64,000 bases of DNA from positions 1 to 64,000 of IMG/VR virus record IMGVR_UViG_2791355076_000001; one strand, written 5' to 3'. A model generated the notes under the pieces. The model was not told the origin of the DNA. It did no database searches and was given only the letters and a program-made list of their open reading frames with translations. The position numbers and the translations under genes were made by a program. This document shows, one piece after another, positions 1-64,000 of this stretch (the first letter of the stretch is position 1; the number at the start of each line of letters is the position of its first letter). This DNA is from a virus (lineage: Duplodnaviria > Caudoviricetes).

Positions 1-1
1 A

Positions 2-874
2 GAAAAAGAAGGGTGGTTAACCAGCGAAAAGCGCAGAAAAGGCAATCGTAACGCAAGCAATATTTACCAGCTGAATGTAGAAAAACTATACCAATCAGCA
101 AAGAAAGCGCTTTCTCAACCAACAAAATCTGACGTGTCAAAACCTGATGCATCAGGAGTTGACCCATCAAAATTTGTTGCATCAAATTCTGTTCCCTCAA
201 AATTGAGCAAAAATAGGGATTTTGACCCGCCAGCTCCTGAGGGCGATCCATCAGTAACTTCAAAATATGATCCATCAATAAATTATTCTTCGTCGCAGAA
301 TTTTGACGCATTCAGCGACCAGCCCAAAAATGATTTTTTAACTCGTTATCCTGAAGCTGTGATTTACAGCGCCAATTTTCAAAAATGGGGCTCCGCTGAC
401 GATTTGAAGTGCGCTAAATGGCTATTCAGTCGTAAATGCGAAGTGTTTCAAGAGATGGGATTAAAAATGCCTAAAGAGCCAAATTTCACTGATTGGGCTA
501 ATGATATTCGCTTAATGACAACGATTGATGGGCATACTCACAAAGAAATTTGCCAGTTCTATAAACGAATTACGCAAGATGATTTTTGGAAAAAGAATGT
601 TCAGTGTCCTCGTACACTCAGGGCTCAATGGGATGATTTAACCTTACGTTTGGCGGGTAAGAAAAAAATCACAATCGATTCCGTAGAGCGTGATGAAACA
701 TTCCGGCTCATCTGGGGTACGGGTTGGAAACCTAAAAATAAAATCCAAGAATTAGCGGCTATTCAGGCAAAGAAAAATGGTCTAGGTCGAATGAATGAGG
801 TTGCAGGTTTAGCTGCGTGGCGAGGTATTTGGCAACAAGTCGCGGAACAAGTTGCTCAGGAAGTTTTGCTATAA
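2..874 (+). CDS. Phage replication initiator (O-like), 5'-truncated by window edge
   Basis: Frame 2 is open from base 2 (EKEGWLTSEKRRKGNRNASNIYQLN...); C-terminus WANDIRLM...DG.T...FW..N...P..LR shared with 44853..45944. Confidence 0.85.
   Translation, partial: EKEGWLTSEKRRKGNRNASNIYQLNVEKLYQSAKKALSQPTKSDVSKPDASGVDPSKFVASNSVPSKLSKNRDFDPPAPEGDPSVTSKYDPSINYSSSQNFDAFSDQPKNDFLTRYPEAVIYSANFQKWGSADDLKCAKWLFSRKCEVFQEMGLKMPKEPNFTDWANDIRLMTTIDGHTHKEICQFYKRITQDDFWKKNVQCPRTLRAQWDDLTLRLAGKKKITIDSVERDETFRLIWGTGWKPKNKIQELAAIQAKKNGLGRMNEVAGLAAWRGIWQQVAEQVAQEVLL
119..210 (+). repeat. 15-bp-period iteron-like repeats (putative ori) in replication gene
   Basis: caacaaaatctgacg/tgtcaaaacctgatg/catcaggagttgacc/catcaaaatttgttg/catcaaattctgttc/cctcaaaattgagc. 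Confidence 0.6.
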
Positions 875-880
875 GCGAGA

Positions 881-1702
881 ATGGAGAAAAATAACATGAA
901 TGGACTAATTGTTATTGATGGTGTTCAAATTCGTCGAGATATCGCGGGGCGCTATTGTTTAAATGACCTTCATCGAGTCTCAGGTGGTGAAAAACGGCAT
1001 CAACCATCGAATTGGAGTGCTTTGACTCAAACTAAAGAGTTGATTGATGAAATTTCAACCGCTCCTGAGATCACAGGAGCGGTTCCCATTGTGACCATTG
1101 TTGGTGGGCTTAACCAAGGAACGTATGTTTGCAAAGAATTAGTGTATGCCTATGCAATGTGGATAAGCCCATCATTTCATTTAAAAGTGATCCGTACTTT
1201 TGATGCATTGATAACACAGCAACACGGCGAAAAGTTAGCCGATAAAGTTCAAGCAGGGGTTATATTGCTTGAATCGATGGCAAAGAGCCTAAATTTCTCA
1301 AACTCTTCGAAATTAGGGGCGTATCAAAAATTACAAGCCATGGCAGGCTTACCCGAATTAGCCCCTGTGTATGCGATTGATGCACCAAGCGGATCAATGG
1401 ATGGTTCAAGTCGTCCAACAGTAGCTTTATCAACACTGATTAGAAAACATCAATTACCTATTTCAGCCCAGCAAGCTTATAAACGGTTGGCTGATCTCGG
1501 CATTGTTGAACGTTTATCTCGCCCAAGTACGAAAACCGCAAACAAAATGAAAGAGTTTTGGTCTGTGACTGCGCGGGGCTACCAGTTTGGGAAGAACATG
1601 ACCAGCCCTAATAATCCTCGTGAAACCCAACCCCATTTCTTTGAAAGTAAAACGGATGAATTGATCCGTATGGTGATGCTGAATAAACAGGTGAGTGCAT
1701 GA
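881..1702 (+). CDS. KilA-N domain protein (antirepressor-like)
   Basis: GRYCLNDLHR...QGTYVCKELVYAYAMWISPSFHLKV KilA-N motif. Confidence 0.85.
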   Translation: MEKNNMNGLIVIDGVQIRRDIAGRYCLNDLHRVSGGEKRHQPSNWSALTQTKELIDEISTAPEITGAVPIVTIVGGLNQGTYVCKELVYAYAMWISPSFHLKVIRTFDALITQQHGEKLADKVQAGVILLESMAKSLNFSNSSKLGAYQKLQAMAGLPELAPVYAIDAPSGSMDGSSRPTVALSTLIRKHQLPISAQQAYKRLADLGIVERLSRPSTKTANKMKEFWSVTARGYQFGKNMTSPNNPRETQPHFFESKTDELIRMVMLNKQVSA

Positions 1703-2724
1703 AATTATTATTAACACCCTATATTCAGCCCGATCTTGGAGTTGTTTTATTGAAGCCTGAAGCGGAGTTGCTTGAGCAACTTAAACAACATTCTCGCGTG
1801 ATTATTAGTGATGTACCAAAGAGTTTAGATAAATGGCCTTCTGGTGCATTAACAGGGAATGAACAGCCATTATTGAATAACAAGGACATTATTAGCTTTT
1901 TGAATAATGAAAAAGTGATCCAAGCTATGGGCGGGTTGGCATCGATGAATATGTGGATAGGCAGGAATATCCATTGCTGCCAGATTAACGATAAGCATGA
2001 CAGTTATCATCATCAGGAATTAACAACCACATGGCATAAAGACGGTGTTATACGAACCTGTTGGTATCATGATAATCATATTCGTAATTCATCAGCTGAG
2101 TGGGTTGCTGAGTTGGCTCATAAAAATCGTATTGCTTGGATGGTAGACACTATTCGTAGTCATTTGAGATTAGATGATAGCCATTCGCTGACGATACCTG
2201 ATTTTTTTGCTTTTGCCGTGATGCATAAACTGGTTAATGAATTACCTGATGCCATATTGCGCCGTATCCTAAATTGGCCTGATAAACCTAAAGAGCGCAG
2301 GGTGCATGGCGGTTTTCCTGAAGCTGATATTGTTCCCAATGAAGTAACAGCGCTATCAGCAATGAATGCGCGTTTAGATGCTATAAAACCCGTTATTAAT
2401 ATGACTGTCGATCCTGAACCTCCAGCTTCATTTCTTCTTAAACCTAAAATGCGTCGTTGGGAGAATTCCCAATGGCTTCAATGGGTAAAAACACAGCCTT
2501 GTTGTGTTTGCGGACAACAAGCTGATGATCCACATCATATTATCGGCCATGGTATGGGAGGCATGGGAACGAAAGCTCATGATTTATTCACTATTCCATT
2601 ATGTCGGCAACATCATGATGAGTTGCATCGTGATCCGAAATTGTGGGAAGCCAATTATGGTAACCAAATCGAATTGTTATTTTCTTTTTTAAACCGTTCA
2701 TTAGGAATGGGGGCATTGGTTTAA
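1699..2724 (+). CDS. DUF968/YdfU-like protein with C-terminal HNH-like Zn finger
   Basis: WVKTQPCCVCGQQADDPHH...TIPLCRQHHDELH. Confidence 0.8.
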   Translation: MKLLLTPYIQPDLGVVLLKPEAELLEQLKQHSRVIISDVPKSLDKWPSGALTGNEQPLLNNKDIISFLNNEKVIQAMGGLASMNMWIGRNIHCCQINDKHDSYHHQELTTTWHKDGVIRTCWYHDNHIRNSSAEWVAELAHKNRIAWMVDTIRSHLRLDDSHSLTIPDFFAFAVMHKLVNELPDAILRRILNWPDKPKERRVHGGFPEADIVPNEVTALSAMNARLDAIKPVINMTVDPEPPASFLLKPKMRRWENSQWLQWVKTQPCCVCGQQADDPHHIIGHGMGGMGTKAHDLFTIPLCRQHHDELHRDPKLWEANYGNQIELLFSFLNRSLGMGALV

Positions 2725-2751
2725 CGTGTATACGGCACGGGGAGTATTAGT

Positions 2752-3150
2752 ATGAGAGATATGCAGGAAGTTTTATCGCGTTGGGGTGCGTGGTCAGCTA
2801 ATGAGGGAAATAGTATCGATTACTCATCAATTGCCGCCGGTTTTAAAGGATTAATTCCAAGCTCAAGACGAAGCCGAGAGCAATGCTCAGATGATGATGG
2901 CTTAAAAATCAATAAAGCGGTATTACATTTAAAGGTAAATAATAGTTACTTGTTTCAGTTGGTTATTATGTACTATGTGAAGAATTATCCTTTGCGTTCA
3001 ATGGCTTCAAAACTCGGTATTTCTCATAATGAAGTGGCTAAGCGATTGCAGACAGCGGAGGGATTTATTGAAGGGTGTTTATCGGTTGATAACGTAAAAT
3101 TAGATATGGATAAAATAATTAGAAAACACCGCATTTACAGTCTTGCGTAA
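2752..3150 (+). CDS. Q: Late antitermination protein Q
   Basis: MRDMQEVLSRWGAW...CSDDDGL...LQTAEGFIEGCL; followed by promoter and terminator. Confidence 0.85.
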   Translation: MRDMQEVLSRWGAWSANEGNSIDYSSIAAGFKGLIPSSRRSREQCSDDDGLKINKAVLHLKVNNSYLFQLVIMYYVKNYPLRSMASKLGISHNEVAKRLQTAEGFIEGCLSVDNVKLDMDKIIRKHRIYSLA

Positions 3151-3245
3151 TTACAAAACACAATATATTGTGTTAATGATGGTTTTGATGTTACACCTCT
3201 TATCAATTAAAAACCTCGTGAGTATAGCGGGGTTGTATTTTTTAT
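3143..3245 (+). promoter_or_regulatory. Putative late promoter pR' and tR'-like terminator
   Basis: TTGCGT...TATTGT immediately after Q, then hairpin aacctcgt-gagtata-gcggggtt + T-rich tail. Confidence 0.5.
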
Positions 3246-3490
3246 AGGTCTACTTAAGCTGATTTATAGTTAAAAAATAAAGTTTGCTATCTGAATTTTT
3301 CTATGGCTTAATAGCGTCACTGGTTTGGAAGTACAGACCTATTTATGTTAGTAAGTTTAAAGTTGTTCCCGTTTAGCGTTATCCTCGATACCTCTTCATT
3401 GTGAATTCCTTCTAATTAATTCCCATAAGTAAAAATACAAAACAAACCGCCTATGCCTTATGGCAAATTAAATAAATTAAAGGAAATTCT

Positions 3491-3703
3491 ATGTCTAATA
3501 CAATGACTGGTACAGTAAAATGGTTCGATGAAGGTAAAGGTTTTGGTTTTATTACTCCAGCTGATGGCAGCAAAGATGTCTTCGTACATTTCTCTGCAAT
3601 CCAAAGTGATAGTTTCAAAACATTAGCGGAAGGCCAACAAGTTTCATTCACCATGGAAAATGGTATGAAAGGCCCAGCAGCAGGCAACGTGGTGGCTCTC
3701 TAA
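3491..3703 (+). CDS. csp: Cold-shock protein (CspA family)
   Basis: GTVKWF...[24 protein letters not shown]1/RNP2. Confidence 0.97.
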
Positions 3704-3710
3704 AGGCGCT

Positions 3711-3851
3711 ATTACTATTCGCCTCTATTTTAAATGCCCTTGTTGTAGCAGTTCACAATATAGAACATCACAATTTGATGTCACAGTGAACAATCCACAC
3801 GGCGCAAAATGTATCTTTTGCAAAAGTGTGATGACAGCTCAAATGAGTTGA
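3711..3851 (+). CDS. ymcF: YmcF/YnfQ-like small Zn-knuckle cold-shock protein, ATT start (46 aa, not in ORF track)
   Basis: ITIRLYFKCPCCSSSQYRTSQFDVTVNNPHGAKCIFCKSVM; directly after csp. Confidence 0.8.
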   Translation: MTIRLYFKCPCCSSSQYRTSQFDVTVNNPHGAKCIFCKSVMTAQMS

Positions 3852-3872
3852 GCATTAAATAGTTGAATATAC

Positions 3873-3898
3873 AAAACCTCGCTTCGGCGGGGTTTTTT
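3873..3898 (+). terminator. Rho-independent terminator
   Basis: aaaacctcgc-ttcg-gcggggtttttt. Confidence 0.85.
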
Positions 3899-3948
3899 GC
3901 TATCTACAATCCCATGTTGGTTAAAGATAAAAAATTTAGATTTTAGGG

Positions 3949-3974
3949 CTTGAAAAATACTTGCTCGTTCATAT
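3949..3974 (+). promoter_or_regulatory. Putative sigma32 promoter of hsp20
   Basis: CTTGAAA -35 followed by gttCATAT (imperfect CCCCATNT) upstream of small HSP gene. Confidence 0.45.
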
Positions 3975-4034
3975 TTATATTTTGGGTAAATAAGAGACCG
4001 CCCATAATTCACTAAATACTGAAGGAGGAGTTAT

Positions 4035-4493
4035 ATGCCTAACATTAAACCTTTTTCATTATTCCCAACATTATCTGATAACTTACTTTCAAACCGTTTT
4101 GATCAGATAGATCGCCTGTTTAGTCAGTTAACAGGCAGTAAGCCTATTGCATCACCTGTACAGACTTATAACCTGAAACAGATTGATGATAACCATTATG
4201 AACTGACGGTGAGTGTGCCAGGATATCAAGAAAATGACTTATCGGTTTCATTAAATGGTAGTCGTTTATTGATTGAAGGGAAAAAAGAAGAAAAATCAGA
4301 AGAAGACAATGATAAATGGATCCACCGAGGCATATCTCAAGGGCAATTTACGTTGCAGTTTGACCTCGGTAAGAATGTTAAAATAGAAAAAGCGGATTTA
4401 TCAAGTGGGCTTCTGACCATTGCTATTGAGTATGAGTTACCGGAAGAAGAAAAACGGCAAACAATAGCGATAGAAAATAAAGATAAAAAATAA
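4035..4493 (+). CDS. Small heat-shock protein (Hsp20/IbpA family)
   Basis: YNLKQIDDNHYELTVSVPGY...WIHRGIS...F.LQFDL...ADLSSGLLTI alpha-crystallin motifs. Confidence 0.9.
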   Translation: MPNIKPFSLFPTLSDNLLSNRFDQIDRLFSQLTGSKPIASPVQTYNLKQIDDNHYELTVSVPGYQENDLSVSLNGSRLLIEGKKEEKSEEDNDKWIHRGISQGQFTLQFDLGKNVKIEKADLSSGLLTIAIEYELPEEEKRQTIAIENKDKK

Positions 4494-4516
4494 TTGGGTT
4501 AGGTAACGTGAATAAG

Positions 4517-4554
4517 ATTAAGGCTACGCATAATGTGTAGCCTTAATTGTTTTT
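4517..4554. terminator. Terminator between hsp20 and Gabija
   Basis: attaaggctacgca-taa-tgtgtagccttaat-tgttttt. Confidence 0.75.
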
Positions 4555-4628
4555 GTGAGGGGTTTAAATTTCACTAATTCAAAGTTGAGTTCACAAGGTT
4601 TGTAAGTCGAACATAATTAGAGTGGACA

Positions 4629-4655
4629 GTCTGGTTTGAGCGAAAAGCGGAAGTT
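4629..4655 (-). repeat. Cassette-boundary site type A (TCGCTCA core)
   Basis: Minus strand aacttccgcttttcgctcaaaccagac, just downstream of gajB. Confidence 0.7.
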
Positions 4656-4679
4656 AAATGGTTAGACGTTAGCATCGAC

Positions 4680-5834
4680 TTACAGAGGTCTAACCCAATG
4701 CGGCAGCTTTATATTTGTAAGATGCTCTTCCTCAACGACAAACGCCAGGCTGTAACGAGCCCGGGTAATGGCCACGTACAGCTTGTTTCTAGATTCCTCC
4801 GTTTTATCTCTATCGAACACGCCAAGGTCGCCCCCCAGATACTTGAGATGTTTCTCCGGTGAAATAATTAGTATGCGGTCAAAACCGAGACCTTTACAGG
4901 AGCCGAAGGTGTGACAGGTGAGACTTGGTGGCAAATAGCCTTTTCCCATGAGCGATGACCATCGCAAAACTTGAGGTTTGAATATATCGAGATAATCGTT
5001 CACCTGAGATGGTTTTATGAGAAAACAGCCGTAGTGATGGGCCATTTCTGCAGGAACTTCTCCCACCTCTGATTGCGTTTGTTCATAAATACCGGGATGA
5101 ATGGTATCCGCGAGATCGCAGATTTCCTGAATACATCTGCGATTCTTCGCCAGCGAGAACAGACTAAAATTGAGGTCTTTGAAGTATTGAATCTTTTGCT
5201 CAGGTGTTTCCGGTGCCTTGTGGCCGAACGTGGTCGTGTAAATAGTTTGACGAAAATCGCCTACACAGCAAATAGAGTTATGCATTGCCTTACTGAGTGC
5301 TTTGATAACGTCAAAATCCCATCCAACCAAATCCTGAACCTCATCAAAAAAGATCCTCTGATAAATCTCTTTCAATCTGCTAGCGGGGGCATTCTTTGTT
5401 GAAGCGGAGATTCTTGTTGCCAGCTTCGCCAGCAGTCCTGTGTAAGCTTTGGTTTTGCACGGCGTCAGATAATGAAGAGGATTCAGCACCCCATTAATTT
5501 TTTCCCCTCTTTTGGGATGCCATTTCCTCGTACCAGGTATCAGGTGAGGGTTATGCTCGGTGAACATTGTAGAAGTGATTCGATCTGGAAACATGGCCGT
5601 TTGATAAGGTCTCACTAAGTCTTCTAGGTAAAATGAAAACAGGCCTTTCACAACAAAATCATCGCTGTGTTTGCCGTACAATTCCACAAAGCGAGAACGG
5701 AGCTCTGCCTGGTTGTTCATGGTGTAGGTGACGACCAATACGCGTCCGCCCGCCTTTATGACTTCAATGGCATCCTCAATGACTTTTTGGGTTTTTCCTG
5801 ATCCTGCACCGGCAATCCAGAATTCATTAGGCAA
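4680..5834 (-). CDS. gajB: Gabija GajB (UvrD-like helicase); likely TTG start overlapping the gajA stop
   Basis: AGAGSGKT Walker A, FFDEVQD, VGDFRQTIY, KGLGFD, LYVAITRAR SF1 motifs. Confidence 0.85.
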   Translation of the reverse strand: MPNEFWIAGAGSGKTQKVIEDAIEVIKAGGRVLVVTYTMNNQAELRSRFVELYGKHSDDFVVKGLFSFYLEDLVRPYQTAMFPDRITSTMFTEHNPHLIPGTRKWHPKRGEKINGVLNPLHYLTPCKTKAYTGLLAKLATRISASTKNAPASRLKEIYQRIFFDEVQDLVGWDFDVIKALSKAMHNSICCVGDFRQTIYTTTFGHKAPETPEQKIQYFKDLNFSLFSLAKNRRCIQEICDLADTIHPGIYEQTQSEVGEVPAEMAHHYGCFLIKPSQVNDYLDIFKPQVLRWSSLMGKGYLPPSLTCHTFGSCKGLGFDRILIISPEKHLKYLGGDLGVFDRDKTEESRNKLYVAITRARYSLAFVVEEEHLTNIKLPHWVRPL

Positions 5835-7485
5835 AGTCGAACACCTCATCGAGGAAAGGTGGATACCTGAAATTCAGAGTGCAATCGAACAGCTTGATAG
5901 CTGAATCGACCTTGCGAGCGCCCTTACCGTTTCCCTGGACGCTTCGAAACCAGTCGATCAGAAAGTCGCGTCGCTTATCTAAGTCGACTACTTTATCGTA
6001 GAGGTTAAACGTCTGTGTCGATAACACCACTTTGGCGAAAGCGTCCAGCGTAACCAAGTCGGTTGCATTGGCATATATCATCGCGGGTTCAAGCGAAAAC
6101 TCCTCATTTTTGGCAGAGGAGATAAGTTTGATATTGGGATAGGCTGCATAATCGGTACGCACTTTCACGACGTTTTCTTCATAGTCGCCATCGTTATCTC
6201 TGAGGACGTTTATCCGGGTACCAATTTCCATACCTACGGAGATGAACGTATCAAACCCGACTCCGCGCACGACGATGATATCAATACCATCCTGCTCGGG
6301 CAGGCGGTTGTGCTTGCGGTGGTAAATCTTCTTGAGTACTAACTCGTCTGACGGTCCCTCGACAAGGATGACTTTGTGCGACAGTGCCACGCGCAATGTG
6401 TCATAGCCCGGTAAGCGCTTTAAGGTTTTGACCACTGCAGGGGCAAGCTTATGCAGACGTTTGTATCCCGACTGAACCAGGCAGATTTTATCAATGCTCA
6501 GCTTGTTGAGCACATACGAGCTGTGAGTGGTAAGGAAGAGTTGTTTGTCACCCCGCTGATTTTCAATGTAGTGAATCAGCTTATTGAGGTTAGTGTGAGA
6601 AAGGTGATTTTCTGGCTCCTCCATCATCACCAAATCGATATCCTTCGATTTGTTCTGAATCGCGAGCTTAATCTGCACATTACTCTGCTCACCCTTGCCA
6701 ATGAACTGGAAAGGGACATCATCTACTTCAAGTTGAAGGCTGGTCTGAATAGATCCCGCTGGTAAAGTGCTTGCGGCAATGGACAGCTTTTTTTCTGTGA
6801 TCAAGTGGTCCGTATCCAAACCGGTGTTGACTGTCCTGACCTCACCTGAGTTGTTAAAAACCTGCTGATTCTCACGATAATTGAGGGTCAGCTTAACCAG
6901 CTCCTCTTTCTTTAAAGCGGTATTAAGTATGGTAGAGATATACTGATTCTTACCTAGAGTGGGGTGGATACGAGTTGGGTCGATGTATAACGCCCTGAAT
7001 TTCTTCGCTACGGCTTTAACAGGATTCCACCCGAAATCCAGCCATTCCAGCTTGTAGAATTCGATCGGGATACTCGTAATGTGCGGGTTTGTCAGTAAGT
7101 GTTCGGCGTAAACATCCTTTAGCGTGTCATCAAAACGCACCAGCACAGTGATACCTTGAGCATCGGCTTTAAGGAAATTATTTGTACCCCGGTATTCAGG
7201 CACTCCCTCAATGAATGCCTCTATTGCCAAGACAGGCAAGTGCATGGCCGATTTATCAGAAGCCAAAAAAAGCTGCACTGCATCCTTATTAAAAATGTCT
7301 GGCGTAAACTCGCTGTTGAAGGGACGGCCCCGATAGCTGTAATTCAGTACGATTTCTAGGGCTTCCAGAATAGTACTTTTACCGGCGTTGTTATCACCTA
7401 CAAAGATATTTACGTCATCGTTGAATTCAAAATGTTCATCTTTGAATTTCTTGAAATTGGTAAGCTTAATCGATTTAACCCGCAC
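5827..7485 (-). CDS. gajA: Gabija GajA (OLD-family ABC ATPase + TOPRIM nuclease)
   Basis: GDNNAGKST Walker A, MEEPENHL Walker B, TTHS, ILVEGPSDE and DND TOPRIM; paired with UvrD-like gene. Confidence 0.87.
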   Translation of the reverse strand: MRVKSIKLTNFKKFKDEHFEFNDDVNIFVGDNNAGKSTILEALEIVLNYSYRGRPFNSEFTPDIFNKDAVQLFLASDKSAMHLPVLAIEAFIEGVPEYRGTNNFLKADAQGITVLVRFDDTLKDVYAEHLLTNPHITSIPIEFYKLEWLDFGWNPVKAVAKKFRALYIDPTRIHPTLGKNQYISTILNTALKKEELVKLTLNYRENQQVFNNSGEVRTVNTGLDTDHLITEKKLSIAASTLPAGSIQTSLQLEVDDVPFQFIGKGEQSNVQIKLAIQNKSKDIDLVMMEEPENHLSHTNLNKLIHYIENQRGDKQLFLTTHSSYVLNKLSIDKICLVQSGYKRLHKLAPAVVKTLKRLPGYDTLRVALSHKVILVEGPSDELVLKKIYHRKHNRLPEQDGIDIIVVRGVGFDTFISVGMEIGTRINVLRDNDGDYEENVVKVRTDYAAYPNIKLISSAKNEEFSLEPAMIYANATDLVTLDAFAKVVLSTQTFNLYDKVVDLDKRRDFLIDWFRSVQGNGKGARKVDSAIKLFDCTLNFRYPPFLDEVFDFA

Positions 7486-7649
7486 TCTAAGTCCCTCAAG
7501 ATACTGTCAAATGATACCTCTTAAAGATATTAACTCACCGATATACCTGTGTCCACATGCAGGCTCGTTGTCCCCTTAAATCCTGCAGGCACTGAAGTGG
7601 TGGTCGACATAAATAGGCCAAGATATGAGAGCTGTTCTTGGACAACTTA

Positions 7650-7675
7650 AAGTCTGCTTTTGGCACTGTGCGGAC
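7650..7675 (-). repeat. Cassette-boundary site type B (GTGCCA core)
   Basis: Minus strand gtccgcacagtgccaaaagcagactt, upstream of gajA. Confidence 0.7.
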
Positions 7676-7772
7676 TATCTGATTAGATTTAGCCTCAAAT
7701 CATAGTAATATTAGATCGAATCTGATCATATACATCTAAATTATAGGTATGAAAGAATTTCTCAACACAAAA

Positions 7773-7878
7773 TAAAAAAATGCCGATACGCTAGGAGTCA
7801 TATCGGCATATAAAATAAACGCAAGAAGCAATGTAAGTCATGTCGTACTAATTCGTATCAAACCTGTCAATTTGATAC
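7773..7878 (-). ncRNA. ryhB-like: RyhB-like iron-regulated sRNA (~105 nt)
   Basis: Minus strand: 5' hairpin gtatcaaa/tttgatac, core AGTACGACATGACTTACATTGCTTC (cf. RyhB AGCACGACATTGCTCACATTGCTTC), terminator tgccgata/tatcggca + T run. Confidence 0.8.
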
Positions 7879-7884
7879 ATATGT

Positions 7885-7914
7885 AATGATAATTATTCTC
7901 ATTATTATATTCAA
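7885..7914 (-). promoter_or_regulatory. Sigma70 promoter with overlapping Fur box for RyhB-like sRNA
   Basis: TTGAAT-17-TATCAT with AATGAGAATAATTATCATT across spacer/-10. Confidence 0.78.
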
Positions 7915-7955
7915 CCCTAAATTAAATAAGGTTACTTTGTAGCCTTTTCGTTTAC

Positions 7956-8011
7956 GCCGACCACAGAATCAATACCCACTTATAGCGTTCACACAAGAGC
8001 TGTGAGTCGGC
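7956..8011 (+). other. Conserved stem-loop element (also at 51519..51574)
   Basis: GCCGAC-CACAG-(ATCAAT...TTCACACAA loop)-CTGTG-a-GTCGGC. Confidence 0.5.
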
Positions 8012-8282
8012 ACCTTTTAATAGGGTTTCATTCTTGATAGCACACACAAGTGCTTTTATTGCAAAAATAAAGTTTGCTATCTGAATTTTTCTATGGCTTA
8101 ATAACGTCACTGGTTTGGAAGTACAGGCCTATTTATGTTAGTCAGTTTAAAGTTGTTCACCGTTTAGCGTTATCCTCGATACCACTTCATTGCGAATTCC
8201 TTCTAATTAATTCCCATAAGTAAAAATAAAAAACAAACCCTCATATGCCTTATGGCAAATTAAATAAATTAAAGGAAATTCT

Positions 8283-8495
8283 ATGTCTAATACAATGACT
8301 GGTTCAGTAAAATGGTTTAACGATGATAAAGGTTTTGGTTTCATCACTCCTAAAGATGGAAGTAAAGATGTATTTGTACATTACTCTGCAATTCAGAGTG
8401 ATGACTTCAAATCTCTGATGGAAGGCCAAGAAGTTTCATTTACCATTGAAAATGGTATGAAAGGCCCAGCAGCAGGCAACGTGGTGGCTCTCTAA
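8283..8495 (+). CDS. csp: Cold-shock protein (CspA family), second copy
   Basis: [31 protein letters not shown]. Confidence 0.97.
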
Positions 8496-8502
8496 AGGCG
8501 CT

Positions 8503-8643
8503 ATTACTATTCGCCTCTATTTTAAATGCCCTTGTTGTAGCGGTTCACAATATAGAACATCACAATTTGATGTTACAGTGAACAATCCACACGGCGCAAA
8601 ATGTATTTTTTGTAAGACTGTGATGGCTGCTCAAATGAGTTAA
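8503..8643 (+). CDS. ymcF: YmcF/YnfQ-like small protein, ATT start, second copy
   Basis: FKCPCCSGSQYRTSQFDVTVNNPHGAKCIFCKTVM; several synonymous differences vs copy 1. Confidence 0.8.
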   Translation: MTIRLYFKCPCCSGSQYRTSQFDVTVNNPHGAKCIFCKTVMAAQMS

Positions 8644-8867
8644 GCGTTAAATAGTTGAATATATAGAACCTCGCTTTGGCGAGGTTTTTTTGTTGCTTAA
8701 ATTTAAATATGATCCCTTTATATTTTAAAACGTACATATTCATTAGTGTGTGGTAAACTTAGGAAAGTAAACATACCTCATTGCTATCAACAGCAAACCT
8801 TGCATTTGCAAGTTTTTATCGAAAATAGATGCGGTATCTAAAGGAATGACTTCCTAAGGAGATGCCT

Positions 8868-8975
8868 ATGAATTGGTCTGCGCTATTACACCGAATCCCC
8901 GCTTTTTTACGGAATGTAATTATCATTGCTTTATTGCTCTTAGTTGCATTTGTGATAGTTCGTTGGTTCAGGTAA
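8868..8975 (+). CDS. 35-aa single-TM small protein
   Basis: AAGGAG SD; MNWSALLHRIPAFLRNVIIIALLLLVAFVIVRWFR. Confidence 0.55.
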   Translation: MNWSALLHRIPAFLRNVIIIALLLLVAFVIVRWFR

Positions 8976-8981
8976 ATTCAT

Positions 8982-9057
8982 TCCGCCATTAGCTTAACTG
9001 GGAGAGTATTTAGTTTTATTTAAACTAAAAGTCGAGGTTCGATACCTTGATGGGGCC
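8982..9057 (+). pseudogene. Degenerate tRNA relic
   Basis: TAGCTTAACTGGGAGAG D-arm, CGAGGTTCGATACCTTG T-arm; imperfect acceptor stem, no CCA, AT-rich anticodon arm. Confidence 0.6.
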
Positions 9058-9142
9058 TAATTAAATATAAAGCTTCTCATCTATTTTTTATTTTAATCTA
9101 TAGAAAACTTGATATTAGGAGCATAAACTCTTAGGAGTTATT

Positions 9143-9550
9143 ATGACAGGACTAAATCAAACAAAAGTAATTAGTCGAGTTTTACAATGGATTAGTAGTG
9201 TTGGCCTGATATTGCTTGCAATTATTTTAATAATTTTTTTAGTTAAAGAAACTATTATCCTTGCTAATTTATTGTTTACAGTTAGTGATCCAGTTTCAAT
9301 TTATTTATTAGTTGATGGACTTATCATTTACTTTCTTTATTTTGAATTTATTGCATTAATTATTAAATATTTTCAGTCGAATTATCACTTTCCATTGCAA
9401 TATTTTATTTATATTGCAATAACTGCGGTAATTAGGTTAATTGTTGTTGAACATAAAAATCCTCAGTTACTTATTGTTTACTCAGGAACGATACTGCTAC
9501 TTGTTATTGCATTATATATTTCTAGTGCTGAAAGATTGAAACCTAATTAA
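9143..9550 (+). CDS. psiE: Phosphate-starvation-inducible membrane protein PsiE
   Basis: YFLYFEFIALIIKYF...HFPLQYFIYIAITAVIRLIVV. Confidence 0.88.
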   Translation: MTGLNQTKVISRVLQWISSVGLILLAIILIIFLVKETIILANLLFTVSDPVSIYLLVDGLIIYFLYFEFIALIIKYFQSNYHFPLQYFIYIAITAVIRLIVVEHKNPQLLIVYSGTILLLVIALYISSAERLKPN

Positions 9551-9623
9551 AATTATAAAAGTAGTAAAAAAAGCATAATCTTACTAATATGAATACAGTT
9601 ATGATTTACTATAATCAGATTAT

Positions 9624-10646
9624 ATGAAAGTTTCATATGAGGTAGTAAGAATGTTTAACTCTGTTACAGATATTCACAAAAATAATTTTGTTGGTAAAAA
9701 AATTATTGTAGGGATTAGCACTTGTTTATTAGGGAATAATGTTAGGTTTGATGGTGGTCATAAGCGCTTTCATCTTGCCGTAGATGAACTATCTGATTAT
9801 TTTGAATATCAATCGGCTTGTCCTGAGATGGCTATTGGTTTACCTACACCAAGACCCGCACTAAGATTAGTTAAATCAAATTCAGGAGAAATTGCATTAA
9901 AATTTAGTAACGGGAGTGAAGGTGATTTAACTGAAAAGATGAATCGGTATTCTGTTGAGTATTTAGAGAAATTTAATCAGTTTAGTGGGTATATTGTTTG
10001 TGCAAAATCACCAAGTTGTGGATTAGAGCGTGTTCGTGTATATGATCCTATTGGTAATGGTAATCGGAAAGCAGGGACGGGTATTTTTACAGAAAATCTG
10101 AAAAAAATGATGCCTTGGTTACCAATAGAGGAAGATGGACGATTGAATGATCCTCATATAAGAGAAAATTTTGTTATACGTGTATTTGCACTGGATGAGT
10201 TGAATGAATTGAGAATGAACGCATTTACTCGTCAGTCTTTAATCGATTTCCATACAAGATATAAACTGCTCTTATTGGCTCATTCACAACCTCTTTATAG
10301 AGAGTTAGGTCGCTTTGTTGCTAATAATAAAGAATGGCATTCATTGGAAGCTTTTTTTGATGAATATCGAAATAGATTTATGACATTATTACAGCACCAA
10401 GCAACACGACGTAATCATACCAATGTTCTTATGCATATACAGGGGTATTTTAAGCGCTATTTAACACCAAATCAGCGACAAGCATTAAGTCAATTGATTT
10501 TAGAATACCGTCAAGGAATACAGCCTTTATTAGCACCTTTAACATTAATTAATCATTATCTATCCGAGTATCCTGATAATTATTTGAGCAAACAGAGATA
10601 TTTTCATCCTTATCCTCAATCCTTAAGATTACGTTATGGATTATAA
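9624..10646 (+). CDS. ybgA: YbgA-like DUF523 (TudS-like)/DUF1722 protein
   Basis: GISTCLLGNNVRFDGGHK, CPEMAIGLPTPR, KSPSCG, FHTRYKLLLLAHS, HTNVLMHIQGYFK. Confidence 0.88.
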   Translation: MKVSYEVVRMFNSVTDIHKNNFVGKKIIVGISTCLLGNNVRFDGGHKRFHLAVDELSDYFEYQSACPEMAIGLPTPRPALRLVKSNSGEIALKFSNGSEGDLTEKMNRYSVEYLEKFNQFSGYIVCAKSPSCGLERVRVYDPIGNGNRKAGTGIFTENLKKMMPWLPIEEDGRLNDPHIRENFVIRVFALDELNELRMNAFTRQSLIDFHTRYKLLLLAHSQPLYRELGRFVANNKEWHSLEAFFDEYRNRFMTLLQHQATRRNHTNVLMHIQGYFKRYLTPNQRQALSQLILEYRQGIQPLLAPLTLINHYLSEYPDNYLSKQRYFHPYPQSLRLRYGL

Positions 10647-10670
10647 TAAACTTATTGATAGGAGAAAAAT

Positions 10671-11180
10671 ATGATACGTTCTTTTGTCACTTTTTTAAGT
10701 TCATTTATTCTTACTGGATGCAATGTTATTCCTCCGAGTGACATTAAGCCTGTTAATAATTTTGATCTATCACGTTATCTTGGGCAGTGGTATGAGGTAG
10801 CTAGAATAGATAATCGTTTTGAAAAAGGCTTAACGAAAGTTACCGCAAATTATTCATTACGAGATGATGGTGGTGTTAAGGTTATTAATCGAGGTTGGAG
10901 TCAAAATAAACATCGCTGGAAAGAAAGTATCGGTAAGGCTTATTTTGTTGATTCATCTAATAAAGGTGCATTAAAAGTATCATTTTTTGGTCCATTCTAT
11001 GGTGGATATAATATCATCAAATTGGATAAGAATTATCAATATTCTTTGGTTGTAGGGCCAGATAAAGATTATTTATGGATATTATCACGTACACCGACCA
11101 TGCCATCAAATTTGTTGAATGAATATATTAATTTTGCAACATCATATGGATTTGATAGTAACAGGATCATAATATTTTAA
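10671..11180 (+). CDS. blc: Outer-membrane lipocalin lipoprotein Blc
   Basis: Lipobox LTGC; FDLSRYLGQWYEVAR, LKVSFFGPFYGGY, YLWILSRTP. Confidence 0.92.
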   Translation: MIRSFVTFLSSFILTGCNVIPPSDIKPVNNFDLSRYLGQWYEVARIDNRFEKGLTKVTANYSLRDDGGVKVINRGWSQNKHRWKESIGKAYFVDSSNKGALKVSFFGPFYGGYNIIKLDKNYQYSLVVGPDKDYLWILSRTPTMPSNLLNEYINFATSYGFDSNRIIIF

Positions 11181-11299
11181 CAAAAGGTATATAGTTGAAT
11201 TTAAATACTATCTAATTTGATGGTATTTAATTTAATTATGATTTGAAAATGCCTATTCATATTATCCATTATAATAACACTGGTAATGATTATTTACAC

Positions 11300-11527
11300 C
11301 TAAGAGCATGGGGATTTATGAGTTAGTGTTATCCAGGCTAGTCGTTTTGTTTTTATTGGTGAATAAAATGTGCACTTTTCTGATTTTTTATTTATATCGT
11401 TCTCGATTTGAGTTTTTTGTTTAACTAACTGATTTTTATCATTATTAGTTATTATAATGAAAGTAATTATAAAAAATAAAGAAATAAGAAATAAAATAAT
11501 ATATCGCACTTGATTACTCCGTTTCAT
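11300..11527 (-). CDS. Hypothetical AT-rich membrane-anchored protein
   Basis: N-terminal hydrophobic stretch; no recognisable family. Confidence 0.35.
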   Translation of the reverse strand: MKRSNQVRYIILFLISLFFIITFIIITNNDKNQLVKQKTQIENDINKKSEKCTFYSPIKTKRLAWITLTHKSPCS

Positions 11528-11671
11528 AAATATTATTTATTATTTTATGAATAAATTTATAAATATGTACAGTAATAAATAAGAATTACTATATTTTTAT
11601 AAATCATCTCGAAAATCTCTTAATAATTTCTCTTTATATTAATCATTAATGGGCACTCCGTAGGGGTGTAT

Positions 11672-11941
11672 ATGTGTATGGAAAAATTAATCAATGTTAC
11701 TTATGGAACAGCGGGCTTAACGGCATTTTTTGCCAGCCTCTCATTATATGAATGGGGATTTGTTATCGGGATGGCGTTTAGCATGCTTCTTGGTTTAGCT
11801 ACTTATTTTATGACTCGTCGAGAGCAACGAAAACGCACTCAATTATTTGAAGAGCTTGTTCGTCATGTTGACCCACAAAACCCAACCGAAACGTTAAAAA
11901 GGCTTGCTGAATTAATGGTGAAAGCGCCAAAGGATATTTAA
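11672..11941 (+). CDS. Holin with dual-start motif (M-C-M)
   Basis: MEKL..VTYGTAG, two TM segments, basic C-terminal part, upstream of endolysin. Confidence 0.85.
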   Translation: MCMEKLINVTYGTAGLTAFFASLSLYEWGFVIGMAFSMLLGLATYFMTRREQRKRTQLFEELVRHVDPQNPTETLKRLAELMVKAPKDI

Positions 11942-12411
11942 TGTCTCTCAAACAGAAAATAGCGGCGCTAACAACTGCGGGAGCAACAGCAATCGCGTTA
12001 GTTGTCATTGCCCATTTTGAAGGTGTGCGTTATGAACCTTATCGTGATGTGGCGGGTGTTCTAACAGTTTGTTATGGGCATACAGGCAAAGACATTATTC
12101 AGGGTAAGAGATACACACAACAAGAATGTGATGCGTTATTACAAAACGATTTTATTAAGACACAACAGCAAATCGATGCATTAATCAAAGTACCACTCGA
12201 TGACTACACCAAAGCCGCTTTATATTCCTTTGCTTTTAATGTGGGAACAACCGCATTTGCTCGCTCAACATTACTCAAGAAATTAAATGCGGGTGATAGA
12301 GCGGGTGCCTGTGAAGAAATGAAACGTTGGGTTTATGCAGGAGGAAAGGTTTGGCGAGGGCTTGTCAGTCGTCGAGAGGCGGAGTCAGCACTATGTCATG
12401 GAAACCTTTAA
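11941..12411 (+). CDS. SAR endolysin (GH24 lysozyme)
   Basis: Ala/Gly-rich N-terminal SAR; EGVRYEPYRDVAGVLTVCYGHT catalytic E-D-T. Confidence 0.93.
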   Translation: MSLKQKIAALTTAGATAIALVVIAHFEGVRYEPYRDVAGVLTVCYGHTGKDIIQGKRYTQQECDALLQNDFIKTQQQIDALIKVPLDDYTKAALYSFAFNVGTTAFARSTLLKKLNAGDRAGACEEMKRWVYAGGKVWRGLVSRREAESALCHGNL

Positions 12412-12551
12412 TCATCATTATCAGCTTTATCCTTGCATTACTCATTACAGTCGCTGGTGGCATTTATCTCTTGATTGATAACTCATGTACTAAAGACCAA
12501 GTGAGTTTAGAAAAACGCTGTCAGATTGCACTCTCATATCATCGGTACTAA
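12393..12551 (+). CDS. 52-aa single-TM protein between endolysin and Rz
   Basis: GGAG SD; MSWKPLIII...; conserved at 52336..52494. Confidence 0.7.
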   Translation: MSWKPLIIIISFILALLITVAGGIYLLIDNSCTKDQVSLEKRCQIALSYHRY

Positions 12552-12553
12552 TC

Positions 12554-13015
12554 ATGAAATACGGGAAACTCTATGCCATCATTGCGTTGGTAGGCATTAT
12601 TGTGGGTAGTTATTGGGTGATTAACTGGCAAGCTAATAGGATTAATTCACTGACAGATATCAACAAAAAACTGGCCGTGGCTCTCGAAGAACAGAAGTCT
12701 ATTAATACTGACTATCAAGCACGCATAATGCGATTAAATCAGTTGGATATTCAATATACGCAGGAGCTAGCGAATGCTAAGAATGAAATTAGTCGCTTGC
12801 GTGATATTAGCGAGCGTCATCCTGAGCGGGTGTACATCAAAGCCGAGTGTCCCAAAGTCAAAACCACTCCCGCCACCAGCTTGGCTTATGCAACCACCGC
12901 CCGACCTACTGACACCGCTATCCGAAATTATTGGTTACTCCGAGAACGAATTGCAGAGTCAGAGCTGATGATTAAAGGGTTGCAGGATTACATTAGAGTG
13001 GAGTGTGTGAACTAA
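12554..13015 (+). CDS. Rz: Rz i-spanin
   Basis: N-terminal TM, coiled coil, LQDYIR.EC C-terminus. Confidence 0.9.
   Translation: MKYGKLYAIIALVGIIVGSYWVINWQANRINSLTDINKKLAVALEEQKSINTDYQARIMRLNQLDIQYTQELANAKNEISRLRDISERHPERVYIKAECPKVKTTPATSLAYATTARPTDTAIRNYWLLRERIAESELMIKGLQDYIRVECVN
12783..12968 (+). CDS. Rz1: Rz1 o-spanin lipoprotein embedded in Rz
   Basis: Lipobox LSGC, Pro-rich PPPAWLMQPPP. Confidence 0.88.
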   Translation: MKLVACVILASVILSGCTSKPSVPKSKPLPPPAWLMQPPPDLLTPLSEIIGYSENELQSQS

Positions 13016-13526
13016 AAAAAGCCCAGCATGGGTGCATGGGCAAACTAACTAAACACCAATCAGTAAGAGTATAGCGAGGTTGATTTTAGTTAGTATAGCC
13101 TAAGTAAGTATATATACCAGATTGATAATTCTGATTAACTTATTTCTTACCTAAATAAAAACGCAAGATAAAAATAACCCTGTGAGTTTGGGCTCCCACA
13201 GGGCTTTCACTAGTATGAGTGAAAACAATAGATTACCAATATCGACTAAACCAATCTGTTAATAATCAACGCTATTTTTTAGAAAATAATCCTCTTGTAA
13301 TGATGTTTTAATGCGTTGCGTTGTCGCTGTTCTCATACATTAACGATGACATGTTCTCCTCACATTGAGTGTGTAAGAGAAATCAAAAACAACGAATACC
13401 ACCGTTTTGTTATTTTTTGGTCATTATCAGCAACGTCAGCTGTAGGTAGAAGAAAAGGCGTGACGATGGAGAGACATCAATATATTTAATTCTACAAACG
13501 TCATTTATTTAGTGGTGTATATGGAT

Positions 13527-13556
13527 AGCCATCAGTTAATCGCTGGTGGCTTTTTT
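13527..13556 (+). terminator. Rho-independent terminator
   Basis: agccatcag-ttaatcg-ctggtggctttttt. Confidence 0.75.
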
Positions 13557-13711
13557 ATACGCATTTCATCGCTCATTCACAGAGCAATTCAAAAACGTCG
13601 AATCCGATCACTTTGATATGAGCCTTCGAGGAAGTCAGTTATAGCTGGCGAGCTTCGACGGGCTGATTTTCTATGTGAACGAGGGTTCATTTCAAATGAA
13701 GGTAATACGTT

Positions 13712-14224
13712 ATGCAATATCCAAGAGTAAGTATTAATGGTGTGTCTGTCCGTGTTGATAGTGAAGGTAGATATAATTTAAATGATCTTCATGCGGCCGC
13801 TGTTGCGGATGGTAAAGCAACGGAATCACAAAGGCCTGGTGCATTTTTGAAAAGTCGTCAAATAAGGCGATTTGTTCAAGCTTTAAGCGATGCAACAAAA
13901 AGTGCATCGGTTAAAGTGATTAAAGGTGGACTCAATCAGGGAACTTGGGCTTTAGAGTTAGTCGTTATTAGATATGCAGCTTGGTTAAAGCCAGAATTTG
14001 AAATCCTTGTCTACAACACGTTTAAAGAGGCTACGAGGAAGGGATTAGATGTTATGTCTAAGTTGAACAAGCTAGATCATGTCATTAATACCGAAACTAA
14101 AAATATAAGTAACTGTGCAAGGACGATGGCTAACTGGGGAGTTGGTGGTAGAAAGCAGTTACTACTAACAGCAAGGGAACGAATTCTTAAAGAAGCTCAA
14201 ATCTATATTCCTGGTATTGAATAG
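13712..14224 (+). CDS. KilA-N domain protein
   Basis: GRYNLNDLHAAA...NQGTWALELVVIRYAAWLKPEFE. Confidence 0.82.
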   Translation: MQYPRVSINGVSVRVDSEGRYNLNDLHAAAVADGKATESQRPGAFLKSRQIRRFVQALSDATKSASVKVIKGGLNQGTWALELVVIRYAAWLKPEFEILVYNTFKEATRKGLDVMSKLNKLDHVINTETKNISNCARTMANWGVGGRKQLLLTARERILKEAQIYIPGIE

Positions 14225-14292
14225 CGATCCTTAAAATTGAGGATGTTGATTTAATTAATATCTAACGATGAATAGGCCCTAATGGCTTTTTA

Positions 14293-14712
14293 TTGGAGTT
14301 TATTATGTCAAACAAACAGATTAATTATGAGGCAATAGGTCATTGTGTTTACTTGCAAAAAGAAATATCGCAGCTAATTGAAGAGAGAAGCAATCTATAT
14401 AAAGAATTCATAGCAATTTGTCATTCAGGGCAATTTCCTTATACAGATCCAAGAAACATAAAAATCATCGATTTAAATAGTATTGATAAGCCAGCTAAAT
14501 TGCTAAAAAAAATACATGAGATAAATCAAACTATCATCACACTAGCAACCACTCATAATCAATGGGCAGATAAGGCTGATTATGAACATTATGTTATTAG
14601 TAGTGATAATTCTTTAGGTTTTAGTACGTCTAGTGACGCTATATTCAAAGGAATTATTACCTGCAATAAGCAATCATCAATAGAAGCTGATGTTGTCAGA
14701 AATAAACCATGA
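14293..14712 (+). CDS. Hypothetical phage protein
   Basis: AT-rich ORF with GGAG SD, overlaps HNH start. Confidence 0.6.
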   Translation: MEFIMSNKQINYEAIGHCVYLQKEISQLIEERSNLYKEFIAICHSGQFPYTDPRNIKIIDLNSIDKPAKLLKKIHEINQTIITLATTHNQWADKADYEHYVISSDNSLGFSTSSDAIFKGIITCNKQSSIEADVVRNKP

Positions 14713-15047
14713 AAAAACGCAATGTCTATGGTGGTCGCTGGGCAAAGGTACGATTAGCGTTTCTTAATGAACATCCACTCTGTGTTATGTGCCAAGAGCA
14801 AGGACGTATTACTGCTGCCACAGTAGTTGACCACATTACTCCGCATCGTCTTAAAGAAGCACTTAAATCAGGCAATAAAGAACGTATCGCAAAAGCCCAA
14901 GCCTTATTCTGGGACATAAAGAACTTCCAAAGCTTATGCGAACTGCATCATAACTCAACCAAACAACGTATCGAAAAGAGTGGCAAAGTCATTGGCTGTA
15001 ATGCGGATGGCATTCCACTCGATCCCAATTCTCATTGGCATCAATAA
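14709..15047 (+). CDS. HNH endonuclease (HK97 gp74-like terminase cofactor)
   Basis: PLCVMC...VVDHITPH...FQSLCELHHN upstream of terminase. Confidence 0.88.
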   Translation: MKKRNVYGGRWAKVRLAFLNEHPLCVMCQEQGRITAATVVDHITPHRLKEALKSGNKERIAKAQALFWDIKNFQSLCELHHNSTKQRIEKSGKVIGCNADGIPLDPNSHWHQ

Positions 15048-15059
15048 CACCATGAATAC

Positions 15060-15150
15060 AGGGTGGGGCGGGGTAAAAGTTCAAACACTTTCGCCCTGAT
15101 TACCTAGCGCCCTCATTTGTGTGCACAACCGCGAAATGAAAAGTTTTTTT
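15060..15150. other. Putative cos region of prophage 1
   Basis: G-rich GGGTGGGGCGGG...CGCCCTCATT...CGCGAAATGAAAAGTTTT between HNH and terS; same layout at 54183..54276. Confidence 0.5.
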
Positions 15151-15163
15151 CTGGGAGGTTCCG

Positions 15164-15631
15164 ATGGCAGGAAGACGCCCGAAACCGACCCACTTGAAGG
15201 TGGTCACCGGTAATCCGGGAAAACGAAAACTCAACGATAAAGAACCCCAGCCTAAACGTGAAATTCCAAGCCCACCCGAACATTTAACGGATTGGGGGAA
15301 AATGGCGTGGGCAAAATTAACCTTACTACTCGATGGAATGGGCGTTTTAACCGTGGCTGACACGCTGGCGTTAGAACGACTGTGTGATATCTACGCTGAT
15401 ATTCTTCAATTGCGAGACACCATTGCCATCGAAGGTCGGACATACACCACAAAAACGCAATCAGGGGATTTTTTAATTAAAGCGAATCCTGCCGTTGCTA
15501 TGTTAGCTGATGCAGATCGCCGTTTTAAAAGTTATTTAGTCGAGTTTGGTTTAACCCCCGCTGCTCGTTCGAAGGTGAAGATGGATGGTGGAGAAGAAGA
15601 GGAAGATCCGCTCAACCAATATTTCGGTTGA
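15164..15631 (+). CDS. Terminase small subunit (P27 family)
   Basis: GRRPKPTHLKVVTGNPGKR...EFGLTPAARSK. Confidence 0.92.
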   Translation: MAGRRPKPTHLKVVTGNPGKRKLNDKEPQPKREIPSPPEHLTDWGKMAWAKLTLLLDGMGVLTVADTLALERLCDIYADILQLRDTIAIEGRTYTTKTQSGDFLIKANPAVAMLADADRRFKSYLVEFGLTPAARSKVKMDGGEEEEDPLNQYFG

Positions 15632-17318
15632 TCCCGCAACACAATATGCGCAATACGTGCATCAAGGCAAAATTTTAGCGGGGCCTGATATTCGCCATGC
15701 ATGTGCACGTCATCTCAAAGACTTAAACGAAGCCGAGCAACGAGGATTAGTCTGGGATGTCGAGGCCGTCAAAAGGGTGATCGACTTTTTTGCGAAAGTC
15801 TTAAAGCTCAATGGCGGGGAACATGAAGGCAAACCGTTTATTTTATTGCCTTGGCAATGCTTTGTGATTGGCTCCATTTTTGGCTGGAAAATGACTGATG
15901 GTACACGCCGGTTTCGCATGGTGTATGTTGAATCAGGCAAAGGTTCAGGAAAATCCCCGATGGCAGGTGGCGTTGGGTTGTATTGTTTAGTCGCCGACAG
16001 TGAACCGCGTGCCGAAGTGTATGCGGCAGCCACGAAAAAAGACCAAGCCATGATTTTGTTTCGTGATGCGGTGGCGATGGTTGATCAATCTCCCGCATTA
16101 AGTCAGCGGATCACCAAATCAGGCGGAACAGGTAAAGAGTGGAACTTGGCTTATTTGAAAACAAGTTCATTCTTTCGCCCGATTAGCTCAGATGATGGGC
16201 AATCAGGGCCTCGTCCCCATTGTGCGTTGATTGATGAAATTCATGAGCACAAAAATAATACCGCCGTCGAGATGATGCGAGCGGGCACAAAAGGCCGGCG
16301 ACAAGCCTTGATATTTATGATCACCAATAGTGGGCATGATAAAACCAGCGTGTGTTATGACTATCATGAATACGGACGAAAAGTCGCCGAAGGTACTATC
16401 GAAGACGACAGTTTTTTTTCCTATATTTGCTCGCTGGATGAAGGCGATGATCCCTTTAAGGATGAATCTTGCTGGGGGAAAGCCAATCCGTCACTGGGTT
16501 ACACCTTTTCTGATCGCTATTTACGCGAGCAAGTGACACAAGCCCGAGGTATGCCCGCAAAAGAAAGCATTGTGCGTCGGCTTAATTTTTGTCAGTGGGT
16601 GGATGCCGATAATCCATGGATTAACAGTGAAACATGGATGCAGTGTGAAAATACATTCACATTCGATGATCTTCAAGGTGAAGAGTGTTATGGCGGATTG
16701 GATTTATCAGGAACCAAAGATTTAACCGCATTAGCCTTGTATTTTCCTCGTCTCAAACGTCTTTATGTTGAATTTTGGACACCCAAAGACACCTTATTGG
16801 ATAGAGCGAAAACCGACCGAGTGCCTTACGACTTATGGGTAAGGCAAGGTTTTATGCATACCACTCCAGGGAATGCGGTGAGGTATGAATTTGTGGCGGA
16901 ACGCATTGCTGAGATGGCGATGCACGTCAACATGAGAGCCATTGCCTTTGATCCTTATCGCATTAAATACCTTGTACCCAAATTGGATGAGGTGGGGGTG
17001 ACGGTTCCCTTAATCCAACATGGACAAGGATATTACAAAGCTAAAGATTCAGGGCTATGGATGCCACACTCTATCGAATTGTTTGAACAGCTCATTGATG
17101 ACAAGAAGATTGAGATCCACACCAATCCTTGTTTGAGATGGAATGCCGCATCCGCTGTGCTTGAGGCTGACCAAAAAGATAACCGCGTCTTTGCCAAGAA
17201 AAAAAGTACCGGTCGAATTGATGGTGTGGTGGCATCAGCAATGGCGATTGGTGCTGCGGAAGGTGAGGTTGATGATGGCAACCTTGATGATTTTTTCTCT
17301 AACCCATTGAGTATGTGA
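15585..17318 (+). CDS. Terminase large subunit
   Basis: LLPWQ, GKGSGKS Walker A, LIDEIH Walker B, GGLDLS, RIDGVVA. Confidence 0.95.
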   Translation: MVEKKRKIRSTNISVDPATQYAQYVHQGKILAGPDIRHACARHLKDLNEAEQRGLVWDVEAVKRVIDFFAKVLKLNGGEHEGKPFILLPWQCFVIGSIFGWKMTDGTRRFRMVYVESGKGSGKSPMAGGVGLYCLVADSEPRAEVYAAATKKDQAMILFRDAVAMVDQSPALSQRITKSGGTGKEWNLAYLKTSSFFRPISSDDGQSGPRPHCALIDEIHEHKNNTAVEMMRAGTKGRRQALIFMITNSGHDKTSVCYDYHEYGRKVAEGTIEDDSFFSYICSLDEGDDPFKDESCWGKANPSLGYTFSDRYLREQVTQARGMPAKESIVRRLNFCQWVDADNPWINSETWMQCENTFTFDDLQGEECYGGLDLSGTKDLTALALYFPRLKRLYVEFWTPKDTLLDRAKTDRVPYDLWVRQGFMHTTPGNAVRYEFVAERIAEMAMHVNMRAIAFDPYRIKYLVPKLDEVGVTVPLIQHGQGYYKAKDSGLWMPHSIELFEQLIDDKKIEIHTNPCLRWNAASAVLEADQKDNRVFAKKKSTGRIDGVVASAMAIGAAEGEVDDGNLDDFFSNPLSM

Positions 17319-18586
17319 TGACAGATAAACAATATTCAATCGATTTGCGCACTAATCATGGTTGGTTTGCGCGTCTGGCTTCCTTCTTTGTTGGGGGAAG
17401 ACTCGTGACACCTGAACAAGGTTCACAATCAGGCGTTATCTCAGCGCAAGGCTCGCTTGGTGATTCTTCTGTAAATGATGAGCGAATACTCCAAATATCC
17501 ACGGTTTGGCGTTGTGTTAGCTTAATTTCGACGTTAACGGCTTGTTTGCCACTGGATGTGTTCGAAACGGATAAACAGGGAAATAGAACCAAAGTTGATT
17601 TAAGTCACCCATTGGCTCGATTACTGCGGTATTCGCCCAATCAGTACATGACCGCTCAAGAATTCCGAGAGGCAATGACTATGCAACTTTGCTTTTATGG
17701 TAATGCTTTCGCGTTGATTGAGCGAAATAAAGTGGGTGATGTGATCAGCTTGCTTCCTCTGTTGTCTGCCAATATGGATGTGCGCATGGAGGGGAAGAAT
17801 ATTATCTATAAATATCAGCGTGATCATGAATTTGCGAAATTTAAACAACACGAAATTTTTCATTTAAAAGGGTTTGGTTTTAATGGATTAGTCGGATTGT
17901 CGCCTATTGCTTATGCGTGTAAGACAGCAAGCACGGCCGTTGCGATGGAAGATCAACAACGTGAGTTTTACGCTAATGGGGCTAAGTCTCCTAAAATTCT
18001 GACAACGGGCGATAAGGTATTGAATAAAGAGCAACGTAGCCAACTTGAAGAGAATTTCAAAGAAATTGCGGGTGGTCCCGTTAAAAAACGATTGTGGATC
18101 TTAGAAGGGGGATTTCAAGCACAAGATATTGGTGTTAGTCCTCAAGATGCAGAAACAATGTCTTCCCGCAAATTTCAAGTCAGTGAATTAGCCCGTTTCT
18201 TTGGTGTTCCCCCGCATTTAGTCGGCGATGTTGAAAAATCAACAAGTTGGGGAACAGGTATTGAGCAACAAAACTTAGGTTTTCTTCAATATACCTTACA
18301 ACCCTATATCTCCCGATGGGAAAACTGCATTGCGCGTTGGCTTCTAAAACCCCCCGAAGTGGGAAAATACCATGCTGAACATAACCTTGATGGATTATTG
18401 CGAGGCGATTCTACTTCACGCGCCGCGTTTATGAAAGCGATGGGAGAATCGGGGCTAAGAACTATTAATGAAATGCGACGGCTCGATAATTATCCTCCTC
18501 TTGAAGGTGGAGATGTCGCTTACCGGCAAGCACAATATTTACCGATTAACCAACTCAATAAAGAGCCTCACGAAAGTGGGGCTTAA
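17315..18586 (+). CDS. Portal protein (HK97 family)
   Basis: STVWRCVSLIS, GLVGLSPI, ARFFGVPPHLVG, RTINEMRR. Confidence 0.95.
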   Translation: MMTDKQYSIDLRTNHGWFARLASFFVGGRLVTPEQGSQSGVISAQGSLGDSSVNDERILQISTVWRCVSLISTLTACLPLDVFETDKQGNRTKVDLSHPLARLLRYSPNQYMTAQEFREAMTMQLCFYGNAFALIERNKVGDVISLLPLLSANMDVRMEGKNIIYKYQRDHEFAKFKQHEIFHLKGFGFNGLVGLSPIAYACKTASTAVAMEDQQREFYANGAKSPKILTTGDKVLNKEQRSQLEENFKEIAGGPVKKRLWILEGGFQAQDIGVSPQDAETMSSRKFQVSELARFFGVPPHLVGDVEKSTSWGTGIEQQNLGFLQYTLQPYISRWENCIARWLLKPPEVGKYHAEHNLDGLLRGDSTSRAAFMKAMGESGLRTINEMRRLDNYPPLEGGDVAYRQAQYLPINQLNKEPHESGA

Positions 18587-18603
18587 TTATTTATGGGGGT
18601 TCA

Positions 18604-19272
18604 ATGCCTGATATTAGAAAAACACTGAATTTTGATGAAGCGGAAATCAAATTTACGGGTGATGGCACACAAGGCGTTTTCGAAGGTTATGCCTCTGTAT
18701 TTAGTCATCAAGATTCCGATGGTGACATTATTTTACCCGGTGCGTTTAAGCATGTTTTAGATAAGCAAAAACAAAAAGTCGCTATGTTTTATAACCATCG
18801 AGTCTGGGAGCTTCCTGTGGGGAAATGGGAGTACATGGAGGAAGATCAAAAAGGATTACGTGTAAGAGGACAACTGACACCCGGTCATAGTGCGGCTCAA
18901 GATCTAAAAGCGGCAATGAAGCATGGCACGGTTGACGGGCTTTCTATCGGATTCGGTTGTCTGCGTAATGATTTTGAGCGGACACCTTCAGGCCGTATTT
19001 TTAAAAATATCTCCCTGTTACGTGAAATCAGTATTTGTACATTTCCCGCTAATGACCAAGCACAGGTTTCATCACTCAAGAGCATCGATGGGTTATTAAC
19101 GATCCGAGATATTGAGGATTGGCTGAGAGAGTCAGCCGGTTTATCAAAATCAGAAGCAGTCGGTTTTATTTCCCGCTTCAAATCCGCTATTCGGAGTGAG
19201 TCCGATGACACTCAACAATCCCTAGTCGCATCCATTGTTAACCAAATTAATGCATTTAATCTGAAAGGATAG
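18604..19272 (+). CDS. HK97 prohead protease
   Basis: FEGYASVF, GLSIGF, EISICTFPAN. Confidence 0.95.
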   Translation: MPDIRKTLNFDEAEIKFTGDGTQGVFEGYASVFSHQDSDGDIILPGAFKHVLDKQKQKVAMFYNHRVWELPVGKWEYMEEDQKGLRVRGQLTPGHSAAQDLKAAMKHGTVDGLSIGFGCLRNDFERTPSGRIFKNISLLREISICTFPANDQAQVSSLKSIDGLLTIRDIEDWLRESAGLSKSEAVGFISRFKSAIRSESDDTQQSLVASIVNQINAFNLKG

Positions 19273-19275
19273 AAT

Positions 19276-20442
19276 ATGTCTGACTTAGCTATTATCCAAG
19301 AAGCCATCGAAGGATCACAAAAAAAGGTGCAAGAGCTCTTCGATGCACAGAAGAAAGAAATTGAAGCTACTGGCGCAGTTTCAAAGCAATTACAAACAGA
19401 TTTAGCCTTAGTTCAAGAGGAATTAAAAAAAGCCGGTGAGCGTCTGTTTGATTTAGAACAGAAAGGGGCAACGAGTGCTGATGATCCTAATGCGAAAAAA
19501 GATTTTTCTGAGCGAGCAGCAGAAGCGCTGACAAAATCATGGAATGGGAGTCAGGCTTCTTATGAAGTGAAAACCTTTAATAAATCATTAGGCAGTGATG
19601 CGAGTTCAGCCGGTGTTCTCATTCAGCCTATGCAAGTACCAGGTATTATTATGCCGGGGATGCGTCGTTTAGTTATCCGCGATTTATTAGCACAAGGTCG
19701 TATTTCCAGTAACTCACTGGAATATGTACGTGAAAAATTGTTTACCAATAGCGCGGCACCCGTGAAAGAAAAGGCACAAAAACCAGAATCTAATCTGACG
19801 TTTGAAAAACAAACGGCAAATGTGATCACTATTGCTCATTGGATCCAAGCGTCTCGCCAAGTGATGGATGATGCTGTGCAGTTACAGTCTTACGTTAATA
19901 ACCGCTTATTGTATGGCTTAGCGTTAGTGGAAGAGGAGCAATTACTCAATGGTGACGGTACTGCGGATAATTTGACGGGGATTAATCATGTTGCCACGGC
20001 CTATGATACCACGTTGAGTGCTACGGGTGACACACATGCTGACCTGATTGCTCATGCCATTTATCAGGTAACAGAATCTGAATTTAGTGCTTCCGGTATT
20101 ATTTTAAATCCTCGTGATTGGCATGCCATTGCGTTAATGAAAGATAAAGAAGGGCGTTATATTTTTGGTGGCCCACAAGCGTTTACTTCAAATGTAATGT
20201 GGGGATTACCTGTTGTTCCCACAAAAGCACAAAAACAAGGTGAGTTTACTGTTGGTGCATTTGATTTGGCGTCTCAAGTATGGGATCGAATGAATGCAGT
20301 TATCGAAGTGAGTCGAGAAGATCGTGATAACTTTGTGAAGAATATGCTGACCATTTTGTGTGAAGAACGTTTAGCATTAGCCCATTATCGCCCTCAAGCC
20401 TTAATTAAAGGGACTTTCCCAACGTCTGGAAGAAGTGCTTAA
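19276..20442 (+). CDS. Major capsid protein, close HK97 gp5 relative
   Basis: FNK/SLGSDA maturation site; KPES and FVKNMLTILCEE cross-link motifs. Confidence 0.96.
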   Translation: MSDLAIIQEAIEGSQKKVQELFDAQKKEIEATGAVSKQLQTDLALVQEELKKAGERLFDLEQKGATSADDPNAKKDFSERAAEALTKSWNGSQASYEVKTFNKSLGSDASSAGVLIQPMQVPGIIMPGMRRLVIRDLLAQGRISSNSLEYVREKLFTNSAAPVKEKAQKPESNLTFEKQTANVITIAHWIQASRQVMDDAVQLQSYVNNRLLYGLALVEEEQLLNGDGTADNLTGINHVATAYDTTLSATGDTHADLIAHAIYQVTESEFSASGIILNPRDWHAIALMKDKEGRYIFGGPQAFTSNVMWGLPVVPTKAQKQGEFTVGAFDLASQVWDRMNAVIEVSREDRDNFVKNMLTILCEERLALAHYRPQALIKGTFPTSGRSA

Positions 20443-20480
20443 GTAATAGGTCGGGGTAGGTAACTATCCCGTATTACATC

Positions 20481-20780
20481 ATGAATATCTTAGATGTCAT
20501 TCCTCTTTCTTTATTAAAACAGCATCTCGAATACAGCGGTGATGATCGTGATGAGCAGATTATATTTTATGCACAAAGCGCATTAAATTATTGTTTGAGA
20601 TGGTGTGATGAACCGGCATGGAAATCACCTGATGATATCCCTTATGAAGTGAAATCGGCAATGCTCTTAGTGCTGGGGGACATGTTTGAACATCGAACCA
20701 GCCAAAGTGAAATTCCGTTATATGAAAATAAAGCAGTAGAACGATTGTTACTGCTTTGTCGAAATTGGCGAGGTAGTTAA
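20481..20780 (+). CDS. Head-tail connector (gp6-like)
   Basis: LKQHL...AMLLVLGDMFEHR; position. Confidence 0.88.
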   Translation: MNILDVIPLSLLKQHLEYSGDDRDEQIIFYAQSALNYCLRWCDEPAWKSPDDIPYEVKSAMLLVLGDMFEHRTSQSEIPLYENKAVERLLLLCRNWRGS

Positions 20781-21109
20781 TGGATCCGGGACGATTACGC
20801 CACACTATTCATATTCAAAAAGCAGTATTAGCGCCTGATGCCATCAGTGGCAGTGATGTGATTTGGACGGATCATGCGACAAAAGTACGTGCAGCGATCA
20901 TGCCTTATCAAGGGCGGGAATATTTTCAAGCCCAACAAGTACAAAGTGAGGCCACAACACGAATTATTATTCGTTATATCGCTGATATTGATACTTCGAT
21001 GCGTATTGTATGGGGTAAGCGAATATTTAATATTATTTCGATTATTGACCCTTATGAGCGTCATCGTGAGCTTCAATTGATGTGCAAAGAGGGCGTGAAT
21101 GATGGGTGA
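20780..21109 (+). CDS. Head closure protein
   Basis: GRLRHTIHIQ...IRY...MRIVW...ELQLMC. Confidence 0.88.
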   Translation: MDPGRLRHTIHIQKAVLAPDAISGSDVIWTDHATKVRAAIMPYQGREYFQAQQVQSEATTRIIIRYIADIDTSMRIVWGKRIFNIISIIDPYERHRELQLMCKEGVNDG

Positions 21110-21572
21110 GATTAAAATCAGTGGATTGTCTGAACTCGCTCAACGAATGCAAGACATTGCCCGTAAAACCAGAAATCAAAGTGCGCGTAAGGCGATGAAT
21201 GCAGGCGCTTCGGCGTTAAAGCAGGAAATCAAACATCGAGTGCCGATCCTTAAGGAAACGGTGCCTCATCGACGCAAAGGCACCATCAAGCGCAATATTC
21301 GTTCTAAAACGAAAGTGCAGCGTAATGGACAAGTCAAAACGCGCATTTGGGTGAAATCATTATCGGGTAAAAAGGTGTCTGCCTTTAAACAGGCAACGGG
21401 AAAAAGTGCGGCATTGAACCCAAATGATCCGTTTTATTGGTGGTTTGTTGAGTTTGGCACCGCCAAGATGCCCGCACAACCGTTTATGCGCCCCAGCTTT
21501 GAAGCGAAAAAGGAAGCGACGGCTAAAGTGATTGTTCAAACACTCAAAGAGGATATTGAAAAAGCAAGGTAG
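21099..21572 (+). CDS. HK97 gp10-like tail component
   Basis: FYWWFVEFGTAKMPAQPFMRP. Confidence 0.9.
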   Translation: MMGEIKISGLSELAQRMQDIARKTRNQSARKAMNAGASALKQEIKHRVPILKETVPHRRKGTIKRNIRSKTKVQRNGQVKTRIWVKSLSGKKVSAFKQATGKSAALNPNDPFYWWFVEFGTAKMPAQPFMRPSFEAKKEATAKVIVQTLKEDIEKAR

Positions 21573-21577
21573 AGACC

Positions 21578-21919
21578 ATGATACAGCAATTAAAAGAGAC
21601 CCTTTCACCGCTTGTCGATGGAAGGGTTTTTTTTCAGGTATTACCCGAAGGCAAAGGGCATTATCCCGCCATTGTGATCCAGTTTGCCAGCATCACGCCT
21701 AACAGTGCGCTAGAGGATACGGATTTAGACAACTATCGTGTGCAACTTGATGTGTATGCGCTCCAGCCACAGCCCCTTATGGTCTTGCGTAAAAAAATTG
21801 AGACTCAGATTGTTGAAGCGATCCCATTTGCACAACGGGTGAATGCGGTCTTTGGGTATGAAGCGGATGTCAAATTGCATCGGCTTGTTCTTGAATTAAT
21901 GATTTCATCAGATAAATAA
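21578..21919 (+). CDS. Tail terminator (DUF3168-like)
   Basis: RVQLDVYA; position before major tail gene. Confidence 0.8.
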   Translation: MIQQLKETLSPLVDGRVFFQVLPEGKGHYPAIVIQFASITPNSALEDTDLDNYRVQLDVYALQPQPLMVLRKKIETQIVEAIPFAQRVNAVFGYEADVKLHRLVLELMISSDK

Positions 21920-21922
21920 GGA

Positions 21923-22594
21923 ATGGATATGGCAAAGTCAAAAAACCATAAAGCGACGCCTTTCCTCGGCACGAAGATCTTTGTGCAAACAGGCTTAGGA
22001 GAGGCGATGACCGTGACAGAAGCCACGTTATCACCGGCAACTATTACCATCGCCAATAATAAACTGAAAGCGGATGACATGATTATGTTATCGGGACTCG
22101 GGGAGTTAGATGGGCGTTTCCCCATTGCACAGGTTGATGGCAACAAAGTGACCCTGTGTGAGGAAGTGGATTGGAGTGATAAAACGTTACCCACAGATTT
22201 TGCAAACGCCAAAGCACAACGCATTCAATGGTCTAATAATTTCTGTGCGGTAAAAAGTTTCAGCAAAGACGGTTCGACAACCGAACAAATTGATGTCACC
22301 ACTATTTGCAGTGATGGCAAAGAATATGAATCCGGTGATACGGAATACGGCTCAATTAAATTGACCTTCTTCTTACGTTATAGCTCCAGTGATGTGCAGC
22401 GACTCTTGCGTAAATATGAAAACAGCAAAGAAAAATTTGCGGTGAAAATGGTCTTAACGCGAGATGAAGGCTCCATGTTTTATTACGGCTCTGTCGAGAC
22501 AGGCATGAACATTGATGGCAGTGTAGGGCAAATGATGGATTCGGGGATCTCGATTAAATTGTCTGGCCGTGATTATTTGAATACGAAGAAATAA
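21923..22594 (+). CDS. Major tail (tube) protein
   Basis: EQIDVTTICSDGKEYESG; position. Confidence 0.82.
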   Translation: MDMAKSKNHKATPFLGTKIFVQTGLGEAMTVTEATLSPATITIANNKLKADDMIMLSGLGELDGRFPIAQVDGNKVTLCEEVDWSDKTLPTDFANAKAQRIQWSNNFCAVKSFSKDGSTTEQIDVTTICSDGKEYESGDTEYGSIKLTFFLRYSSSDVQRLLRKYENSKEKFAVKMVLTRDEGSMFYYGSVETGMNIDGSVGQMMDSGISIKLSGRDYLNTKK

Positions 22595-22652
22595 CCCGTA
22601 ACTCATCCACCTCATTATTTCTCATCTCCCTTCTCGATAAAAAAACTTAGGA

Positions 22653-23075
22653 GTGATTATGTCTAACGCTTTATTGCGTGAATTAGTGTTAAACCAAGCA
22701 CTGAAAGTGACGCCTTTTACCTATTTAGACAACACCTTTTATGTCAAAGAGCTGGATGTTGGCACCATGAATTACATTCAGCGCAAACTTCGCCAAATTA
22801 AAATCAAGCTAGCCGAAGCGCAGGATATTTACTTAGACGAAGACGATCCCGAACAATTTAATGAGGCGATAAATCGTGTTTACGATGAATATGATGTCGC
22901 CAGAATGTTGGCCTTTAAGTTGTGTGATGAAAAAGGAGAACTGCTTTTTGATGCTGAAAATGAAGAAGATTTAAAAGGTCTTAATCGTCTAGGGCAAGGG
23001 TTCTCTAATGCAGTGTTTACAGCCGAAGCGGGGAACAGCGAAAAAAACTCGGAGAACGGCGACAATTTCAATTGA
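22653..23075 (+). CDS. Tail assembly chaperone (G)
   Basis: Position; slippery G-AAA-AAA-AC near 3' end. Confidence 0.8.
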   Translation: MIMSNALLRELVLNQALKVTPFTYLDNTFYVKELDVGTMNYIQRKLRQIKIKLAEAQDIYLDEDDPEQFNEAINRVYDEYDVARMLAFKLCDEKGELLFDAENEEDLKGLNRLGQGFSNAVFTAEAGNSEKNSENGDNFN

Positions 23076-23350
23076 TATTGTCGCTGGCATTGGGAAAAAC
23101 CCTCGCGGAAATCGAGCAAATGCCCGAAAGCCACTTGTGTGAATATGAAGCTTTTTATCGCAAACAACCCTTTGGTTTATGGCGAGAGGATTATCGGATG
23201 GCACAAGTGGCGCATCTTATTGCGATGATAAATCGTGATCCGAAAACGTTTCCGCCTGAATTGATGGATTTTATGCCGATGTGGAAGAAGAAAATCACGG
23301 AAGAAGAGCTGTGGGATAACGTTACTGAGAGTGTATTAGCTAATCGATAG
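23047..23350 (+). CDS. Tail assembly chaperone T segment (via -1 frameshift)
   Basis: -1 frame LGERRQFQLILSLALGKTLAEIEQM...PFGLWREDYR. Confidence 0.75.
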
Positions 23351-23374
23351 CCCCACATCAGTGGGGCTTAATCG

Positions 23375-23566
23375 TTAACCACCGCGAGACATTTTCTCAA
23401 TTTTTTTATCCGTATTGTATTGAGAAAGCGCATAAACCGACCAGATAGCCGCAGGGATCCAGCCAATTAATGTGATTTGTAGGATAAGGCAGAAGATGCC
23501 AGCAAATGGGCGACCAATCGTGAAAAATTGTAACCAAGGTAGTAATAACGCCAGAATAAGTCTCAT
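23375..23566 (-). CDS. YqaE/Pmp3-family membrane proteolipid (moron)
   Basis: ILALLLPW...LILQITLIGWIPAAIWSVY; own GAGGGG SD, hairpin at 23350-23368. Confidence 0.85.
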   Translation of the reverse strand: MRLILALLLPWLQFFTIGRPFAGIFCLILQITLIGWIPAAIWSVYALSQYNTDKKIEKMSRGG

Positions 23567-23692
23567 AAAACCCCCTCTATTATTCGAAATTTCAGTTTAT
23601 CAATAATTAAATCAATAGCAAATAACAAGGAATATTGCATTTATTCAGGGTGAAAGTTTGCTTTTGTAGTGTTCATACCAAGGATTGAATTT

Positions 23693-26600
23693 ATGGCGGG
23701 AGCATTAGGTAGATTAAATATTGATTTGACGCTGAATATGGCAAATTTCACAAATGCGATCAACCGTAGCCAGCGCCAAACAGAACAATTTGGGCAAAGT
23801 ATTCGCGTCAGTCTTCAAGCTATCACCGTACAACAAGAGCGAATGGTATCACAAACCGCAAAATCCTCGGCGCTTTTTGCCCGTTTTGCGAGTGTCACCG
23901 CAAGTGCATTATCCATTCATCAAGTCATTAATTATGCTGATAGTTGGACGGAATTACAGAACCGTTTAAAACTGGTGACAGAAAGTTCTGTCGAGTTAAA
24001 TAAAGCCACACAAGCAGTCTATGGCATTGCCCAAAAAACCTATCAATCATTGGATGCCACAGCACAAGTTTATCAACGTTTTGCGGATAATGCCGATCGC
24101 TTAGGATTAAGTCAGCAAAAAGTCGCTGAACTCACGGAAACTGTCTCAAAAGCCGTGGCGATTTCAGGAGCGAGTGCCACCGCAGCCCAAGCGGCATTAA
24201 CTCAATTTGGTCAAGCATTAGCCTCGGGGCAGTTACGTGGGGAAGAGCTGAATTCGGTGATGGAGCAAACGCCTGCGTTAGCGAAAGCCATCGCTGACGG
24301 CATGGGTGTCAGTGTGGGCGAATTAAGGAAGAAAGCCCAAGACGGTGAAATGACGATTGAGAAAGTCATTCAAGCTTTAGAGCGTGCAGCCGACAGTGTG
24401 GATAAAAAATTTGCTACCAGTGTGACAACGGTTAGCCAAGGTTTCACCAATCTTCAATCGGCGATGACAAAATTTATTGGTGAAGCGAATCAAGGTACTG
24501 GTGCGACTCAGCTTTTAACCACAGGGATGACCACTCTTGCCGATAATCTATCGTTAGTGGCTAAAGTGGTTGAAGGAATTGCTGTCACGGCATTGGTAGC
24601 AAAACTCTCTCAATGGACGAAAGCTACTTATCTGAAAAATCAGGCAACATTGAATGAGGCCAAAGCTACATTACAGAGTGCAGAGGCAAACAGTGTGGCA
24701 GCAACCAGTGCCGTGAGGAAGGCATGGGCGGATAAAGAAGCTGCTACATCGGCACTCAATAGAGCCAAAATGGAATATCAAGTTGCTAGAGGCACTAATG
24801 CTGAAAAAATCGCACTCGATAACCTTATCGCCACAAAATCACTCGCAAGAACAGCCTCTCTAAATTATACACAAGCATTAACCGCCGAAAACGTCGCTCA
24901 ACGTGCATTAACGACCGCTCGGCGTCAATCAACAGTGGCAGGGCGAGCGCTCAACAGTGTTATGGGATTAGCGGGTGGCCCTATTGGATTGGTGCTGACC
25001 GGTGTGGTGGCATTGGGTATGGGATTGTATGAATACAGCGAAAATGTCAAACAAGCCAAGTTAGAATCGATTGAATTTGCCAATTCCCTTGATACATCAA
25101 CAGATGCGTTAAACAAAATGAGCAATGCCACGCTAGTGGCGAATTTAAGTAAAGTTTCATCGGGCATTAACGAGCAATTGGAGAAAATCGAGGAACTTAA
25201 ACAACAGGTTATTTCCTTACAAGGTCTATCAAAATACAGCGTTGAGAGTGAAAAGGCGTTTACTGAACAAGGTGTGGGGGATTTATACCTTAAACGAGTA
25301 TCTGAAAAGCAAAAAGAGCTTGATGCTGCGATGGGGACATATGCAGAGCAAGTTAATAACTTAGAGCGTCAGCGAGCCAATATGCAAAATATGTTGGCGA
25401 CACTCAAAGAAAAAGTGGGCGATCAAGCTCCGGAATATAAACGCTATGCCACTGAGTTACAAAATGTTGATGCCGTTATCAATTCACTTAAGGCGAGTTT
25501 AAAGAGTTTAGGCATTGAATATGAATCACTCATTGATATCACGCTTCAGGCGACAAATAGCCAAGTGAATGCTGCCACGGCGATTGCTAAACAGATTGAT
25601 GAATCGATTGAAAAATCGCAACGTTCAGTGGCAAAAGCGCAAGCCACAGGGAAGGCATTAGCGAAATTAAATGCAGAAGATGTATTGGCTTCACGCAAAA
25701 TTACGCCAGATATGCAAGGCTACGATAAGGCCTTACAAGCTGAAATTGAGGCTCAACTGGTACAGCAAGCCAAACGGACGTATAAGCCCAGCCACAAATC
25801 AACCATTGATTATGCCAAGCAATACACCAAAATCTTGACGGAATTGGAGGAAAAACAAGCCTCATTGATTGCGGATGGGCAAAGCATTCAGCTGTATGGC
25901 ACTACTTCTTCCTTTAATGAATACACATCCGCATTAGCTGATATCAAACAAAATAAAGATAAGTTTGATGCCATCTTAAAAATCGATCCCAAAGCGATTG
26001 AGACGATAAAAGAAAAAGCGAAAGCCATTGATGATCTGGCGCGTGCCAACTCGGTTGCGCAATTTGCTTATGATCGCAGTAAAGAAATTGAGCAGATGCA
26101 ATTTGAAACTACCTTGATAGGAAAATCGCGCGCAGAGCAAGAAAAGCTCAATGCCCTTCGTCAGATTGATGTGCTGTATCAGCAAGCCAGTGTGGATTTA
26201 GGCGAAAAAGAGTTGGCGAACTTACAACGCAATGTTGAACTCACTAAACAGCAGATTGAGGAAGAGCTGAGGAAGCGAGAGGCCATGAAAGGCGATCCGA
26301 TGGCGGGATTAAAACAAGGCTTATCGGATTTCAGTGAGTCGGCTATGGATGTAATGGAAAACGTTAGAAACGTCACCACCAATGCCCTGAATAATATGTC
26401 TGATGCATTAGCCGATTTTGCCTTAACGGGTAAAGGAAGCTTTAAAGATTTTGCCAATGCGGTGATCTCCGATATCACTCGAATGGTGATGAAAATGCTG
26501 GTTTTCAAAGCCATTGAAGCAGGCGGACAAGCAATGGGCTTTGATATGGGATGGATGAGCAAAGGGCATGCTTACGGTGGCTATACGGGGCATGGAGGTA

Positions 26601-26968
26601 AATTTGAACCTAAAGGGATTGTGCATGGTGGTGAGTTTGTTTTTACCAAAGAAGCGACGGCTAAATTGGGTGTCGGCAATCTCTATCGCTTAATGCATGC
26701 GGCGCAAGGTTATGCTTCGGGGGGCTTTGTGGGAGCGGTCGCAGGGCGAATACCCGTTACACCACAACCAACGTTAGCCCGTGCGGGTGGTGTACAAATG
26801 ACCGTCGTTAATCATATTACGGTGACAGGAAATGGTGACGCTGTACTTGCGCAGGCAATGAAAGAAGCCGCACAACAAGGGACAGAAGCCGGTGCACAGA
26901 AAGCCCACGCGATGATGTTACAAGACTTTCAAAGTAATGGTGCAGCACGCAGAACATTAGGAGTCTAA
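23693..26968 (+). CDS. Tape measure protein
   Basis: QFGQALASGQLRGEELNSV tape-measure motif; C-terminal GGYTG...GEFV. Confidence 0.95.
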   Translation: MAGALGRLNIDLTLNMANFTNAINRSQRQTEQFGQSIRVSLQAITVQQERMVSQTAKSSALFARFASVTASALSIHQVINYADSWTELQNRLKLVTESSVELNKATQAVYGIAQKTYQSLDATAQVYQRFADNADRLGLSQQKVAELTETVSKAVAISGASATAAQAALTQFGQALASGQLRGEELNSVMEQTPALAKAIADGMGVSVGELRKKAQDGEMTIEKVIQALERAADSVDKKFATSVTTVSQGFTNLQSAMTKFIGEANQGTGATQLLTTGMTTLADNLSLVAKVVEGIAVTALVAKLSQWTKATYLKNQATLNEAKATLQSAEANSVAATSAVRKAWADKEAATSALNRAKMEYQVARGTNAEKIALDNLIATKSLARTASLNYTQALTAENVAQRALTTARRQSTVAGRALNSVMGLAGGPIGLVLTGVVALGMGLYEYSENVKQAKLESIEFANSLDTSTDALNKMSNATLVANLSKVSSGINEQLEKIEELKQQVISLQGLSKYSVESEKAFTEQGVGDLYLKRVSEKQKELDAAMGTYAEQVNNLERQRANMQNMLATLKEKVGDQAPEYKRYATELQNVDAVINSLKASLKSLGIEYESLIDITLQATNSQVNAATAIAKQIDESIEKSQRSVAKAQATGKALAKLNAEDVLASRKITPDMQGYDKALQAEIEAQLVQQAKRTYKPSHKSTIDYAKQYTKILTELEEKQASLIADGQSIQLYGTTSSFNEYTSALADIKQNKDKFDAILKIDPKAIETIKEKAKAIDDLARANSVAQFAYDRSKEIEQMQFETTLIGKSRAEQEKLNALRQIDVLYQQASVDLGEKELANLQRNVELTKQQIEEELRKREAMKGDPMAGLKQGLSDFSESAMDVMENVRNVTTNALNNMSDALADFALTGKGSFKDFANAVISDITRMVMKMLVFKAIEAGGQAMGFDMGWMSKGHAYGGYTGHGGKFEPKGIVHGGEFVFTKEATAKLGVGNLYRLMHAAQGYASGGFVGAVAGRIPVTPQPTLARAGGVQMTVVNHITVTGNGDAVLAQAMKEAAQQGTEAGAQKAHAMMLQDFQSNGAARRTLGV

Positions 26969-27565
26969 ATGTCTATTCTTGAATGGCCAAAAGAGGTGAT
27001 CCCCACACAGGAAAACTGGCAATTATTGAGTAACAGCAAAACCTTTACCTCGCCGTTTAATGGAAGTAGTCAGACGGTACGCTTTCCAGGAAGTCGTTGG
27101 CGTTGTGAGCTGACATTTAATAATTTAAATGAAGAGAAATCGCGCCAGTTAGAAGCGCTGGTGGCTTCATTGGATGGCATGTCAGGACGGGTCAAAATAG
27201 CCAGTTGGATAAGAAAAGGGCGTTATGGGTATGGTTCGCCTCGTATTGCAATACCGAGCCAATTAGGTAATCGGCTAGAAACAAAGGACTGGAAGCGCAA
27301 TATGCGGGTGTTACAGCAAGGGGATCGTTTAACTGTGGGTAATGAACTCAAAATGGTGGTGGCGGATGTGGTCAGTGATAATCAAGGCCGTGCCATTATT
27401 CTTATTTCGCCGATGTTAAGAACATCACCTACCGTCAATGAAATGCTCGAAGTTGAGCGTCCTTTTGGGGTTTTTCGTCTCGTTGATAATGAACAGGGTA
27501 AATTTCAGCATCGTCGCTTGGGGTATACCCATATCACGTTATCTTTTGAGGAGGTGTTGTACTAA
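26969..27565 (+). CDS. Distal tail/minor tail protein
   Basis: Position after TMP; FTSPFNG..QTV..PGSRW. Confidence 0.7.
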   Translation: MSILEWPKEVIPTQENWQLLSNSKTFTSPFNGSSQTVRFPGSRWRCELTFNNLNEEKSRQLEALVASLDGMSGRVKIASWIRKGRYGYGSPRIAIPSQLGNRLETKDWKRNMRVLQQGDRLTVGNELKMVVADVVSDNQGRAIILISPMLRTSPTVNEMLEVERPFGVFRLVDNEQGKFQHRRLGYTHITLSFEEVLY

Positions 27566-28146
27566 TGCAATATCATCCATTTTCTGATGCCATGGTCAAC
27601 GCGATTAATGAGGGGGCTTATATTGTTTTAGCCGCCAGACTCGATTTGAAATCAGGCGTCACCTGTGCGCATACCGGCGTTGGGCAACTGATTATTGCGG
27701 GGGAAATTTATTTGGGCGTGGGCAGTTTAGGTGAAATCAGTCAGCTAAAAGAAAATAAGACAACCAGTCCCCCACAATTACAGCTTAAATTAGCCGGTTT
27801 TGATAAATCGCTGGTGGGAATGGTGATGAATGAGCAAAGTCGAGGACGCGAAGTCCGGTTGATGATGGTCGCCATCGGTGAAGAGGGAAAACCGCTTCTT
27901 GCTGAAGTCTTATTTGTCGGACAAATCACATCTATCAATGTGGTGTCTGGCGAAGAAAATGCCGTATGTGTTAATGTTTCTAATCGATTCGAGCGATGGT
28001 CAATCGGGTTACCCAATAGATTCACCGATGAGTCGTGGTCATCTCGAAGACAAGGTGATCGTATCTTTCGTTATGTTGCTCAAATGGCTGAACGGGCTAT
28101 TTATTGGGGCAGCAAGAAAGATGCACCTGCATTTATTTATAAATAA
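27565..28146 (+). CDS. Minor tail (hub) protein
   Basis: YLGVGSLG, RFTDE...GDRIFRYV; position. Confidence 0.7.
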   Translation: MQYHPFSDAMVNAINEGAYIVLAARLDLKSGVTCAHTGVGQLIIAGEIYLGVGSLGEISQLKENKTTSPPQLQLKLAGFDKSLVGMVMNEQSRGREVRLMMVAIGEEGKPLLAEVLFVGQITSINVVSGEENAVCVNVSNRFERWSIGLPNRFTDESWSSRRQGDRIFRYVAQMAERAIYWGSKKDAPAFIYK

Positions 28147-28202
28147 TCCTATTGCTTTGTTAAACCCACTTTTGTGGGTTTTTTGCTATTTAAGGTCAGT
28201 AC

Positions 28203-28601
28203 ATGAAACAACCCAACTGGACACTTAAATTACCCGAAACCATAAGGGCGGCAATGAGTCGCCCTTTTTCATGGGGTGAATTTGATTGTTGTATTTTTGC
28301 CTCTGAATGTATTTACGCACAATGCGGTTTCTCTCCGATAAAGCCTTATCTCAATCACTATAAAACCAAAGCCGAAGCCTTCAACCTGCTCAAATCTAAA
28401 TTTGGCTCCTTAGAGAAAGCCGTATCACGCTATTTCAAATCCATTGAGATTGAGCGCGTTCAGCGTGGCGACCTCGTACTGTTTAAAGGTGAGGACGGTG
28501 ACAGTTTAGCTGTGGTTTGGGCGGGGCATTATTGGGGCGTAACCCCACAAGGCGTGAAGCCAGTGCAGATTAACCCAATCAAAGCGTGGAGAGTGGAATA
28601 A
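28203..28601 (+). CDS. Tail assembly protein, NlpC/P60-like
   Basis: PFSWGEFDCCIFA...RGDLV. Confidence 0.75.
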   Translation: MKQPNWTLKLPETIRAAMSRPFSWGEFDCCIFASECIYAQCGFSPIKPYLNHYKTKAEAFNLLKSKFGSLEKAVSRYFKSIEIERVQRGDLVLFKGEDGDSLAVVWAGHYWGVTPQGVKPVQINPIKAWRVE

Positions 28602-31600
28602 TGGGTGGGAGTGGTGGATTAATTTCAAAAGTCGTGGGCGCAGGCTTAATGATTGCAGGGCTATTTACCGGAGGCGTTACCTCGGCGATGGGGATGGCAC
28701 TGATGGCAGCAGGCGTCGCAGTCCAAGTCGCGGGTTCGCTTATCTTTAAGCCTAAACTGCCTTCCATGAATTATCGAGATACGGGTGAACGCAAACAGAT
28801 GTTACGTTCATCGTCTGCGCCTGAAACCGTGATCGTCGGAAAAACAGTGATATCGGGTTTGCTTTTCTTTGCCGAAGAAGAGGCGGGTGAACAAGATGAA
28901 AACGAAAAAATCACACTGACATTGGCTCTGGCAGGGCACCCCATAGAGAAAATCGGGAAGATTTGGTTGGGTGATGATCTCATTGAGACGTTTGGTGATA
29001 AAGCGTCATGGGAATTACATAACGATAGGGAAGATGTCGATCCCTTTATGCTTAAAAATTGCCCGTCATGGAAAGAGGATATGATTGGGCGAGGTCTGGC
29101 GTGGTTACGTGTGACACTCACATTTGACCAAGAAAAATTCCCCTATGGATTACCCAATGTGAAATGTGAAGTTTGGGGAAAACATCTGTTTGATCCTCGC
29201 ACTGGGCAAACTGCATGGAGTAATAATGGGGCTTTAGTGATTTTGGATTATTACCGCCATTATTTAAAAGTGCCTGATACGGATATTGATTTTGACAGCT
29301 TTAAACAGGCAGCCGATTTATGTGATGAAAAAGTGGGTCTGCCAGAAGGTGGATTTGAGTCGCGATATACCCTTAATGGTGCTTATGATTTAAATGAGAG
29401 TCCATCCAGTGTTTTGGAAGCGATGCACAAATGTATTAACGCTGAACCGACATTTACAGCAGGAAAACACGGTATTCAAATCGGCGCATATTATGGGCCG
29501 GCAATAAAAACTATCACCGAATCACAATTGATTGGTACCGTCACTTGTACCCCTGAAACAGGTTTAAAAGACGCGACCAATGCGGTGTATGGCACGTTTA
29601 TTGATGCCGAACAGTTGTATACAAAAACGGATTTCACGCCTGTAATTGTGGACGAATGGGTGAAAGACGATGGCTTAGAAATTCGGGAGAATATCGACTA
29701 TCGTTTTGTCACCAGCCCTTATCAAGCCCAACGATTAGCCCGCCAATATCTTCGCAAAAAGAAAGCAGGAAGACGGGTTCAACTCACTATGAACTTAGAC
29801 GGCTATGCTTATCGTCCGGGGGAAGTTGTGCTTTTAGAATTACCGGCTTTGGGGATTAGTGGACTGGAATTTCGTATTGCCGAATGGTCTTTTCATGCTT
29901 TAGAGGGTGTGGCTTTAACGTTGGAAGAGGATGGTGCCTATTTATATGAAGATGTGATTGGTAAACCGTTTGAGCGTCCACCATTTGTGAGTTTACCCAC
30001 TGGCGGTGTTGCTTCACCTATTAATCTTACCTTTGTTCCACTTGCAGTCAGTGACATCGTGCAAGGTACGCTTTCTTGGCAGAATGTGGCGTCTGATGTG
30101 CGCTATAACACCGTCACTATTCTTCAAGAAGGCAACGTTATTCAATCTATTCAGGTACCGGCCGAGCGTGTCGATATTAACGGATTAGCGCGAGGAACTT
30201 ATCGTGTTGAAGTTAGAGCAACAAATGTGGCCGGTGCGATGTCGGCACCCGCTATCAGTGATTTTGCCATTCAAGCACCACCGCCTCCTGAGCATATTGA
30301 TGTCACCTCTGGCTTATTTAATTTGACCGTTGCACCGAAACAAGGCGATAGTGCTGTCTTTGGTTATACCTTTGAATTTTGGTTTAGTGAGGAAAAACTC
30401 GCTAATCTTTCTGAAAATGAAGTGATCACCAAAACAAATAAAGTTGGCCAAGGGAATTTCTGGACGCAAGAGAATTTACAAGCAGGGCATACGTATTATT
30501 TTTATGTTCGAACAATCAACAGCTATGGCAAATCACCTTTTGTGGAAGCTTCGGGTACTTGCTCTTCTCAAACCGATTTAATTCTTGAGGAATTAGCGGG
30601 GCAAATTAGTCGAGATCAACTCGCACAAGACCTATTGGGTGAAATTAACGGCAAAGCTAACCAAATCGATATTACTGAATTACATGAGTTAATGAGGCTA
30701 AATCATGACAAGCTTTTAGAAGAGTCAATGAGGCAAGGCGTGGCGATTGAAGAAAGTGAAAAAAAACGGGAGGGATCAGAAAAATTACTGGCTGAGCGGA
30801 TAAATCAAGTTTCAACGGCAACAGAAGCACAGGCCGCCGCAATTAAACAAGAGCAACAAGCACGTATTGAGGGTGATCAAACCGAAGCACAACAACGGCA
30901 ATCCTTAGCCACTCAACTTCGTGGTGATTATACCGGCAATGATTTATCGAAAGTCACCGCAGGACTTATCTCCGCAGAGAAGCAAGCGCGTGTTACAGGC
31001 GACCAAGCGGAAGCTAAAGCCAGACAGTCATTGGAAACACGGATGAATGGGAATGTTTCAGCGATTAATAAATCATTAGAAACCCTCACCTTGAAACAGC
31101 AAGCCCAAACGCAAGAGATTTCAACGCTCAATTCAAATCTTAAGGGGAAAGCTGATAGTAGTGCGGTTAATGCATTAAATACGCGAGTGTCGAATATTGA
31201 TGGCAAAGTGACGTCCGCAACTTCTCAGGTACAAACGTTATCCAGCAAATTAGATAAAGTGAAAGCCGATTTAACGGAGTCTGTGGTGGTGGATTTAGAT
31301 TTATCGAAACTTAATGAAAACACCTATTATCCAGTGATTTTGCCTTTAGTGACCTCTCGACGTTATGCCTTTAAGGTTTTTAGAACCTTAGGGCAATATT
31401 CAGATAATAAACCCAGCTATGCGACGCACAGCACCAAAGGCTTTGCCATGATTGTGGAATGGCAAGTCAGTGGTTCTGGATGGGGAACACAGTCTGAAAA
31501 TCGCATCATTGATAATTTTGATTGGCGATGGACAAATCAATCTCCTGTGATGGGGCCCGCTCAATTAATAAATGGTTCCGTGGAATATATTTATTTGCGG

Positions 31601-32359
31601 GGAGGGGCAAAATATCAGTTAACTAAACACAAGAGTGTTAACCATCAAATCATCACCAGCACTTATACCAACAACAAACAATCTGTGGCACCGAAAGGAT
31701 TTGTGGCGAATGATGTACCTAAGTCCAGCGAACAGAAAGCCAATGCAACGGCGAATGCGGTAAGCCAACTTGAAACTAAAGTGACTGAGATTTCAGGTAA
31801 AGTGACCTCGACCGCTCAGCAAGTCACTCGCCTAGAAAGCCAAGTGGGTACAAGTTCAGCCAAAATCGAACAAACTTCGAAAGTGGTCACAGACATAAAT
31901 GGCAAAATTTCGGCATCATGGACAATGAAAGTCCAGCAAGATAGCAAAGGGAATAAAGTCATTACGGGCATTGGTTTAGGGTTTAATGCACAAGGAAATA
32001 GTCAATTTCTGGTCAATGCCCAAAACTTTGCAGTGATATCGTCATTAAACGGTAAAGTGGTGACACCTTTTGTGATCCAAAATGGACAAGCCTTTTTCAA
32101 TGATGCGTTATTTAGCAAGGCAACCATTGATAAATTATCAGTAGGTAAAAAGATAACCTCCACTAATTATTTAGCGGGTAAGAAAGGATTTAATATTGAT
32201 GCCACAACAGGGAATGTGGAATTAAATGATGCAGTATTTCGTGGACGGTTAGATATAAACTCAGGAGGAACAAAAGGGCGGTTAGTGATCACGAATAATA
32301 CTATTTATGTTTACGATGAAAACAATCAGTTAGCGGCAAAAATAGGTTATTTAGGGTAG
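28601..32359 (+). CDS. Central tail fibre/host-specificity protein (J-like)
   Basis: Tip-attachment N-terminus, Fn3 segments (YYFYVRTINSYGKS), coiled coil, SQFLVNAQNFAV...PFVIQNGQ C-terminus. Confidence 0.9.
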   Translation: MGGSGGLISKVVGAGLMIAGLFTGGVTSAMGMALMAAGVAVQVAGSLIFKPKLPSMNYRDTGERKQMLRSSSAPETVIVGKTVISGLLFFAEEEAGEQDENEKITLTLALAGHPIEKIGKIWLGDDLIETFGDKASWELHNDREDVDPFMLKNCPSWKEDMIGRGLAWLRVTLTFDQEKFPYGLPNVKCEVWGKHLFDPRTGQTAWSNNGALVILDYYRHYLKVPDTDIDFDSFKQAADLCDEKVGLPEGGFESRYTLNGAYDLNESPSSVLEAMHKCINAEPTFTAGKHGIQIGAYYGPAIKTITESQLIGTVTCTPETGLKDATNAVYGTFIDAEQLYTKTDFTPVIVDEWVKDDGLEIRENIDYRFVTSPYQAQRLARQYLRKKKAGRRVQLTMNLDGYAYRPGEVVLLELPALGISGLEFRIAEWSFHALEGVALTLEEDGAYLYEDVIGKPFERPPFVSLPTGGVASPINLTFVPLAVSDIVQGTLSWQNVASDVRYNTVTILQEGNVIQSIQVPAERVDINGLARGTYRVEVRATNVAGAMSAPAISDFAIQAPPPPEHIDVTSGLFNLTVAPKQGDSAVFGYTFEFWFSEEKLANLSENEVITKTNKVGQGNFWTQENLQAGHTYYFYVRTINSYGKSPFVEASGTCSSQTDLILEELAGQISRDQLAQDLLGEINGKANQIDITELHELMRLNHDKLLEESMRQGVAIEESEKKREGSEKLLAERINQVSTATEAQAAAIKQEQQARIEGDQTEAQQRQSLATQLRGDYTGNDLSKVTAGLISAEKQARVTGDQAEAKARQSLETRMNGNVSAINKSLETLTLKQQAQTQEISTLNSNLKGKADSSAVNALNTRVSNIDGKVTSATSQVQTLSSKLDKVKADLTESVVVDLDLSKLNENTYYPVILPLVTSRRYAFKVFRTLGQYSDNKPSYATHSTKGFAMIVEWQVSGSGWGTQSENRIIDNFDWRWTNQSPVMGPAQLINGSVEYIYLRGGAKYQLTKHKSVNHQIITSTYTNNKQSVAPKGFVANDVPKSSEQKANATANAVSQLETKVTEISGKVTSTAQQVTRLESQVGTSSAKIEQTSKVVTDINGKISASWTMKVQQDSKGNKVITGIGLGFNAQGNSQFLVNAQNFAVISSLNGKVVTPFVIQNGQAFFNDALFSKATIDKLSVGKKITSTNYLAGKKGFNIDATTGNVELNDAVFRGRLDINSGGTKGRLVITNNTIYVYDENNQLAAKIGYLG

Positions 32360-32362
32360 CGT

Positions 32363-32614
32363 ATGAAGTTTATTGTTTTAATTACAGCATTATTATTGTC
32401 AGGGTGTACCTCTGGATATAAGAAAGTCGATTGCCAAGGTGTTTACCAAATAAAAACTTTTCATTATCAACAACCTGTATTGGTAAAGTTTGATAAAAAG
32501 AGAGAAACCATTAAAGGGCCTCTTTATCATGCTGTACCTCAATTAGGATTTAAATTCTTGGGTGGATGGGTATCTTCTGATGCCGTAGAGGATTTTTCAT
32601 GTCGTGGGGAATAG
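32363..32614 (+). CDS. cor: Cor-like superinfection-exclusion lipoprotein
   Basis: Lipobox LLSGC, C.GVY...GWV...F.C, position directly after J as in phi80/HK022. Confidence 0.7.
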   Translation: MKFIVLITALLLSGCTSGYKKVDCQGVYQIKTFHYQQPVLVKFDKKRETIKGPLYHAVPQLGFKFLGGWVSSDAVEDFSCRGE

Positions 32615-32862
32615 AGATATATGAAAAAGGAAAGCCAATAAAAATCACAGGGCGTTCGTTTATTTTTGACCAAATAGCGGTCACTCAGAATGGCAGTAAA
32701 ACTTATAATAATATTCCTAAAGGGCGGTCATTGGCCGCCTATATTGTAGCTAGAAACCGAGGATCTTATTTCACTGTTAAAGTCGAGAATAATAAAATTT
32801 CGTGGAATTCTCTACGCGGTAGTCAATCGATTAATGGAATTATTATGGTACTAATTAAATGA
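32599..32862 (+). CDS. Tail-tip associated hypothetical protein
   Basis: MSWGIEIY start typical of post-cor genes; overlapping operon. Confidence 0.6.
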   Translation: MSWGIEIYEKGKPIKITGRSFIFDQIAVTQNGSKTYNNIPKGRSLAAYIVARNRGSYFTVKVENNKISWNSLRGSQSINGIIMVLIK

Positions 32863-33503
32863 GTAAATATGGTGCATTATTTTTTAATCAGGGCATTACC
32901 GAAGAATTAACACCTTATGAATCAGCCGTATTTTTAAAAAAGATAAAAACTAAGCCGGGGCTAATTAAAATTATCGAAGGTAATAATAACGCAGTGCCAC
33001 TTATTTTTATTCGAGTTCTTAATTCTTCTAATCCATCATTAGGTGGATTATCTGAAGTAATTTATGAGAATAATGCGTGGTGTGTGAATTTAATCGATAC
33101 TATTCAAGGCAATTCAGCAGAATATGAGCTCTATGTATTTGTGAAGTCTTCTTATCATATTTCACTTCATCCTCAAAAATGGGGAATTCAAATTTATCAT
33201 AAAGGTGTTATTACACATGCTTCAAGCCAAAGACCGCTTAATTTATTAGAGGGAAATAACTTTGTGCTCACAGGAAATAATTGGAGTGGCGTGGATGTCG
33301 GTTTCCCCTGTGCGGTATTAATCACAACAATTGGACATATTGGGATGATGGATTCTATGGGAGGAAAAACGATTAGAGTAACCCTATGTGGACGAGGTAA
33401 CCGTATTATTCCTCATTCCATGATTGTAGCCGGACAAATGTCAACAACCTCGCTAGGAAAGCAGTATTTTTATATTGATGTAAGGGAGTATGGTGGGGGC
33501 TAG
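32859..33503 (+). CDS. Tail-tip associated hypothetical protein
   Basis: MSKYG...KWGIQIY...SSQRPL repeat motif. Confidence 0.6.
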   Translation: MSKYGALFFNQGITEELTPYESAVFLKKIKTKPGLIKIIEGNNNAVPLIFIRVLNSSNPSLGGLSEVIYENNAWCVNLIDTIQGNSAEYELYVFVKSSYHISLHPQKWGIQIYHKGVITHASSQRPLNLLEGNNFVLTGNNWSGVDVGFPCAVLITTIGHIGMMDSMGGKTIRVTLCGRGNRIIPHSMIVAGQMSTTSLGKQYFYIDVREYGGG

Positions 33504-33564
33504 GAAAGAGTTTAGTTAGTTTAATTGATGGGAAAAAGGTCACTAAAGAAATATATTCGTTGGT

Positions 33565-33591
33565 GGTCTGCTTTGTGCCAATAGCGGACGT
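33565..33591 (+). repeat. Cassette-boundary site type B
   Basis: ggtctgctttgtgccaatagcggacgt. Confidence 0.72.
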
Positions 33592-33900
33592 CACTACAGT
33601 GGCTTGCGATATTAGGGGGCAGGGTTAGTCAAAACATTACTGACATCACCGCGTATTGATCAACCGAGAGCAAAGTCAATGGTGGCTTATTAGGTCTACA
33701 GAAGTGGGCTTGATGATGTATTTAGGCTGTCTGAAGGCTGTTCTGGATTGATTACGCAAGACTACCTAATAAGGGTTTATAACACTTATCATGCTAACAA
33801 CACATTGCTGTACATTCACGGTATGTATGATATACATCCAGCCAGCGTGATAGATGGGCTTTAACACAGTTACTGATTGAGGCATACAAGGAGCCAGATA

Positions 33901-35115
33901 ATGTACTTACCATCAAAAAGTCTTTGTGACATTTTAGCATCAGAACAAGTTGGAGTTTTTTGTGAGTCCAATTCTTCAGGCGATAAAGCGTTAGTAGCAA
34001 AATTACCTACATCAGTCATCAAGTCCATTTTACTTGGTGTTAAGATAGAATTTTATCTATTTGTTAAAATAAATCCCCCACATAATATCGCATTGGCCTT
34101 AAAAGTATTTGATAATAAATCATCACCTTTCCATGGGATACTTGCTCAACGTTGGAGTAATCGCAATAATATTTTTGATGATTCATTCTTAGACTCAGAT
34201 ATCCACCTATCTTTATTCGACGAGACTGACGCGAGCGTTGCATATGGAACAATAAATATAAAAACTAACTTTAGAAACAAAAGAGCTTATAACATAATTG
34301 CAAACTTTGAATTTTCTTCAGCAAATAATCATCTAGATAACATTAAATTCACTGATTCGGTATGTGCCTCATTAGGATCTGATGATGTGAAACATGCGGG
34401 ATTCAATGTGTTAAAATTTCACTTCCCCATTAAGGTTAAAGAACTTGAGACTATCCTTACGCATCATGTAAATCATCAAGGTTCATCAAGTTATGAAGTG
34501 GCTACAGAGATTGATGGCGCGCGGCAGGAACGTCAGATTTATCAGGCGATTTGCCTGATGGATAACTCCTCAACGACCTTGTCTCCATTAGTAACGATTG
34601 GGAAAAAGGAAAGAGAACTAACAGATGTATTAACTTGCTCGCTAAACAATAAAGTTATTGCGATTGAGTCTAAATGCCTACAAGTAAACGTATCGACTCT
34701 AGATAAATCTCGTGAACGAGCTTCATCGAGCATGATTAAACACTGCAGGAAAGCAATTAATCAACTGGAAGGGGTCTATAAAGCAATAAATAGAGGTGAG
34801 AAAATATATAACTCTGCTGGAATAACACTCTTGCATGGTGGCGATTATGATTTCTATGGCATAGTCCTAATAGATGAATATAGAGAGTCAAAAGAGTGGC
34901 CTGAAATAATTGGGTTAATTGAAGATATTAGCAGGCGACACAAAATTTGCATAAATGTTATCAGTGTGTCAGAAATTATTTACAATATGAAATTAAGTTC
35001 ATCAAATACTGACACGTTCATTAGCATGCTTCAAAAGCGGCATGAGCTATGCTTAAAAAAGAATTGTATTAATATTAAGTTCATTAACTCATCATTACCA
35101 ACTATGCCTGACTGA
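33901..35115 (+). CDS. Hypothetical protein with C-terminal PD-(D/E)xK/NERD-like nuclease motif
   Basis: AGGAG SD before ATG 33901; GARQE...ERELTDVL...IAIESK...KAINQL. Confidence 0.7.
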   Translation: MYLPSKSLCDILASEQVGVFCESNSSGDKALVAKLPTSVIKSILLGVKIEFYLFVKINPPHNIALALKVFDNKSSPFHGILAQRWSNRNNIFDDSFLDSDIHLSLFDETDASVAYGTINIKTNFRNKRAYNIIANFEFSSANNHLDNIKFTDSVCASLGSDDVKHAGFNVLKFHFPIKVKELETILTHHVNHQGSSSYEVATEIDGARQERQIYQAICLMDNSSTTLSPLVTIGKKERELTDVLTCSLNNKVIAIESKCLQVNVSTLDKSRERASSSMIKHCRKAINQLEGVYKAINRGEKIYNSAGITLLHGGDYDFYGIVLIDEYRESKEWPEIIGLIEDISRRHKICINVISVSEIIYNMKLSSSNTDTFISMLQKRHELCLKKNCINIKFINSSLPTMPD

Positions 35116-35280
35116 CAGTTATACTACTGATTAGCCCCGACCTGTAAAAAAGCTACTTTAGATCGGGGAATTAATCTAAGGATAGTAGGAGTCATGCACA
35201 ACTAATAGAAACCTAGACCTACTCCCATTGATTAGTTGAAGGTAATGTATGTAACGCATCGATAGATATAAATAATGAAT

Positions 35281-35349
35281 TTCGGCTTCTTACTCGTAGC
35301 TGGCTTTACGTCTCTTTAGCTGGGCGGTACGGTGCCAAAAGCGGAAGTT
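35281..35349 (+). repeat. Junction of site A + ~18 bp + site B between two cassettes
   Basis: ttcggcttcttactcgtagctggc (A) ... ggcggtacggtgccaaaagcggaagtt (B). Confidence 0.68.
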
Positions 35350-35390
35350 TGTAGTCCAAAATTCTGCAAACAAAACGGAGATTCTTAAAG

Positions 35391-35690
35391 TTACATAACT
35401 AGTGAATCCAGAGTCACTAAATGGGTAAGGGATATACATTTTTGCTTTGCAACAAAATCTGTTTCCTCCGCCTCTTGTGGAAGCATGTATAAAATATCTA
35501 GTGGCAATTCCGCTCCTGCAAGCTTTAGCTCTGCTTTTAGTTGGATTAATGCTTCTCCTGAAGGACCTATAACCAAAATATCATAATCCGTGCCTACTCT
35601 AAAAAGCGACGAGCCAAACATAAAGCATTCAAAAAACTTCAATGCTTGGCACGTTTTTAAAAGGTGGCGTGCCACGTCGCTTACCGACAT
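35391..35690 (-). CDS. Minimal nucleotidyltransferase (Pol beta/MNT fold), 99 aa
   Basis: FMFGSS...TDYDILVI and PLDIL motifs; ATG overlaps upstream TGA (TGATG). Confidence 0.8.
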   Translation of the reverse strand: MSVSDVARHLLKTCQALKFFECFMFGSSLFRVGTDYDILVIGPSGEALIQLKAELKLAGAELPLDILYMLPQEAEETDFVAKQKCISLTHLVTLDSLVM

Positions 35691-36334
35691 CAATGGCGAA
35701 GAATTAATTTCTTGAACTCTGACCATTTCATGACTCCGCAACCAAGTTCACGCCCTGCTGCAAGGGCATTTTTAGTAGGATCTCCGTTAGGATTAATGTT
35801 CCACATGACATCAACTGGACCAAACTTATCCCAAAATGATCGCACGGCATCAGCTGTGGGCTCATACTCAAGTAGCATACCCACCCTCAGCTTGCGACCA
35901 TTGGCTAAATCAATATTGAATACGCGATCAAACTCCCGCTCTATACTTCTTACAACGCTCATTTGAGTTATAAGCCGATACGAGAAAAAATAATCTTTGT
36001 GAGAAGCAATATTAACATTATTGTCTAAAAGGGCAGAATATAAGGTGCCTGCATTGCCCCATCCTATTCTTGCATCACTTAAGTAGTTGATAGCTTCACC
36101 TGTCCACACACACTCTTTTCTGTAACCACAGATAAAATCTAAATCAGGAAATTTTTCATGATACTGCTTAGCAATCTCAATAGTGATCTCATATGATGCG
36201 GAAATAATAGCTAATGTGTCAGGTCTGTCTTGGATAAAAATTCTGATTGCATCTTCAGCGACATGTTCTGCTGAAGCTGTTCTTTTGAGGTCGTTATTTA
36301 TATTTTCAAGTGCATATTTAACTTGCCAGTTCAT
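35690..36334 (-). CDS. Hypothetical protein with two internal repeats (possible degenerate Mrr/REase folds)
   Basis: ATGA overlap with HNH stop; halves align YEIT..EKFPDLDF..TGEA vs YEPT..DKFGPVDV..TKNA. Confidence 0.72.
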   Translation of the reverse strand: MNWQVKYALENINNDLKRTASAEHVAEDAIRIFIQDRPDTLAIISASYEITIEIAKQYHEKFPDLDFICGYRKECVWTGEAINYLSDARIGWGNAGTLYSALLDNNVNIASHKDYFFSYRLITQMSVVRSIEREFDRVFNIDLANGRKLRVGMLLEYEPTADAVRSFWDKFGPVDVMWNINPNGDPTKNALAAGRELGCGVMKWSEFKKLILRH

Positions 36335-37035
36335 GCAAATATTCCATCCATATCTTGAGGGTAACGAATGGCTCTTCCAGAAACACCACAAATATGGCGC
36401 TCAGAAAGTCCACGAACATGCTCTTTGTATTGTGCGAAGGTTTCCCGTTCTTCAGCTGTCAGATGACATAAGTTCATACTTATGATTGCCTGAATGCGGA
36501 AGTGATTAGGTAAAATGACACTTTTCATCCTTTTCGACCAAATTTGAGCTGTTTCAGACTCAGGATCGAACTCAGATCTAGTCCCGTCAACAGGAGCGAA
36601 CTCTTTCCATATAGCCTTACTTTCATCCATAGCTGCTATGATGGCCTCTCTTGCTTGTCTTCTATCTTCATAACAAATAATACCTTGCTTATGTGCTAAG
36701 GCTGAAAGATGGTTGCTCTTCCAATCTAAAATCATGCTTCTTGGGAATGAGTCAGGCTCTTTATCAATAATAGTGTGGCAAGTTGGACATAGTAGTATGA
36801 GATTTTCAAATAAGTCAGCTTCAAACTCCTCAGCAGGCCTCTCTTCGTGGCGAGGCCCAGCCTTACCATGAGGAATCACATGTGCCATTTCAGCTATATG
36901 CTTATCACCGCCTATCTCTGCTGGGAATAGTGGCTTAAGGCAATCTGGTTTCTGACAATGACCTGCCGATGCCGAAAATAACCGCAATTTGGTTTCGTTT
37001 GGGATACTTTTCCGAATAGCCATTTTAGATTCCAA
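36331..37035 (-). CDS. HNH endonuclease-domain protein
   Basis: LFSASAGHCQKPDC...AEMAHVIPHGKAGPR...ENLILLCPTCHTIIDK. Confidence 0.85.
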   Translation of the reverse strand: MESKMAIRKSIPNETKLRLFSASAGHCQKPDCLKPLFPAEIGGDKHIAEMAHVIPHGKAGPRHEERPAEEFEADLFENLILLCPTCHTIIDKEPDSFPRSMILDWKSNHLSALAHKQGIICYEDRRQAREAIIAAMDESKAIWKEFAPVDGTRSEFDPESETAQIWSKRMKSVILPNHFRIQAIISMNLCHLTAEERETFAQYKEHVRGLSERHICGVSGRAIRYPQDMDGIFA

Positions 37036-37153
37036 TGGATTGATTGTAAAATAAAAAAAATTCTGTGCTACACCTGAAATAGCATAAAGTTGATCACCTC
37101 ATATTGCACTACATTTCCATCAAGTTCTATACCATGTTGATAACAATTTCGAA

Positions 37154-37178
37154 TTTCTGCTCCTCGCTCAAAGCTGAT
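37154..37178 (+). repeat. Cassette-boundary site type A
   Basis: tttctgctcctcgctcaaagctgat. Confidence 0.72.
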
Positions 37179-37472
37179 AATCAAGTTCGAATGGTTGAAT
37201 AATAAATTGTTATTTTCATTTTAAATAAGATACTCTAAATTATTACTAGCTTTAATTATTATAACTAAACCTATTATTTAATATAAATAATAGGTTTGAG
37301 TGTTTGGCGGCAAGTTTAATAAGCTCTCAATCATTTAAAAAACTTCCCCAAAACCACTCCAACCCAAACTAAAAATCAATCAGTTACATACAAACCAAGA
37401 TCACATAAAAATAAATAATCACCTCCAATAATTATAATTTATTTAATAAGTTACGAAATTATTATGGGTATA

Positions 37473-37637
37473 ATGCTACGCCACATGGGTTGGACTGAAG
37501 CGGCTGACTTAATCATTAAAGGTATGGAAGGCGCGATTGCTGCTAAGACTGTAACTTATGATTTCGAACGTCAGTTAGAAGGCGCTAAACTGCTGAAATG
37601 TAGCGAGTTTGGTGACGCGATTATCAAACATATGTAA
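37473..37637 (+). pseudogene. icd': 3' fragment of isocitrate dehydrogenase (icdC-like att duplication)
   Basis: [54 protein letters not shown]. Confidence 0.95.
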
Positions 37638-37658
37638 TTGTTGATTTGATAAATAGTT

Positions 37659-37686
37659 AACGGGAGCTTATTAGTTCCCGTTTTTT
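37659..37686 (+). terminator. icd terminator copy
   Basis: aacgggagct-tatt-agttcccgttttttt. Confidence 0.85.
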
Positions 37687-37705
37687 ATTGTCAATTTTGA
37701 AATGG

Positions 37706-37738
37706 TTATCAAAAAATTATCAAAATGAATTATCAAAA
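37706..37738 (+). repeat. Three direct repeats TTATCAAAA (putative Int arm-type sites)
   Basis: Starting at 37706, 37717, 37730, adjacent to int 3' end. Confidence 0.7.
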
Positions 37739-37757
37739 CCACCTGAAATTTAGGCAA

Positions 37758-38885
37758 TTAAATCACGATTTTTATCCAATCTTTTCCTCGATCATCATGG
37801 TATTTATCTGTTTGAATTTGGTTCTTATGACCGAGTAAATCTTTAGTGTTTATACCTTGTGCTCTATATAACCTTTCAGATAAAGATCGTTGTTCATGAA
37901 ATGTTGCAGGTGTTCCTTCTCCCCAATCAATATCCGTTTTATTTCTCGCTTTTTTAAAGTTAGTCGTTAGCGTATTTGCAGTAACTTGATCACCACGTTT
38001 AGATTGTGAAGTAGTATGAAAGTAATGAATAAGATAAGGGCTAATAACGCGATCACGGCAACGGGCAACAACATCACGTAATGACATATTTAATTGTTCA
38101 GAACGTAGTGATAATGGAATAGCTAATTTAGTACCCGTTTTCTCTTGAGTAATATGCAAATGATCATCCCAAATATCACTAAACTTCATTGCGGAAATAT
38201 CACCTAATCGTTGGCCAGTAATTAACGCAAGCAACATGGCATTTCCCACATAACGATGTTGTTTATCAGCAATCTCAAATATCTTTTTCCATTCATCAAA
38301 ATTAAGGCGTTGGCGAGTTACTTTTCGTTTTGGCTGTTTAGTAGCGAGGGCAGGGTTATAACCGGGAGGAACTTCACCTGCATGTTGCGCTTCTTTAAAT
38401 ACATCAATTAAAACAGAGCGAATAACTTGTGCCATTCTGTGCTGACCATTAGATTTATATTCATCCAGAATTTCAGCAATATCTCTGGCATCAACAGCGG
38501 GTAATGGTTTCATGGATAAGGCTTGCCTCATTAAATCTACCGGCTTCCTTTTTTGTTTATAAGTATTCGGTTTTATATCACCTTCCTTTAAACGCTCTTC
38601 TTGAATAACCCAGTATTTATCCAACCAAGTATTAACCGTGATTTCTTTACCTTTTATTTTTGCCACCCGATCACCAATAGCCATAACTTGTCGGCTACGT
38701 TGTTCCGCTAACCTTGTGTTAGCTTCAATGGCTATTGCTTTCGCCTCGGCTTCATTGTCACCGAGGGCATGATATTTACCTGTTACAGGATGGCGGTAAC
38801 GCCAATAAACCTTGTTAGCTTTACGACTAAATAAAGGGTAAAGATTTGGAATATTGACGTTATTTTTACGAGGTCTGGCAGCCAT
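37758..38885 (-). CDS. int: Tyrosine integrase (lambda/phage 21 family)
   Basis: TGQRLGDI, QEKTG, FHEQRSLS, LLGH, Y catalytic residues; N-terminal arm-binding domain. Confidence 0.96.
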   Translation of the reverse strand: MAARPRKNNVNIPNLYPLFSRKANKVYWRYRHPVTGKYHALGDNEAEAKAIAIEANTRLAEQRSRQVMAIGDRVAKIKGKEITVNTWLDKYWVIQEERLKEGDIKPNTYKQKRKPVDLMRQALSMKPLPAVDARDIAEILDEYKSNGQHRMAQVIRSVLIDVFKEAQHAGEVPPGYNPALATKQPKRKVTRQRLNFDEWKKIFEIADKQHRYVGNAMLLALITGQRLGDISAMKFSDIWDDHLHITQEKTGTKLAIPLSLRSEQLNMSLRDVVARCRDRVISPYLIHYFHTTSQSKRGDQVTANTLTTNFKKARNKTDIDWGEGTPATFHEQRSLSERLYRAQGINTKDLLGHKNQIQTDKYHDDRGKDWIKIVI

Positions 38886-39108
38886 CTTTGAGGATCCTTT
38901 GTAAAATAGGGTTATCGTTATTATTGATAACCGGTGATGTCAAATTACCGACAAGGTCGGCATCTTCTCTCACGCGCCAAATGCCACCTTCTTTCCTTGC
39001 TGGTGGGTAGAACAGGCCACCACGAGCATATCGTTGTAGCGTTCCTAACTTTGGTGGGCGACTTTTATATCTTTCTTGCGCCCACTCCTCTAAAGTCAAC
39101 ATTTGCAT
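38866..39108 (-). CDS. xis: Excisionase
   Basis: MLTLEEWA...TLQRYAR...PPARKEG..WRV; overlaps int start. Confidence 0.88.
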   Translation of the reverse strand: MQMLTLEEWAQERYKSRPPKLGTLQRYARGGLFYPPARKEGGIWRVREDADLVGNLTSPVINNNDNPILQRILKDGCQTS

Positions 39109-39281
39109 ATTTTTCTCTCCACACTGTCCGTACACAGTTTAAATAGATATTAGTTGATGCTAATAATTAGTAGCTATTTGTTGCTTACATATCTTAATAA
39201 TTTAATTTAAGATGAATAATTCGCTTGATTAACTAAGATATTTAGACAAAATGTAAATTTAACTCTAATTGAAATTTATAT

Positions 39282-39443
39282 ATGTTTGGTAATGGAAAAG
39301 AAAACAAAGATTTAAATGATGATTTTGAGCTAGATAAAATAGAAAAAATATCTAGTACATTACTTGATTTAGTAGTTGGTATATCACTAGTTTTTATTGT
39401 AACCATCGTTGTCTTTGTTATCACTTTTACTTACTGTACTTAA
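39282..39443 (+). CDS. Possible 53-aa C-terminally anchored membrane protein
   Basis: [10 protein letters not shown]...[27 protein letters not shown]; convergent with ssb. Confidence 0.35.
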
Positions 39444-39856
39444 AATGGAATATCATCAAAACCTACGGGTGGTTGTGATAGTGGTGTAGTCTGTGAAGTT
39501 GTCGATTTAATTGCACCACTTAGCATCTGCATCGAACCACCAACTTTTACAACAATTTCAGTTGTATAGCGTTTAACACCGTTATCATCCCATTCGCGCG
39601 TTTGTAGTTGGCCCTCAATATAAATTTGAGAGCCTTTGCACAAATAGCCACTGGCGATATCAGCGAGTTTTCCAAACAGAACGACACGGTGCCATTCTGT
39701 CTTTTCTCGGTTTTCACCCGTTTGTTTATCTCGCCACTTTTCTGATGTGGCCACAGCTAAATTAGCAACAGCACCACCAGAAGGCAGGTAGCGAATTTCA
39801 GGATCGCGCCCTAAATTGCCGATAAGAATTACTTTGTTTACTGATCCGTTAGCCAT
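39440..39856 (-). CDS. ssb: Single-stranded DNA-binding protein
   Basis: [15 protein letters not shown]...TEWHRVV...DDIPF. Confidence 0.95.
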
Positions 39857-40382
39857 TTTCAGTTCCCTTATAAAGTTCATTAAAACGGCGGAGGAATAAG
39901 GCTTTTGCTTGTGGCGGTGTTAGTGGGTTAACAACAAAATCACTTGATGGAATACCTTCAAGCATTAACCAGTTACTACCTACATCAATTTCTAAATCAC
40001 GCTTTTCTGTGGCTAACATCATTAAGTCAGCAAAATGCACTGCATCAGACATTGTTTCAGGTAGCCCAAACTTTTTGCGGATGGCTAAATCAATATTGTG
40101 CTCAATCATTTGATATTCAGTTAAGATAGCTTTTAAAGGACGTGGTAAATCTTTGATATATGCTTCACTAGCATCATGAAGCAGGGCTTCTAAAGCATAT
40201 TCAGGTGCAACTAAATAGCTGACATATACAGAGTGCTGAGCCACAGAATAGAAATTATCAATCTGTCCATTAAAGCGACATTCATTAGCAAGGCCACTGG
40301 CAATATCTTGAATATCTATATCCTCGATCCGTACATCGAGATAATAGAAATGTTTATTTGTTGCTGTTGCAATATAAGACAT
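39849..40382 (-). CDS. HD-domain hydrolase (YfdR/YfbR-like)
   Basis: RFNG...YSVAQHS...[10 protein letters not shown]. Confidence 0.88.
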
Positions 40383-40565
40383 ATTCTCTCCACACAATTT
40401 TTAGGTAATAAGAATTCCTCTCGAATTAATCGAGATTAGATTTCCCTAGTGTTGCTAATAAAAAATAAAAATGGATTTACACTTCAAATATTGTGCCTGA
40501 TTATTTTCCCACCTCAGGCGGTGGTGGTATTCTTGGAAGTTCCTACACAACCAAGAGAAAATAAA

Positions 40566-40799
40566 ATGCTTAAATCAACGTTAATTGCAAAGTGTCTCTA
40601 TCAGTGCAATATGATTTCAGATATAAAAGGTGGTGAATATTCAGTACAAAGTATTTTTAATGAATATTTTCCTAAGTATTCTTATGATAAATGGAACACC
40701 AATCTACCTGATAATGTGGTTGAGTATTTTTTAAAAGCATCTAAAGGCAGTACGACAATTAGAGTTGATTCTTTTATTAAAGACCTTTGGGATCTTTAA
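40566..40799 (+). CDS. Hypothetical protein, opposite strand within left operon
   Basis: MLKSTLIAKCL... after AAGAG SD. Confidence 0.55.
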   Translation: MLKSTLIAKCLYQCNMISDIKGGEYSVQSIFNEYFPKYSYDKWNTNLPDNVVEYFLKASKGSTTIRVDSFIKDLWDL

Positions 40800-41001
40800 T
40801 TGTCGAGAATGCTGAATGCTCATGATTAAGTGTTTTACCCTTAGTATTTGCTTCTAGTTCTAATGATGTTTTATCATTCATTAAAGTCTCAATTGTTTTA
40901 TCAATAAATGACAAATAATCAATTGATATGGCGCTTGTCGTATTCAAATAACAGACCGTGGCGCCATTCACTTTAAGTTCAACTACGTTTCCATTACTCA
41001 C
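40777..41001 (-). CDS. Hypothetical left-operon protein
   Basis: GGAGGG SD before GTG. Confidence 0.5.
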   Translation of the reverse strand: MSNGNVVELKVNGATVCYLNTTSAISIDYLSFIDKTIETLMNDKTSLELEANTKGKTLNHEHSAFSTIKDPKGL

Positions 41002-41044
41002 GCCAATTTCCCTCCACACAATTGTTTCTCTTCACACATAAAAA

Positions 41045-41248
41045 TTATTCACTTTGTATCTGAATAGCGCTTTTGATTCTGCACTCGTCTATTTCAGCAT
41101 CCAGTTTTGCTAGTTTATCCACCAGCTCTTCACGTCTTGCGTTTAACTCACCGAGGACTTTGATAGACGATAGTTTCTCTTCCATCCAATCAACAACATC
41201 TTCATCAGTGAAATTAGCTGGAGGTATGATTACCGGTTCAGTTGTCAT
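41045..41248 (-). CDS. Hypothetical coiled-coil left-operon protein
   Basis: AGGAG SD; first gene after pL. Confidence 0.6.
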   Translation of the reverse strand: MTTEPVIIPPANFTDEDVVDWMEEKLSSIKVLGELNARREELVDKLAKLDAEIDECRIKSAIQIQSE

Positions 41249-41309
41249 GGCGGCTCCTACAACGAAATACATTTATTTATCGTCAATTGACATCAGATAA
41301 AATCACTAT

Positions 41310-41340
41310 ATGTTTTTTGCGCAAATGCGTCAAGCGCATA
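41310..41340. promoter_or_regulatory. OL operator sites
   Basis: ATGCGTcaaGCGCAT and ATGTTTtttGCGCAA resemble OR palindrome. Confidence 0.65.
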
Positions 41341-41455
41341 TTTTGTTTTTTACAAAAATATAAAAGGATGAATTTTATCCGTTTGATTTTCTATTTATGT
41401 CTTTTAAAAATATCAGATTGAAATACAGATCATTTCTTTGGTGGGAAAAGGATAC

Positions 41456-41480
41456 AAAAAAGCCCTCACAAGGAGGGCCC
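41456..41480 (-). terminator. Terminator ending cI + cargo transcript
   Basis: Minus strand gccctcc-ttgt-gagggc-tttttt. Confidence 0.75.
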
Positions 41481-41484
41481 GGTA

Positions 41485-41934
41485 TTACTTCGAATTATGG
41501 ACATCTATTAATTTATGAATTGCTAATCCATCATTTAAAAAAACATACATTGAGAATATAAATATAATTACTTGAGTTATACCAAAATATATATTGGGGA
41601 AAAATGTGATTATTGCGTATGTAAGCATTGAAACTACAATGAAAAATATTCTTTTAGAAACATAGAGTGAATACTGAGCGCTATCTATACTTCCTTGCAT
41701 TATTGGTATCACTTTAGCCATTTTATGTGCACATTGCCCAAATATGACTGCAGACATTAATGACCAGTCAGAAGTTGTCAACAAATAATCAATGATTGAT
41801 CCTAATGATGAATAATTCTTCGCTACTGATACAATAAACATTCCTAAAACAGGAATTAGAAAAAATATAGCCTCACCGTATACATCCGCTCTTCTGGCTC
41901 TATTTTTTCTATTCTCGTTTTTGGAATATGTCAC
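41485..41934 (-). CDS. Four-TM membrane protein downstream of cI
   Basis: Four hydrophobic segments; overlaps partner 3' end. Confidence 0.72.
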   Translation of the reverse strand: MTYSKNENRKNRARRADVYGEAIFFLIPVLGMFIVSVAKNYSSLGSIIDYLLTTSDWSLMSAVIFGQCAHKMAKVIPIMQGSIDSAQYSLYVSKRIFFIVVSMLTYAIITFFPNIYFGITQVIIFIFSMYVFLNDGLAIHKLIDVHNSK

Positions 41935-42790
41935 CTTGATACCCCTTGGTTCGAACAACACTCATAACTTCAATTATTTTAACATCCTTTATTTTGCTTT
42001 TTTTATTTTTACTGCTATTTTCCATATAAACTTCCGTGTACTCTATAACCGCTTCCATAAGGTCATTTGGCCCAATAGGGTCTATGAGTCCACCCTGATA
42101 TTGTTTTAGCCAGTCATTGTCTATTATTTTAGCAGAAAACGTATTTTTTGTTTCTATCTCTTCTAGTTTCCATGTTGTGTCTCCTTTATTCACAGGCACG
42201 TTAACATAAAATTTTGAGTTTCTTTTATGATGTCTTTTTTTTGTTGACAGAACCTCATCCACGTCACCAGTAAACGTGAAATTTTTGTTCATTTTTTTAT
42301 AGTTAAAAAAATTGTTGCCGTTAATGTTTTCTAAACCAATATATGTACATTCATCATTTTTAAGTTTGGAATTTAATACTGATAAATCAGATAGCGATTT
42401 ACCTAGTTTTTCTATGTCTATAACGGGTTCAAGCCTCATTTCATTAATATCGTTACCCATAATGGTATCAGACATATTATTAGCGATAATCTCAATATCA
42501 TCTCTACTAGATATCTCGCTAGACTCGTACAGATCGCTGCATAATTTAGATGAAGATGCATCAAGTAGCTTATTAAATTTTTCTATTATGCAACTTATAA
42601 TAGCTATAGCAGAACCTGTTTCTAAACCAATTAATTTAAATTGAGCGCTATCTTTTTCATTTATTGACGCTAAAGTTATTATTCCAATACTTTTATAAAA
42701 TTTAACGTAACCAGTTAAAATATTTAAGATATCCTCTGGATCTTTTCTATCTTTACTGTAATCAAATTTTATAGCTATGTTGGTATTCAT
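41909..42790 (-). CDS. Hypothetical soluble protein downstream of cI
   Basis: Very AT-rich 293-aa ORF co-oriented with cI. Confidence 0.75.
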   Translation of the reverse strand: MNTNIAIKFDYSKDRKDPEDILNILTGYVKFYKSIGIITLASINEKDSAQFKLIGLETGSAIAIISCIIEKFNKLLDASSSKLCSDLYESSEISSRDDIEIIANNMSDTIMGNDINEMRLEPVIDIEKLGKSLSDLSVLNSKLKNDECTYIGLENINGNNFFNYKKMNKNFTFTGDVDEVLSTKKRHHKRNSKFYVNVPVNKGDTTWKLEEIETKNTFSAKIIDNDWLKQYQGGLIDPIGPNDLMEAVIEYTEVYMENSSKNKKSKIKDVKIIEVMSVVRTKGYQGDIFQKRE

Positions 42791-42896
42791 TGTTATCTCA
42801 TTTTTGATTTGATAATTGGTTAATACAATCGCTTCAATCAGATCCCACTATTATATTATTTTTATCAACCACACCCTAAAACGTGTCGTCAGGTCA

Positions 42897-43553
42897 TTAA
42901 AACAACGCTCTACCTGTTTTTTCACATACATCTATATATTTAATTGGCTTAACAATAGCTGACACATAGTGCATTGACTCGATCTGATCAGGAGGTAATG
43001 TTATTGGCTTGTGTGAGTTATTGATGCTAGTAAATTGATAATCACCATCACGAGTCTTGTTGAATATCTTAATCATGTTGTGACCTTCAACAGTGCGAAC
43101 AAAAACCTCATCACCAGAACGGACAGCGGTGTTGGGCTCAACGACAACGTACTCACCAGATTGAATACGAGGCCACATACTATCGCCTTTAACCTTCAGT
43201 CCGTATGCATCAACGTCGTCGCTGTATATCTTCAGCCATCCATTGTGAGCCTCAATCATATCAACAGCACCATCAACACCTAAGAACGCCTCACCACGTA
43301 CTTGAACCATTCCTGACGGCACTTTTCCTATAAATTTGATTTCATCTGGCTCTGGTACATTTTCAGTAAATAAATCTGCAACAGATACACCCAGTGCTTC
43401 TGCTATCTTTACTAAAGTGTTTTCTGTATAGCCTTGTATATTTCTTTCAAGGCGAGAAATATTGCCCACATCACTATTAATAGCGGTGGCCAACTGAAGG
43501 ATTGTTAATCCTTTTTTCTTTCTCAACTCTCTAATTCTTGTTCCTATTTTCAT
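42897..43553 (-). CDS. cI: CI-like repressor (HTH + S24 peptidase)
   Basis: IGTRIRELRKKKGLT HTH; VKGDSMWPRI, MIK catalytic S/K. Confidence 0.95.
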   Translation of the reverse strand: MKIGTRIRELRKKKGLTILQLATAINSDVGNISRLERNIQGYTENTLVKIAEALGVSVADLFTENVPEPDEIKFIGKVPSGMVQVRGEAFLGVDGAVDMIEAHNGWLKIYSDDVDAYGLKVKGDSMWPRIQSGEYVVVEPNTAVRSGDEVFVRTVEGHNMIKIFNKTRDGDYQFTSINNSHKPITLPPDQIESMHYVSAIVKPIKYIDVCEKTGRALF

Positions 43554-43573
43554 ACCTCAATTCAACTTTATTT

Positions 43574-43635
43574 ATGCGTACAACACAAAGCGTATTGCGC
43601 ATATTTATCTGTGTGATAATATGCGTGTAACGCAT
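43574..43635. promoter_or_regulatory. OR operator sites (ATGCGT-N3-RCGCAT)
   Basis: atgcgtacaacacaa, aagcgtattgcgcat, atgcgtgtaacgcat between divergent cI and cro. Confidence 0.72.
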
Positions 43636-43648
43636 TTAAGGGGGCTGT

Positions 43649-43876
43649 ATGCAAACACCATTAAGGAAAGTTCGGGTAGAACTAAATCTAACAATTTCAG
43701 AAGTGGCTAATGCCATTAATTGTGATGTAGGAAATCTTTCACGATTAGAAAGAGGTATTCAAACAGCTTCTTTGGAACTGGCTGAAAAATTAACAGCTTT
43801 TTATCGTGGGAAAATAACTGAGTTAGAGATCTTATACCCACATCGTTATCAACAACAAAATAACAAAACCGTTTAA
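43649..43876 (+). CDS. cro: Cro-like HTH protein
   Basis: Divergent from cI; same recognition helix DVGN(L/I)SRLER. Confidence 0.9.
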   Translation: MQTPLRKVRVELNLTISEVANAINCDVGNLSRLERGIQTASLELAEKLTAFYRGKITELEILYPHRYQQQNNKTV

Positions 43877-43914
43877 AGCAGTTAACTACAAGAATTTATC
43901 AATGGTGGTAGGAA

Positions 43915-44373
43915 ATGAGTAACCAATCAATAAAACAGGTAGTGAAAGAAATGTGTGATGCAACAGCTGGTGGACGCGAGGCAATGGCTGGAGCACTAGG
44001 TCTGTCTTTAACGTCATTCAACAACAAGCTTTATGAGAAAAACGGTTGTCGCTCATTTGATTTAAACGAGTTGTTAGCGATGCAAGATATTTCTAAGACC
44101 GTTTTATTTGCTGAATTTGTCGCTCGTGAATCAAATCGTTTACTCGTTGACAGAATTAGTCCTGCGGAACTGGACGAAACTGAGCTGTTTGTACTGCGTA
44201 GCGGTGTTGACGAAATGCAGGGGCGTTTAGCGTTATTGATGAAAGATAGCTTGGCTGATGGCGTTATTGATAACGAAGAAGAACAGAAAATAAAAATGAT
44301 GTTGGATGGATTAATTTCACAGATCCGCACATTTATGAATGCGTTTGTTTCGTTGCATCAAAAGAGAAATTAA
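43915..44373 (+). CDS. CII-like/YmfL-family regulator
   Basis: GGREAMAGALG...FNNKLYEKNGCR; DGVID..E. Confidence 0.8.
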   Translation: MSNQSIKQVVKEMCDATAGGREAMAGALGLSLTSFNNKLYEKNGCRSFDLNELLAMQDISKTVLFAEFVARESNRLLVDRISPAELDETELFVLRSGVDEMQGRLALLMKDSLADGVIDNEEEQKIKMMLDGLISQIRTFMNAFVSLHQKRN

Positions 44374-44461
44374 AGATGGCTATATCCAGAAAGGGTGAAG
44401 CCAAAGGTGTACGGCCTCTGGCTTCGGTTTGCAAATTTCAATTGTGTGAAGAGAAATTAGC

Positions 44462-44671
44462 ATGAGTAGATTAGCGCATTTAATACCTAAAAAGCAATTC
44501 CGTTGTTTACCTGTCTCGGGTAGTCAGTCATTTCGCTATGTGGAAATCATAGCGTCTGACGAACAACCAGACAACTACAAGAAACCTGCATATTTGGTAG
44601 ATAGACAGTCTCTTAAAAAAGCATGGGCTGATTTTTATTTTTCAAGTGGAGAGCGGGGCAATGAGCAATGA
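44462..44671 (+). CDS. Hypothetical phage protein
   Basis: Overlapping operon between cII-like and rep. Confidence 0.5.
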   Translation: MSRLAHLIPKKQFRCLPVSGSQSFRYVEIIASDEQPDNYKKPAYLVDRQSLKKAWADFYFSSGERGNEQ

Positions 44672-44840
44672 GAACCCAAACCAACTTGATCGCTACTACA
44701 AAAATCATAGGGGTATCGTTGTCCATGTTGTTCGTTATGACAGAGAAAAACAGCGTGTCATTTTTATGCTGGATGGTTGTGACGATCCGCAATGTGAACC
44801 CTTGCAACGATTTAAAGAGAAGTACACACGTATTAAGTAA
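44661..44840 (+). CDS. DUF4222-like small protein
   Basis: YKNHRGIVVHVVRYD...RVIFM...PLQRFKEKY. Confidence 0.7.
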   Translation: MSNENPNQLDRYYKNHRGIVVHVVRYDREKQRVIFMLDGCDDPQCEPLQRFKEKYTRIK

Positions 44841-44852
44841 TGAGGTGGCAAG

Positions 44853-45944
44853 ATGAGTTTATTATTACTAAAAAGTCGCCCTTTAGTCGTTATTCCTGAA
44901 TTAGCGGTACGTCTTGGTTTAAATGAGGCGATGCTGCTACAGCAAATTCAATATTGGCTAACTGAAACTACTTCAGGTGTTGAATATGACGGCTCGCGCT
45001 GGATTTATAACACCGTCGAAGAGTGGAAGAATCAATTTCCTTTTTTCTCTGAATCAACGATTAAACGTGCTTTTACTAATTTGAAAAAGCAGGGCGTTTT
45101 ACGCATCGAGCAAATCAATAAATCAAACCATGACCGTACTAATTATTATGCGATTAACTACGATCACCACTTGCTGACCGATGAGGTCAATATGACCCAA
45201 TCGAACGGTGATAACTCATCTAATCGAACAGTTCAAAATGACCTTATCGATAAGCGCAAATTGAAACCTTCAAACGGTTCAAAATGCGCTGTTCTGAACG
45301 GGTCAAAATGGCCTGTTCTTACAGAGAATACAACAGAGATTACTTCAGAGAGTACAACAGAAACAGATCATTCGTCGCAGAATTCTGGCGAATCCAGCGA
45401 CCAGCCGAAAAATGATTTTTTAACTCGTTATCCCGAAGCAGTGATTTACAGCGCCAATGGTCAGAAATGGGGTGATGAAGGTGATTTGAAAACGGCAAAA
45501 TGGATGTTTGGTCGTGTTAAAAAACTGAATCCATCTGCGCTAGAGCCTACTTGGTATGACTGGGCGAACGATATTCGTTTGATGCGTCAAATCGATGGGC
45601 GTACTCATGAGCAAATTTGTGCTTTGTTCGATTGGGCTAACAAAGATTCATTCTGGCACCAAAACATTTTAAGCCCTCGTAAATTACGTAAACACTTTGA
45701 TGAGCTGATCGTTCGTAGCCAAAAGCCAAAGGATGAGCCAAAGGTTCAAGTTGATACCGTTGAGCGTGACAGTGCTTTCTCTCGCTTGATTGGCTCTCGT
45801 TCTAAACCTCAAAACCGTATTGAAGAGATCGCACTTGAATTAGCGGGTAAGACAGGTATTCGTCGTATGAGTGAGTTTTCTGGTCGTCAAGCATGGAACA
45901 GCATTTGGAAACAAGCGACTGAAATGTCACAGGAGGCTCAGTAA
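44853..45944 (+). CDS. Phage replication initiator (O-like)
   Basis: LAVRLGLNEAMLLQQIQYW...WIYNT winged helix; WANDIRLM C-terminal domain. Confidence 0.9.
   Translation: MSLLLLKSRPLVVIPELAVRLGLNEAMLLQQIQYWLTETTSGVEYDGSRWIYNTVEEWKNQFPFFSESTIKRAFTNLKKQGVLRIEQINKSNHDRTNYYAINYDHHLLTDEVNMTQSNGDNSSNRTVQNDLIDKRKLKPSNGSKCAVLNGSKWPVLTENTTEITSESTTETDHSSQNSGESSDQPKNDFLTRYPEAVIYSANGQKWGDEGDLKTAKWMFGRVKKLNPSALEPTWYDWANDIRLMRQIDGRTHEQICALFDWANKDSFWHQNILSPRKLRKHFDELIVRSQKPKDEPKVQVDTVERDSAFSRLIGSRSKPQNRIEEIALELAGKTGIRRMSEFSGRQAWNSIWKQATEMSQEAQ
45184..45320 (+). repeat. Iteron-like repeats G(G/T)TCAAAATG (putative ori)
   Basis: ggtcaatatgacc, gttcaaaatgacc, gcgcaaattgaaa, gttcaaaatgcgc, ggtcaaaatggcc. Confidence 0.65.
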
Positions 45945-46016
45945 TGCTAACTAAATACATTTTGTTTGTTGGGTTCTGGTTTGTAGTGACATTACTGATT
46001 GGCTTATGGGGGACTT

Positions 46017-46403
46017 ATGCCTGAACTCATGCTCACATTGCCATTTCCACCTAGTGTGAACACCTATTGGCGAAACACCAAAAGAGGGACCTTAGTCAGT
46101 GCAAAAGGGCGAGTCTTTAGAGCAAATGCGATTGCAGCAGTCTATGAACAATTAAAGCGTAGACCTAAGGCTATTGAGAGTGATGTGTTTGTTTCAGTGA
46201 AATTATACCCACCAACTAAACAAGCCAGAGATATTGATAATTTCTTAAAAGCACCTTTTGATGCGCTTACTCATGCGGGTGTATGGGGCGATGATAAACA
46301 GATTAAAAAAATGGATGTTGAATGGATGGACGTTATTAAAGGCGGGAAGCTTGAAATAACCATTCGTCAGCATAGTAAAAGCGTGATGTACGGTCACGAG
46401 TAA
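46017..46403 (+). CDS. rusA: RusA Holliday junction resolvase
   Basis: LPFPPSVNTYWR...RDIDNFLKA.FDAL...DDKQI. Confidence 0.92.
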   Translation: MPELMLTLPFPPSVNTYWRNTKRGTLVSAKGRVFRANAIAAVYEQLKRRPKAIESDVFVSVKLYPPTKQARDIDNFLKAPFDALTHAGVWGDDKQIKKMDVEWMDVIKGGKLEITIRQHSKSVMYGHE

Positions 46404-46406
46404 AAC

Positions 46407-46622
46407 GTGGAGAGAAATAACATGAATGGATTAATTGTTATTGATGAAATTTCGACCGCTCCTGAGATCACAGGAGCGCCTATTGCTACTGCTAGAGGCT
46501 GTCCGTTTGGGAAGAACATGACCCGTCCTAATAATCCTCGTGAAATCCAACCCCATTTCTTTGAGAGTAAAACGGATGAGTTGATCCGTATGGTGATGTT
46601 GAATAAACAGGTGAGCGCATGA
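46407..46622 (+). pseudogene. Internally deleted KilA-N gene (two in-frame deletions)
   Basis: Collinear with start, middle (EISTAPEITGA) and end of 881..1702. Confidence 0.85.
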
Positions 46623-47644
46623 AGTTACTGTTAACGCCGTATATTCAAAAAGAATTGGGGGTTGTGTTATTTAAACCCGGTGCTGAGTTGCTTGAGCAAT
46701 TTAGAAACCATCATCGTGTGATTATCAGTGATGTGCCAAAAAGCTTAGATGTGTTGCCCTCAGGTGCATTAACGGGTGATGAACAGCCGATTTTAAACAA
46801 TAAGCACATCGTTCAATTTCTTAATAGCAAAAAAGTGATCCACACCATCGATAAAGTATCACCGATGGATACGTGGGTTATCCGTCATATTCAATGCTGC
46901 CAGATTGATAACGATGAAGATAATTACCATCACCATGAGTTAGTGACGACTTTTCACGAGGCTGGCGTGATCCGCACCTGTTGGCATCATGATAACCATA
47001 TTAGAAATTCATCTGCTGGGTGGGTTGCTGAATTAGCTCATAAAAACCGTATCAATTGGATGTTGGATACTATTCGTAGTCGCTTGAGATTGGATAATGG
47101 ACACCAGCTAGCTACTCCTGATTTTTTCTCATTTGCAGTTATGCATAACGTGGTTGATGAATTACCCGAAGCGATATTACGCCAGATTTTAAATTGGTCA
47201 GATAAACAAGAAGAACGCAGAGTTCACGGTGGTTTTCCTGAGGCAGATATTATTCCAAGCAACGTAACCGCATTATCTGTAATGAATGAGCGTCTAGAGG
47301 CGATAAAGCCGATTATTAAAGTTGCTGTTGATCCTGAGCCACCAGCGTCATTTCTTCTTAAACCTAAAATGCAACGTTGGGAAAATACCCAATGGTTGCA
47401 ATGGGTGAAAACTCAACCGTGTTGCGTGTGTGGGCAACAGGCTGATGATCCGCACCATATTATCGGGCATGGCATGGGCGGTATGGGTACTAAGGCTCAC
47501 GACTTATTCACTATTCCATTGTGTCGCATTCATCATGACGAGTTACATCGTGACCCCAAACAATGGGAAGTCTCTCACGGCAATCAACTCGAATTGTTAT
47601 TTCATTTTTTAAACCGTTCATTAGGTATCGGTGCATTTATTTAA
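46619..47644 (+). CDS. DUF968/YdfU-like protein
   Basis: Homologue of 1699..2724. Confidence 0.82.
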   Translation: MKLLLTPYIQKELGVVLFKPGAELLEQFRNHHRVIISDVPKSLDVLPSGALTGDEQPILNNKHIVQFLNSKKVIHTIDKVSPMDTWVIRHIQCCQIDNDEDNYHHHELVTTFHEAGVIRTCWHHDNHIRNSSAGWVAELAHKNRINWMLDTIRSRLRLDNGHQLATPDFFSFAVMHNVVDELPEAILRQILNWSDKQEERRVHGGFPEADIIPSNVTALSVMNERLEAIKPIIKVAVDPEPPASFLLKPKMQRWENTQWLQWVKTQPCCVCGQQADDPHHIIGHGMGGMGTKAHDLFTIPLCRIHHDELHRDPKQWEVSHGNQLELLFHFLNRSLGIGAFI

Positions 47645-47670
47645 CGTGTGTACGGCACGAGGGGTATTAG

Positions 47671-48222
47671 ATGATTTATCCATTGACAGTAGGTAAAGGT
47701 GAAGAACATTTAAAATTACGTACACTGGAAAGTGTGTGGATCCGTGGGCGTTTGAAAATGTGGGGAAGATGGGCTGCTTTTAGTAAGGCTCCTAGCGCTA
47801 CAAGTATGTTTAATCAATTATTGGAAGAACCAACAATTACAAAAAAAGCCTTAAGGGATGCAATAAATAGAATGCATACATCGGGATTATCTAAAGAAAC
47901 TTTATTGATGTTTCTAGAAGAGTTTAAGGATAAAAAAACACTTAGCAGTATGTGGTTTTGCTCTGATACTGAAGGTGGTGAAATGGATAAGGTTATTTGT
48001 GAAGTAATGAATGCAGATGCTGGGTTGCTGAATATTCTTAAGCAGCACTATGTTTATAAAAAATCAAAACATGAGATAGCATTAGAGCTTTGTGAGAAAG
48101 ATGGTCGTTATTGCTTGCGTACATATCAGGACAGAGTTAAAGCATGGCTAAATGTGGCTGAATTTATGCTCTATCGCCCAATGTGCGATAGATTTGATAG
48201 AGAGTATCATTATTCTGAATAA
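47671..48222 (+). CDS. Q: Antitermination protein Q (DUF1133 type)
   Basis: LRTLESVWIRGRLKMWGRW...WLNVAEFMLYRPM; followed by promoter/terminator. Confidence 0.78.
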   Translation: MIYPLTVGKGEEHLKLRTLESVWIRGRLKMWGRWAAFSKAPSATSMFNQLLEEPTITKKALRDAINRMHTSGLSKETLLMFLEEFKDKKTLSSMWFCSDTEGGEMDKVICEVMNADAGLLNILKQHYVYKKSKHEIALELCEKDGRYCLRTYQDRVKAWLNVAEFMLYRPMCDRFDREYHYSE

Positions 48223-48225
48223 AGC

Positions 48226-48329
48226 TTGACTATTTTGCCGATAAAGTTATAGTTTTCATATATGCTGTGCGAAGTTATAAACGCAACACAGTAAATGAAT
48301 TTAAAGCCTCGCTGTCGCGGGGCTTTTTT
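48226..48329 (+). promoter_or_regulatory. Putative pR' and tR'
   Basis: TTGACT...TATAGT, then aaagcctcgc-tgtc-gcggggcttttt. Confidence 0.6.
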
Positions 48330-48476
48330 ATGCAAAATGTACATATTTTAACCATAGTGCAATTATAATTGTGATTTAAGGAAGACTATTGATGGTTATA
48401 TTATTATTTTAGTTTACAGATTGTTATATTTTGGTAGGGTTTCAATAGGTTCTTTTACTATAAGAAAATTAATATA

Positions 48477-49307
48477 ATGGAAACTGTAAAATCAATTGGA
48501 CCACGAGATTATAGACCTAAAGATATACGGCGATTAGATACACTGTCTGGTAATAAGTGTGCAGCCCCGCATTGTAATAAGAATTTAGTTTCTATAGATG
48601 GTAGTTCTATTGTAAGTAAAATATGCCACATTGAAGCAGCTAGTCCAAAAGGGCCTCGCTATAACTCATCTATGACTAATGACCAACGCAGAGGTTACGA
48701 TAATCTGATTTTGTTATGTGATGAATGTCATATAATGATAGATAATATGGATAACATTAAAAAATATCCAGTTAGCTTACTTCATGAATGGAAAAAAAAT
48801 CATGAAGAAATTGGTATGCAAAAAAAAGCTACAAAAAAATCAATGCTAATGAGTGCAATTAATGCTATTGCTAATGTAGATTTTGATGATTCTGATTCGA
48901 CATACCAACTTGGAACAACAACTATTTTTAATATAGAAGAAAAAATAAGCCACAATAATATAGTGAGAAAAAAACATTTAATTGATGCATACAAAGTTCA
49001 TTATACAAAACTTGCTGTATTATATAATGAGTTAGAAAATACAGGATCCTTTAAAATAGCGAAGTTACTTAGAAATATAAATCTTATTTATATAAATGTC
49101 GTTTCCACATATATTAATTCTTCTGTCAATTATATTGATGTAATTAGATTGCATGCTGATGATATAATAAATGATATTGAAGATGAGTTAATGTCAGCTT
49201 GTCAAAAAAATAGTGATGTTGATGATGGTGACTTAATGTATGGAATTTCAGTTATTATGGTTGATGCATTCATGAGATGTAAAATCTTGGAGGAACCACC
49301 TAAATGA
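48477..49307 (+). CDS. Lamassu/ABC-3C effector (HNH + C-terminal domain), LmuA-like
   Basis: SGNKCAAPHC...ICHIEAASPKGPR...NLILLCDECH..ID; C-terminal VDAFMRCKILEEP. Confidence 0.78.
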   Translation: METVKSIGPRDYRPKDIRRLDTLSGNKCAAPHCNKNLVSIDGSSIVSKICHIEAASPKGPRYNSSMTNDQRRGYDNLILLCDECHIMIDNMDNIKKYPVSLLHEWKKNHEEIGMQKKATKKSMLMSAINAIANVDFDDSDSTYQLGTTTIFNIEEKISHNNIVRKKHLIDAYKVHYTKLAVLYNELENTGSFKIAKLLRNINLIYINVVSTYINSSVNYIDVIRLHADDIINDIEDELMSACQKNSDVDDGDLMYGISVIMVDAFMRCKILEEPPK

Positions 49308-49534
49308 TAATTGGAAATGACATTAATCCTAAAAGGAAAATTTATTATTATGGTGCTCTGATTATAGAAATATTAAAAGAATTCTCTCAGAATACTGTTT
49401 CTTTTGATGATGTCTACCACTTAACGCATTCTAGGCATGGTATATCAATTGAGTTATTTATGTTATCACTAGACTGGCTTTTTATTATAAGTGTAGTGGA
49501 TGGTAAAGACGGAATGGTGATTAAATGTTTTTAA
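49304..49534 (+). CDS. ABC-3C middle component (LmuC-like)
   Basis: Small gene overlapping both neighbours; P...IYY.GA...LSLDWLFI. Confidence 0.72.
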   Translation: MIIGNDINPKRKIYYYGALIIEILKEFSQNTVSFDDVYHLTHSRHGISIELFMLSLDWLFIISVVDGKDGMVIKCF

Positions 49535-51225
49535 AAACACTATTAATAGAGAATAACGGTTCAATTATTAGAAAAATTCGATTTAATAAAGGGGTTAATC
49601 TAATAGTTGATGAAACATCACAAGAGGAAAAAAAAACCTCAGGAAACAATGTAGGTAAAACAACCGCGTTAAGATTGATAGATTATTGTCTCGGAAGTGA
49701 TGGGAAAAATATTTATACAGATCCTGAATTTAAAAAGAAAACTAATCAGGTTGTTGAAAATTTCCTAAAAGAAAATAATATTATAATAACTCTAACGTTA
49801 TCAACAGACCTAAATAATGAGGATGAGCGTGAGATTGTAATTCGTAGAAATTTTTTTATGGATAAAAAAAATACCATATTGGAAGTTAATGGTGAAAAAA
49901 TAGCAAAAAAAGATTTACAATCACATTTAAAAAAAATATTTTTCAATAGTAGTGCAGTCAAGCCAACTTTTAGACAAATTATTTCTAAAAATATTAGAGA
50001 TGATAAGGCAAGGCTTACAAATACGATTAAAGTTCTTCACCCAACGACCAAATCTGAAGAATATGAAGCACTATACTTTTTTTGGTTTGGTATAGATTTA
50101 GATTCAGCAGAAGAAAAACAAAAATTACTTGCACAGAAGACAATAGAAGAAAATTTACAGAAAAGGTTAAAAAAGGATAGTTCAATATCACAAGTCATTC
50201 AGTCACTTATAGTAATTAATGATAATATAAAAAATCTAGAGGAATCAAAAGCTAATTTTAATATCAATGAAAATTATGAGTATGAAATTAATAGGCTAAA
50301 TGAAGTTAAATTGAATATAAATAGAAGCAATACTGAATTAAGCCGTTTGACTTTAAGAAAAGATTTAATAGAAGAGAGTGTCTCTGAGCTAAATGAAGAG
50401 TTTGCTAATATAGATGTTGAAAAAATAGATAAATTATATAAAGAAGCAAAGGCATTAATGCCTTTTTTACAAAAAACCTTTGAAGAAACGCTTAAATTCC
50501 ATAATGGTATGCTTGAGGAAAAGAAAAAGTTTATTTCAAGTGATCTACCAGAGCTTAATCTAAAAATAGAAACTATTAATGCTCAAATAGATAAATTGCT
50601 AAAAGAAGAGTCATTGCTCACTAGTTCATTGATAAAATCAGGAAAATTGGAAGATTTACAAGATATTATATATTCTCTTAATAATGCCTATGAACAAAAA
50701 GGTGCTCTTGAAGAGCAAAAAAGGCTATGGGAAAAAAGCAATGATACTTTAGAGAAGATTGTAAATAAACTAGATGAGATCGATAATGACATTCACTCTC
50801 TTAATGATAAATTACAAGAAAAAATTGCTATTTTTAATAAATATTTTTCAAAGATGTCTGAGAGATTGTATGGTGAAAAATTTGTATTAAGTGCTGATAT
50901 TGGTGAAAAAGGCTATGAGCTAAACATAACTAGTCTCTTTAATAATCCTGGCACAGGCAGAAAAAAAGGTGAGATGGCAGCTTTTGATTTAGCTTATATT
51001 CAATTTGCAGATGCTGTAGATATAGATTGTTTACATTTTGTTCTTCAGGATCAAATTGAAAATACACATGACAATCAAATTACAAGTTTATTTACTGACA
51101 TCGTAAAATCTGTAAACTGTCAGTATATTTTATCTGTATTAAAAGATAAATTGCCTTCTGATATAAATATAGATGAATTAGAAGTATTAAAATTATCTCA
51201 GCATGATAAACTTTTTAGGATATAA
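49525..51225 (+). CDS. SMC-like ABC ATPase (LmuB/DUF2326-like)
   Basis: SGNNVGKTT Walker A, long coiled coil, GTGRKKGE signature, FVLQDQIEN Walker B. Confidence 0.82.
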   Translation: MFLKTLLIENNGSIIRKIRFNKGVNLIVDETSQEEKKTSGNNVGKTTALRLIDYCLGSDGKNIYTDPEFKKKTNQVVENFLKENNIIITLTLSTDLNNEDEREIVIRRNFFMDKKNTILEVNGEKIAKKDLQSHLKKIFFNSSAVKPTFRQIISKNIRDDKARLTNTIKVLHPTTKSEEYEALYFFWFGIDLDSAEEKQKLLAQKTIEENLQKRLKKDSSISQVIQSLIVINDNIKNLEESKANFNINENYEYEINRLNEVKLNINRSNTELSRLTLRKDLIEESVSELNEEFANIDVEKIDKLYKEAKALMPFLQKTFEETLKFHNGMLEEKKKFISSDLPELNLKIETINAQIDKLLKEESLLTSSLIKSGKLEDLQDIIYSLNNAYEQKGALEEQKRLWEKSNDTLEKIVNKLDEIDNDIHSLNDKLQEKIAIFNKYFSKMSERLYGEKFVLSADIGEKGYELNITSLFNNPGTGRKKGEMAAFDLAYIQFADAVDIDCLHFVLQDQIENTHDNQITSLFTDIVKSVNCQYILSVLKDKLPSDINIDELEVLKLSQHDKLFRI

Positions 51226-51272
51226 GGTGAATTTATCGGGGAAGTAATTGAATAATTCTCCGATATCAAATC

Positions 51273-51296
51273 AAGGTCGCTAAGGCGGCCTTTTTT
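51273..51296 (+). terminator. Terminator after Lamassu-like operon
   Basis: aaggtcgc-taag-gcggcctttttt. Confidence 0.8.
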
Positions 51297-51308
51297 ATTG
51301 GAGAAAAT

Positions 51309-51443
51309 ATGAAAAATTTATTTATTAATCTATGTATAAAGCTATCTGGTAAGACTAAAGAGCAATTAAATTTAGCTTGGTCATTTCATTATTTCGTTAC
51401 CCAATCTAAATATAAAGCTTATTGGCGAGCTGTATTTCATTAA
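51309..51443 (+). CDS. Possible 44-aa small protein
   Basis: GGAG SD; MKNLFINLCIKLSGKTKEQLNLAWSFHYFVTQSKYKAYWRAVFH. Confidence 0.45.
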   Translation: MKNLFINLCIKLSGKTKEQLNLAWSFHYFVTQSKYKAYWRAVFH

Positions 51444-51518
51444 TTATCGAAAACCTCATGCAGAGATATCGATAATCGCACACTAGGTGGAGTCGTGCCC
51501 ACCATCTATTTACACATT

Positions 51519-51574
51519 GCAGACCACAGTATCAATTACACACTAATCACTTCACACAATAACTGTGTGCCTGT
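51519..51574 (+). other. Conserved stem-loop element upstream of holin (cf. 7956..8011)
   Basis: GCAGAC-CACAG-(ATCAAT...TTCACACAA)-CTGTG-t-GCCTGT. Confidence 0.5.
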
Positions 51575-51614
51575 ATTCCTTCAACTAAACTCGGACACTC
51601 CGTAGGGGGTGACT

Positions 51615-51884
51615 ATGCGCATGGAAAAATTAACCAATGCTACCTACGGAACAGCTGGCTTAACTGCCTTTTTTGCAAGTCTCTCACTTTATGAATGGGG
51701 ATTTGTAATAGGGATGGGATTCAGCATGCTCCTTGGATTAGCAACTTATTTTATGACACAGCGAGAACAGCGGAAACGAACAGCGTTATTTGCTGAATTA
51801 GTTCATCGAAATTGTTCTAGCGATCCGCAAGACATAGAAAAGATAGTTGGCGAGATGCTGACTAAAGCTAAAAAGGACATTTAA
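51615..51884 (+). CDS. Holin with dual-start motif (M-R-M)
   Basis: Homologue of 11672..11941. Confidence 0.85.
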   Translation: MRMEKLTNATYGTAGLTAFFASLSLYEWGFVIGMGFSMLLGLATYFMTQREQRKRTALFAELVHRNCSSDPQDIEKIVGEMLTKAKKDI

Positions 51885-52354
51885 TGAATCTAAAACAGAA
51901 GGTAGCAGCAGTTGCGAGTGCCGGTGCGGTAAGTATTGCGATAACAGTAATTGGTTACTTTGAAGGTGTGCGTTATGAACCTTATCGTGATGTGGCAGGT
52001 GTTTTGACAGTTTGTTATGGGCATACAGGCAAAGACATCATTCAAGGTAAGACATATACACAACAAGAGTGTGACGAATTACTGCAGAAAGACTTTATCA
52101 GAACACAACAACAAGTTGATGTCCTGGTTAAAGTGCAGGTCGATGATAAAACAAAAGCGTCTCTATATTCCTTCGCTTTCAATGTCGGCACCACAGCTTT
52201 TGCACGTTCTACATTGCTAAAGAAATTAAATGCAGGTGATCAGTATGGTGCCTGTGAAGAAATGAAACGCTGGGTTTATGCGGGTGGCAAGGTATGGCGA
52301 GGGTTAGTCAGTCGTAGAGATGCGGAGTCAGCACTATGTCATGGAAACCTTTAA
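51884..52354 (+). CDS. SAR endolysin (GH24 lysozyme)
   Basis: EGVRYEPYRDVAGVLTVCYGHT. Confidence 0.93.
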   Translation: MNLKQKVAAVASAGAVSIAITVIGYFEGVRYEPYRDVAGVLTVCYGHTGKDIIQGKTYTQQECDELLQKDFIRTQQQVDVLVKVQVDDKTKASLYSFAFNVGTTAFARSTLLKKLNAGDQYGACEEMKRWVYAGGKVWRGLVSRRDAESALCHGNL

Positions 52355-52494
52355 TCATCATTGTTGGTTTTATCCTCGCATTACTCATCACGGTCGCTGG
52401 TGGCATTTATATCTCAATTGATAATTCATGTGTTAACGATAAAGCCAGTTTAGACAAGCGCTGTCAGATAGCTCTCTCACATCATCGGTACTAA
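52336..52494 (+). CDS. 52-aa single-TM protein between endolysin and Rz
   Basis: MSWKPLIIIVGFILALLITVAGGIYISIDNSCVNDKASLDKRCQIALSHHRY. Confidence 0.7.
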   Translation: MSWKPLIIIVGFILALLITVAGGIYISIDNSCVNDKASLDKRCQIALSHHRY

Positions 52495-52496
52495 TT

Positions 52497-52958
52497 ATGA
52501 AGCACTGGAAACTTTACATAGTCATTGTGATGGTGGGTATTGTTGCTGGCGGTGGTGTGCTGATTAATGCACAAGCTAAAAGAATTAACACGCTAACAGA
52601 AAACAACAAAGAACTTACAGCCATACTCGAAGAGCAAAAGGCTATCAATACTGACTATCAAGTACGTATAGAGCGACTAAATCAACTTGATACAAGGCAC
52701 ACACAGGAGCTTGTTAATGCAAAGAATGAAATTAGTCGCTTGCGTGATATTAGTGAGCGTAATCCTGAGCGGGTGTACATCAAAGCCAACTGTCCAAAAA
52801 ACGAAACCACTCCCGCCACCAGCATGGATGATGCAACCACCGCCCGACCTACTGACACCGCTATCCGAAATTATTGGTTACTCAGAGAGCGAATTGTCCA
52901 GTCAGAGCAAATGATTAAAGGGTTGCAGGATTACATTAGAACGGAGTGTTCTCAATAA
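52497..52958 (+). CDS. Rz: Rz i-spanin
   Basis: Homologue of 12554..13015. Confidence 0.9.
   Translation: MKHWKLYIVIVMVGIVAGGGVLINAQAKRINTLTENNKELTAILEEQKAINTDYQVRIERLNQLDTRHTQELVNAKNEISRLRDISERNPERVYIKANCPKNETTPATSMDDATTARPTDTAIRNYWLLRERIVQSEQMIKGLQDYIRTECSQ
52726..52914 (+). CDS. Rz1: Rz1 o-spanin
   Basis: Lipobox LSGC, PPPAWMMQPPP. Confidence 0.88.
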   Translation: MKLVACVILVSVILSGCTSKPTVQKTKPLPPPAWMMQPPPDLLTPLSEIIGYSESELSSQSK

Positions 52959-53097
52959 TGATAATACTCAAGTAAGTGATAAAAACAAATCGAGATTATT
53001 ATTCATTATTAGTGATGATTACAATGAGTACAGAGCGGCACTGACAAAATATTATGTAAGCGAGGGCAACTTTAGTTGCCACTCATTAAACATAAAT

Positions 53098-53436
53098 CTA
53101 GACTTTAAATACAATTGCTTTTTTGATGCCGTGAACTAATATGGCACAATCAATTTCTATACTCGTATCTTTAATATCGTACTCATCCATTAGTTTTTTA
53201 AATACCCGACGTATAATTTTTATAATGTTGGTTTTTTTATCAATTTCAATACTGCCAGTAACTGTAATCATACCTGTAATTGTAGTTTCAACATTCTTGA
53301 GTTTATTTACATCATCAAAGTCAACATCATTTGAAAGGTATGACTCGATATAATATCTTACAGTATTTGCATCTGTATCAGATGTTTTTTTTCCCATATC
53401 TTTTACTGAATATGTTAATAAAAATTCATTTTTCAT
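53098..53436 (-). CDS. Hypothetical AT-rich moron protein
   Basis: AGGAG SD before MKNEFLLTYSV; antisense to late operon. Confidence 0.65.
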   Translation of the reverse strand: MKNEFLLTYSVKDMGKKTSDTDANTVRYYIESYLSNDVDFDDVNKLKNVETTITGMITVTGSIEIDKKTNIIKIIRRVFKKLMDEYDIKDTSIEIDCAILVHGIKKAIVFKV

Positions 53437-53621
53437 CGTATGACTCCTAATAAAAATAAAACTCACTGTGTAATGTTCACGGTGAATATTCTATCGATAA
53501 GATATCGATATCATTAATATGGAAATGAATTTTTCGTATTCAACAAAAAACATAAATTTAATTTATGATTGTGATGAGGGCTATGTTTTATATTTTAAGT
53601 TTTAATCAATAGGAGGTAGTA

Positions 53622-53972
53622 ATGCCACCTCGCATACCTCGCGCATGTCGTAAACAGGGATGCGCCAAGACAACAACAGAACGTAACGGTTACTGTGAAG
53701 ATCATCAGAACCTAGGATGGGAAACCCACCAGCGCGGTAAGTCTCGTCATCAACGTGGTTACGGTACCCAATGGGATAAGTTACGAGCACGTATACTCAA
53801 GCGTGATAAGTATCTATGTCAGGAGTGCCTAAAAGCTGGGCGAGCAACCGAAGCCAAAACAGTTGACCATATCATTGCTAAAGCACATGGGGGTACCGAT
53901 GCAGAAGATAACCTACAAAGCCTGTGTTGGTCCTGTCATAGAGCTAAGACAGCAAAGGAGAGAGCACTATGA
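53622..53972 (+). CDS. HNH endonuclease (terminase-associated)
   Basis: RDKYLCQEC...VDHII...GGTD..NLQSLCWSCH. Confidence 0.92.
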   Translation: MPPRIPRACRKQGCAKTTTERNGYCEDHQNLGWETHQRGKSRHQRGYGTQWDKLRARILKRDKYLCQECLKAGRATEAKTVDHIIAKAHGGTDAEDNLQSLCWSCHRAKTAKERAL

Positions 53973-54166
53973 CTCAAGATGAGCAAACCTTACTTATGTT
54001 TAAGGGAGTCGTTGCTGAACTACCTGAACAAAGCAGAGCTAAAGTTAAACATTGTATTGCTGAAATAAACAAGTTGCTTGCTGAATATCCTGATGGTGAA
54101 GCATTGCTTGCTGTGGGCTATATCGGTGCAGAACAGCAGATGAAAGGTAATCTTGGTCAAGGATAA
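53969..54166 (+). CDS. Hypothetical phage protein
   Basis: ATGA overlap with HNH. Confidence 0.6.
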   Translation: MTQDEQTLLMFKGVVAELPEQSRAKVKHCIAEINKLLAEYPDGEALLAVGYIGAEQQMKGNLGQG

Positions 54167-54182
54167 CAGTGCCATTCCTCAT

Positions 54183-54276
54183 AGGGGAGGGGCGGGTCAA
54201 ATCCCTACCACTCTTGCCACCTAGGACCGCCCCCTTACCTCTTTTCACATCACCGCAGGTTAGAAAACTTTTTTTG
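54183..54276. other. Putative cos region of prophage 2
   Basis: GGGGAGGGGCGGGTCAAATCCCT...GGACCGCCCCCTTA...CGCAGGTTAGAAAACTTT between HNH and terS. Confidence 0.5.
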
Positions 54277-54313
54277 GGGAACCCCAAGCGATTATTGATA
54301 GGAGATTTCTATT

Positions 54314-54784
54314 ATGGCTGGACCGCCTAAAACCCCGTCACATCTGCAATTGGTGAGGGGGAACCCATCAAAACGACCGATTAATAAAAAAGAGCCAAAA
54401 CCGCCAAAAGGGGTACCCCCAACTCCGAAGCATTTCACTAAGCAAGGTAAGTATTGGTTTAAGCGTATTGCTGAAGAACTTGATGCAATGGGTGTCATGA
54501 GTCAGATGGATGCTAAGGCATTGGAGTTACTCGTCGAAGCTTACACTGAATATCGACATCATTGTGATGTTCTCGATGAAGAAGGCTATACCTACAAAAA
54601 CAATACAGAAAGTGGATTGATGATAAAGGCGCATCCATCTGCTGCAATGAAGGCAGATGCATGGAAACGTATTCGCGCCATGTTAAGTGAATTTGGTATG
54701 ACTCCCGCTTCTCGAGCAAAAGTCACGATGAACACACCTGCCGAAGAAGATCCTTTTGAGGCATTTTTGAAAAAGCGCAAATGA
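54314..54784 (+). CDS. Terminase small subunit (P27 family)
   Basis: GPPKTPSHLQLVRGNPSKR...EFGMTPASRAK. Confidence 0.92.
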   Translation: MAGPPKTPSHLQLVRGNPSKRPINKKEPKPPKGVPPTPKHFTKQGKYWFKRIAEELDAMGVMSQMDAKALELLVEAYTEYRHHCDVLDEEGYTYKNNTESGLMIKAHPSAAMKADAWKRIRAMLSEFGMTPASRAKVTMNTPAEEDPFEAFLKKRK

Positions 54785-54787
54785 TGA

Positions 54788-56521
54788 ATGGCAATCGTAG
54801 CAGATGGAATTCAGTACGCCGAACAGGTGGTTGCTGGAGAAATTGTTGCGTGCGAACTGGTACGTTTAGCGTGCCAACGGTTTTTGAATGATTTAGAGCA
54901 TGGGCCTGAGCGTGGCATCTATTTCATTGAAGATCGCGCACAGCACATACTCGATTTTTATAGTTTTATTCCTCATGTCAAAGGGGCATTAGCGGGTAAA
55001 CCCATTGATTTAATGCCTTGGCATGTTTTTATCTTAATTAATATTTTTGGTTTTGTTATTCCGTTAATTGATGAACAAACGGGTAAAGAAGTTATAGATG
55101 AAGATGGTGATGTTGTCTTTGTCCGTCGTTTTCGCACAGCTTACAACGAAGTTGCACGTAAAAATGCAAAATCCACATTGTCATCAGGTATTGGGCTTTA
55201 TATGACCGGTGCTGATGGTGAAGGTGGTGCCGAAGTTTATTCAGCAGCTACAACGCGTGATCAGGCTCGTATCGTGTTTGAAGATGCGAAGAACATGCTG
55301 AAGAAGTCCAAAGCGACACTAGGTCGTTTATTTGAGTTTAATAAACTCGCTATCTATCAAGAAAGAACCGCCTCTAAGTTTGAACCGCTTTCCAGTGATG
55401 CCAATAACCTTGATGGTTTAAATATTCACTGTGGCATTGTTGATGAACTGCATGCACACAAAACTCGTGATGTGTGGGACGTATTAGAAACCGCCACTGG
55501 TGCGCGCCTGCAGTCTCTTCTTTTTGGGATCACCACAGCGGGTTTTAATAAAGAGGGGATTTGTTACGAACTGCGGGATTACGGTATTAAAGTGCTTCGT
55601 GGCCAAGTCGATGATGATTCGTTTTTCGCGATTATTTACACCTTAGATAAAGACGATGATCCCTTTGATGAAACCGTGTGGCAAAAAGCGAATCCGGGTC
55701 TCGGTGTTTGTAAGCGCTGGGATGATTTACGCCGTCTAGCCAAGAAAGCCAAAGAGCAGGTTTCTGCTCGGATTAACTTCTTCACCAAACACATGAATAT
55801 TTGGGTCACTGCTGAATCTTCATGGATGGATATGATGAAGTGGGATAGTGCTCCTGAACTCGCATCAAAACAAGAATTACAAACTTATCCGTTATGGGTC
55901 GGTGTTGACCTTGCCAATAAAATTGATATTTGTGCGGCCGCTAAAGTATGGAAACAGCCTGATAACGGTCATGTTCATGCTGATTTTAAGTTTTGGTTAC
56001 CCGAAGACCGGCTTGAGCGTTGCTCTAAACAAATGGCAGAACTCTATCGCAAATGGGCTGATATGGGGCATCTCACATTAACCGATGGTGAAGTTGTCGA
56101 TCATGCTCAAATTAAAGAAGAAATCATCGAATGGGTGACGGGCGAGAACTTAAACGAACTGGGTTTTGACCCGTGGAGTGCGACACAATTTAGTTTATCA
56201 CTGGCTGAAGAAGGGCTACCCCTTGTAGAAGTAGCTCAAACGGTGCGTAACTTTTCTGAATCCATGAAAGAGATTGAAGCACTGGTTTATGCGGGTAAGT
56301 TTCATCATGGCCAACACCCTGTTATGAACTGGATGATGTCGAACGTCACGGTTAAACCGGATAAAAACGACAACATTTTCCCTAATAAATCCACACCCGA
56401 GGCAAAAATTGACGGCCCTGTTGCACTATTTACAGGCATGAGTCGATTATTGGTGAATGGTGGAGATCAGGAACAAAACCTCTCTGATGTCCTCGCTTCT
56501 CGAGGCTTACGCTCTCTCTAA
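54788..56521 (+). CDS. Terminase large subunit
   Basis: VARKNAKST Walker A, IVDELHAH Walker B, GVDLA, KIDGPVA. Confidence 0.95.
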   Translation: MAIVADGIQYAEQVVAGEIVACELVRLACQRFLNDLEHGPERGIYFIEDRAQHILDFYSFIPHVKGALAGKPIDLMPWHVFILINIFGFVIPLIDEQTGKEVIDEDGDVVFVRRFRTAYNEVARKNAKSTLSSGIGLYMTGADGEGGAEVYSAATTRDQARIVFEDAKNMLKKSKATLGRLFEFNKLAIYQERTASKFEPLSSDANNLDGLNIHCGIVDELHAHKTRDVWDVLETATGARLQSLLFGITTAGFNKEGICYELRDYGIKVLRGQVDDDSFFAIIYTLDKDDDPFDETVWQKANPGLGVCKRWDDLRRLAKKAKEQVSARINFFTKHMNIWVTAESSWMDMMKWDSAPELASKQELQTYPLWVGVDLANKIDICAAAKVWKQPDNGHVHADFKFWLPEDRLERCSKQMAELYRKWADMGHLTLTDGEVVDHAQIKEEIIEWVTGENLNELGFDPWSATQFSLSLAEEGLPLVEVAQTVRNFSESMKEIEALVYAGKFHHGQHPVMNWMMSNVTVKPDKNDNIFPNKSTPEAKIDGPVALFTGMSRLLVNGGDQEQNLSDVLASRGLRSL

Positions 56522-56530
56522 GGAAATTTA

Positions 56531-56710
56531 ATGAAATTTTTAACAATAACAGCCTTATTGGTTGGGATTGCGGGGGCCTTTTTGTTGTCATGGGGCGCTT
56601 GGTTAATCTACCTACCGATGGGCTATATTTGCGCGGGTTTATTGTGCCTTTTATGGTCATACCTTGTTTCAAGAGCGCTTGGACAACCTAGAAATAACAA
56701 GGAGGAATAA
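56531..56710 (+). CDS. 59-aa two-TM protein between terL and portal
   Basis: AGGA SD; MKFLTITALLVGIAGAFLLSWGAWLIYLPMGYICAGLLCLLWSYLVS...; TAATG coupling to portal. Confidence 0.75.
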   Translation: MKFLTITALLVGIAGAFLLSWGAWLIYLPMGYICAGLLCLLWSYLVSRALGQPRNNKEE

Positions 56711-57939
56711 TGTTTTTCCCTGGATTATTTCAGAAATCTCAGAAAGAGATGACCTCATCAGAACTGAGTGAGTTAATTGGATTGTCTTATGACACTTATT
56801 CTGGTCGAAGAGTGAGTACACAACTCGCTATGCAACTGACTTCTGTATTTAGTTGTATTCGTGTTCTTGCAGAATCGGTAGGGATGTTGCCATGCTCTTT
56901 ATATGAACAATTAGAAAGAGGAAATAAACGCGCCACCAAAGAACGGTTACACAAATTACTGGCGGTTAAGCCCAATAATTACATGACACCTCAAGAGCTT
57001 TGGGAACTATTAATTGCCTGTTTGTGTTTAAGGGGAAATTTTTATGCTTATAAGGTGTACGCCTTAGGCGAGGTGGTTGAATTACTACCTCTCGATCCTA
57101 GTTGTGTCACGCCAAAATTAAATAGCCAATGGGAGCCTGAGTATCAGGTGACATTTCCAAATGGTAAAAGTGAAACACTGACACAGCAAGAAATCTGGCA
57201 TGTACGGATTTTTACTCTTGATGGTTTAGTGGGGTTAAGCCCAATCGCGTATGCACGTCAGGCTATTGGTTTGGGATTAGCCACCGAAGAGCATGGTTCG
57301 CGTTTGTTTGGAAACGGTGCGGTGACAAGTGGTGTATTACAAACGGATCAATATCTAAAAGATGATGCTTACGAAAGACTGAAATCTGACTTCGGTGAAC
57401 GGCACCAAGGGTTAGCCAATGCACACAAACCGATGATTTTAGAAATGGGGTTGAAGTGGCAACAAATCAGTTTATCGGCTGAAGATGCGCAATTTCTTGA
57501 AACACGAAAGTTTCAGTTAGAGGAAATTTGCCGTATTTTTCGTGTTCCCCTTCACATGGTGCAAAACACCGATCGCGCCACATTCAATAACATTGAAAAC
57601 TTGGGTATTGGTTTTATTAACTACTCACTTGTTCCCTACCTTATTCGTATAGAGCAACGTATTAATGCAGGGCTGGTAAAAGCCAGTAAGCAAGGAACTT
57701 TTTATGCCAAATTTAATACTGGCGCTTTATTACGTGGTGATATGAAATCGCGATTTGAAGCCTACTCAACAGGCATTAACTGGGGGATTTATTCGCCTAA
57801 TGAATGTCGTGAACTCGAAGAGTTAAATCCGCGTGAGGGTGGCGATATTTATCTCACGCCGATGAACATGACTACTAAGCCAGAAACCCAAAAACAAGAG
57901 GAGAAAGCGCATGCCGATGACGACCAAACAACGGCTTGA
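56710..57939 (+). CDS. Portal protein (HK97 family)
   Basis: VFSCIRVLAESV, GLVGLSPI, ICRIFRVPLHMV, SPNECRE. Confidence 0.95.
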   Translation: MFFPGLFQKSQKEMTSSELSELIGLSYDTYSGRRVSTQLAMQLTSVFSCIRVLAESVGMLPCSLYEQLERGNKRATKERLHKLLAVKPNNYMTPQELWELLIACLCLRGNFYAYKVYALGEVVELLPLDPSCVTPKLNSQWEPEYQVTFPNGKSETLTQQEIWHVRIFTLDGLVGLSPIAYARQAIGLGLATEEHGSRLFGNGAVTSGVLQTDQYLKDDAYERLKSDFGERHQGLANAHKPMILEMGLKWQQISLSAEDAQFLETRKFQLEEICRIFRVPLHMVQNTDRATFNNIENLGIGFINYSLVPYLIRIEQRINAGLVKASKQGTFYAKFNTGALLRGDMKSRFEAYSTGINWGIYSPNECRELEELNPREGGDIYLTPMNMTTKPETQKQEEKAHADDDQTTA

Positions 57940-58561
57940 TGTGCCATTGAAAATTAAGTCTGTTAGTGACTCTGGCGAGTTTGAAGGCTACGGCTCCGTT
58001 TTCGGGGTAAAAGACAGTTATGCCGATATTGTGATGCCGGGGGCTTTTCTTAATTCCCTGAGTCAGTGGAAAGAAAAAGGTTCATTACCCGCCTTACTTT
58101 GGCAACACCAAATGGCTGAGCCTATTGGTATTTATACCGAGATGCGAGAAGACAGCACCGGACTCTATGTAAAAGGTCGTCTGTTAATTGATGACGACCC
58201 GTTATCTAAACGTGCACATGCTCATATGAAGGCCGGATCACTCTCCGGCCTTTCTATTGGTTACATTCTTAAAGATTATGAATATGACCGCAGTAAAGAT
58301 GCCTTTCTACTGAAAGAAATCGACCTATGGGAAGTCAGCTTAGTGACATTTCCTTCCAATGATGAAGCGCGAGTCAGTGATGTGAAGTCGGCATTTGCTC
58401 GTGGTGAATTACCCACACAAAAAAGTATTGAGCGAGTCCTGCGCGATGTTGGGCTTTCGCGAACACAAGCCAAGGCTTTTATGGCCAAAGGCTACGATGC
58501 ACTTTCTCTGCGTGATGTTGAGCAAGAAGCATTAGAAACATTGAAATCTATTTTTAAATAA
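57917..58561 (+). CDS. HK97 prohead protease
   Basis: FEGYGSVF, LWQH, GLSIGY, EVSLVTFPSN. Confidence 0.95.
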   Translation: MTTKQRLDVPLKIKSVSDSGEFEGYGSVFGVKDSYADIVMPGAFLNSLSQWKEKGSLPALLWQHQMAEPIGIYTEMREDSTGLYVKGRLLIDDDPLSKRAHAHMKAGSLSGLSIGYILKDYEYDRSKDAFLLKEIDLWEVSLVTFPSNDEARVSDVKSAFARGELPTQKSIERVLRDVGLSRTQAKAFMAKGYDALSLRDVEQEALETLKSIFK

Positions 58562-58574
58562 TAAAGGAAAAATT

Positions 58575-59783
58575 ATGGCTATTGATCATAAAGACGTTAG
58601 TGAAGTTGCGCAGGAATTAAAAGGTCAGTTTGACGAATTTAAAAAGTCGAATGATAAACGTATCGATGCGATTGAAGCTGAAAAAAGTAAGTTATCAGCA
58701 ACCGTTGATACCTTAAATGAAAAATTATCAGAGTTGGATGAATTAAAAAGCAATTTAGAAGCGGAACTTGCTTCAGTAAAACGTCCAGATGGTAACGTGA
58801 CGAATAAAGATGTCTCTGAGCATAAAACCGCGTTTGAATTATTTGTGCGTAAAGGTACCGATGATGGGCTTGCGGAGTTAGAGCGTAAAGCAATGCAGGT
58901 CGGTTCAGATCCTGACGGCGGTTATGCAGTACCCGAAGAACTGGATCGTAATATCATTACGGCATTGCGTGATGAAGTGGTTATGCGCCAAGAGTGTAAT
59001 GTGATTACGGTTGGCACAGAGAAGTTTAAACGCCTGATTAATCAAGGTGGCACTAATAGTGGATGGGTGGGTGAAGTGGATAAACGCCCTGAAACCAACA
59101 CATCAAAACTCGCCTCTATTGAGCCTGTATGGGGAGAAATTTACGGCAACCCTGCTGCTACTCAAACTATGCTTGATGATGCCTTTTTTAATGTTGAGCA
59201 ATTCATCACCAGTGAGTTAGCCACAGAATTTGCGGAGCAGGAAGAATCGGTATTTACCCACGGTGACGGTATTAAAAAGCCTAAAGGTCTATTGGCGTAC
59301 GGTAGTGACGATAAAGGCGACAAAGAGCGTGAATGGGGTAAGTTACAGCATTTGTTATTGAAAAAACCGACGGAAATCACCGCGGATGAAGTCATGAAAT
59401 TGATTTACACCATGAGAAAGGTTTATCGTACAGGTGCTAAATTTATGATGAATAACAATACATTATTCCAAGTTCGCACACTGAAAGATGCTCAAGGTAA
59501 TTATTTGTGGCAACCCGGTCTGCAATTAGGGCAACCTTCTGCATTATTAGGGTATGGCATTGCAGAAAATGAGCAATTTGCTGATGTCTCTGCTGACGCT
59601 GTGCCGATTGCTTTTGGTAACTTCAACCGCTGTTACACTATTCTTGATCGTATTGGTGTTCGTATGTTACGTGACCCATACACCAACAAACCGTTTGTCC
59701 ATTTCTATACGACGAAACGCGTTGGCTCTATGTTAGTTGACAGTAATGCGGTGAAGTTACTGAAAGCGGGAGCCACTAAATAA
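58575..59783 (+). CDS. Major capsid protein (HK97 fold)
   Basis: DGGYAVPEE, GDG..KPKG, LKDAQGNYLWQP. Confidence 0.95.
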   Translation: MAIDHKDVSEVAQELKGQFDEFKKSNDKRIDAIEAEKSKLSATVDTLNEKLSELDELKSNLEAELASVKRPDGNVTNKDVSEHKTAFELFVRKGTDDGLAELERKAMQVGSDPDGGYAVPEELDRNIITALRDEVVMRQECNVITVGTEKFKRLINQGGTNSGWVGEVDKRPETNTSKLASIEPVWGEIYGNPAATQTMLDDAFFNVEQFITSELATEFAEQEESVFTHGDGIKKPKGLLAYGSDDKGDKEREWGKLQHLLLKKPTEITADEVMKLIYTMRKVYRTGAKFMMNNNTLFQVRTLKDAQGNYLWQPGLQLGQPSALLGYGIAENEQFADVSADAVPIAFGNFNRCYTILDRIGVRMLRDPYTNKPFVHFYTTKRVGSMLVDSNAVKLLKAGATK

Positions 59784-59878
59784 TCTGAGTTTATGTATCT
59801 CAGTTTCATATATACCGCTTAATTGCGGTTTTTTTGTGCCTGCGATCGAGATAGGTCGCAGGATTTATTGGAGGTTTC

Positions 59879-60187
59879 ATGGCATTTCCAACTATCGATG
59901 AATTGAAACGCCAATGTTATATCGATGGTGATCAGGATGATGATTTGCTTCAACAAAATCTATTGTCAGCGATAGCCGAAGTGGAAAGATTAACAAACCG
60001 AAAATTGTATGATGATGAAATACCTGAAAATGATCATTATGGCTTACTTCTTTCCGAAGATATAAAAATAAGGCTCATGCAAATGGTCGGTTTTTGGTAT
60101 GAGAATCGTGAAGGTCAATCACTCCCCGAGTCGCTATGTAATGCATTGCGTGAATATCGTATCAGACCTATGCGAGGGCAATCATGA
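59879..60187 (+). CDS. Head-tail connector
   Basis: ELKRQC...MVGFWYENRE. Confidence 0.85.
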   Translation: MAFPTIDELKRQCYIDGDQDDDLLQQNLLSAIAEVERLTNRKLYDDEIPENDHYGLLLSEDIKIRLMQMVGFWYENREGQSLPESLCNALREYRIRPMRGQS

Positions 60188-60507
60188 AAGCAGGAAGATT
60201 GCGCCAAACTGTCATATTTCAACAGAACGCACCCATTAAATTACCTTCAGGGCAACTTAAAAAAGAGTGGGTTGATATCGCTTCAGTGCGGTGCGAAGTA
60301 AAACATCTTTCTGGTCGTGAACTGATATCCGCTAATGCTGAAATGTCAGAGGTTACTGTTAGAGTGTGGATGCGTTATCGACCCGACATTAACAGTACCT
60401 GCAGAATGGTTTGGCGTGAGCAAATTTATGACATTCAGTCAGTCATCCCTGATGAGAAATTGACTCGATTAGAATTGCTATGCAAACAAGGAGTTAAACA
60501 ATCATGA
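60184..60507 (+). CDS. Head closure protein
   Basis: MKAGRLRQ...RVWMRYR...LELLC. Confidence 0.88.
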   Translation: MKAGRLRQTVIFQQNAPIKLPSGQLKKEWVDIASVRCEVKHLSGRELISANAEMSEVTVRVWMRYRPDINSTCRMVWREQIYDIQSVIPDEKLTRLELLCKQGVKQS

Positions 60508-60944
60508 ATTTGGATTTCTCCGATCTACTCGACTTATCAAGAGAGTTAGATGTTTTAAGTCGAGCTGAAAGTCATCAAGCGATGCGAAAAGCAACCAATG
60601 CGGCCGCAACGTTATTACGTGATGAAATCAGAACGTCCGCACCACGAAAGACGGGAAAATTAGCACGAAATATAGTGACCCGTAATCACAGAATGCGCAA
60701 TAAAGGTGAGGTTTCTTCGGGCGTTTATGTTCGAGGGAGTAACGCTTCAGGCACAAACAGTGATACATCCATGAAAAGTGATCATCCTAACAATGCCTTT
60801 TATTGGCGCTTTCTTGAAGAGGGCACTTCTAAAATGGCGCCAAGACCTTTTATACGTCCCACTTTTGATCGTGAATCGGATAAGGCAGCCAATTTAGCCA
60901 TTAGCGAATTAAATAGAGCGATTGATGAGGCGCTAGGAAAATGA
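60504..60944 (+). CDS. HK97 gp10-like tail component
   Basis: AFYWRFLEEGTSKMAPRPFIRP. Confidence 0.9.
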   Translation: MNLDFSDLLDLSRELDVLSRAESHQAMRKATNAAATLLRDEIRTSAPRKTGKLARNIVTRNHRMRNKGEVSSGVYVRGSNASGTNSDTSMKSDHPNNAFYWRFLEEGTSKMAPRPFIRPTFDRESDKAANLAISELNRAIDEALGK

Positions 60945-61276
60945 CAGAGGCGGATATCTACGCAATTTTATCACCTGTATTACCTGATAAAGTTTTTCCG
61001 TATGTTGCTCCACAATCAAACCCTGCAATAACAGCGCCTTGGTGTGTCTTCTCTTTGTACGATGTCAAAGGCGATGTACTGAAGGGGCAAGCCGAAACGA
61101 TGACGAATATTCAGGTTGATGTTTATGCCGATACGATTGATGAGGCGAGAAAGCTTCGCTTGTTATTTGCTAATGCATTAACAAAATTAAGCCCTGTTGA
61201 AATTTCAGAAAAACAAGGCTACGAGCCAGATACAGGATTGTTTAGAGCAACATTTGAATGCCAAGTTTGGCAATAG
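60941..61276 (+). CDS. Tail terminator (DUF3168-like)
   Basis: VFPYVAP...IQVDVYA...YEPDTGLFRA. Confidence 0.82.
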   Translation: MTEADIYAILSPVLPDKVFPYVAPQSNPAITAPWCVFSLYDVKGDVLKGQAETMTNIQVDVYADTIDEARKLRLLFANALTKLSPVEISEKQGYEPDTGLFRATFECQVWQ

Positions 61277-61341
61277 CATCGCCTTATTATTCACACTAAA
61301 GCCACCTTCGGGTGGTTTTTTTATGCCAATAGGAAATGATC

Positions 61342-61809
61342 ATGTCTAGTAAATATGAAAAAACACAAGGCACTAAAATCAGTGTCTCGAAATTACCCGC
61401 AACAGAAGTTAACCCTGCTGATGCGGTATTTTTAGGGATTTCGTGTTCAACAAAAGAAATCAGTTATACCGGTGGGCAGAAATCAGATATTGATGTCACC
61501 ACACTCTGCTCTGAGGAGCAAGAAGTTACCAATGGATTATCCGCACCTGCAGAGCTCACCATTAATGGTAATTTCACCGATGATGAAGGCCAAGAAACAT
61601 TACGTACCGCGTATGAAAATGATGAAGTTCATGCATTTAAAGTAGAGTTCCCTTCGGGGATTGGCTATGCATTTTTAGCCGAAGTGCGTCAAAACAGTTG
61701 GAGTGTTTCTACTTCAGGTGTGGTTTCCGCTTCATTTACCCTACGTTTAAAAGGTAAATCTAAGCCGATTAAAAACGGGACTGTTAATTTAAATAAAGGT
61801 AGCGAATAA
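61342..61809 (+). CDS. Major tail (tube) protein
   Basis: GGQKSDIDVTTLCSEEQE. Confidence 0.88.
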   Translation: MSSKYEKTQGTKISVSKLPATEVNPADAVFLGISCSTKEISYTGGQKSDIDVTTLCSEEQEVTNGLSAPAELTINGNFTDDEGQETLRTAYENDEVHAFKVEFPSGIGYAFLAEVRQNSWSVSTSGVVSASFTLRLKGKSKPIKNGTVNLNKGSE

Positions 61810-61811
61810 CC

Positions 61812-62192
61812 ATGAAAAAACCGTCATTAAAGTCACTGGCTTTAAGTGAAAAGAACGCCTTTCGCACAAAGAAAGTGAATGTTGCTGAATGGGAAAATGC
61901 GGTCGTCATGCTTCGTGAACCGTCATCACCTGCATGGATGAAGTGGCGTGAAATTATTCATCATGATAATGCTGAAGATGAACATTCGTTATCTGACATT
62001 GAAATTGCACAACGTAATTTACGTGCCGATGTTGTGATGTTTATTGATGTGTTGCGTGATGAAAACGGGGAGGTCGTTTTTGATGAATCAGACATCAACG
62101 ATGTGATAGCTATTTATGGCCCTGTGCATTCTCGTTTATTAAAACAAGCGCTCGATTTAACTATTTCGGTTGATGATGCAGAAAAAAAGTAG
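61812..62192 (+). CDS. Tail assembly chaperone (G) with A-AAA-AAG slippery site
   Basis: LREPS...YGPVHSRLL; ends gaa aaa aag tag. Confidence 0.85.
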   Translation: MKKPSLKSLALSEKNAFRTKKVNVAEWENAVVMLREPSSPAWMKWREIIHHDNAEDEHSLSDIEIAQRNLRADVVMFIDVLRDENGEVVFDESDINDVIAIYGPVHSRLLKQALDLTISVDDAEKK

Positions 62193-62497
62193 CTCAGCCT
62201 GATACTTTCTTTTTAATGACATTGGCGCTCCGTATGGGGCGCACTCTTGATGAACTCACTCGCCAAATGAGCTTGAGTGAGCTTCGGATGTGGATGGCTT
62301 TTGATCGCATTAATCCCATCGGTGATATTCGTAGTGATATTCAAACAGCACATATCGTTTCTTCTATTTATCACTCTCAAGGCGGTAAATGCACGCTTTC
62401 TGATGTGCTTTTACGGTGGGACCCCAAAGCAACCCAAGAAAGTGATGATAGTTCTAATGGGTTAGAGAATTTCTTTCAGTCTATTTCAGAAAATTAA
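62189..62497 (+). CDS. Tail assembly chaperone T segment (-1 frame)
   Basis: VAQPDTFFLMTLALRMGRTL...PIGD.RSD. Confidence 0.8.
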   Translation, partial: VAQPDTFFLMTLALRMGRTLDELTRQMSLSELRMWMAFDRINPIGDIRSDIQTAHIVSSIYHSQGGKCTLSDVLLRWDPKATQESDDSSNGLENFFQSISEN

Positions 62498-62516
62498 TTA
62501 TTTTTGTGAGGATAAA

Positions 62517-64000
62517 ATGGCAAAACTGCGTGAACTGATTATTAAAATTTCTGCTAATTCTTCCTCGTTTCAATCTGAAATAGCGCGTGCTTCGCGTATG
62601 GGGGAAAACTATTATCGGATCATTGAGCAAGGAGAGCGACGCGCCAGTGGTGCATCTCGTGAAATGCAACGCGCTATCCATGATCTAAATGGTGAATTAT
62701 CGTCCATTAAAAATACTGTATCAGGCGTTGCGGGTGCATTTGCAGGAGCTTTTGCAACACAACAACTTATCAATTATGCAGACACATGGAGTCAACTTAG
62801 CGGTCGATTAAAATTAGCGTCTACGTCGATGGAGGATTTTAAACAAGCACAGCAAGAGTTAATGACGCTGAGCCAAAGAACGGGCACATCGATTGCAGCG
62901 AATACGAATCTATACAGTCGTGTTGCACAATCCATGCGTGATGCGGGGTATGCATCAAGTGATGTTGCTAAAGTCACCGAAACCATTGCAACTTCATTAA
63001 AACTCTCTGGCGCCAGCGCTGAAGAAACCAGCTCTGTTATTACACAGCTAAGCCAAGCATTAGGTTCGGGTGTTCTTCGTGGTGAAGAGTTTAATGCTGT
63101 CATGGAGAATGGTGGTCGATTAGCAAAAATGCTGGCTGATGGTATGGGAACGACGATTGGTGGTCTGCGTGAAATGTCGCAAAATGGGCTGCTCACGATG
63201 GATAAAATTGTTCCTATCCTGACGAATACGCAACAGTTACGAGCCGAATTTGAGCAATTACCAGCCACGGTAAGTGGGTCTGCACAGAAGATTGAAAATG
63301 CGTTCATGGCATGGATCGGCAATGTTAATGAAACATCGGGTGCTACTCGCACACTATCAACCGCAATGGAAGGGATCGCGAACAATATTGATGGTATAGC
63401 CTCTGTTTCTGGTGTTTTAATTGGTCTAGGTTTGGCTCGTTACTTTGGTGGACTGACAACAAGTGTGGCAAATGCAACCATTGGGGTTGCGCGTGCAACA
63501 AAAAGTGAAATAGCACATGCTCAAGCTCAATTGCAAGGTATCAAAATATCAACGGCTAGAGCAAGAGCAGCAGTCTATCGGGCTCAACAAGCAAGGTTGG
63601 CATCACAAAGTGTTGAGCAACAAGCATTAGCTGAGCGTCGATTAGCGTCCGCGCAGGCAACGTTAAATAGAAATATTTCTGCTAGACGCACGGCACAAGA
63701 AAACCTTAATAGAGTAACCTCTGTTGGAACACGCCTTCTTGGTGGTGCAATGGGGTTGATTGGTGGGGTTCCTGGTCTCGTGATGGCGGGTGCGACTGCT
63801 TGGTATATTATGCATCAGCGCCAGCAAGAGGCGAGAAGATCTGCCATTGAGTATGCTAATACGCTAGATACTCTGAAAGAACGTATGCCCAACATGACTT
63901 TATCGCAGTCGCATGATGAGTCAAAAAATATAAAGAAAACGCTTGAAGTTCAAATTGAAGAATACGAAAAGCAACTTGCTAAAATTAAAAACATGGAGCG
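62517..64000 (+). CDS. Tape measure protein, runs off window
   Basis: MAKLRELIIKISANSSSF...QLSQALGSGVLRGEEFNAV; absent from ORF track (no stop in window). Confidence 0.93.
   Translation, partial: MAKLRELIIKISANSSSFQSEIARASRMGENYYRIIEQGERRASGASREMQRAIHDLNGELSSIKNTVSGVAGAFAGAFATQQLINYADTWSQLSGRLKLASTSMEDFKQAQQELMTLSQRTGTSIAANTNLYSRVAQSMRDAGYASSDVAKVTETIATSLKLSGASAEETSSVITQLSQALGSGVLRGEEFNAVMENGGRLAKMLADGMGTTIGGLREMSQNGLLTMDKIVPILTNTQQLRAEFEQLPATVSGSAQKIENAFMAWIGNVNETSGATRTLSTAMEGIANNIDGIASVSGVLIGLGLARYFGGLTTSVANATIGVARATKSEIAHAQAQLQGIKISTARARAAVYRAQQARLASQSVEQQALAERRLASAQATLNRNISARRTAQENLNRVTSVGTRLLGGAMGLIGGVPGLVMAGATAWYIMHQRQQEARRSAIEYANTLDTLKERMPNMTLSQSHDESKNIKKTLEVQIEEYEKQLAKIKNME

Follow-up and report, generated by a model that had tools for sequence, protein, structure and literature searches.

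Oriented palindromic sites bracket defence and accessory cassettes in a lambdoid prophage, pointing to a barely described integron-like trading of accessory genes

It is not settled how anti-phage systems come to be swapped so fast at hotspots in phages and islands. Rapid replacement and exchange with unrelated replicons, with no transposons, are described in the available text of a 2026 survey covering thousands of P2 and P4 elements, which states that the recombination processes at these defence hotspots 'still need to be elucidated' (PMC13586616). The window analysed here, a 64,000-nucleotide stretch of viral DNA (IMG/VR record IMGVR_UViG_2791355076_000001, positions 1 to 64,000), has unrelated genes lying between short oriented palindromes that an earlier note had read as the recombination sites of an undescribed, integron-like system capturing defence modules. 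All six of the claimed sites are present, within 1-2 bases of where they had been placed, and the layout proposed for them is correct, being B-[ORF]-A-18 bp-B-[three genes]-A at one locus and, on the minus strand, B-[gajA gajB]-A at the other. The orientation of the cargo relative to the sites varies, as had also been claimed. The features are as follows.

4629-7675, minus strand: Gabija cassette, with an A site at its left end and a B site at its right end
4629-4652, plus strand: A site, GTCTGGTTT GAGCGA AAAGCGGAA, core at 4638-4643, AAAGCGGAA being the cargo-facing arm; arm score 21.2
4680-7485, minus strand: Gabija cargo, gajB at 4680-5849 and gajA at 5827-7485
7652-7675, minus strand: B site, plus strand reading GTCTGCTTT TGGCAC TGTGCGGAC, with TGGCAC at 7661-7666; score 20.0
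33566-33589, plus strand: B site, GTCTGCTTT GTGCCA ATAGCGGAC; arm score 23.8; left end of cassette 1 and of the whole array
33877-35115, plus strand: cargo 1, a 412-aa ORF (404 aa if translation begins at ATG 33901)
35281-35304, minus strand: decayed A site, core TTACTC; arm score 13.1; right end of cassette 1
35305-35322, no strand assigned: junction spacer between <A and B>, 18 bp
35323-35346, plus strand: B site, GGCGGTACG GTGCCA AAAGCGGAA; arm scores 0.5 bits on the left and 11.5 bits on the right; left end of cassette 2
35391-37035, minus strand: cargo 2, three overlapping ORFs at 36331-37035 (234 aa, HNH), 35690-36391 (233 aa) and 35391-35741 (116 aa)
37155-37178, minus strand: A site, plus strand reading TTCTGCTCC TCGCTC AAAGCTGAT; score 16.0; right-hand limit of cassette 2 and of the whole array

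Each 24-bp site consists of 9-bp inverted arms around a 6-bp core (9-6-9), and the two core classes, GTGCCA (B) and GAGCGA (A), differ only at core positions 2 and 5. The arms are kept by sequence, and the cargo-facing arm is the better conserved; in the B site at 35323-35346, for example, the cargo-facing arm matches the consensus and the spacer-facing arm is non-consensus. No compensatory pairing changes were seen between arms, departures from pairing being one-sided, and on account of this pattern and of their conserved sequence the arms look like protein-binding sites. The likelihood of such sites arising by chance was assessed with a matrix built from the arms alone, the core being unscored; of its 15 training sites, five came from the window itself. 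Eight matches at or above 11 bits were returned from the window, five of which have an A or B core, and no match with either core was returned from 100 Markov-1 random windows. Across the whole genome the matrix returned 213 matches, 9 of them with A/B cores against approximately 0.2 expected.

The sites delimit a repeated unit, B>cargo<A, of which the window contains three, distributed between two docking loci in prophage 1. The Gabija cassette lies 3' of the antiterminator Q region, whereas two stacked cassettes (33566-37178), the first B site of which directly follows genes of the tail-fibre region, are joined by a canonical '<A, 18 bp, B>' junction behind the tail-fibre genes. In the former, PADLOC identified GajB (3.1e-122) and GajA (2.5e-204) and Pfam identified UvrD-helicase and AAA_15 plus OLD-like TOPRIM domains, so that a GajA with ATPase and TOPRIM nuclease domains adjoins a UvrD-like helicase, GajB. 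Judged by these family matches, at least one of the three cassettes is of a proven anti-phage system type. The contents of the other two are less clearly assigned. The 412-aa ORF, previously called a nuclease, has no match in Pfam, PADLOC or NCBIfam; it belongs to hypothetical-protein clusters in the protein atlas and has a weak structural lead to NERD nucleases (TM 0.49), which is all that speaks for that name. In cargo 2 the 234-aa ORF matches Pfam HNH_2 (5.5e-05) and, at approximately 1e-22, the HNH part of CBASS-type effectors and PDC-M68A in PADLOC. Pfam, PADLOC and NCBIfam returned no match for the ORFs of 233 aa and 116 aa, and the label MNT given earlier to the latter is not borne out.

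Comparison with related elements revealed that homology breaks at the sites. The Gabija cassette (window 4637-7666) has a 95.5% identical copy with unrelated flanks in a Pantoea plasmid, where it sits between '<B, A>' and '<B'; homology starts at 4637, the edge of the A core, and stops at 7666, the last base of the B core. Cassette 1 (33566-35287) is 91.9% identical in genome G070, which belongs to another genus, and is again located between B and A sites, with homology beginning at 33566 and stopping at 35287, inside the A site that is decayed in the window and intact in G070. Since all arms resemble each other, such alignment ends do not place a crossover within the 24 bp. Cargo 2 has a 72%-identical copy in genome G044, also between A and B sites. 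Conversely, flanks are conserved where cargo differs. A paralogous prophage on contig C28 of the same genome shares both flanks at 96% identity and has a B site at the same boundary as that at 7652-7675, with AbiV and another Gabija as its cargo between an A and a B site. In the homologous prophage of the sister species (G018), other cargo lies between the same sites, and homology on the tail-fibre side ends at 33589, the end of the array's first B site. Presence/absence and homology breaks thus map to the sites rather than away from them, contrary to a refuting condition of the earlier note and as is expected of cassette arrays of the integron kind. No excised or empty form of the locus was found among contigs aligned to 32800-37700. 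The cargo is not confined to defence, an ars operon and a transporter being located between the same site types on the Pantoea plasmid.

The distribution of the sites extends well beyond this prophage. Of 401 genomes sampled from the GTDB family, 84 contain a strict B pattern, with 124 matches in all compared with 2 for the reversed control; the pattern was also present in at least 120 viral contigs. Eighty viral loci fetched by this pattern contain 101 B and 65 A sites, and 70 of the 87 neighbouring site pairs are arranged either as 'B> cargo <A' (46) or as '<A junction B>' (24), with a median cargo interval of 1396 bp; scrambled cores gave no match in the same loci. The composite junction comprises <A, a spacer of 14-18 bp, and then B>, with a start-to-start spacing of 42 in 13 of 27 distinct junctions (the mode) and of 38-42 in 22. 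The decayed A site of the window likewise starts exactly 42 bases ahead of the next B site. In phage P2 (AF063097), fun(Z) is flanked by a B site (15335) and an A site (17432), directly behind the tail-fibre assembly gene G. Judged from these matches, the sites are shared by phages, plasmids and islands from many enterobacteria, frequently with a very small recombinase gene between them.

Of 30 loci with this gene, which encodes a tyrosine recombinase of 200 aa, 27-28 have it between <A and B>. An A-type core, counted as TCGCTC or any of three one-base variants, is present within 120 bases upstream of the gene in 27 loci (at one of these, L091, the core counted is a more distant upstream variant, even though its gene is adjoined by a standard A site), and GTGCCA follows approximately 30 bases (at most 80) past the stop codon in 28. 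The catalytic domain PF00589 (Phage_integrase) scores 66 bits in G284 and G272, and 9.7e-19 in the intact G018 copy. A phmmer comparison with E. coli XerD (1a0p) lined up LRgcEL, HsmRR, LLGH and vrYL with the XerD motifs, and the alignment of the catalytic domain contains the Arg, His-x-x-Arg, His and nucleophile Tyr that we take to be the catalytic residues of XerD; a catalytic Lys did not emerge from it. The recombinase was found in 51 of the 401 genomes, and the strict B pattern occurs in 26 of these 51 compared with 58 of the 350 that are devoid of the enzyme, an odds ratio of 5.2 in a sample whose related genomes are not independent of one another. Many copies elsewhere are interrupted by stop codons, 58 of the 84 site-bearing genomes have no recombinase at E <= 1e-20, and the gene is within the fetched stretch of only one of the 80 viral loci. 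The only match in the present genome, searched as the assembly less 1804 bases, is a Xer-type gene with 24% identity; among its nine tyrosine recombinase genes, only the lambda-type integrase of prophage 2 sits at the arrays. The G018 array, by comparison, has an intact recombinase gene at the junction equivalent to the window's 18-bp spacer. The suggestion that a recombinase acts in trans fits these observations, and the 200-aa protein is a candidate for that enzyme by virtue of its adjacency to the sites.

The site grammar, the breakpoints at sites, the cassettes shared in unrelated flanks and the adjacency of recombinase and sites are together consistent with a site-specific process, and the six sites are probably core-type recombination sites of a cassette system. 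It is likewise considered probable that the cassettes are exchanged by site-specific recombination, here with no resident enzyme. The 200-aa recombinase, a catalytic domain alone, would bind the arms as a dimer, and strands would be exchanged over the core between sites of like type (B with B, A with A). Cargo at a docking locus could then be swapped via two crossovers, one per site type, whereas a cassette would be gained via one crossover with a circular cassette bearing the composite junction. Given that the genome has no recombinase copy and that the inner junction (35281-35346) has decayed, the arrays here are probably static now, left by earlier exchange, and might be mobilised only if the enzyme arrived on another element. 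The integron-like reading draws support from breakpoints and cargo swaps, though recombination itself is deduced from them and the window's inner junction is decayed. Counting against it are also the lack of the enzyme in this genome and in most site-bearing genomes and viral loci, the many broken copies and the lack of an excised or empty form of the locus. The orientation of cargo 2 in G044, flipped relative to the A and B sites, counts against the simple model, which does not predict it. More broadly, we lean slightly towards a widespread exchange, via two heterospecific 24-bp sites and a minimal catalytic-domain-only recombinase encoded in the junction, as a mechanism, not described as such, that moves defence and accessory genes between P2-like and lambdoid phage, plasmid and island hotspots across Proteobacteria, and in which the A/B junction may be a folded, attC-like substrate.

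Other explanations for the sites were considered. It is most improbable that they are regulatory or structural elements, i.e. terminators, insulators, operator palindromes, or the ends of MITEs or insertion sequences, for although they are intergenic palindromes bounding gene blocks, none of the four terminator-like matches in 33300-37800 is at a site, Rfam returned no family at the sites, and single sites fold weakly as hairpins (z +0.07 to -2.46), so that a known terminator family, which the earlier note had named as grounds for refutation, does not account for them. Neither would such elements explain two core classes in a fixed grammar, or the homology breakpoints. Equally remote is the notion that the sites are secondary attachment sites, either of the neighbouring lambda-type integrase (37758-38885) or of the prophage's own integrase. 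The former has an arm-binding domain and lies 580 bp from the last A site, and inverted core-type arms around a short overlap are textbook integrase core-site anatomy, but the same sites occur in phage P2, on a megaplasmid of Pantoea and across many genera whose integrases are unrelated, and prophage 2, to which the 37758-38885 integrase belongs, has no such site.

A somewhat stronger case, though still an improbable one, can be made for the palindromes being conserved boundaries at which general or phage-encoded homologous or illegitimate recombination exchanges the cargo, the small recombinase being mere cargo itself. Most site-bearing genomes and phages are without the recombinase, lambdoid phages are known from textbooks to have general recombination functions of their own, and homologous and illegitimate recombination are among the candidate mechanisms named in the available text of the 2026 hotspot study (PMC13586616). 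Against this, 24 bp with inverted arms and an asymmetric core of two classes is how a recombinase site is built, and a homology patch is not; the recombinase gene is positioned not as cargo would be but in place of the junction spacer, its start and stop lying at constant distances from site halves; and cassettes are common to replicons that are otherwise non-homologous. Only slightly more plausible, and on the whole unlikely, is that the '<A spacer B>' junction as a whole is the functional unit in place of the single 24-bp site, and recombines in folded, single-stranded form in the manner of attC, with the two fixed core mismatches marking the strand. When five intact junctions of 66 nt were folded as single-stranded DNA, three gave as their minimum-energy structure one long A-with-B hairpin whose internal mismatches are symmetric (-15.1 to -19.2 kcal/mol, z -3.3 to -5.5); the remaining two have the long hairpin as their centroid structure. 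The restriction of A/B core differences to positions 2 and 5 fits also. The hairpin is not independent evidence, however, because four arms from one palindromic family yield it automatically. Moreover, the arms are conserved in sequence, unlike those of attC sites, the window's own junction folds no better than shuffles (z 0.05), and both docking loci of the window end in a partnerless single A and single B (no B site follows the A site at 37155-37178), with breakpoints at both types.

If the preferred reading of A and B as paired recombinase sites is correct, conserved sites at exact breakpoints, together with a dedicated candidate enzyme, would make the question of hotspot swapping bench-testable. 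The sites would also provide a simple rule for the limits of a cassette and therefore a route to new defence genes between sites, and a heterospecific site pair would parallel in nature what is done in engineered cassette exchange. The value of the window is comparative, combining one prophage with two docking loci, a same-genome paralogue with other cargo and a sister-species array with the enzyme.

Several known systems bear comparison. Integrons similarly combine a tyrosine recombinase with short sites and promoter-poor cassettes of approximately 0.3-6 kb in stacked arrays, and the composite junction described here may also fold into an imperfect hairpin. Integron cassettes include anti-phage systems, according to the accessible part of one study (10.1101/2024.07.02.601686). 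Unlike in integrons, the enzyme here is a 200-aa catalytic domain alone that scores 58.9 bits against a cut-off of 220 with the NCBIfam Xer/integron-integrase model, and is on that measure not an IntI-type integrase. It is presumably some 120 aa shorter than integron integrases (IntI). Taken singly, the sites are sequence-conserved 24-bp palindromes of two core classes, whereas attC sites are imperfect hairpins with extrahelical bases, conserved in structure and variable in sequence. The arrays are located within phages, plasmids and islands and for the most part lack the enzyme; neither an attI-like platform nor a Pc promoter was identified for the A/B arrays.

The Z/fun locus of P2 matches 33566-37178 both in grammar and in its position behind the tail-fibre assembly gene, but the present case differs in its lambdoid host phage, its two docking loci and the candidate enzyme linked to the sites. 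A variable Z/fun locus in P2-like coliphages was reportedly described by Nilsson, Karlsson and Haggard-Ljungquist in 2004 (Mol Biol Evol 21:1-13). That work is cited for variable anti-phage loci in the part available of a later article (PMC9122126). The P2 repeats seem to be the sole part of the system in print, and the description of the system as undescribed should accordingly be softened to barely described as such. The pdif modules of Acinetobacter plasmids are also close in form, as inverted XerC/XerD sites with a 6-bp centre bracket unrelated gene modules whose movement is, as here, unproven. They differ in having dif-like sites (11-6-11), to which we take the A/B arms to be dissimilar, and in using host XerC/XerD in place of a separate 200-aa recombinase. 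Finally, the sfx core of the R64 shufflon is 5'-GTGCCAA-3', and sfx sites have a common spacer and right arm with a little-conserved left arm, as given in the accessible portion of the source (PMC4176322). GTGCCAA is also read at each of the window's three B sites, and conservation is stronger in the cargo-facing arm than in the other, a likeness that concerns the core and the pattern of arm conservation. R64 Rci only inverts segments of one gene, whereas here direct repeats of B occur and whole cassettes differ.

The window comprises the first 64 kb of contig C12. The genome it belongs to measures 3.96 Mb, has a G+C content of 39.7% and, judging from its best DNA matches, is Proteus-like. The start of the window falls within a lambdoid prophage (prophage 1), the late genes of which extend to 33503. 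The Gabija cassette (4629-7675) lies inside this prophage, while cassettes 1 and 2 (33566-37178, joined at 35281-35346) lie behind its tail-fibre region and comprise a 412-residue open reading frame without a family match and a three-gene block with an HNH domain in its first gene. The principal features are as follows.

2752-3150, antiterminator Q of the lambdoid prophage
4035-4493, HSP20 gene of the lambdoid prophage
4680-5849, GajB, a clear Gabija gene
5827-7485, GajA, a clear Gabija gene
37758-38885, lambda-type integrase, first gene of prophage 2, downstream of the lambdoid prophage

The cspA thermoregulator is matched over its full length at 3319-3757 (243 bits) and 8109-8537 (221 bits), giving the prophage two cold-shock gene leaders, one to each side of the segment with the HSP20 gene and the Gabija cassette. 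The second leader shares 91% identity with the first of the copies in a paralogous prophage on contig C28 of the same genome. A phage-borne tRNA-Asn at 8983-9057 has the unusual anticodon ATT; its Rfam match, at 29.8 bits, only just exceeds the gathering score of 29. Homology to the integrase-side sequences of other prophages in the genus starts at 37469-37473, where several public contigs also end or change; prophage 2 probably has its left attachment boundary here, approximately 290 bp past the last A site.

The six sites described in the earlier note are all present when read as 9-6-9 elements, five of them having good arms, near GTCYGCTTT and its complement, around a core of GTGCCA (B) or GAGCGA (A). 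The sixth, at 35281, is decayed, yet starts 42 bases ahead of the next B, the commonest A-to-B distance at other loci (42 bases in 13 of 27 distinct junctions, 38-42 bases in 22 of the 27). The grammar is exactly as drawn in that note, namely 'B> cargo <A', with successive cassettes linked by '<A, 18 bp, B>', where > and < denote site direction. Scanning with a matrix of the arms only, trained on a set that included some of the window's own sites but in which the core was never scored, returned eight matches in the window, five with an A or B core, versus none with such a core on 100 random windows; across the whole genome an A or B core accompanied 9 of 213 matches, against about 0.2 expected. 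A 7-bp spacer in the arm scan recovered no site, the 6-bp spacer being correct. Eight of 19 genus-level matches to a looser B pattern were discarded as chance, all falling in two conserved contexts with no palindromic left arm. A weak A-core match at C33:173935, for which no partner site was found, was also set aside. Separately, a solitary, near-perfect A site was observed at G000:C29:43045-43068 in the same genome (10046-10069 of fetched locus L001), some 470 bp past the 3' end of the tmRNA gene and at the edge of an island encoding a 1207-residue SF1-helicase-like protein and a second protein, of 196 residues, whose resolvase match is sub-threshold; a B partner was sought out to 9 kb and not found.

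Comparison with related sequences revealed that homology breaks at the sites. The paralogous prophage on C28 is 96% identical to the window up to 4556 and again from 7734, and between these points carries a kinase-like gene, AbiV, a gene of no assigned function and a different Gabija pair. This cargo is also flanked by an A site and a B site; different cargo at the same sites of related prophages was one of the checks proposed in the earlier note. Where the variable region begins on its left (4600-4640 of L002, the fetched C28 locus), the sequence resembles a cargo-facing arm that has decayed; were this so, the kinase-like gene (4765-5301) would form a cassette by itself. Tail-fibre homology with a sister species (G018) stops at 33589, the last base of a B site. 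The cassettes themselves are shared with unrelated replicons. The Gabija cassette is 95.5% identical to a copy on a Pantoea agglomerans megaplasmid, the match spanning the A core (4637) to the last B-core base (7666) between unrelated flanks. On the megaplasmid (NZ_CP103402.1; locus L105, 257-9036) the same A and B sites bound neighbouring units, an arsenic-resistance (ars) operon and an MFS transporter with a LysR regulator, indicating that cargo is not limited to anti-phage genes. Another genus carries a copy of cassette 1 (33566-35287) with 91.9% identity, bounded by B and A sites that are both intact. In a third genus, a 72%-identical homologue of cargo 2 (L103, G044:C1, 1306-3439) is likewise flanked by A and B sites but, compared with the window, is flipped relative to them, which suggests that cassettes are invertible between two unlike sites or were captured twice. 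Megablast against the phage collection returned no match for 32800-37750, and only a 76-base match to a Proteus phage for 3900-8100.

Sites of this family are widespread. A strict B pattern, fixed at 15 bases, gave 124 matches in a sample of 401 genomes of the GTDB family, distributed among 84 genomes and 54 of 178 genera, versus two for the reversed control, and was present in IMG/VR contigs, at least 120 of them. For the 80 viral loci among the matches listed, the grammar is followed by 70 of 87 pairs of neighbouring sites, the median cargo interval is 1396 bp, and scrambled cores gave 0 matches. The variable locus fun(Z) of phage P2, directly behind the tail-fibre assembly gene G, is flanked by B (15335) and A (17432) sites; repeats in P2 were apparently reported by Nilsson et al. 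in 2004.

The earlier note had ascribed the arrays to a recombinase, and a search for one co-occurring with the sites identified a small tyrosine recombinase with a fixed placement beside them in other genomes. Two genomes (G272 and G284) have a gene of approximately 200 codons with a PF00589 match beside A/B-type sites, and the G272 protein, when used as a query, found matches in 51 of the 401 genomes at E <= 1e-20, mostly with 86-98% identity and many interrupted by stop codons. Of the 30 best loci, 27 have an A-type core (TCGCTC or a one-base variant) no more than 120 bases upstream and 28 have a B core about 30 bases past the stop codon, indicating that the gene takes the place of the junction spacer. 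G018 has an intact copy in an array behind the homologous tail-fibre gene; it sits between <A and B>, exactly at the position of the 18-bp spacer in the window. In an alignment to the catalytic domain of XerD the catalytic motifs coincide, and the protein is too short to include a core-binding domain as well. Searching solved structures with phmmer returned nothing at E <= 0.001 and, with a looser limit, XerD at E 0.002-0.003; a single-sequence AlphaFold model was unusable (mean pLDDT 36.6). The strict B pattern occurs in 26 of the 51 enzyme-bearing genomes versus 58 of the 350 without the enzyme, an association that is overstated since the sample is rich in reduced genomes and related species. 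Within the genus, the recombinase is present in 4 of 21 genomes at E <= 1e-10, and a search of the window's genome with the protein did not find it. Plasmid homologues with 49-59% identity occur in Alpha- and Betaproteobacteria. Among those inspected on Cupriavidus, Agrobacterium and Phaeobacter plasmids, only the Agrobacterium copy (NZ_CP116737.1; L108, 2907-3668; 51% identity) has site-like flanks, with familiar arms and cores, GGGCCA and GCGCCA, each changed by one base; these may reflect variant specificity, although a single plasmid copy is too little for a claim of enzyme-site co-variation. An open frame of 210 residues, located where contig C10 ends and strongly matching PF00589, was set aside, having no A or B site in the 14.6 kb retrieved and no similarity to the small recombinase; it is taken to be a different enzyme, probably of the invertase type.

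Taken together, the arrays are probably best explained as a cassette system run by site-specific recombination. The site family, its grammar, the breakpoints, cassette sharing between unrelated replicons and the constant position of the recombinase gene are observed directly. That the small recombinase acts on the A and B sites, and how, we infer from its adjacency to them: exchange of a cassette would involve one crossover at each site type, and insertion a single crossover with a circle bearing a junction. The arrays in the window's genome are most likely static, given the lack of the enzyme there, the decayed inner junction and the lack of an alternative form in public contigs. One run's contig spans the whole array with ~2% differences, short cassette pieces occur in two further runs, and no excised or empty form was present among the contigs compared. 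A wastewater contig joining 33588 to 37151 was rejected as an empty allele, as it agrees over just 24 letters to either side and has different flanks; it is a separate element in which B and A sites adjoin.

As regards what the sites are not, a terminator function, considered in the earlier note, did not hold, the sites not coinciding with terminator-like hairpins, and no Rfam family was matched by them. A single-strand mechanism like that of attC, acting on the folded junction, is a less likely possibility: intact 66-nt junctions can form one long hairpin, with A paired to B and two mismatches, although this already follows from the symmetry of the arms. Single sites folded alone form weak structures, the better-conserved arm is the cargo-facing one, and departures from arm pairing in 74 A and 95 B sites are one-sided and not compensated, a pattern that fits protein binding. 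With respect to precedent for site-specific recombination at A and B sites, no published description of the enzyme together with the sites was found in a search mostly of openly accessible papers and of their main texts; subscription journals or supplementary files may contain site lists bearing on novelty. Neither repeats nor a recombinase are mentioned in the searched passages of a 2022 hotspot paper and a 2026 one (PMC13586616), the latter calling the mechanism unresolved, and the terms recombinase, inverted repeats, palindromes, site-specific and integron appear nowhere in a hotspot preprint (10.1101/2024.10.15.618418). Among known systems, the shufflon sfx core, as printed in PMC4176322, equals the B core plus the next base, which amounts to resemblance as opposed to membership.

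Follow-up and report, generated by a model that had tools for sequence, protein, structure and literature searches.

Three small genes on the minus strand of the window (the whole stretch of 64,000 nt of Caudoviricetes DNA that was analysed) probably constitute a new cassette for defence or abortive infection. It is compact (1.6 kb) and encodes, in this order, an effector protein of 230 aa that comprises an HNH nuclease and a helical C-terminal domain (g1, 36331-37023), an orphan protein of 214 aa (g2, 35690-36334), and a minimal nucleotidyltransferase (MNT) of 99 aa from the pol-beta superfamily (g3, 35391-35690). The conservation of this gene arrangement goes far beyond chance, and we regard a role of the trio in defence or abortive infection as likely.

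Organization and conservation of the trio

An earlier, sequence-only reading of this DNA held that start/stop overlaps couple the three genes, and both junctions have now been located: at the g1/g2 boundary (ATGA) the ATG of g2 (36334-36332) is overlapped by the stop TGA of g1 (36333-36331), while at the g2/g3 boundary (TGATG) a single A is common to the stop TGA of g2 (35692-35690) and the ATG of g3 (35690-35688). The start that the same reading had assigned to g1, at 37035, has to be revised, as the codon found there is TTG and probably unused. The ATG at 37023 is likelier, because the homologues of g1 are uniformly 230 aa long and share the N-terminus MAxRK.

Of 56 genome loci, from Alpha-, Beta- and Gammaproteobacteria as well as from metagenome-assembled genomes of Chitinophagaceae and Hydrogenedentota, 55 have all three genes in this order. 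The 4-nt overlap between g1 and g2 recurs in each of the 53 loci in which both ORFs can be delimited; the overlap between g2 and g3 is 1 or 4 nt long in 45 of the 56, and the gap between them never exceeds 14 nt. Among 39 metagenome loci with more distant relatives of g2 (about 25-30% identity), a g1-like gene lies upstream in 32/32 and a g3-like gene downstream in 36/36 of the loci whose contig has room for it, so that the claim of a conserved three-gene unit holds well outside the window. All three genes evolve under purifying selection, with dN/dS values of 0.10-0.36 relative to the two closest relatives. No fourth gene is conserved with them: the commonest flanking family, an integrase, appears in only 7 of 55 loci, which argues against a further partner, and the flanking families of these loci likewise include no conserved gene for a methyltransferase or another means of self-protection.

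The AT-rich region upstream of g1 (37036..37300, minus strand; GC content 0.30-0.35) may contain the cassette's own promoter, with sigma-70-like hexamers at 37287-37258 and 37050-37022; it is a candidate only, because the number of such sites in the promoter scan is not above the shuffled expectation. In one RNA-library run there is a contig of 223 nt identical to part of g1, and two other runs yielded contigs that match parts of the cassette at 90-99% identity, including one across the g1/g2 junction. These contigs are no proof of transcription, since DNA may be present in libraries of this kind and expression levels cannot be read from contigs.

The effector: a Cap5-type HNH nuclease with an orphan C-terminal domain

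The N-terminal domain of g1 (residues 1-115; 36679..37023, minus strand) is a Cap5-type HNH (beta-beta-alpha-Me) nuclease, as established by PADLOC, Foldseek and VIA matches. The HNH motifs that had been claimed for it are all present in the translation (C23-x4-C28, AH48VI, GPR58 and N74LILLCPTCH83TIID). Residues C23, C28, C79 and C82 are predicted to form a Cys4 zinc site, and H48, N74 and H83 to be catalytic; H48, N74, H83 and the putative zinc ligands are invariant in the alignment of g1 homologues, C79 nearly so. The Pfam HNH_2/HNH families are matched by 25/25 members of the g1 family, and PADLOC relates the domain to CBASS HNH effectors, SAVED_HNH and PDC-M68A at E-values of 1e-21 to 1e-22, with the SAVED_HNH profiles covering only the HNH part (residues 4-111). 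Comparison of the structures leads in the same direction: Foldseek matches g1 to Cap5 with a probability of 1.0 and 24-29% identity, and VIA aligns 105 residues with Cap5 7rwk (Z 12.3, rmsd 3.2, 25% identity). The earlier assignment of this HNH type to the CBASS Cap5 effectors therefore stands; the link to Lamassu that accompanied it finds no support in the PADLOC matches, from which Lamassu is absent.

The remainder of g1 (residues 116-230; 36334..36678, minus strand) forms an orphan helical "receiver" domain, with helices at 121-142, 157-183 and 190-210 in the predicted model. Its invariant residues in the wide family are R121, P144, E155, S156, W162, P172, N173, E192, H202, H210 and P222. 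Seen inside the full-length model, the domain has only generic helical-bundle matches in VIA (Z of 8.3 or less), and it has no match in Pfam, the PDB sequences or Atlas; an apparent match among the PDB sequences, to Crov588, is a repeat artefact. Likewise, Pfam detects no SAVED domain in any of the 25 members of the g1 family. A HEPN reading, prompted by the R204-x5-H210 pattern, was not adopted: the Pfam HEPN and NTase_sub_bind families match 0/25 members (E up to 1), and R204, present in the close g1 family, is replaced by Asp in the wide family. With neither a HEPN nor an NTase-substrate-binding match, and with the pattern not kept, the analogy to HEPN-MNT systems is one of fold class only.

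In three loci the C-domain is retained and the HNH domain is replaced, by EAD1 (locus L091; Pfam, 7e-22), by a two-TM-like segment (L069), or by a Cys-rich, Zn-ribbon-like segment (L071). Such effector variants without HNH are rare. As the C-domain is constant behind HNH, EAD1, TM and Zn-ribbon N-termini, the HNH position is a swappable effector slot, and the constant element that couples to g2 and g3 is the helical domain at the C-terminus of g1. A comparable interchange of EADs and effector domains at a constant N-terminal position occurs in other counter-invader systems, as described by Kaur et al. 2021 (PMC8195603).

The orphan protein g2 and the minimal nucleotidyltransferase g3

The model of g2 is confident (pLDDT 91.2) and predicts two restriction-endonuclease-like lobes in tandem (residues 1-111 and 112-214), each with an alpha-beta-beta-beta-alpha-beta core of which 88-101 residues can be aligned. 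The VIA matches are moderate (Z 7.2-9.1), namely 1y88 (Z 9.1), 1xmx (Z 9.0), 8z4i (Z 8.5) and 7bdv (Z 8.0), as well as 8bao for the C-terminal lobe (Z 7.2); values of 7-9 are middling, do not exceed the background that the tool states for best matches, and indicate no function. The description of g2 as a "tandem-repeat protein" thus holds at the level of the fold, both halves being restriction-endonuclease-like, but fails in sequence, where a profile comparison of the halves is not significant (hhalign E 0.13) and yields no repeat. Foldseek searches of the PDB returned only metallo-beta-lactamase rows with a TM-score of about 0.2, which are meaningless, and searches of BFVD yielded nothing at E 0.001, with scattered "restriction endonuclease" rows at a probability of about 0.9. 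Sequence searches of Pfam, PADLOC v2, NCBIfam and the PDB gave no match to g2, and 0/5 g2 proteins tested match any PADLOC profile.

The family, which comprises 235 clusters at 50% identity, has conserved EYE(L/P)TADxVR and NPNG motifs, and in the alignment of 32 sequences of the wide family only M1, G93, Y157, R165 and P182 are invariant. A conserved PD-(D/E)xK motif is absent from that alignment: D136 and E156 vary, and strand 3 has no Lys. Protein g2 shares the restriction-endonuclease-like fold of each half with the PD-(D/E)xK domains of Can2/Card1/Cdn1, VC1899 and AF1548, but differs from them in having two lobes per chain, no catalytic D...(D/E)xK, no CARF domain and no sequence similarity. 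No fused forms of g2 were seen among the longer proteins searched, a result of little weight.

The residues by which g3 had been described as a GS...DxD...D protein of 99 aa are confirmed as G26-S27, D35-x-D37 and D66. In the alignments of homologues G26, S27, D35, D37 and E73 are invariant, and the G-S and D-x-D signatures persist across 22 diverse members. The third acidic position, D66, which corresponds to the third metal ligand, is His in most of the distant members, so the activity of g3 could be unusual. The window's own g3 has no match in PADLOC v2, Pfam or NCBIfam, and NTP_transf_2 misses it even at E 0.1; nonetheless, NTP_transf_2 is found in 25/26 members of the family, which matches NTP_transf_2/Polbeta only. 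When the g3 profile is compared with the PDB, the best matches are 1ylq (1.1e-4), MntA (5yep, E 0.003) and HI0073 (E 0.0065), with weak matches to pol X-type polymerases at E 0.11; the closest relatives of known structure are AF0614, the antitoxin MntA and HI0073. These relatives and the family-wide Pfam match bear out the identification of g3 as an MNT, that is, on the strength of its sequence family, a minimal nucleotidyltransferase of the pol-beta superfamily. It is established, in part by PMC3710099, that MNTs act together with a helical partner domain.

Comparison with known systems

No named system was found to match the trio, as the sequence-only reading had suspected: neither the PADLOC check nor the literature provided one, and neither the trio nor the accessions of its E. 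coli proteins turned up in a literature search from which supplementary tables and subscription-only papers were excluded. Searches with Pfam and PADLOC profiles also agree with the reported absence of a SAVED, HEPN or SMC partner, and they detect neither a CD-NTase, SAVED or CARF nor any other known sensor in the trio. The closest resemblance of the effector is to CBASS, where Cap5 proteins (HNH-SAVED; 7rwk, 8fmf) have the same N-terminal HNH type and are encoded in an operon with a nucleotidyltransferase of the pol-beta superfamily. However, g1 has the orphan helical bundle in place of SAVED, the cGAS/DncV-like CD-NTase is replaced by an MNT of 99 aa that matches no CD-NTase in PADLOC, and g2, the obligatory third protein of the trio, is without a counterpart in CBASS.

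On the other hand, g3 belongs to the same group of minimal nucleotidyltransferases as the HEPN-MNT modules (type VII toxin-antitoxin; HepT/MntA, HI0073/HI0074), which, like the trio, combine an MNT with a helical-bundle protein in an operon of small, overlapping and mobile genes. There the toxin is a HEPN RNase with Rx4-6H, whereas in the trio it is an HNH DNase, HEPN is not matched and Rx4-6H is not conserved; furthermore, HEPN-MNT modules consist of two genes and the trio of three, with g2 in the middle. Two candidate systems in PADLOC overlap with parts of the trio. The HNH of g1 is matched by PDC-M68A of PDC-M68 (6e-22, profile positions 3-110 of 253 only), a name for which no paper was found in the literature, and PDC-S09, a single MNT-like gene of about 100 aa, is weakly matched by distant relatives of g3 (best 3.7e-7). 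These matches concern the generic HNH and MNT cores only and leave the C-domain of g1, g2 and the window's g3 unmatched. Finally, the EAD counter-invader systems, as far as they are covered by parts of Kaur et al. 2020 and 2021 (PMC7159879, PMC8195603), resemble the trio in possessing a constant core and an N-terminal slot that accepts an enzymatic effector or EAD1, but they are built on STAND, MoxR-vWA or other NTPase cores, whereas the trio has no NTPase and its core would be the MNT with the double restriction-endonuclease-fold protein; those parts of the two papers do not describe the trio.

Genomic context

In the window the trio is carried by a lambdoid prophage inserted at icd. A 3' fragment of icd (37470..37691, plus strand; ORF 37464-37637), which has matches in the icd' of phage 21 and of lambdoid phages, forms the right end (attR) of one prophage and the left end of a second, and because it marks the prophage end, the trio is shown to be the final cargo before attR of the first prophage. 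The genome contains three copies of this icd sequence, one of them in the intact icd, which is followed by an integrase (contig C16). This type of carriage appears to be atypical, since no match to g2 was found in 50,697 phage records or in a pattern scan of IMG/VR.

The cassette is rare, patchy and mobile, and is found at prophage ends, in integrase islands, on plasmids and in defence islands. It is present in 1/5,426 complete E. coli genomes, where it sits in a CP4-57-like island, in 1/300 genomes of other species of the family, and in 0/2 of the same genus. Eight plasmid records carry it, four of them conjugative. Of the 56 genome loci, 20 were scanned for neighbours, with 128 of their 157 flanking ORFs covered: genes for integrase, Tn3, resolvase or TraG stand beside the trio in 6 loci, and recognised defence families adjoin it in 7, namely putAbiC, BrxA with an MbcA/ParS-type antitoxin domain (Xre_MbcA_ParS_C), AbiEii, a Cap4 nuclease with SMC, DruA, a type I R-M system with AAA_21/UvrD, and HamA. 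This context fits a role in defence.

Proposed mechanism and alternative explanations

On balance, we lean towards regarding the trio as a mobile, self-contained three-component conflict system, whose likeliest role would be anti-phage abortive infection and which would be built like an enzyme-controlled toxin-antitoxin module. We infer a mechanism in which the MNT controls the nuclease, and the same holds for assembly into a complex, for NMPylation and what it targets, for the trigger, and for protection against phages. The N-terminal HNH of g1 would be a DNA-degrading effector and the helical C-domain its constant receiver or docking domain; g3 would be an active minimal nucleotidyltransferase, and g2 a non-catalytic, pseudo-dimeric protein of restriction-endonuclease fold that would sense nucleic acid or a ligand and serve as a scaffold. 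Translational coupling would supply the three proteins in a fixed ratio for assembly. In the resting cell the MNT would nucleotidylylate a partner, at the C-domain of g1 or at the invariant Tyr157 of g2, and the effector would stay off, in the way that MntA AMPylates HepT. Infection sensed via g2 would stop or reverse the nucleotidylylation, and the HNH domain would then cut DNA. That control is exerted by covalent NMPylation rather than by a diffusible signal is, however, a doubtful element of this scheme.

It is conceivable, though unlikely, that the trio is instead a CBASS-like second-messenger pathway, where infection is sensed by g2, which in turn switches on the MNT, perhaps within a composite enzyme of g2 and g3, and a small nucleotide signal made by the MNT binds the C-domain of g1 and induces oligomerisation and HNH activity. 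In Cap5, whose HNH is the closest to that of g1, this step depends on ligand binding by SAVED; g3 is a member of the pol-beta superfamily, as are the CD-NTases, and the exchange of HNH, EAD1, TM and Zn-ribbon elements before a constant domain mirrors the sensor-effector fusions of signalling systems. This layout of effector and constant domain is typical of second-messenger effectors and on this point favours signalling over covalent control. Yet g3, with its approximately 95-100 aa, lacks the helical half of CD-NTases, none of the known sensors is matched, the nearest solved relatives of g3 are protein-modifying or partner-bound MNTs rather than signal synthases, and the strict translational coupling suggests a stoichiometric complex. 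The trio might also be a pure addiction module that stabilises mobile elements, with an HNH toxin, the MNT with or without g2 as antitoxin, and no anti-phage role, an explanation to which we give still less credence. The small, overlapping genes, their carriage on plasmids, integrase islands and a prophage end, and the presence of the antitoxin MntA among the relatives of g3 all speak for it, but the replacement of the toxin domain by a non-enzymatic adaptor such as EAD1 makes little sense for a simple module, and neighbouring defence genes are frequent. The addiction and defence readings overlap in any case, because many toxin-antitoxin modules also defend against phages.

We find it improbable that the trio is a restriction-like or DNA-processing complex that targets invading DNA without killing the cell, with g2 recognising a DNA feature (modified or damaged sites, or ends), the HNH domain cutting, and the MNT extending the ends of DNA or RNA by nucleotides in the manner of pol X or terminal transferases. 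The two predicted lobes of g2, reminiscent of a single-chain dimer, the weak matches of g3 to pol X-type polymerases, and the type I R-M and other nuclease systems near some loci are compatible with such a machine. It would nevertheless have to operate with no conserved methyltransferase or self-protection gene alongside, a g2 devoid of a conserved PD-(D/E)xK, and a g3 devoid of a DNA-binding or fingers/thumb part, and a complex dedicated to DNA cutting does not accommodate the TM and EAD1 variants of the effector. As for three unrelated cargo genes that merely adjoin each other in a prophage and form no functional unit, the lack of family matches for g2 and the window's own g3 is all that can be said in favour of that view, which is refuted by the order and coupling kept in nearly all genome loci and in every metagenome locus with room, amid unrelated neighbourhoods, and which we consider negligible.

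Returning to the proposed conflict system, it is tempting, if bolder, to see in it an unrecognised class of immunity, in which an MNT and a catalytically dead, single-chain restriction-endonuclease-fold "dimer" would form a sensing and regulatory core that steers interchangeable effectors (HNH DNase, membrane segment, EAD1 adaptor) via a helical receiver domain of a new type; the means of control would be a new kind of protein nucleotidylylation switch or a new nucleotide signal from the smallest known signal synthase. We put this forward tentatively. Should protection against phages prove true, the trio would be a new three-gene system made of two orphan families and the smallest type of nucleotidyltransferase, and it would link the world of HEPN-MNT toxin-antitoxin modules to that of the Cap5/CBASS effectors. 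The g2 family and the C-domain of g1 are now annotated only as "hypothetical protein" and "HNH endonuclease", and a function for g2 would provide an annotation for a family that is distributed over Proteobacteria and other groups.

Organization and conservation of the trio

Three ORFs occupy 35391-37035 on the minus strand of the window: g1 (36331-37023, 230 aa counted from the ATG), which encodes the HNH protein, g2 (35690-36334, 214 aa), which encodes the middle protein, and g3 (35391-35690, 99 aa), which encodes the minimal nucleotidyltransferase (MNT) of the pol-beta superfamily. The stop codon of g1 overlaps the start codon of g2 in the sequence ATGA, and the stop of g2 and the start of g3 have one base in common (TGATG). 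These ORFs, and every motif quoted for them in the sequence-only reading, are indeed present; the one correction concerns the start of g1, placed by that reading at 37035, which is an in-frame TTG upstream of the ATG. Position 37023 is the likelier start, because the homologues are uniformly 230 aa long and begin with MAxRK. The trio is oriented opposite to the late genes, and the region upstream of it is AT-rich, with promoter-like hexamers no more numerous than expected by chance.

The trio is a strictly co-inherited, translationally coupled unit. A pattern scan for g2 relatives, with one genome taken per prokaryotic species, yielded 56 loci, in 55 of which relatives of g1 and g3 flank g2 in the same order (the exception, L058, is truncated). 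The 4-nt overlap of g1 and g2 is found at every locus that allowed both ORFs to be delimited (53 of 53), and g2 and g3 overlap by 1 or 4 nt at 45 of the 56, the largest gap being 14 nt. The coupling of the three genes read from the sequence is borne out, and they are conserved as a unit. The arrangement extends to a distant subgroup of g2 (about 25-30% identical to that of the window), for which 39 metagenome loci, including some near-duplicates, were retrieved. Of these, 32 have a g1-like gene upstream (the other 7 have <270 nt of upstream sequence) and 36 a g3-like gene downstream (in the other 3 the contig ends there). When every ORF up to 3 kb away from the trio was clustered at 55 loci, no fourth conserved gene emerged; the commonest flanking families were integrase (7 loci) and guaA (6 loci). 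Against the two nearest relatives, all three genes exhibit dN/dS of 0.10-0.36.

Prophage setting and distribution

In the window, a lambdoid prophage (prophage 1), of which the right part is present, is followed by a second, related one (prophage 2). The lysis cassette of prophage 1 (11651-13006) is 79% identical to that of prophage 2 (51593-52949); the terminase, portal, capsid and tail genes of prophage 1 extend up to 32359, with cargo genes beyond, and prophage 2 begins with its integrase (37758-38885). At 37464-37637 lies a 57-codon 3' fragment of icd, similar to the icd' of phage 21 and of lambdoid phages. The icd 3' end occurs in three copies, 96% identical, at 37470-37691 of the window and at C12:76555-76777 and C16:54394-54616 in contigs of the same genome (G000); the copy on C16 terminates an intact icd of 417 aa, after which an integrase follows. 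We therefore conclude that two related prophages are inserted in tandem at icd, and that the trio is the final cargo of prophage 1, immediately inside attR.

On the plus strand, the interval from the tail-fibre gene to the trio contains two more cargo genes (32859-35115). One encodes a 214-aa protein of phrog_425, 'moron, membrane associated protein' (E 3.7e-32); the product of the other (412 aa) matches solely phrog_30399, of unknown function, with no match in Pfam or PADLOC, and could be another defence or exclusion protein. In the early region of prophage 1, a 628-bp direct repeat (3273-3898 and 8063-8690, 91% identical), which bears a cold-shock-protein-like gene, surrounds a segment of ~4.2 kb that contains two ORFs on the minus strand (4680-5849 and 5827-7485) and a small heat-shock gene resembling IbpA; this segment looks like an insertion or duplication.

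Elsewhere, the trio is found in a mobile and defence context. At 20 of the 56 genome loci we scanned 128 of 157 flanking ORFs (>=100 aa) against Pfam, and recognised defence families adjoin the trio at 7 of them: putAbiC; AbiEii; DruA; a type I R-M system with AAA_21/UvrD; HamA with a helicase; a Cap4 nuclease with an SMC-like ATPase; and BrxA together with an antitoxin domain of the MbcA/ParS type (Xre_MbcA_ParS_C) and a protein with a Schlafen/AlbA_2 (SLFN_AlbA_2) domain. Genes for integrase, Tn3 transposase, resolvase or TraG occur at 6 of the 20, and at the remaining loci the neighbours are housekeeping or unannotated genes. An island of guaA, integrase, the trio and a 349-aa ORF is common to four genomes, of Thalassospira, Gilvimarinus, Halomonas and Azoarcus (L005-L008, ~2000-8100 in locus coordinates), which belong to three proteobacterial classes; this suggests that a single integrative element has recently moved between these classes. 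The trio is also present in 8 plasmid records, 4 of them conjugative, where it is annotated as 'HNH endonuclease', 'hypothetical protein' and 'nucleotidyltransferase domain-containing protein'. Among complete E. coli genomes, 1 of 5,426 has it (within a CP4-57-like island); it also occurs in 1 of 300 genomes of other species of the same family and in neither of 2 of the same genus. There was no match among 50,697 phage records, and a pattern scan of IMG/VR gave none either.

Domain architecture and the effector slot

In Pfam, g1 has only weak matches to HNH_2 and HNH, and its residues 4-113 match the PADLOC models of CBASS HNH effectors, SAVED_HNH and PDC-M68A, with E of 1e-21 to 1e-22. In the AlphaFold model (pLDDT 83.8), residues 6-115 superpose on Cap5 (Foldseek probability 1.0, identity 24-29%; against 7rwk (VIA), Z 12.3, rmsd 3.2 over 105 residues). 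All 25 g1 sequences compared have the zinc ligands C23, C28 and C82 and the catalytic residues H48, N74 and H83, and C79 is nearly invariant; this domain is a Cap5-type DNase that appears to be active. A second Cap5-type HNH protein, of 276 aa, is encoded in prophage 2 (48477-49307, plus strand). It shares 33% identity with residues 14-107 of g1, its match to PDC-M68A (8.5e-32, profile positions 4-160 of 253) is stronger than that of g1, and it is without g2-like or g3-like neighbours.

The remainder of g1 (residues 116-230, the C-domain) is modelled as long helices with generic bundle matches only (Z <=8.3), and has no match in Pfam, PDB sequences or Atlas. Three distant cassettes retain the C-domain in their first gene behind an N-terminus other than HNH: L091 has an EAD1 domain (PF19955, E 7e-22), L069 a segment with two hydrophobic helices, by its sequence a putative transmembrane segment, and L071 a Cys-rich, possibly Zn-ribbon-like segment. 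Residues R121, P144, E155, S156, W162, P172, N173, E192, H202, H210 and P222 of the C-domain are kept in every form; in an alignment of eight sequences that includes the degraded L097 copy, these are invariant except H210. Kaur et al. 2021 (PMC8195603) describe other counter-invader systems in which an EAD or varied effector domains occupy an N-terminal slot before a constant module, and with those systems g1 has a common grammar. This swap pattern argues that the g1 C-domain, g2 and g3 form the regulatory core and that HNH is the weapon.

g2 has no match in Pfam, NCBIfam, PADLOC or PDB sequences. Its model, of high confidence (pLDDT 91.2, pTM 0.83), consists of two alpha-beta-beta-beta-alpha-beta units in succession, without sequence similarity between the halves (hhalign E 0.13). 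Foldseek alone found nothing, while in an exhaustive structural search both halves matched restriction-endonuclease-like domains with moderate Z: AF1548 (1y88, 9.1), VC1899 (1xmx, 9.0), Cdn1 (8.5) and Can2 (8.0), as well as NucS, BsaWI and Bax1; for the C-terminal half the match is Can2 (8bao), with a moderate Z of 7.2. In a 32-sequence alignment (down to 20% identity) only M1, G93, Y157, R165 and P182 are invariant; the motifs EYE(L/P)TADxVR and NPNG are conserved, and PD-(D/E)xK is not. We read the model of g2 as a probable non-catalytic pseudo-dimer of restriction-endonuclease folds. Among 1.8 billion representatives, a profile search yielded 235 clusters at E <=0.001, nearly all of 205-230 aa. 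No fused form of g2 was seen among longer proteins.

g3 is an MNT with an intact G-S/D-x-D site. NTP_transf_2 of Pfam is matched by 25 of 26 family members (best 1e-7), the copy in the window having no Pfam match of its own, and a profile of 22 diverse members matches AF0614 (1.1e-4), the antitoxin MntA (0.003), 2rff and HI0073 (0.0065) in the PDB. Also among the five best PDB matches is 9xbd chain E (E 0.0089), a 120-aa 'nucleotidyltransferase domain-containing protein' in a multi-chain entry. Invariant positions are F25, G26, S27, D35, D37, P63, E73 and F79; at D66, where a third acidic residue would be expected, most distant members have His.

Possible mechanism and novelty

We propose that the three proteins would assemble and that the MNT would control the effector via the g1 C-domain and/or g2. 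In MntA-HepT, control is by nucleotidylylation. By analogy, we favour covalent control of this kind, because the nearest solved relatives of g3 are MNTs of the MntA kind, because translational coupling suggests a stoichiometric complex, and because MNTs, according to a passage of PMC3710099, characteristically function with a helical partner. The chief alternative, in which the g1 C-domain would read a diffusible nucleotide signal, is favoured by the kinship of the HNH domain with Cap5 and by the sensor-effector-like modularity of g1. The functions proposed from the sequence for the MNT and for the middle protein are to be taken as hypotheses.

PADLOC v2 matched only the generic HNH core of g1 and left g2 unmatched in all 5 proteins tested; distant g3 relatives weakly match the MNT-like PDC-S09. 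NCBIfam has no model for g1, g2 or g3, and no description of the trio was found in the literature outside supplementary tables; the cassette may already be a numbered candidate in a recent large-scale screen. The proposal of a 'candidate new anti-phage system' is a fair one, strengthened by the strict conservation of the trio and by the effector swaps, and we rate the cassette as a candidate member of the nucleotidyltransferase-controlled nuclease systems.
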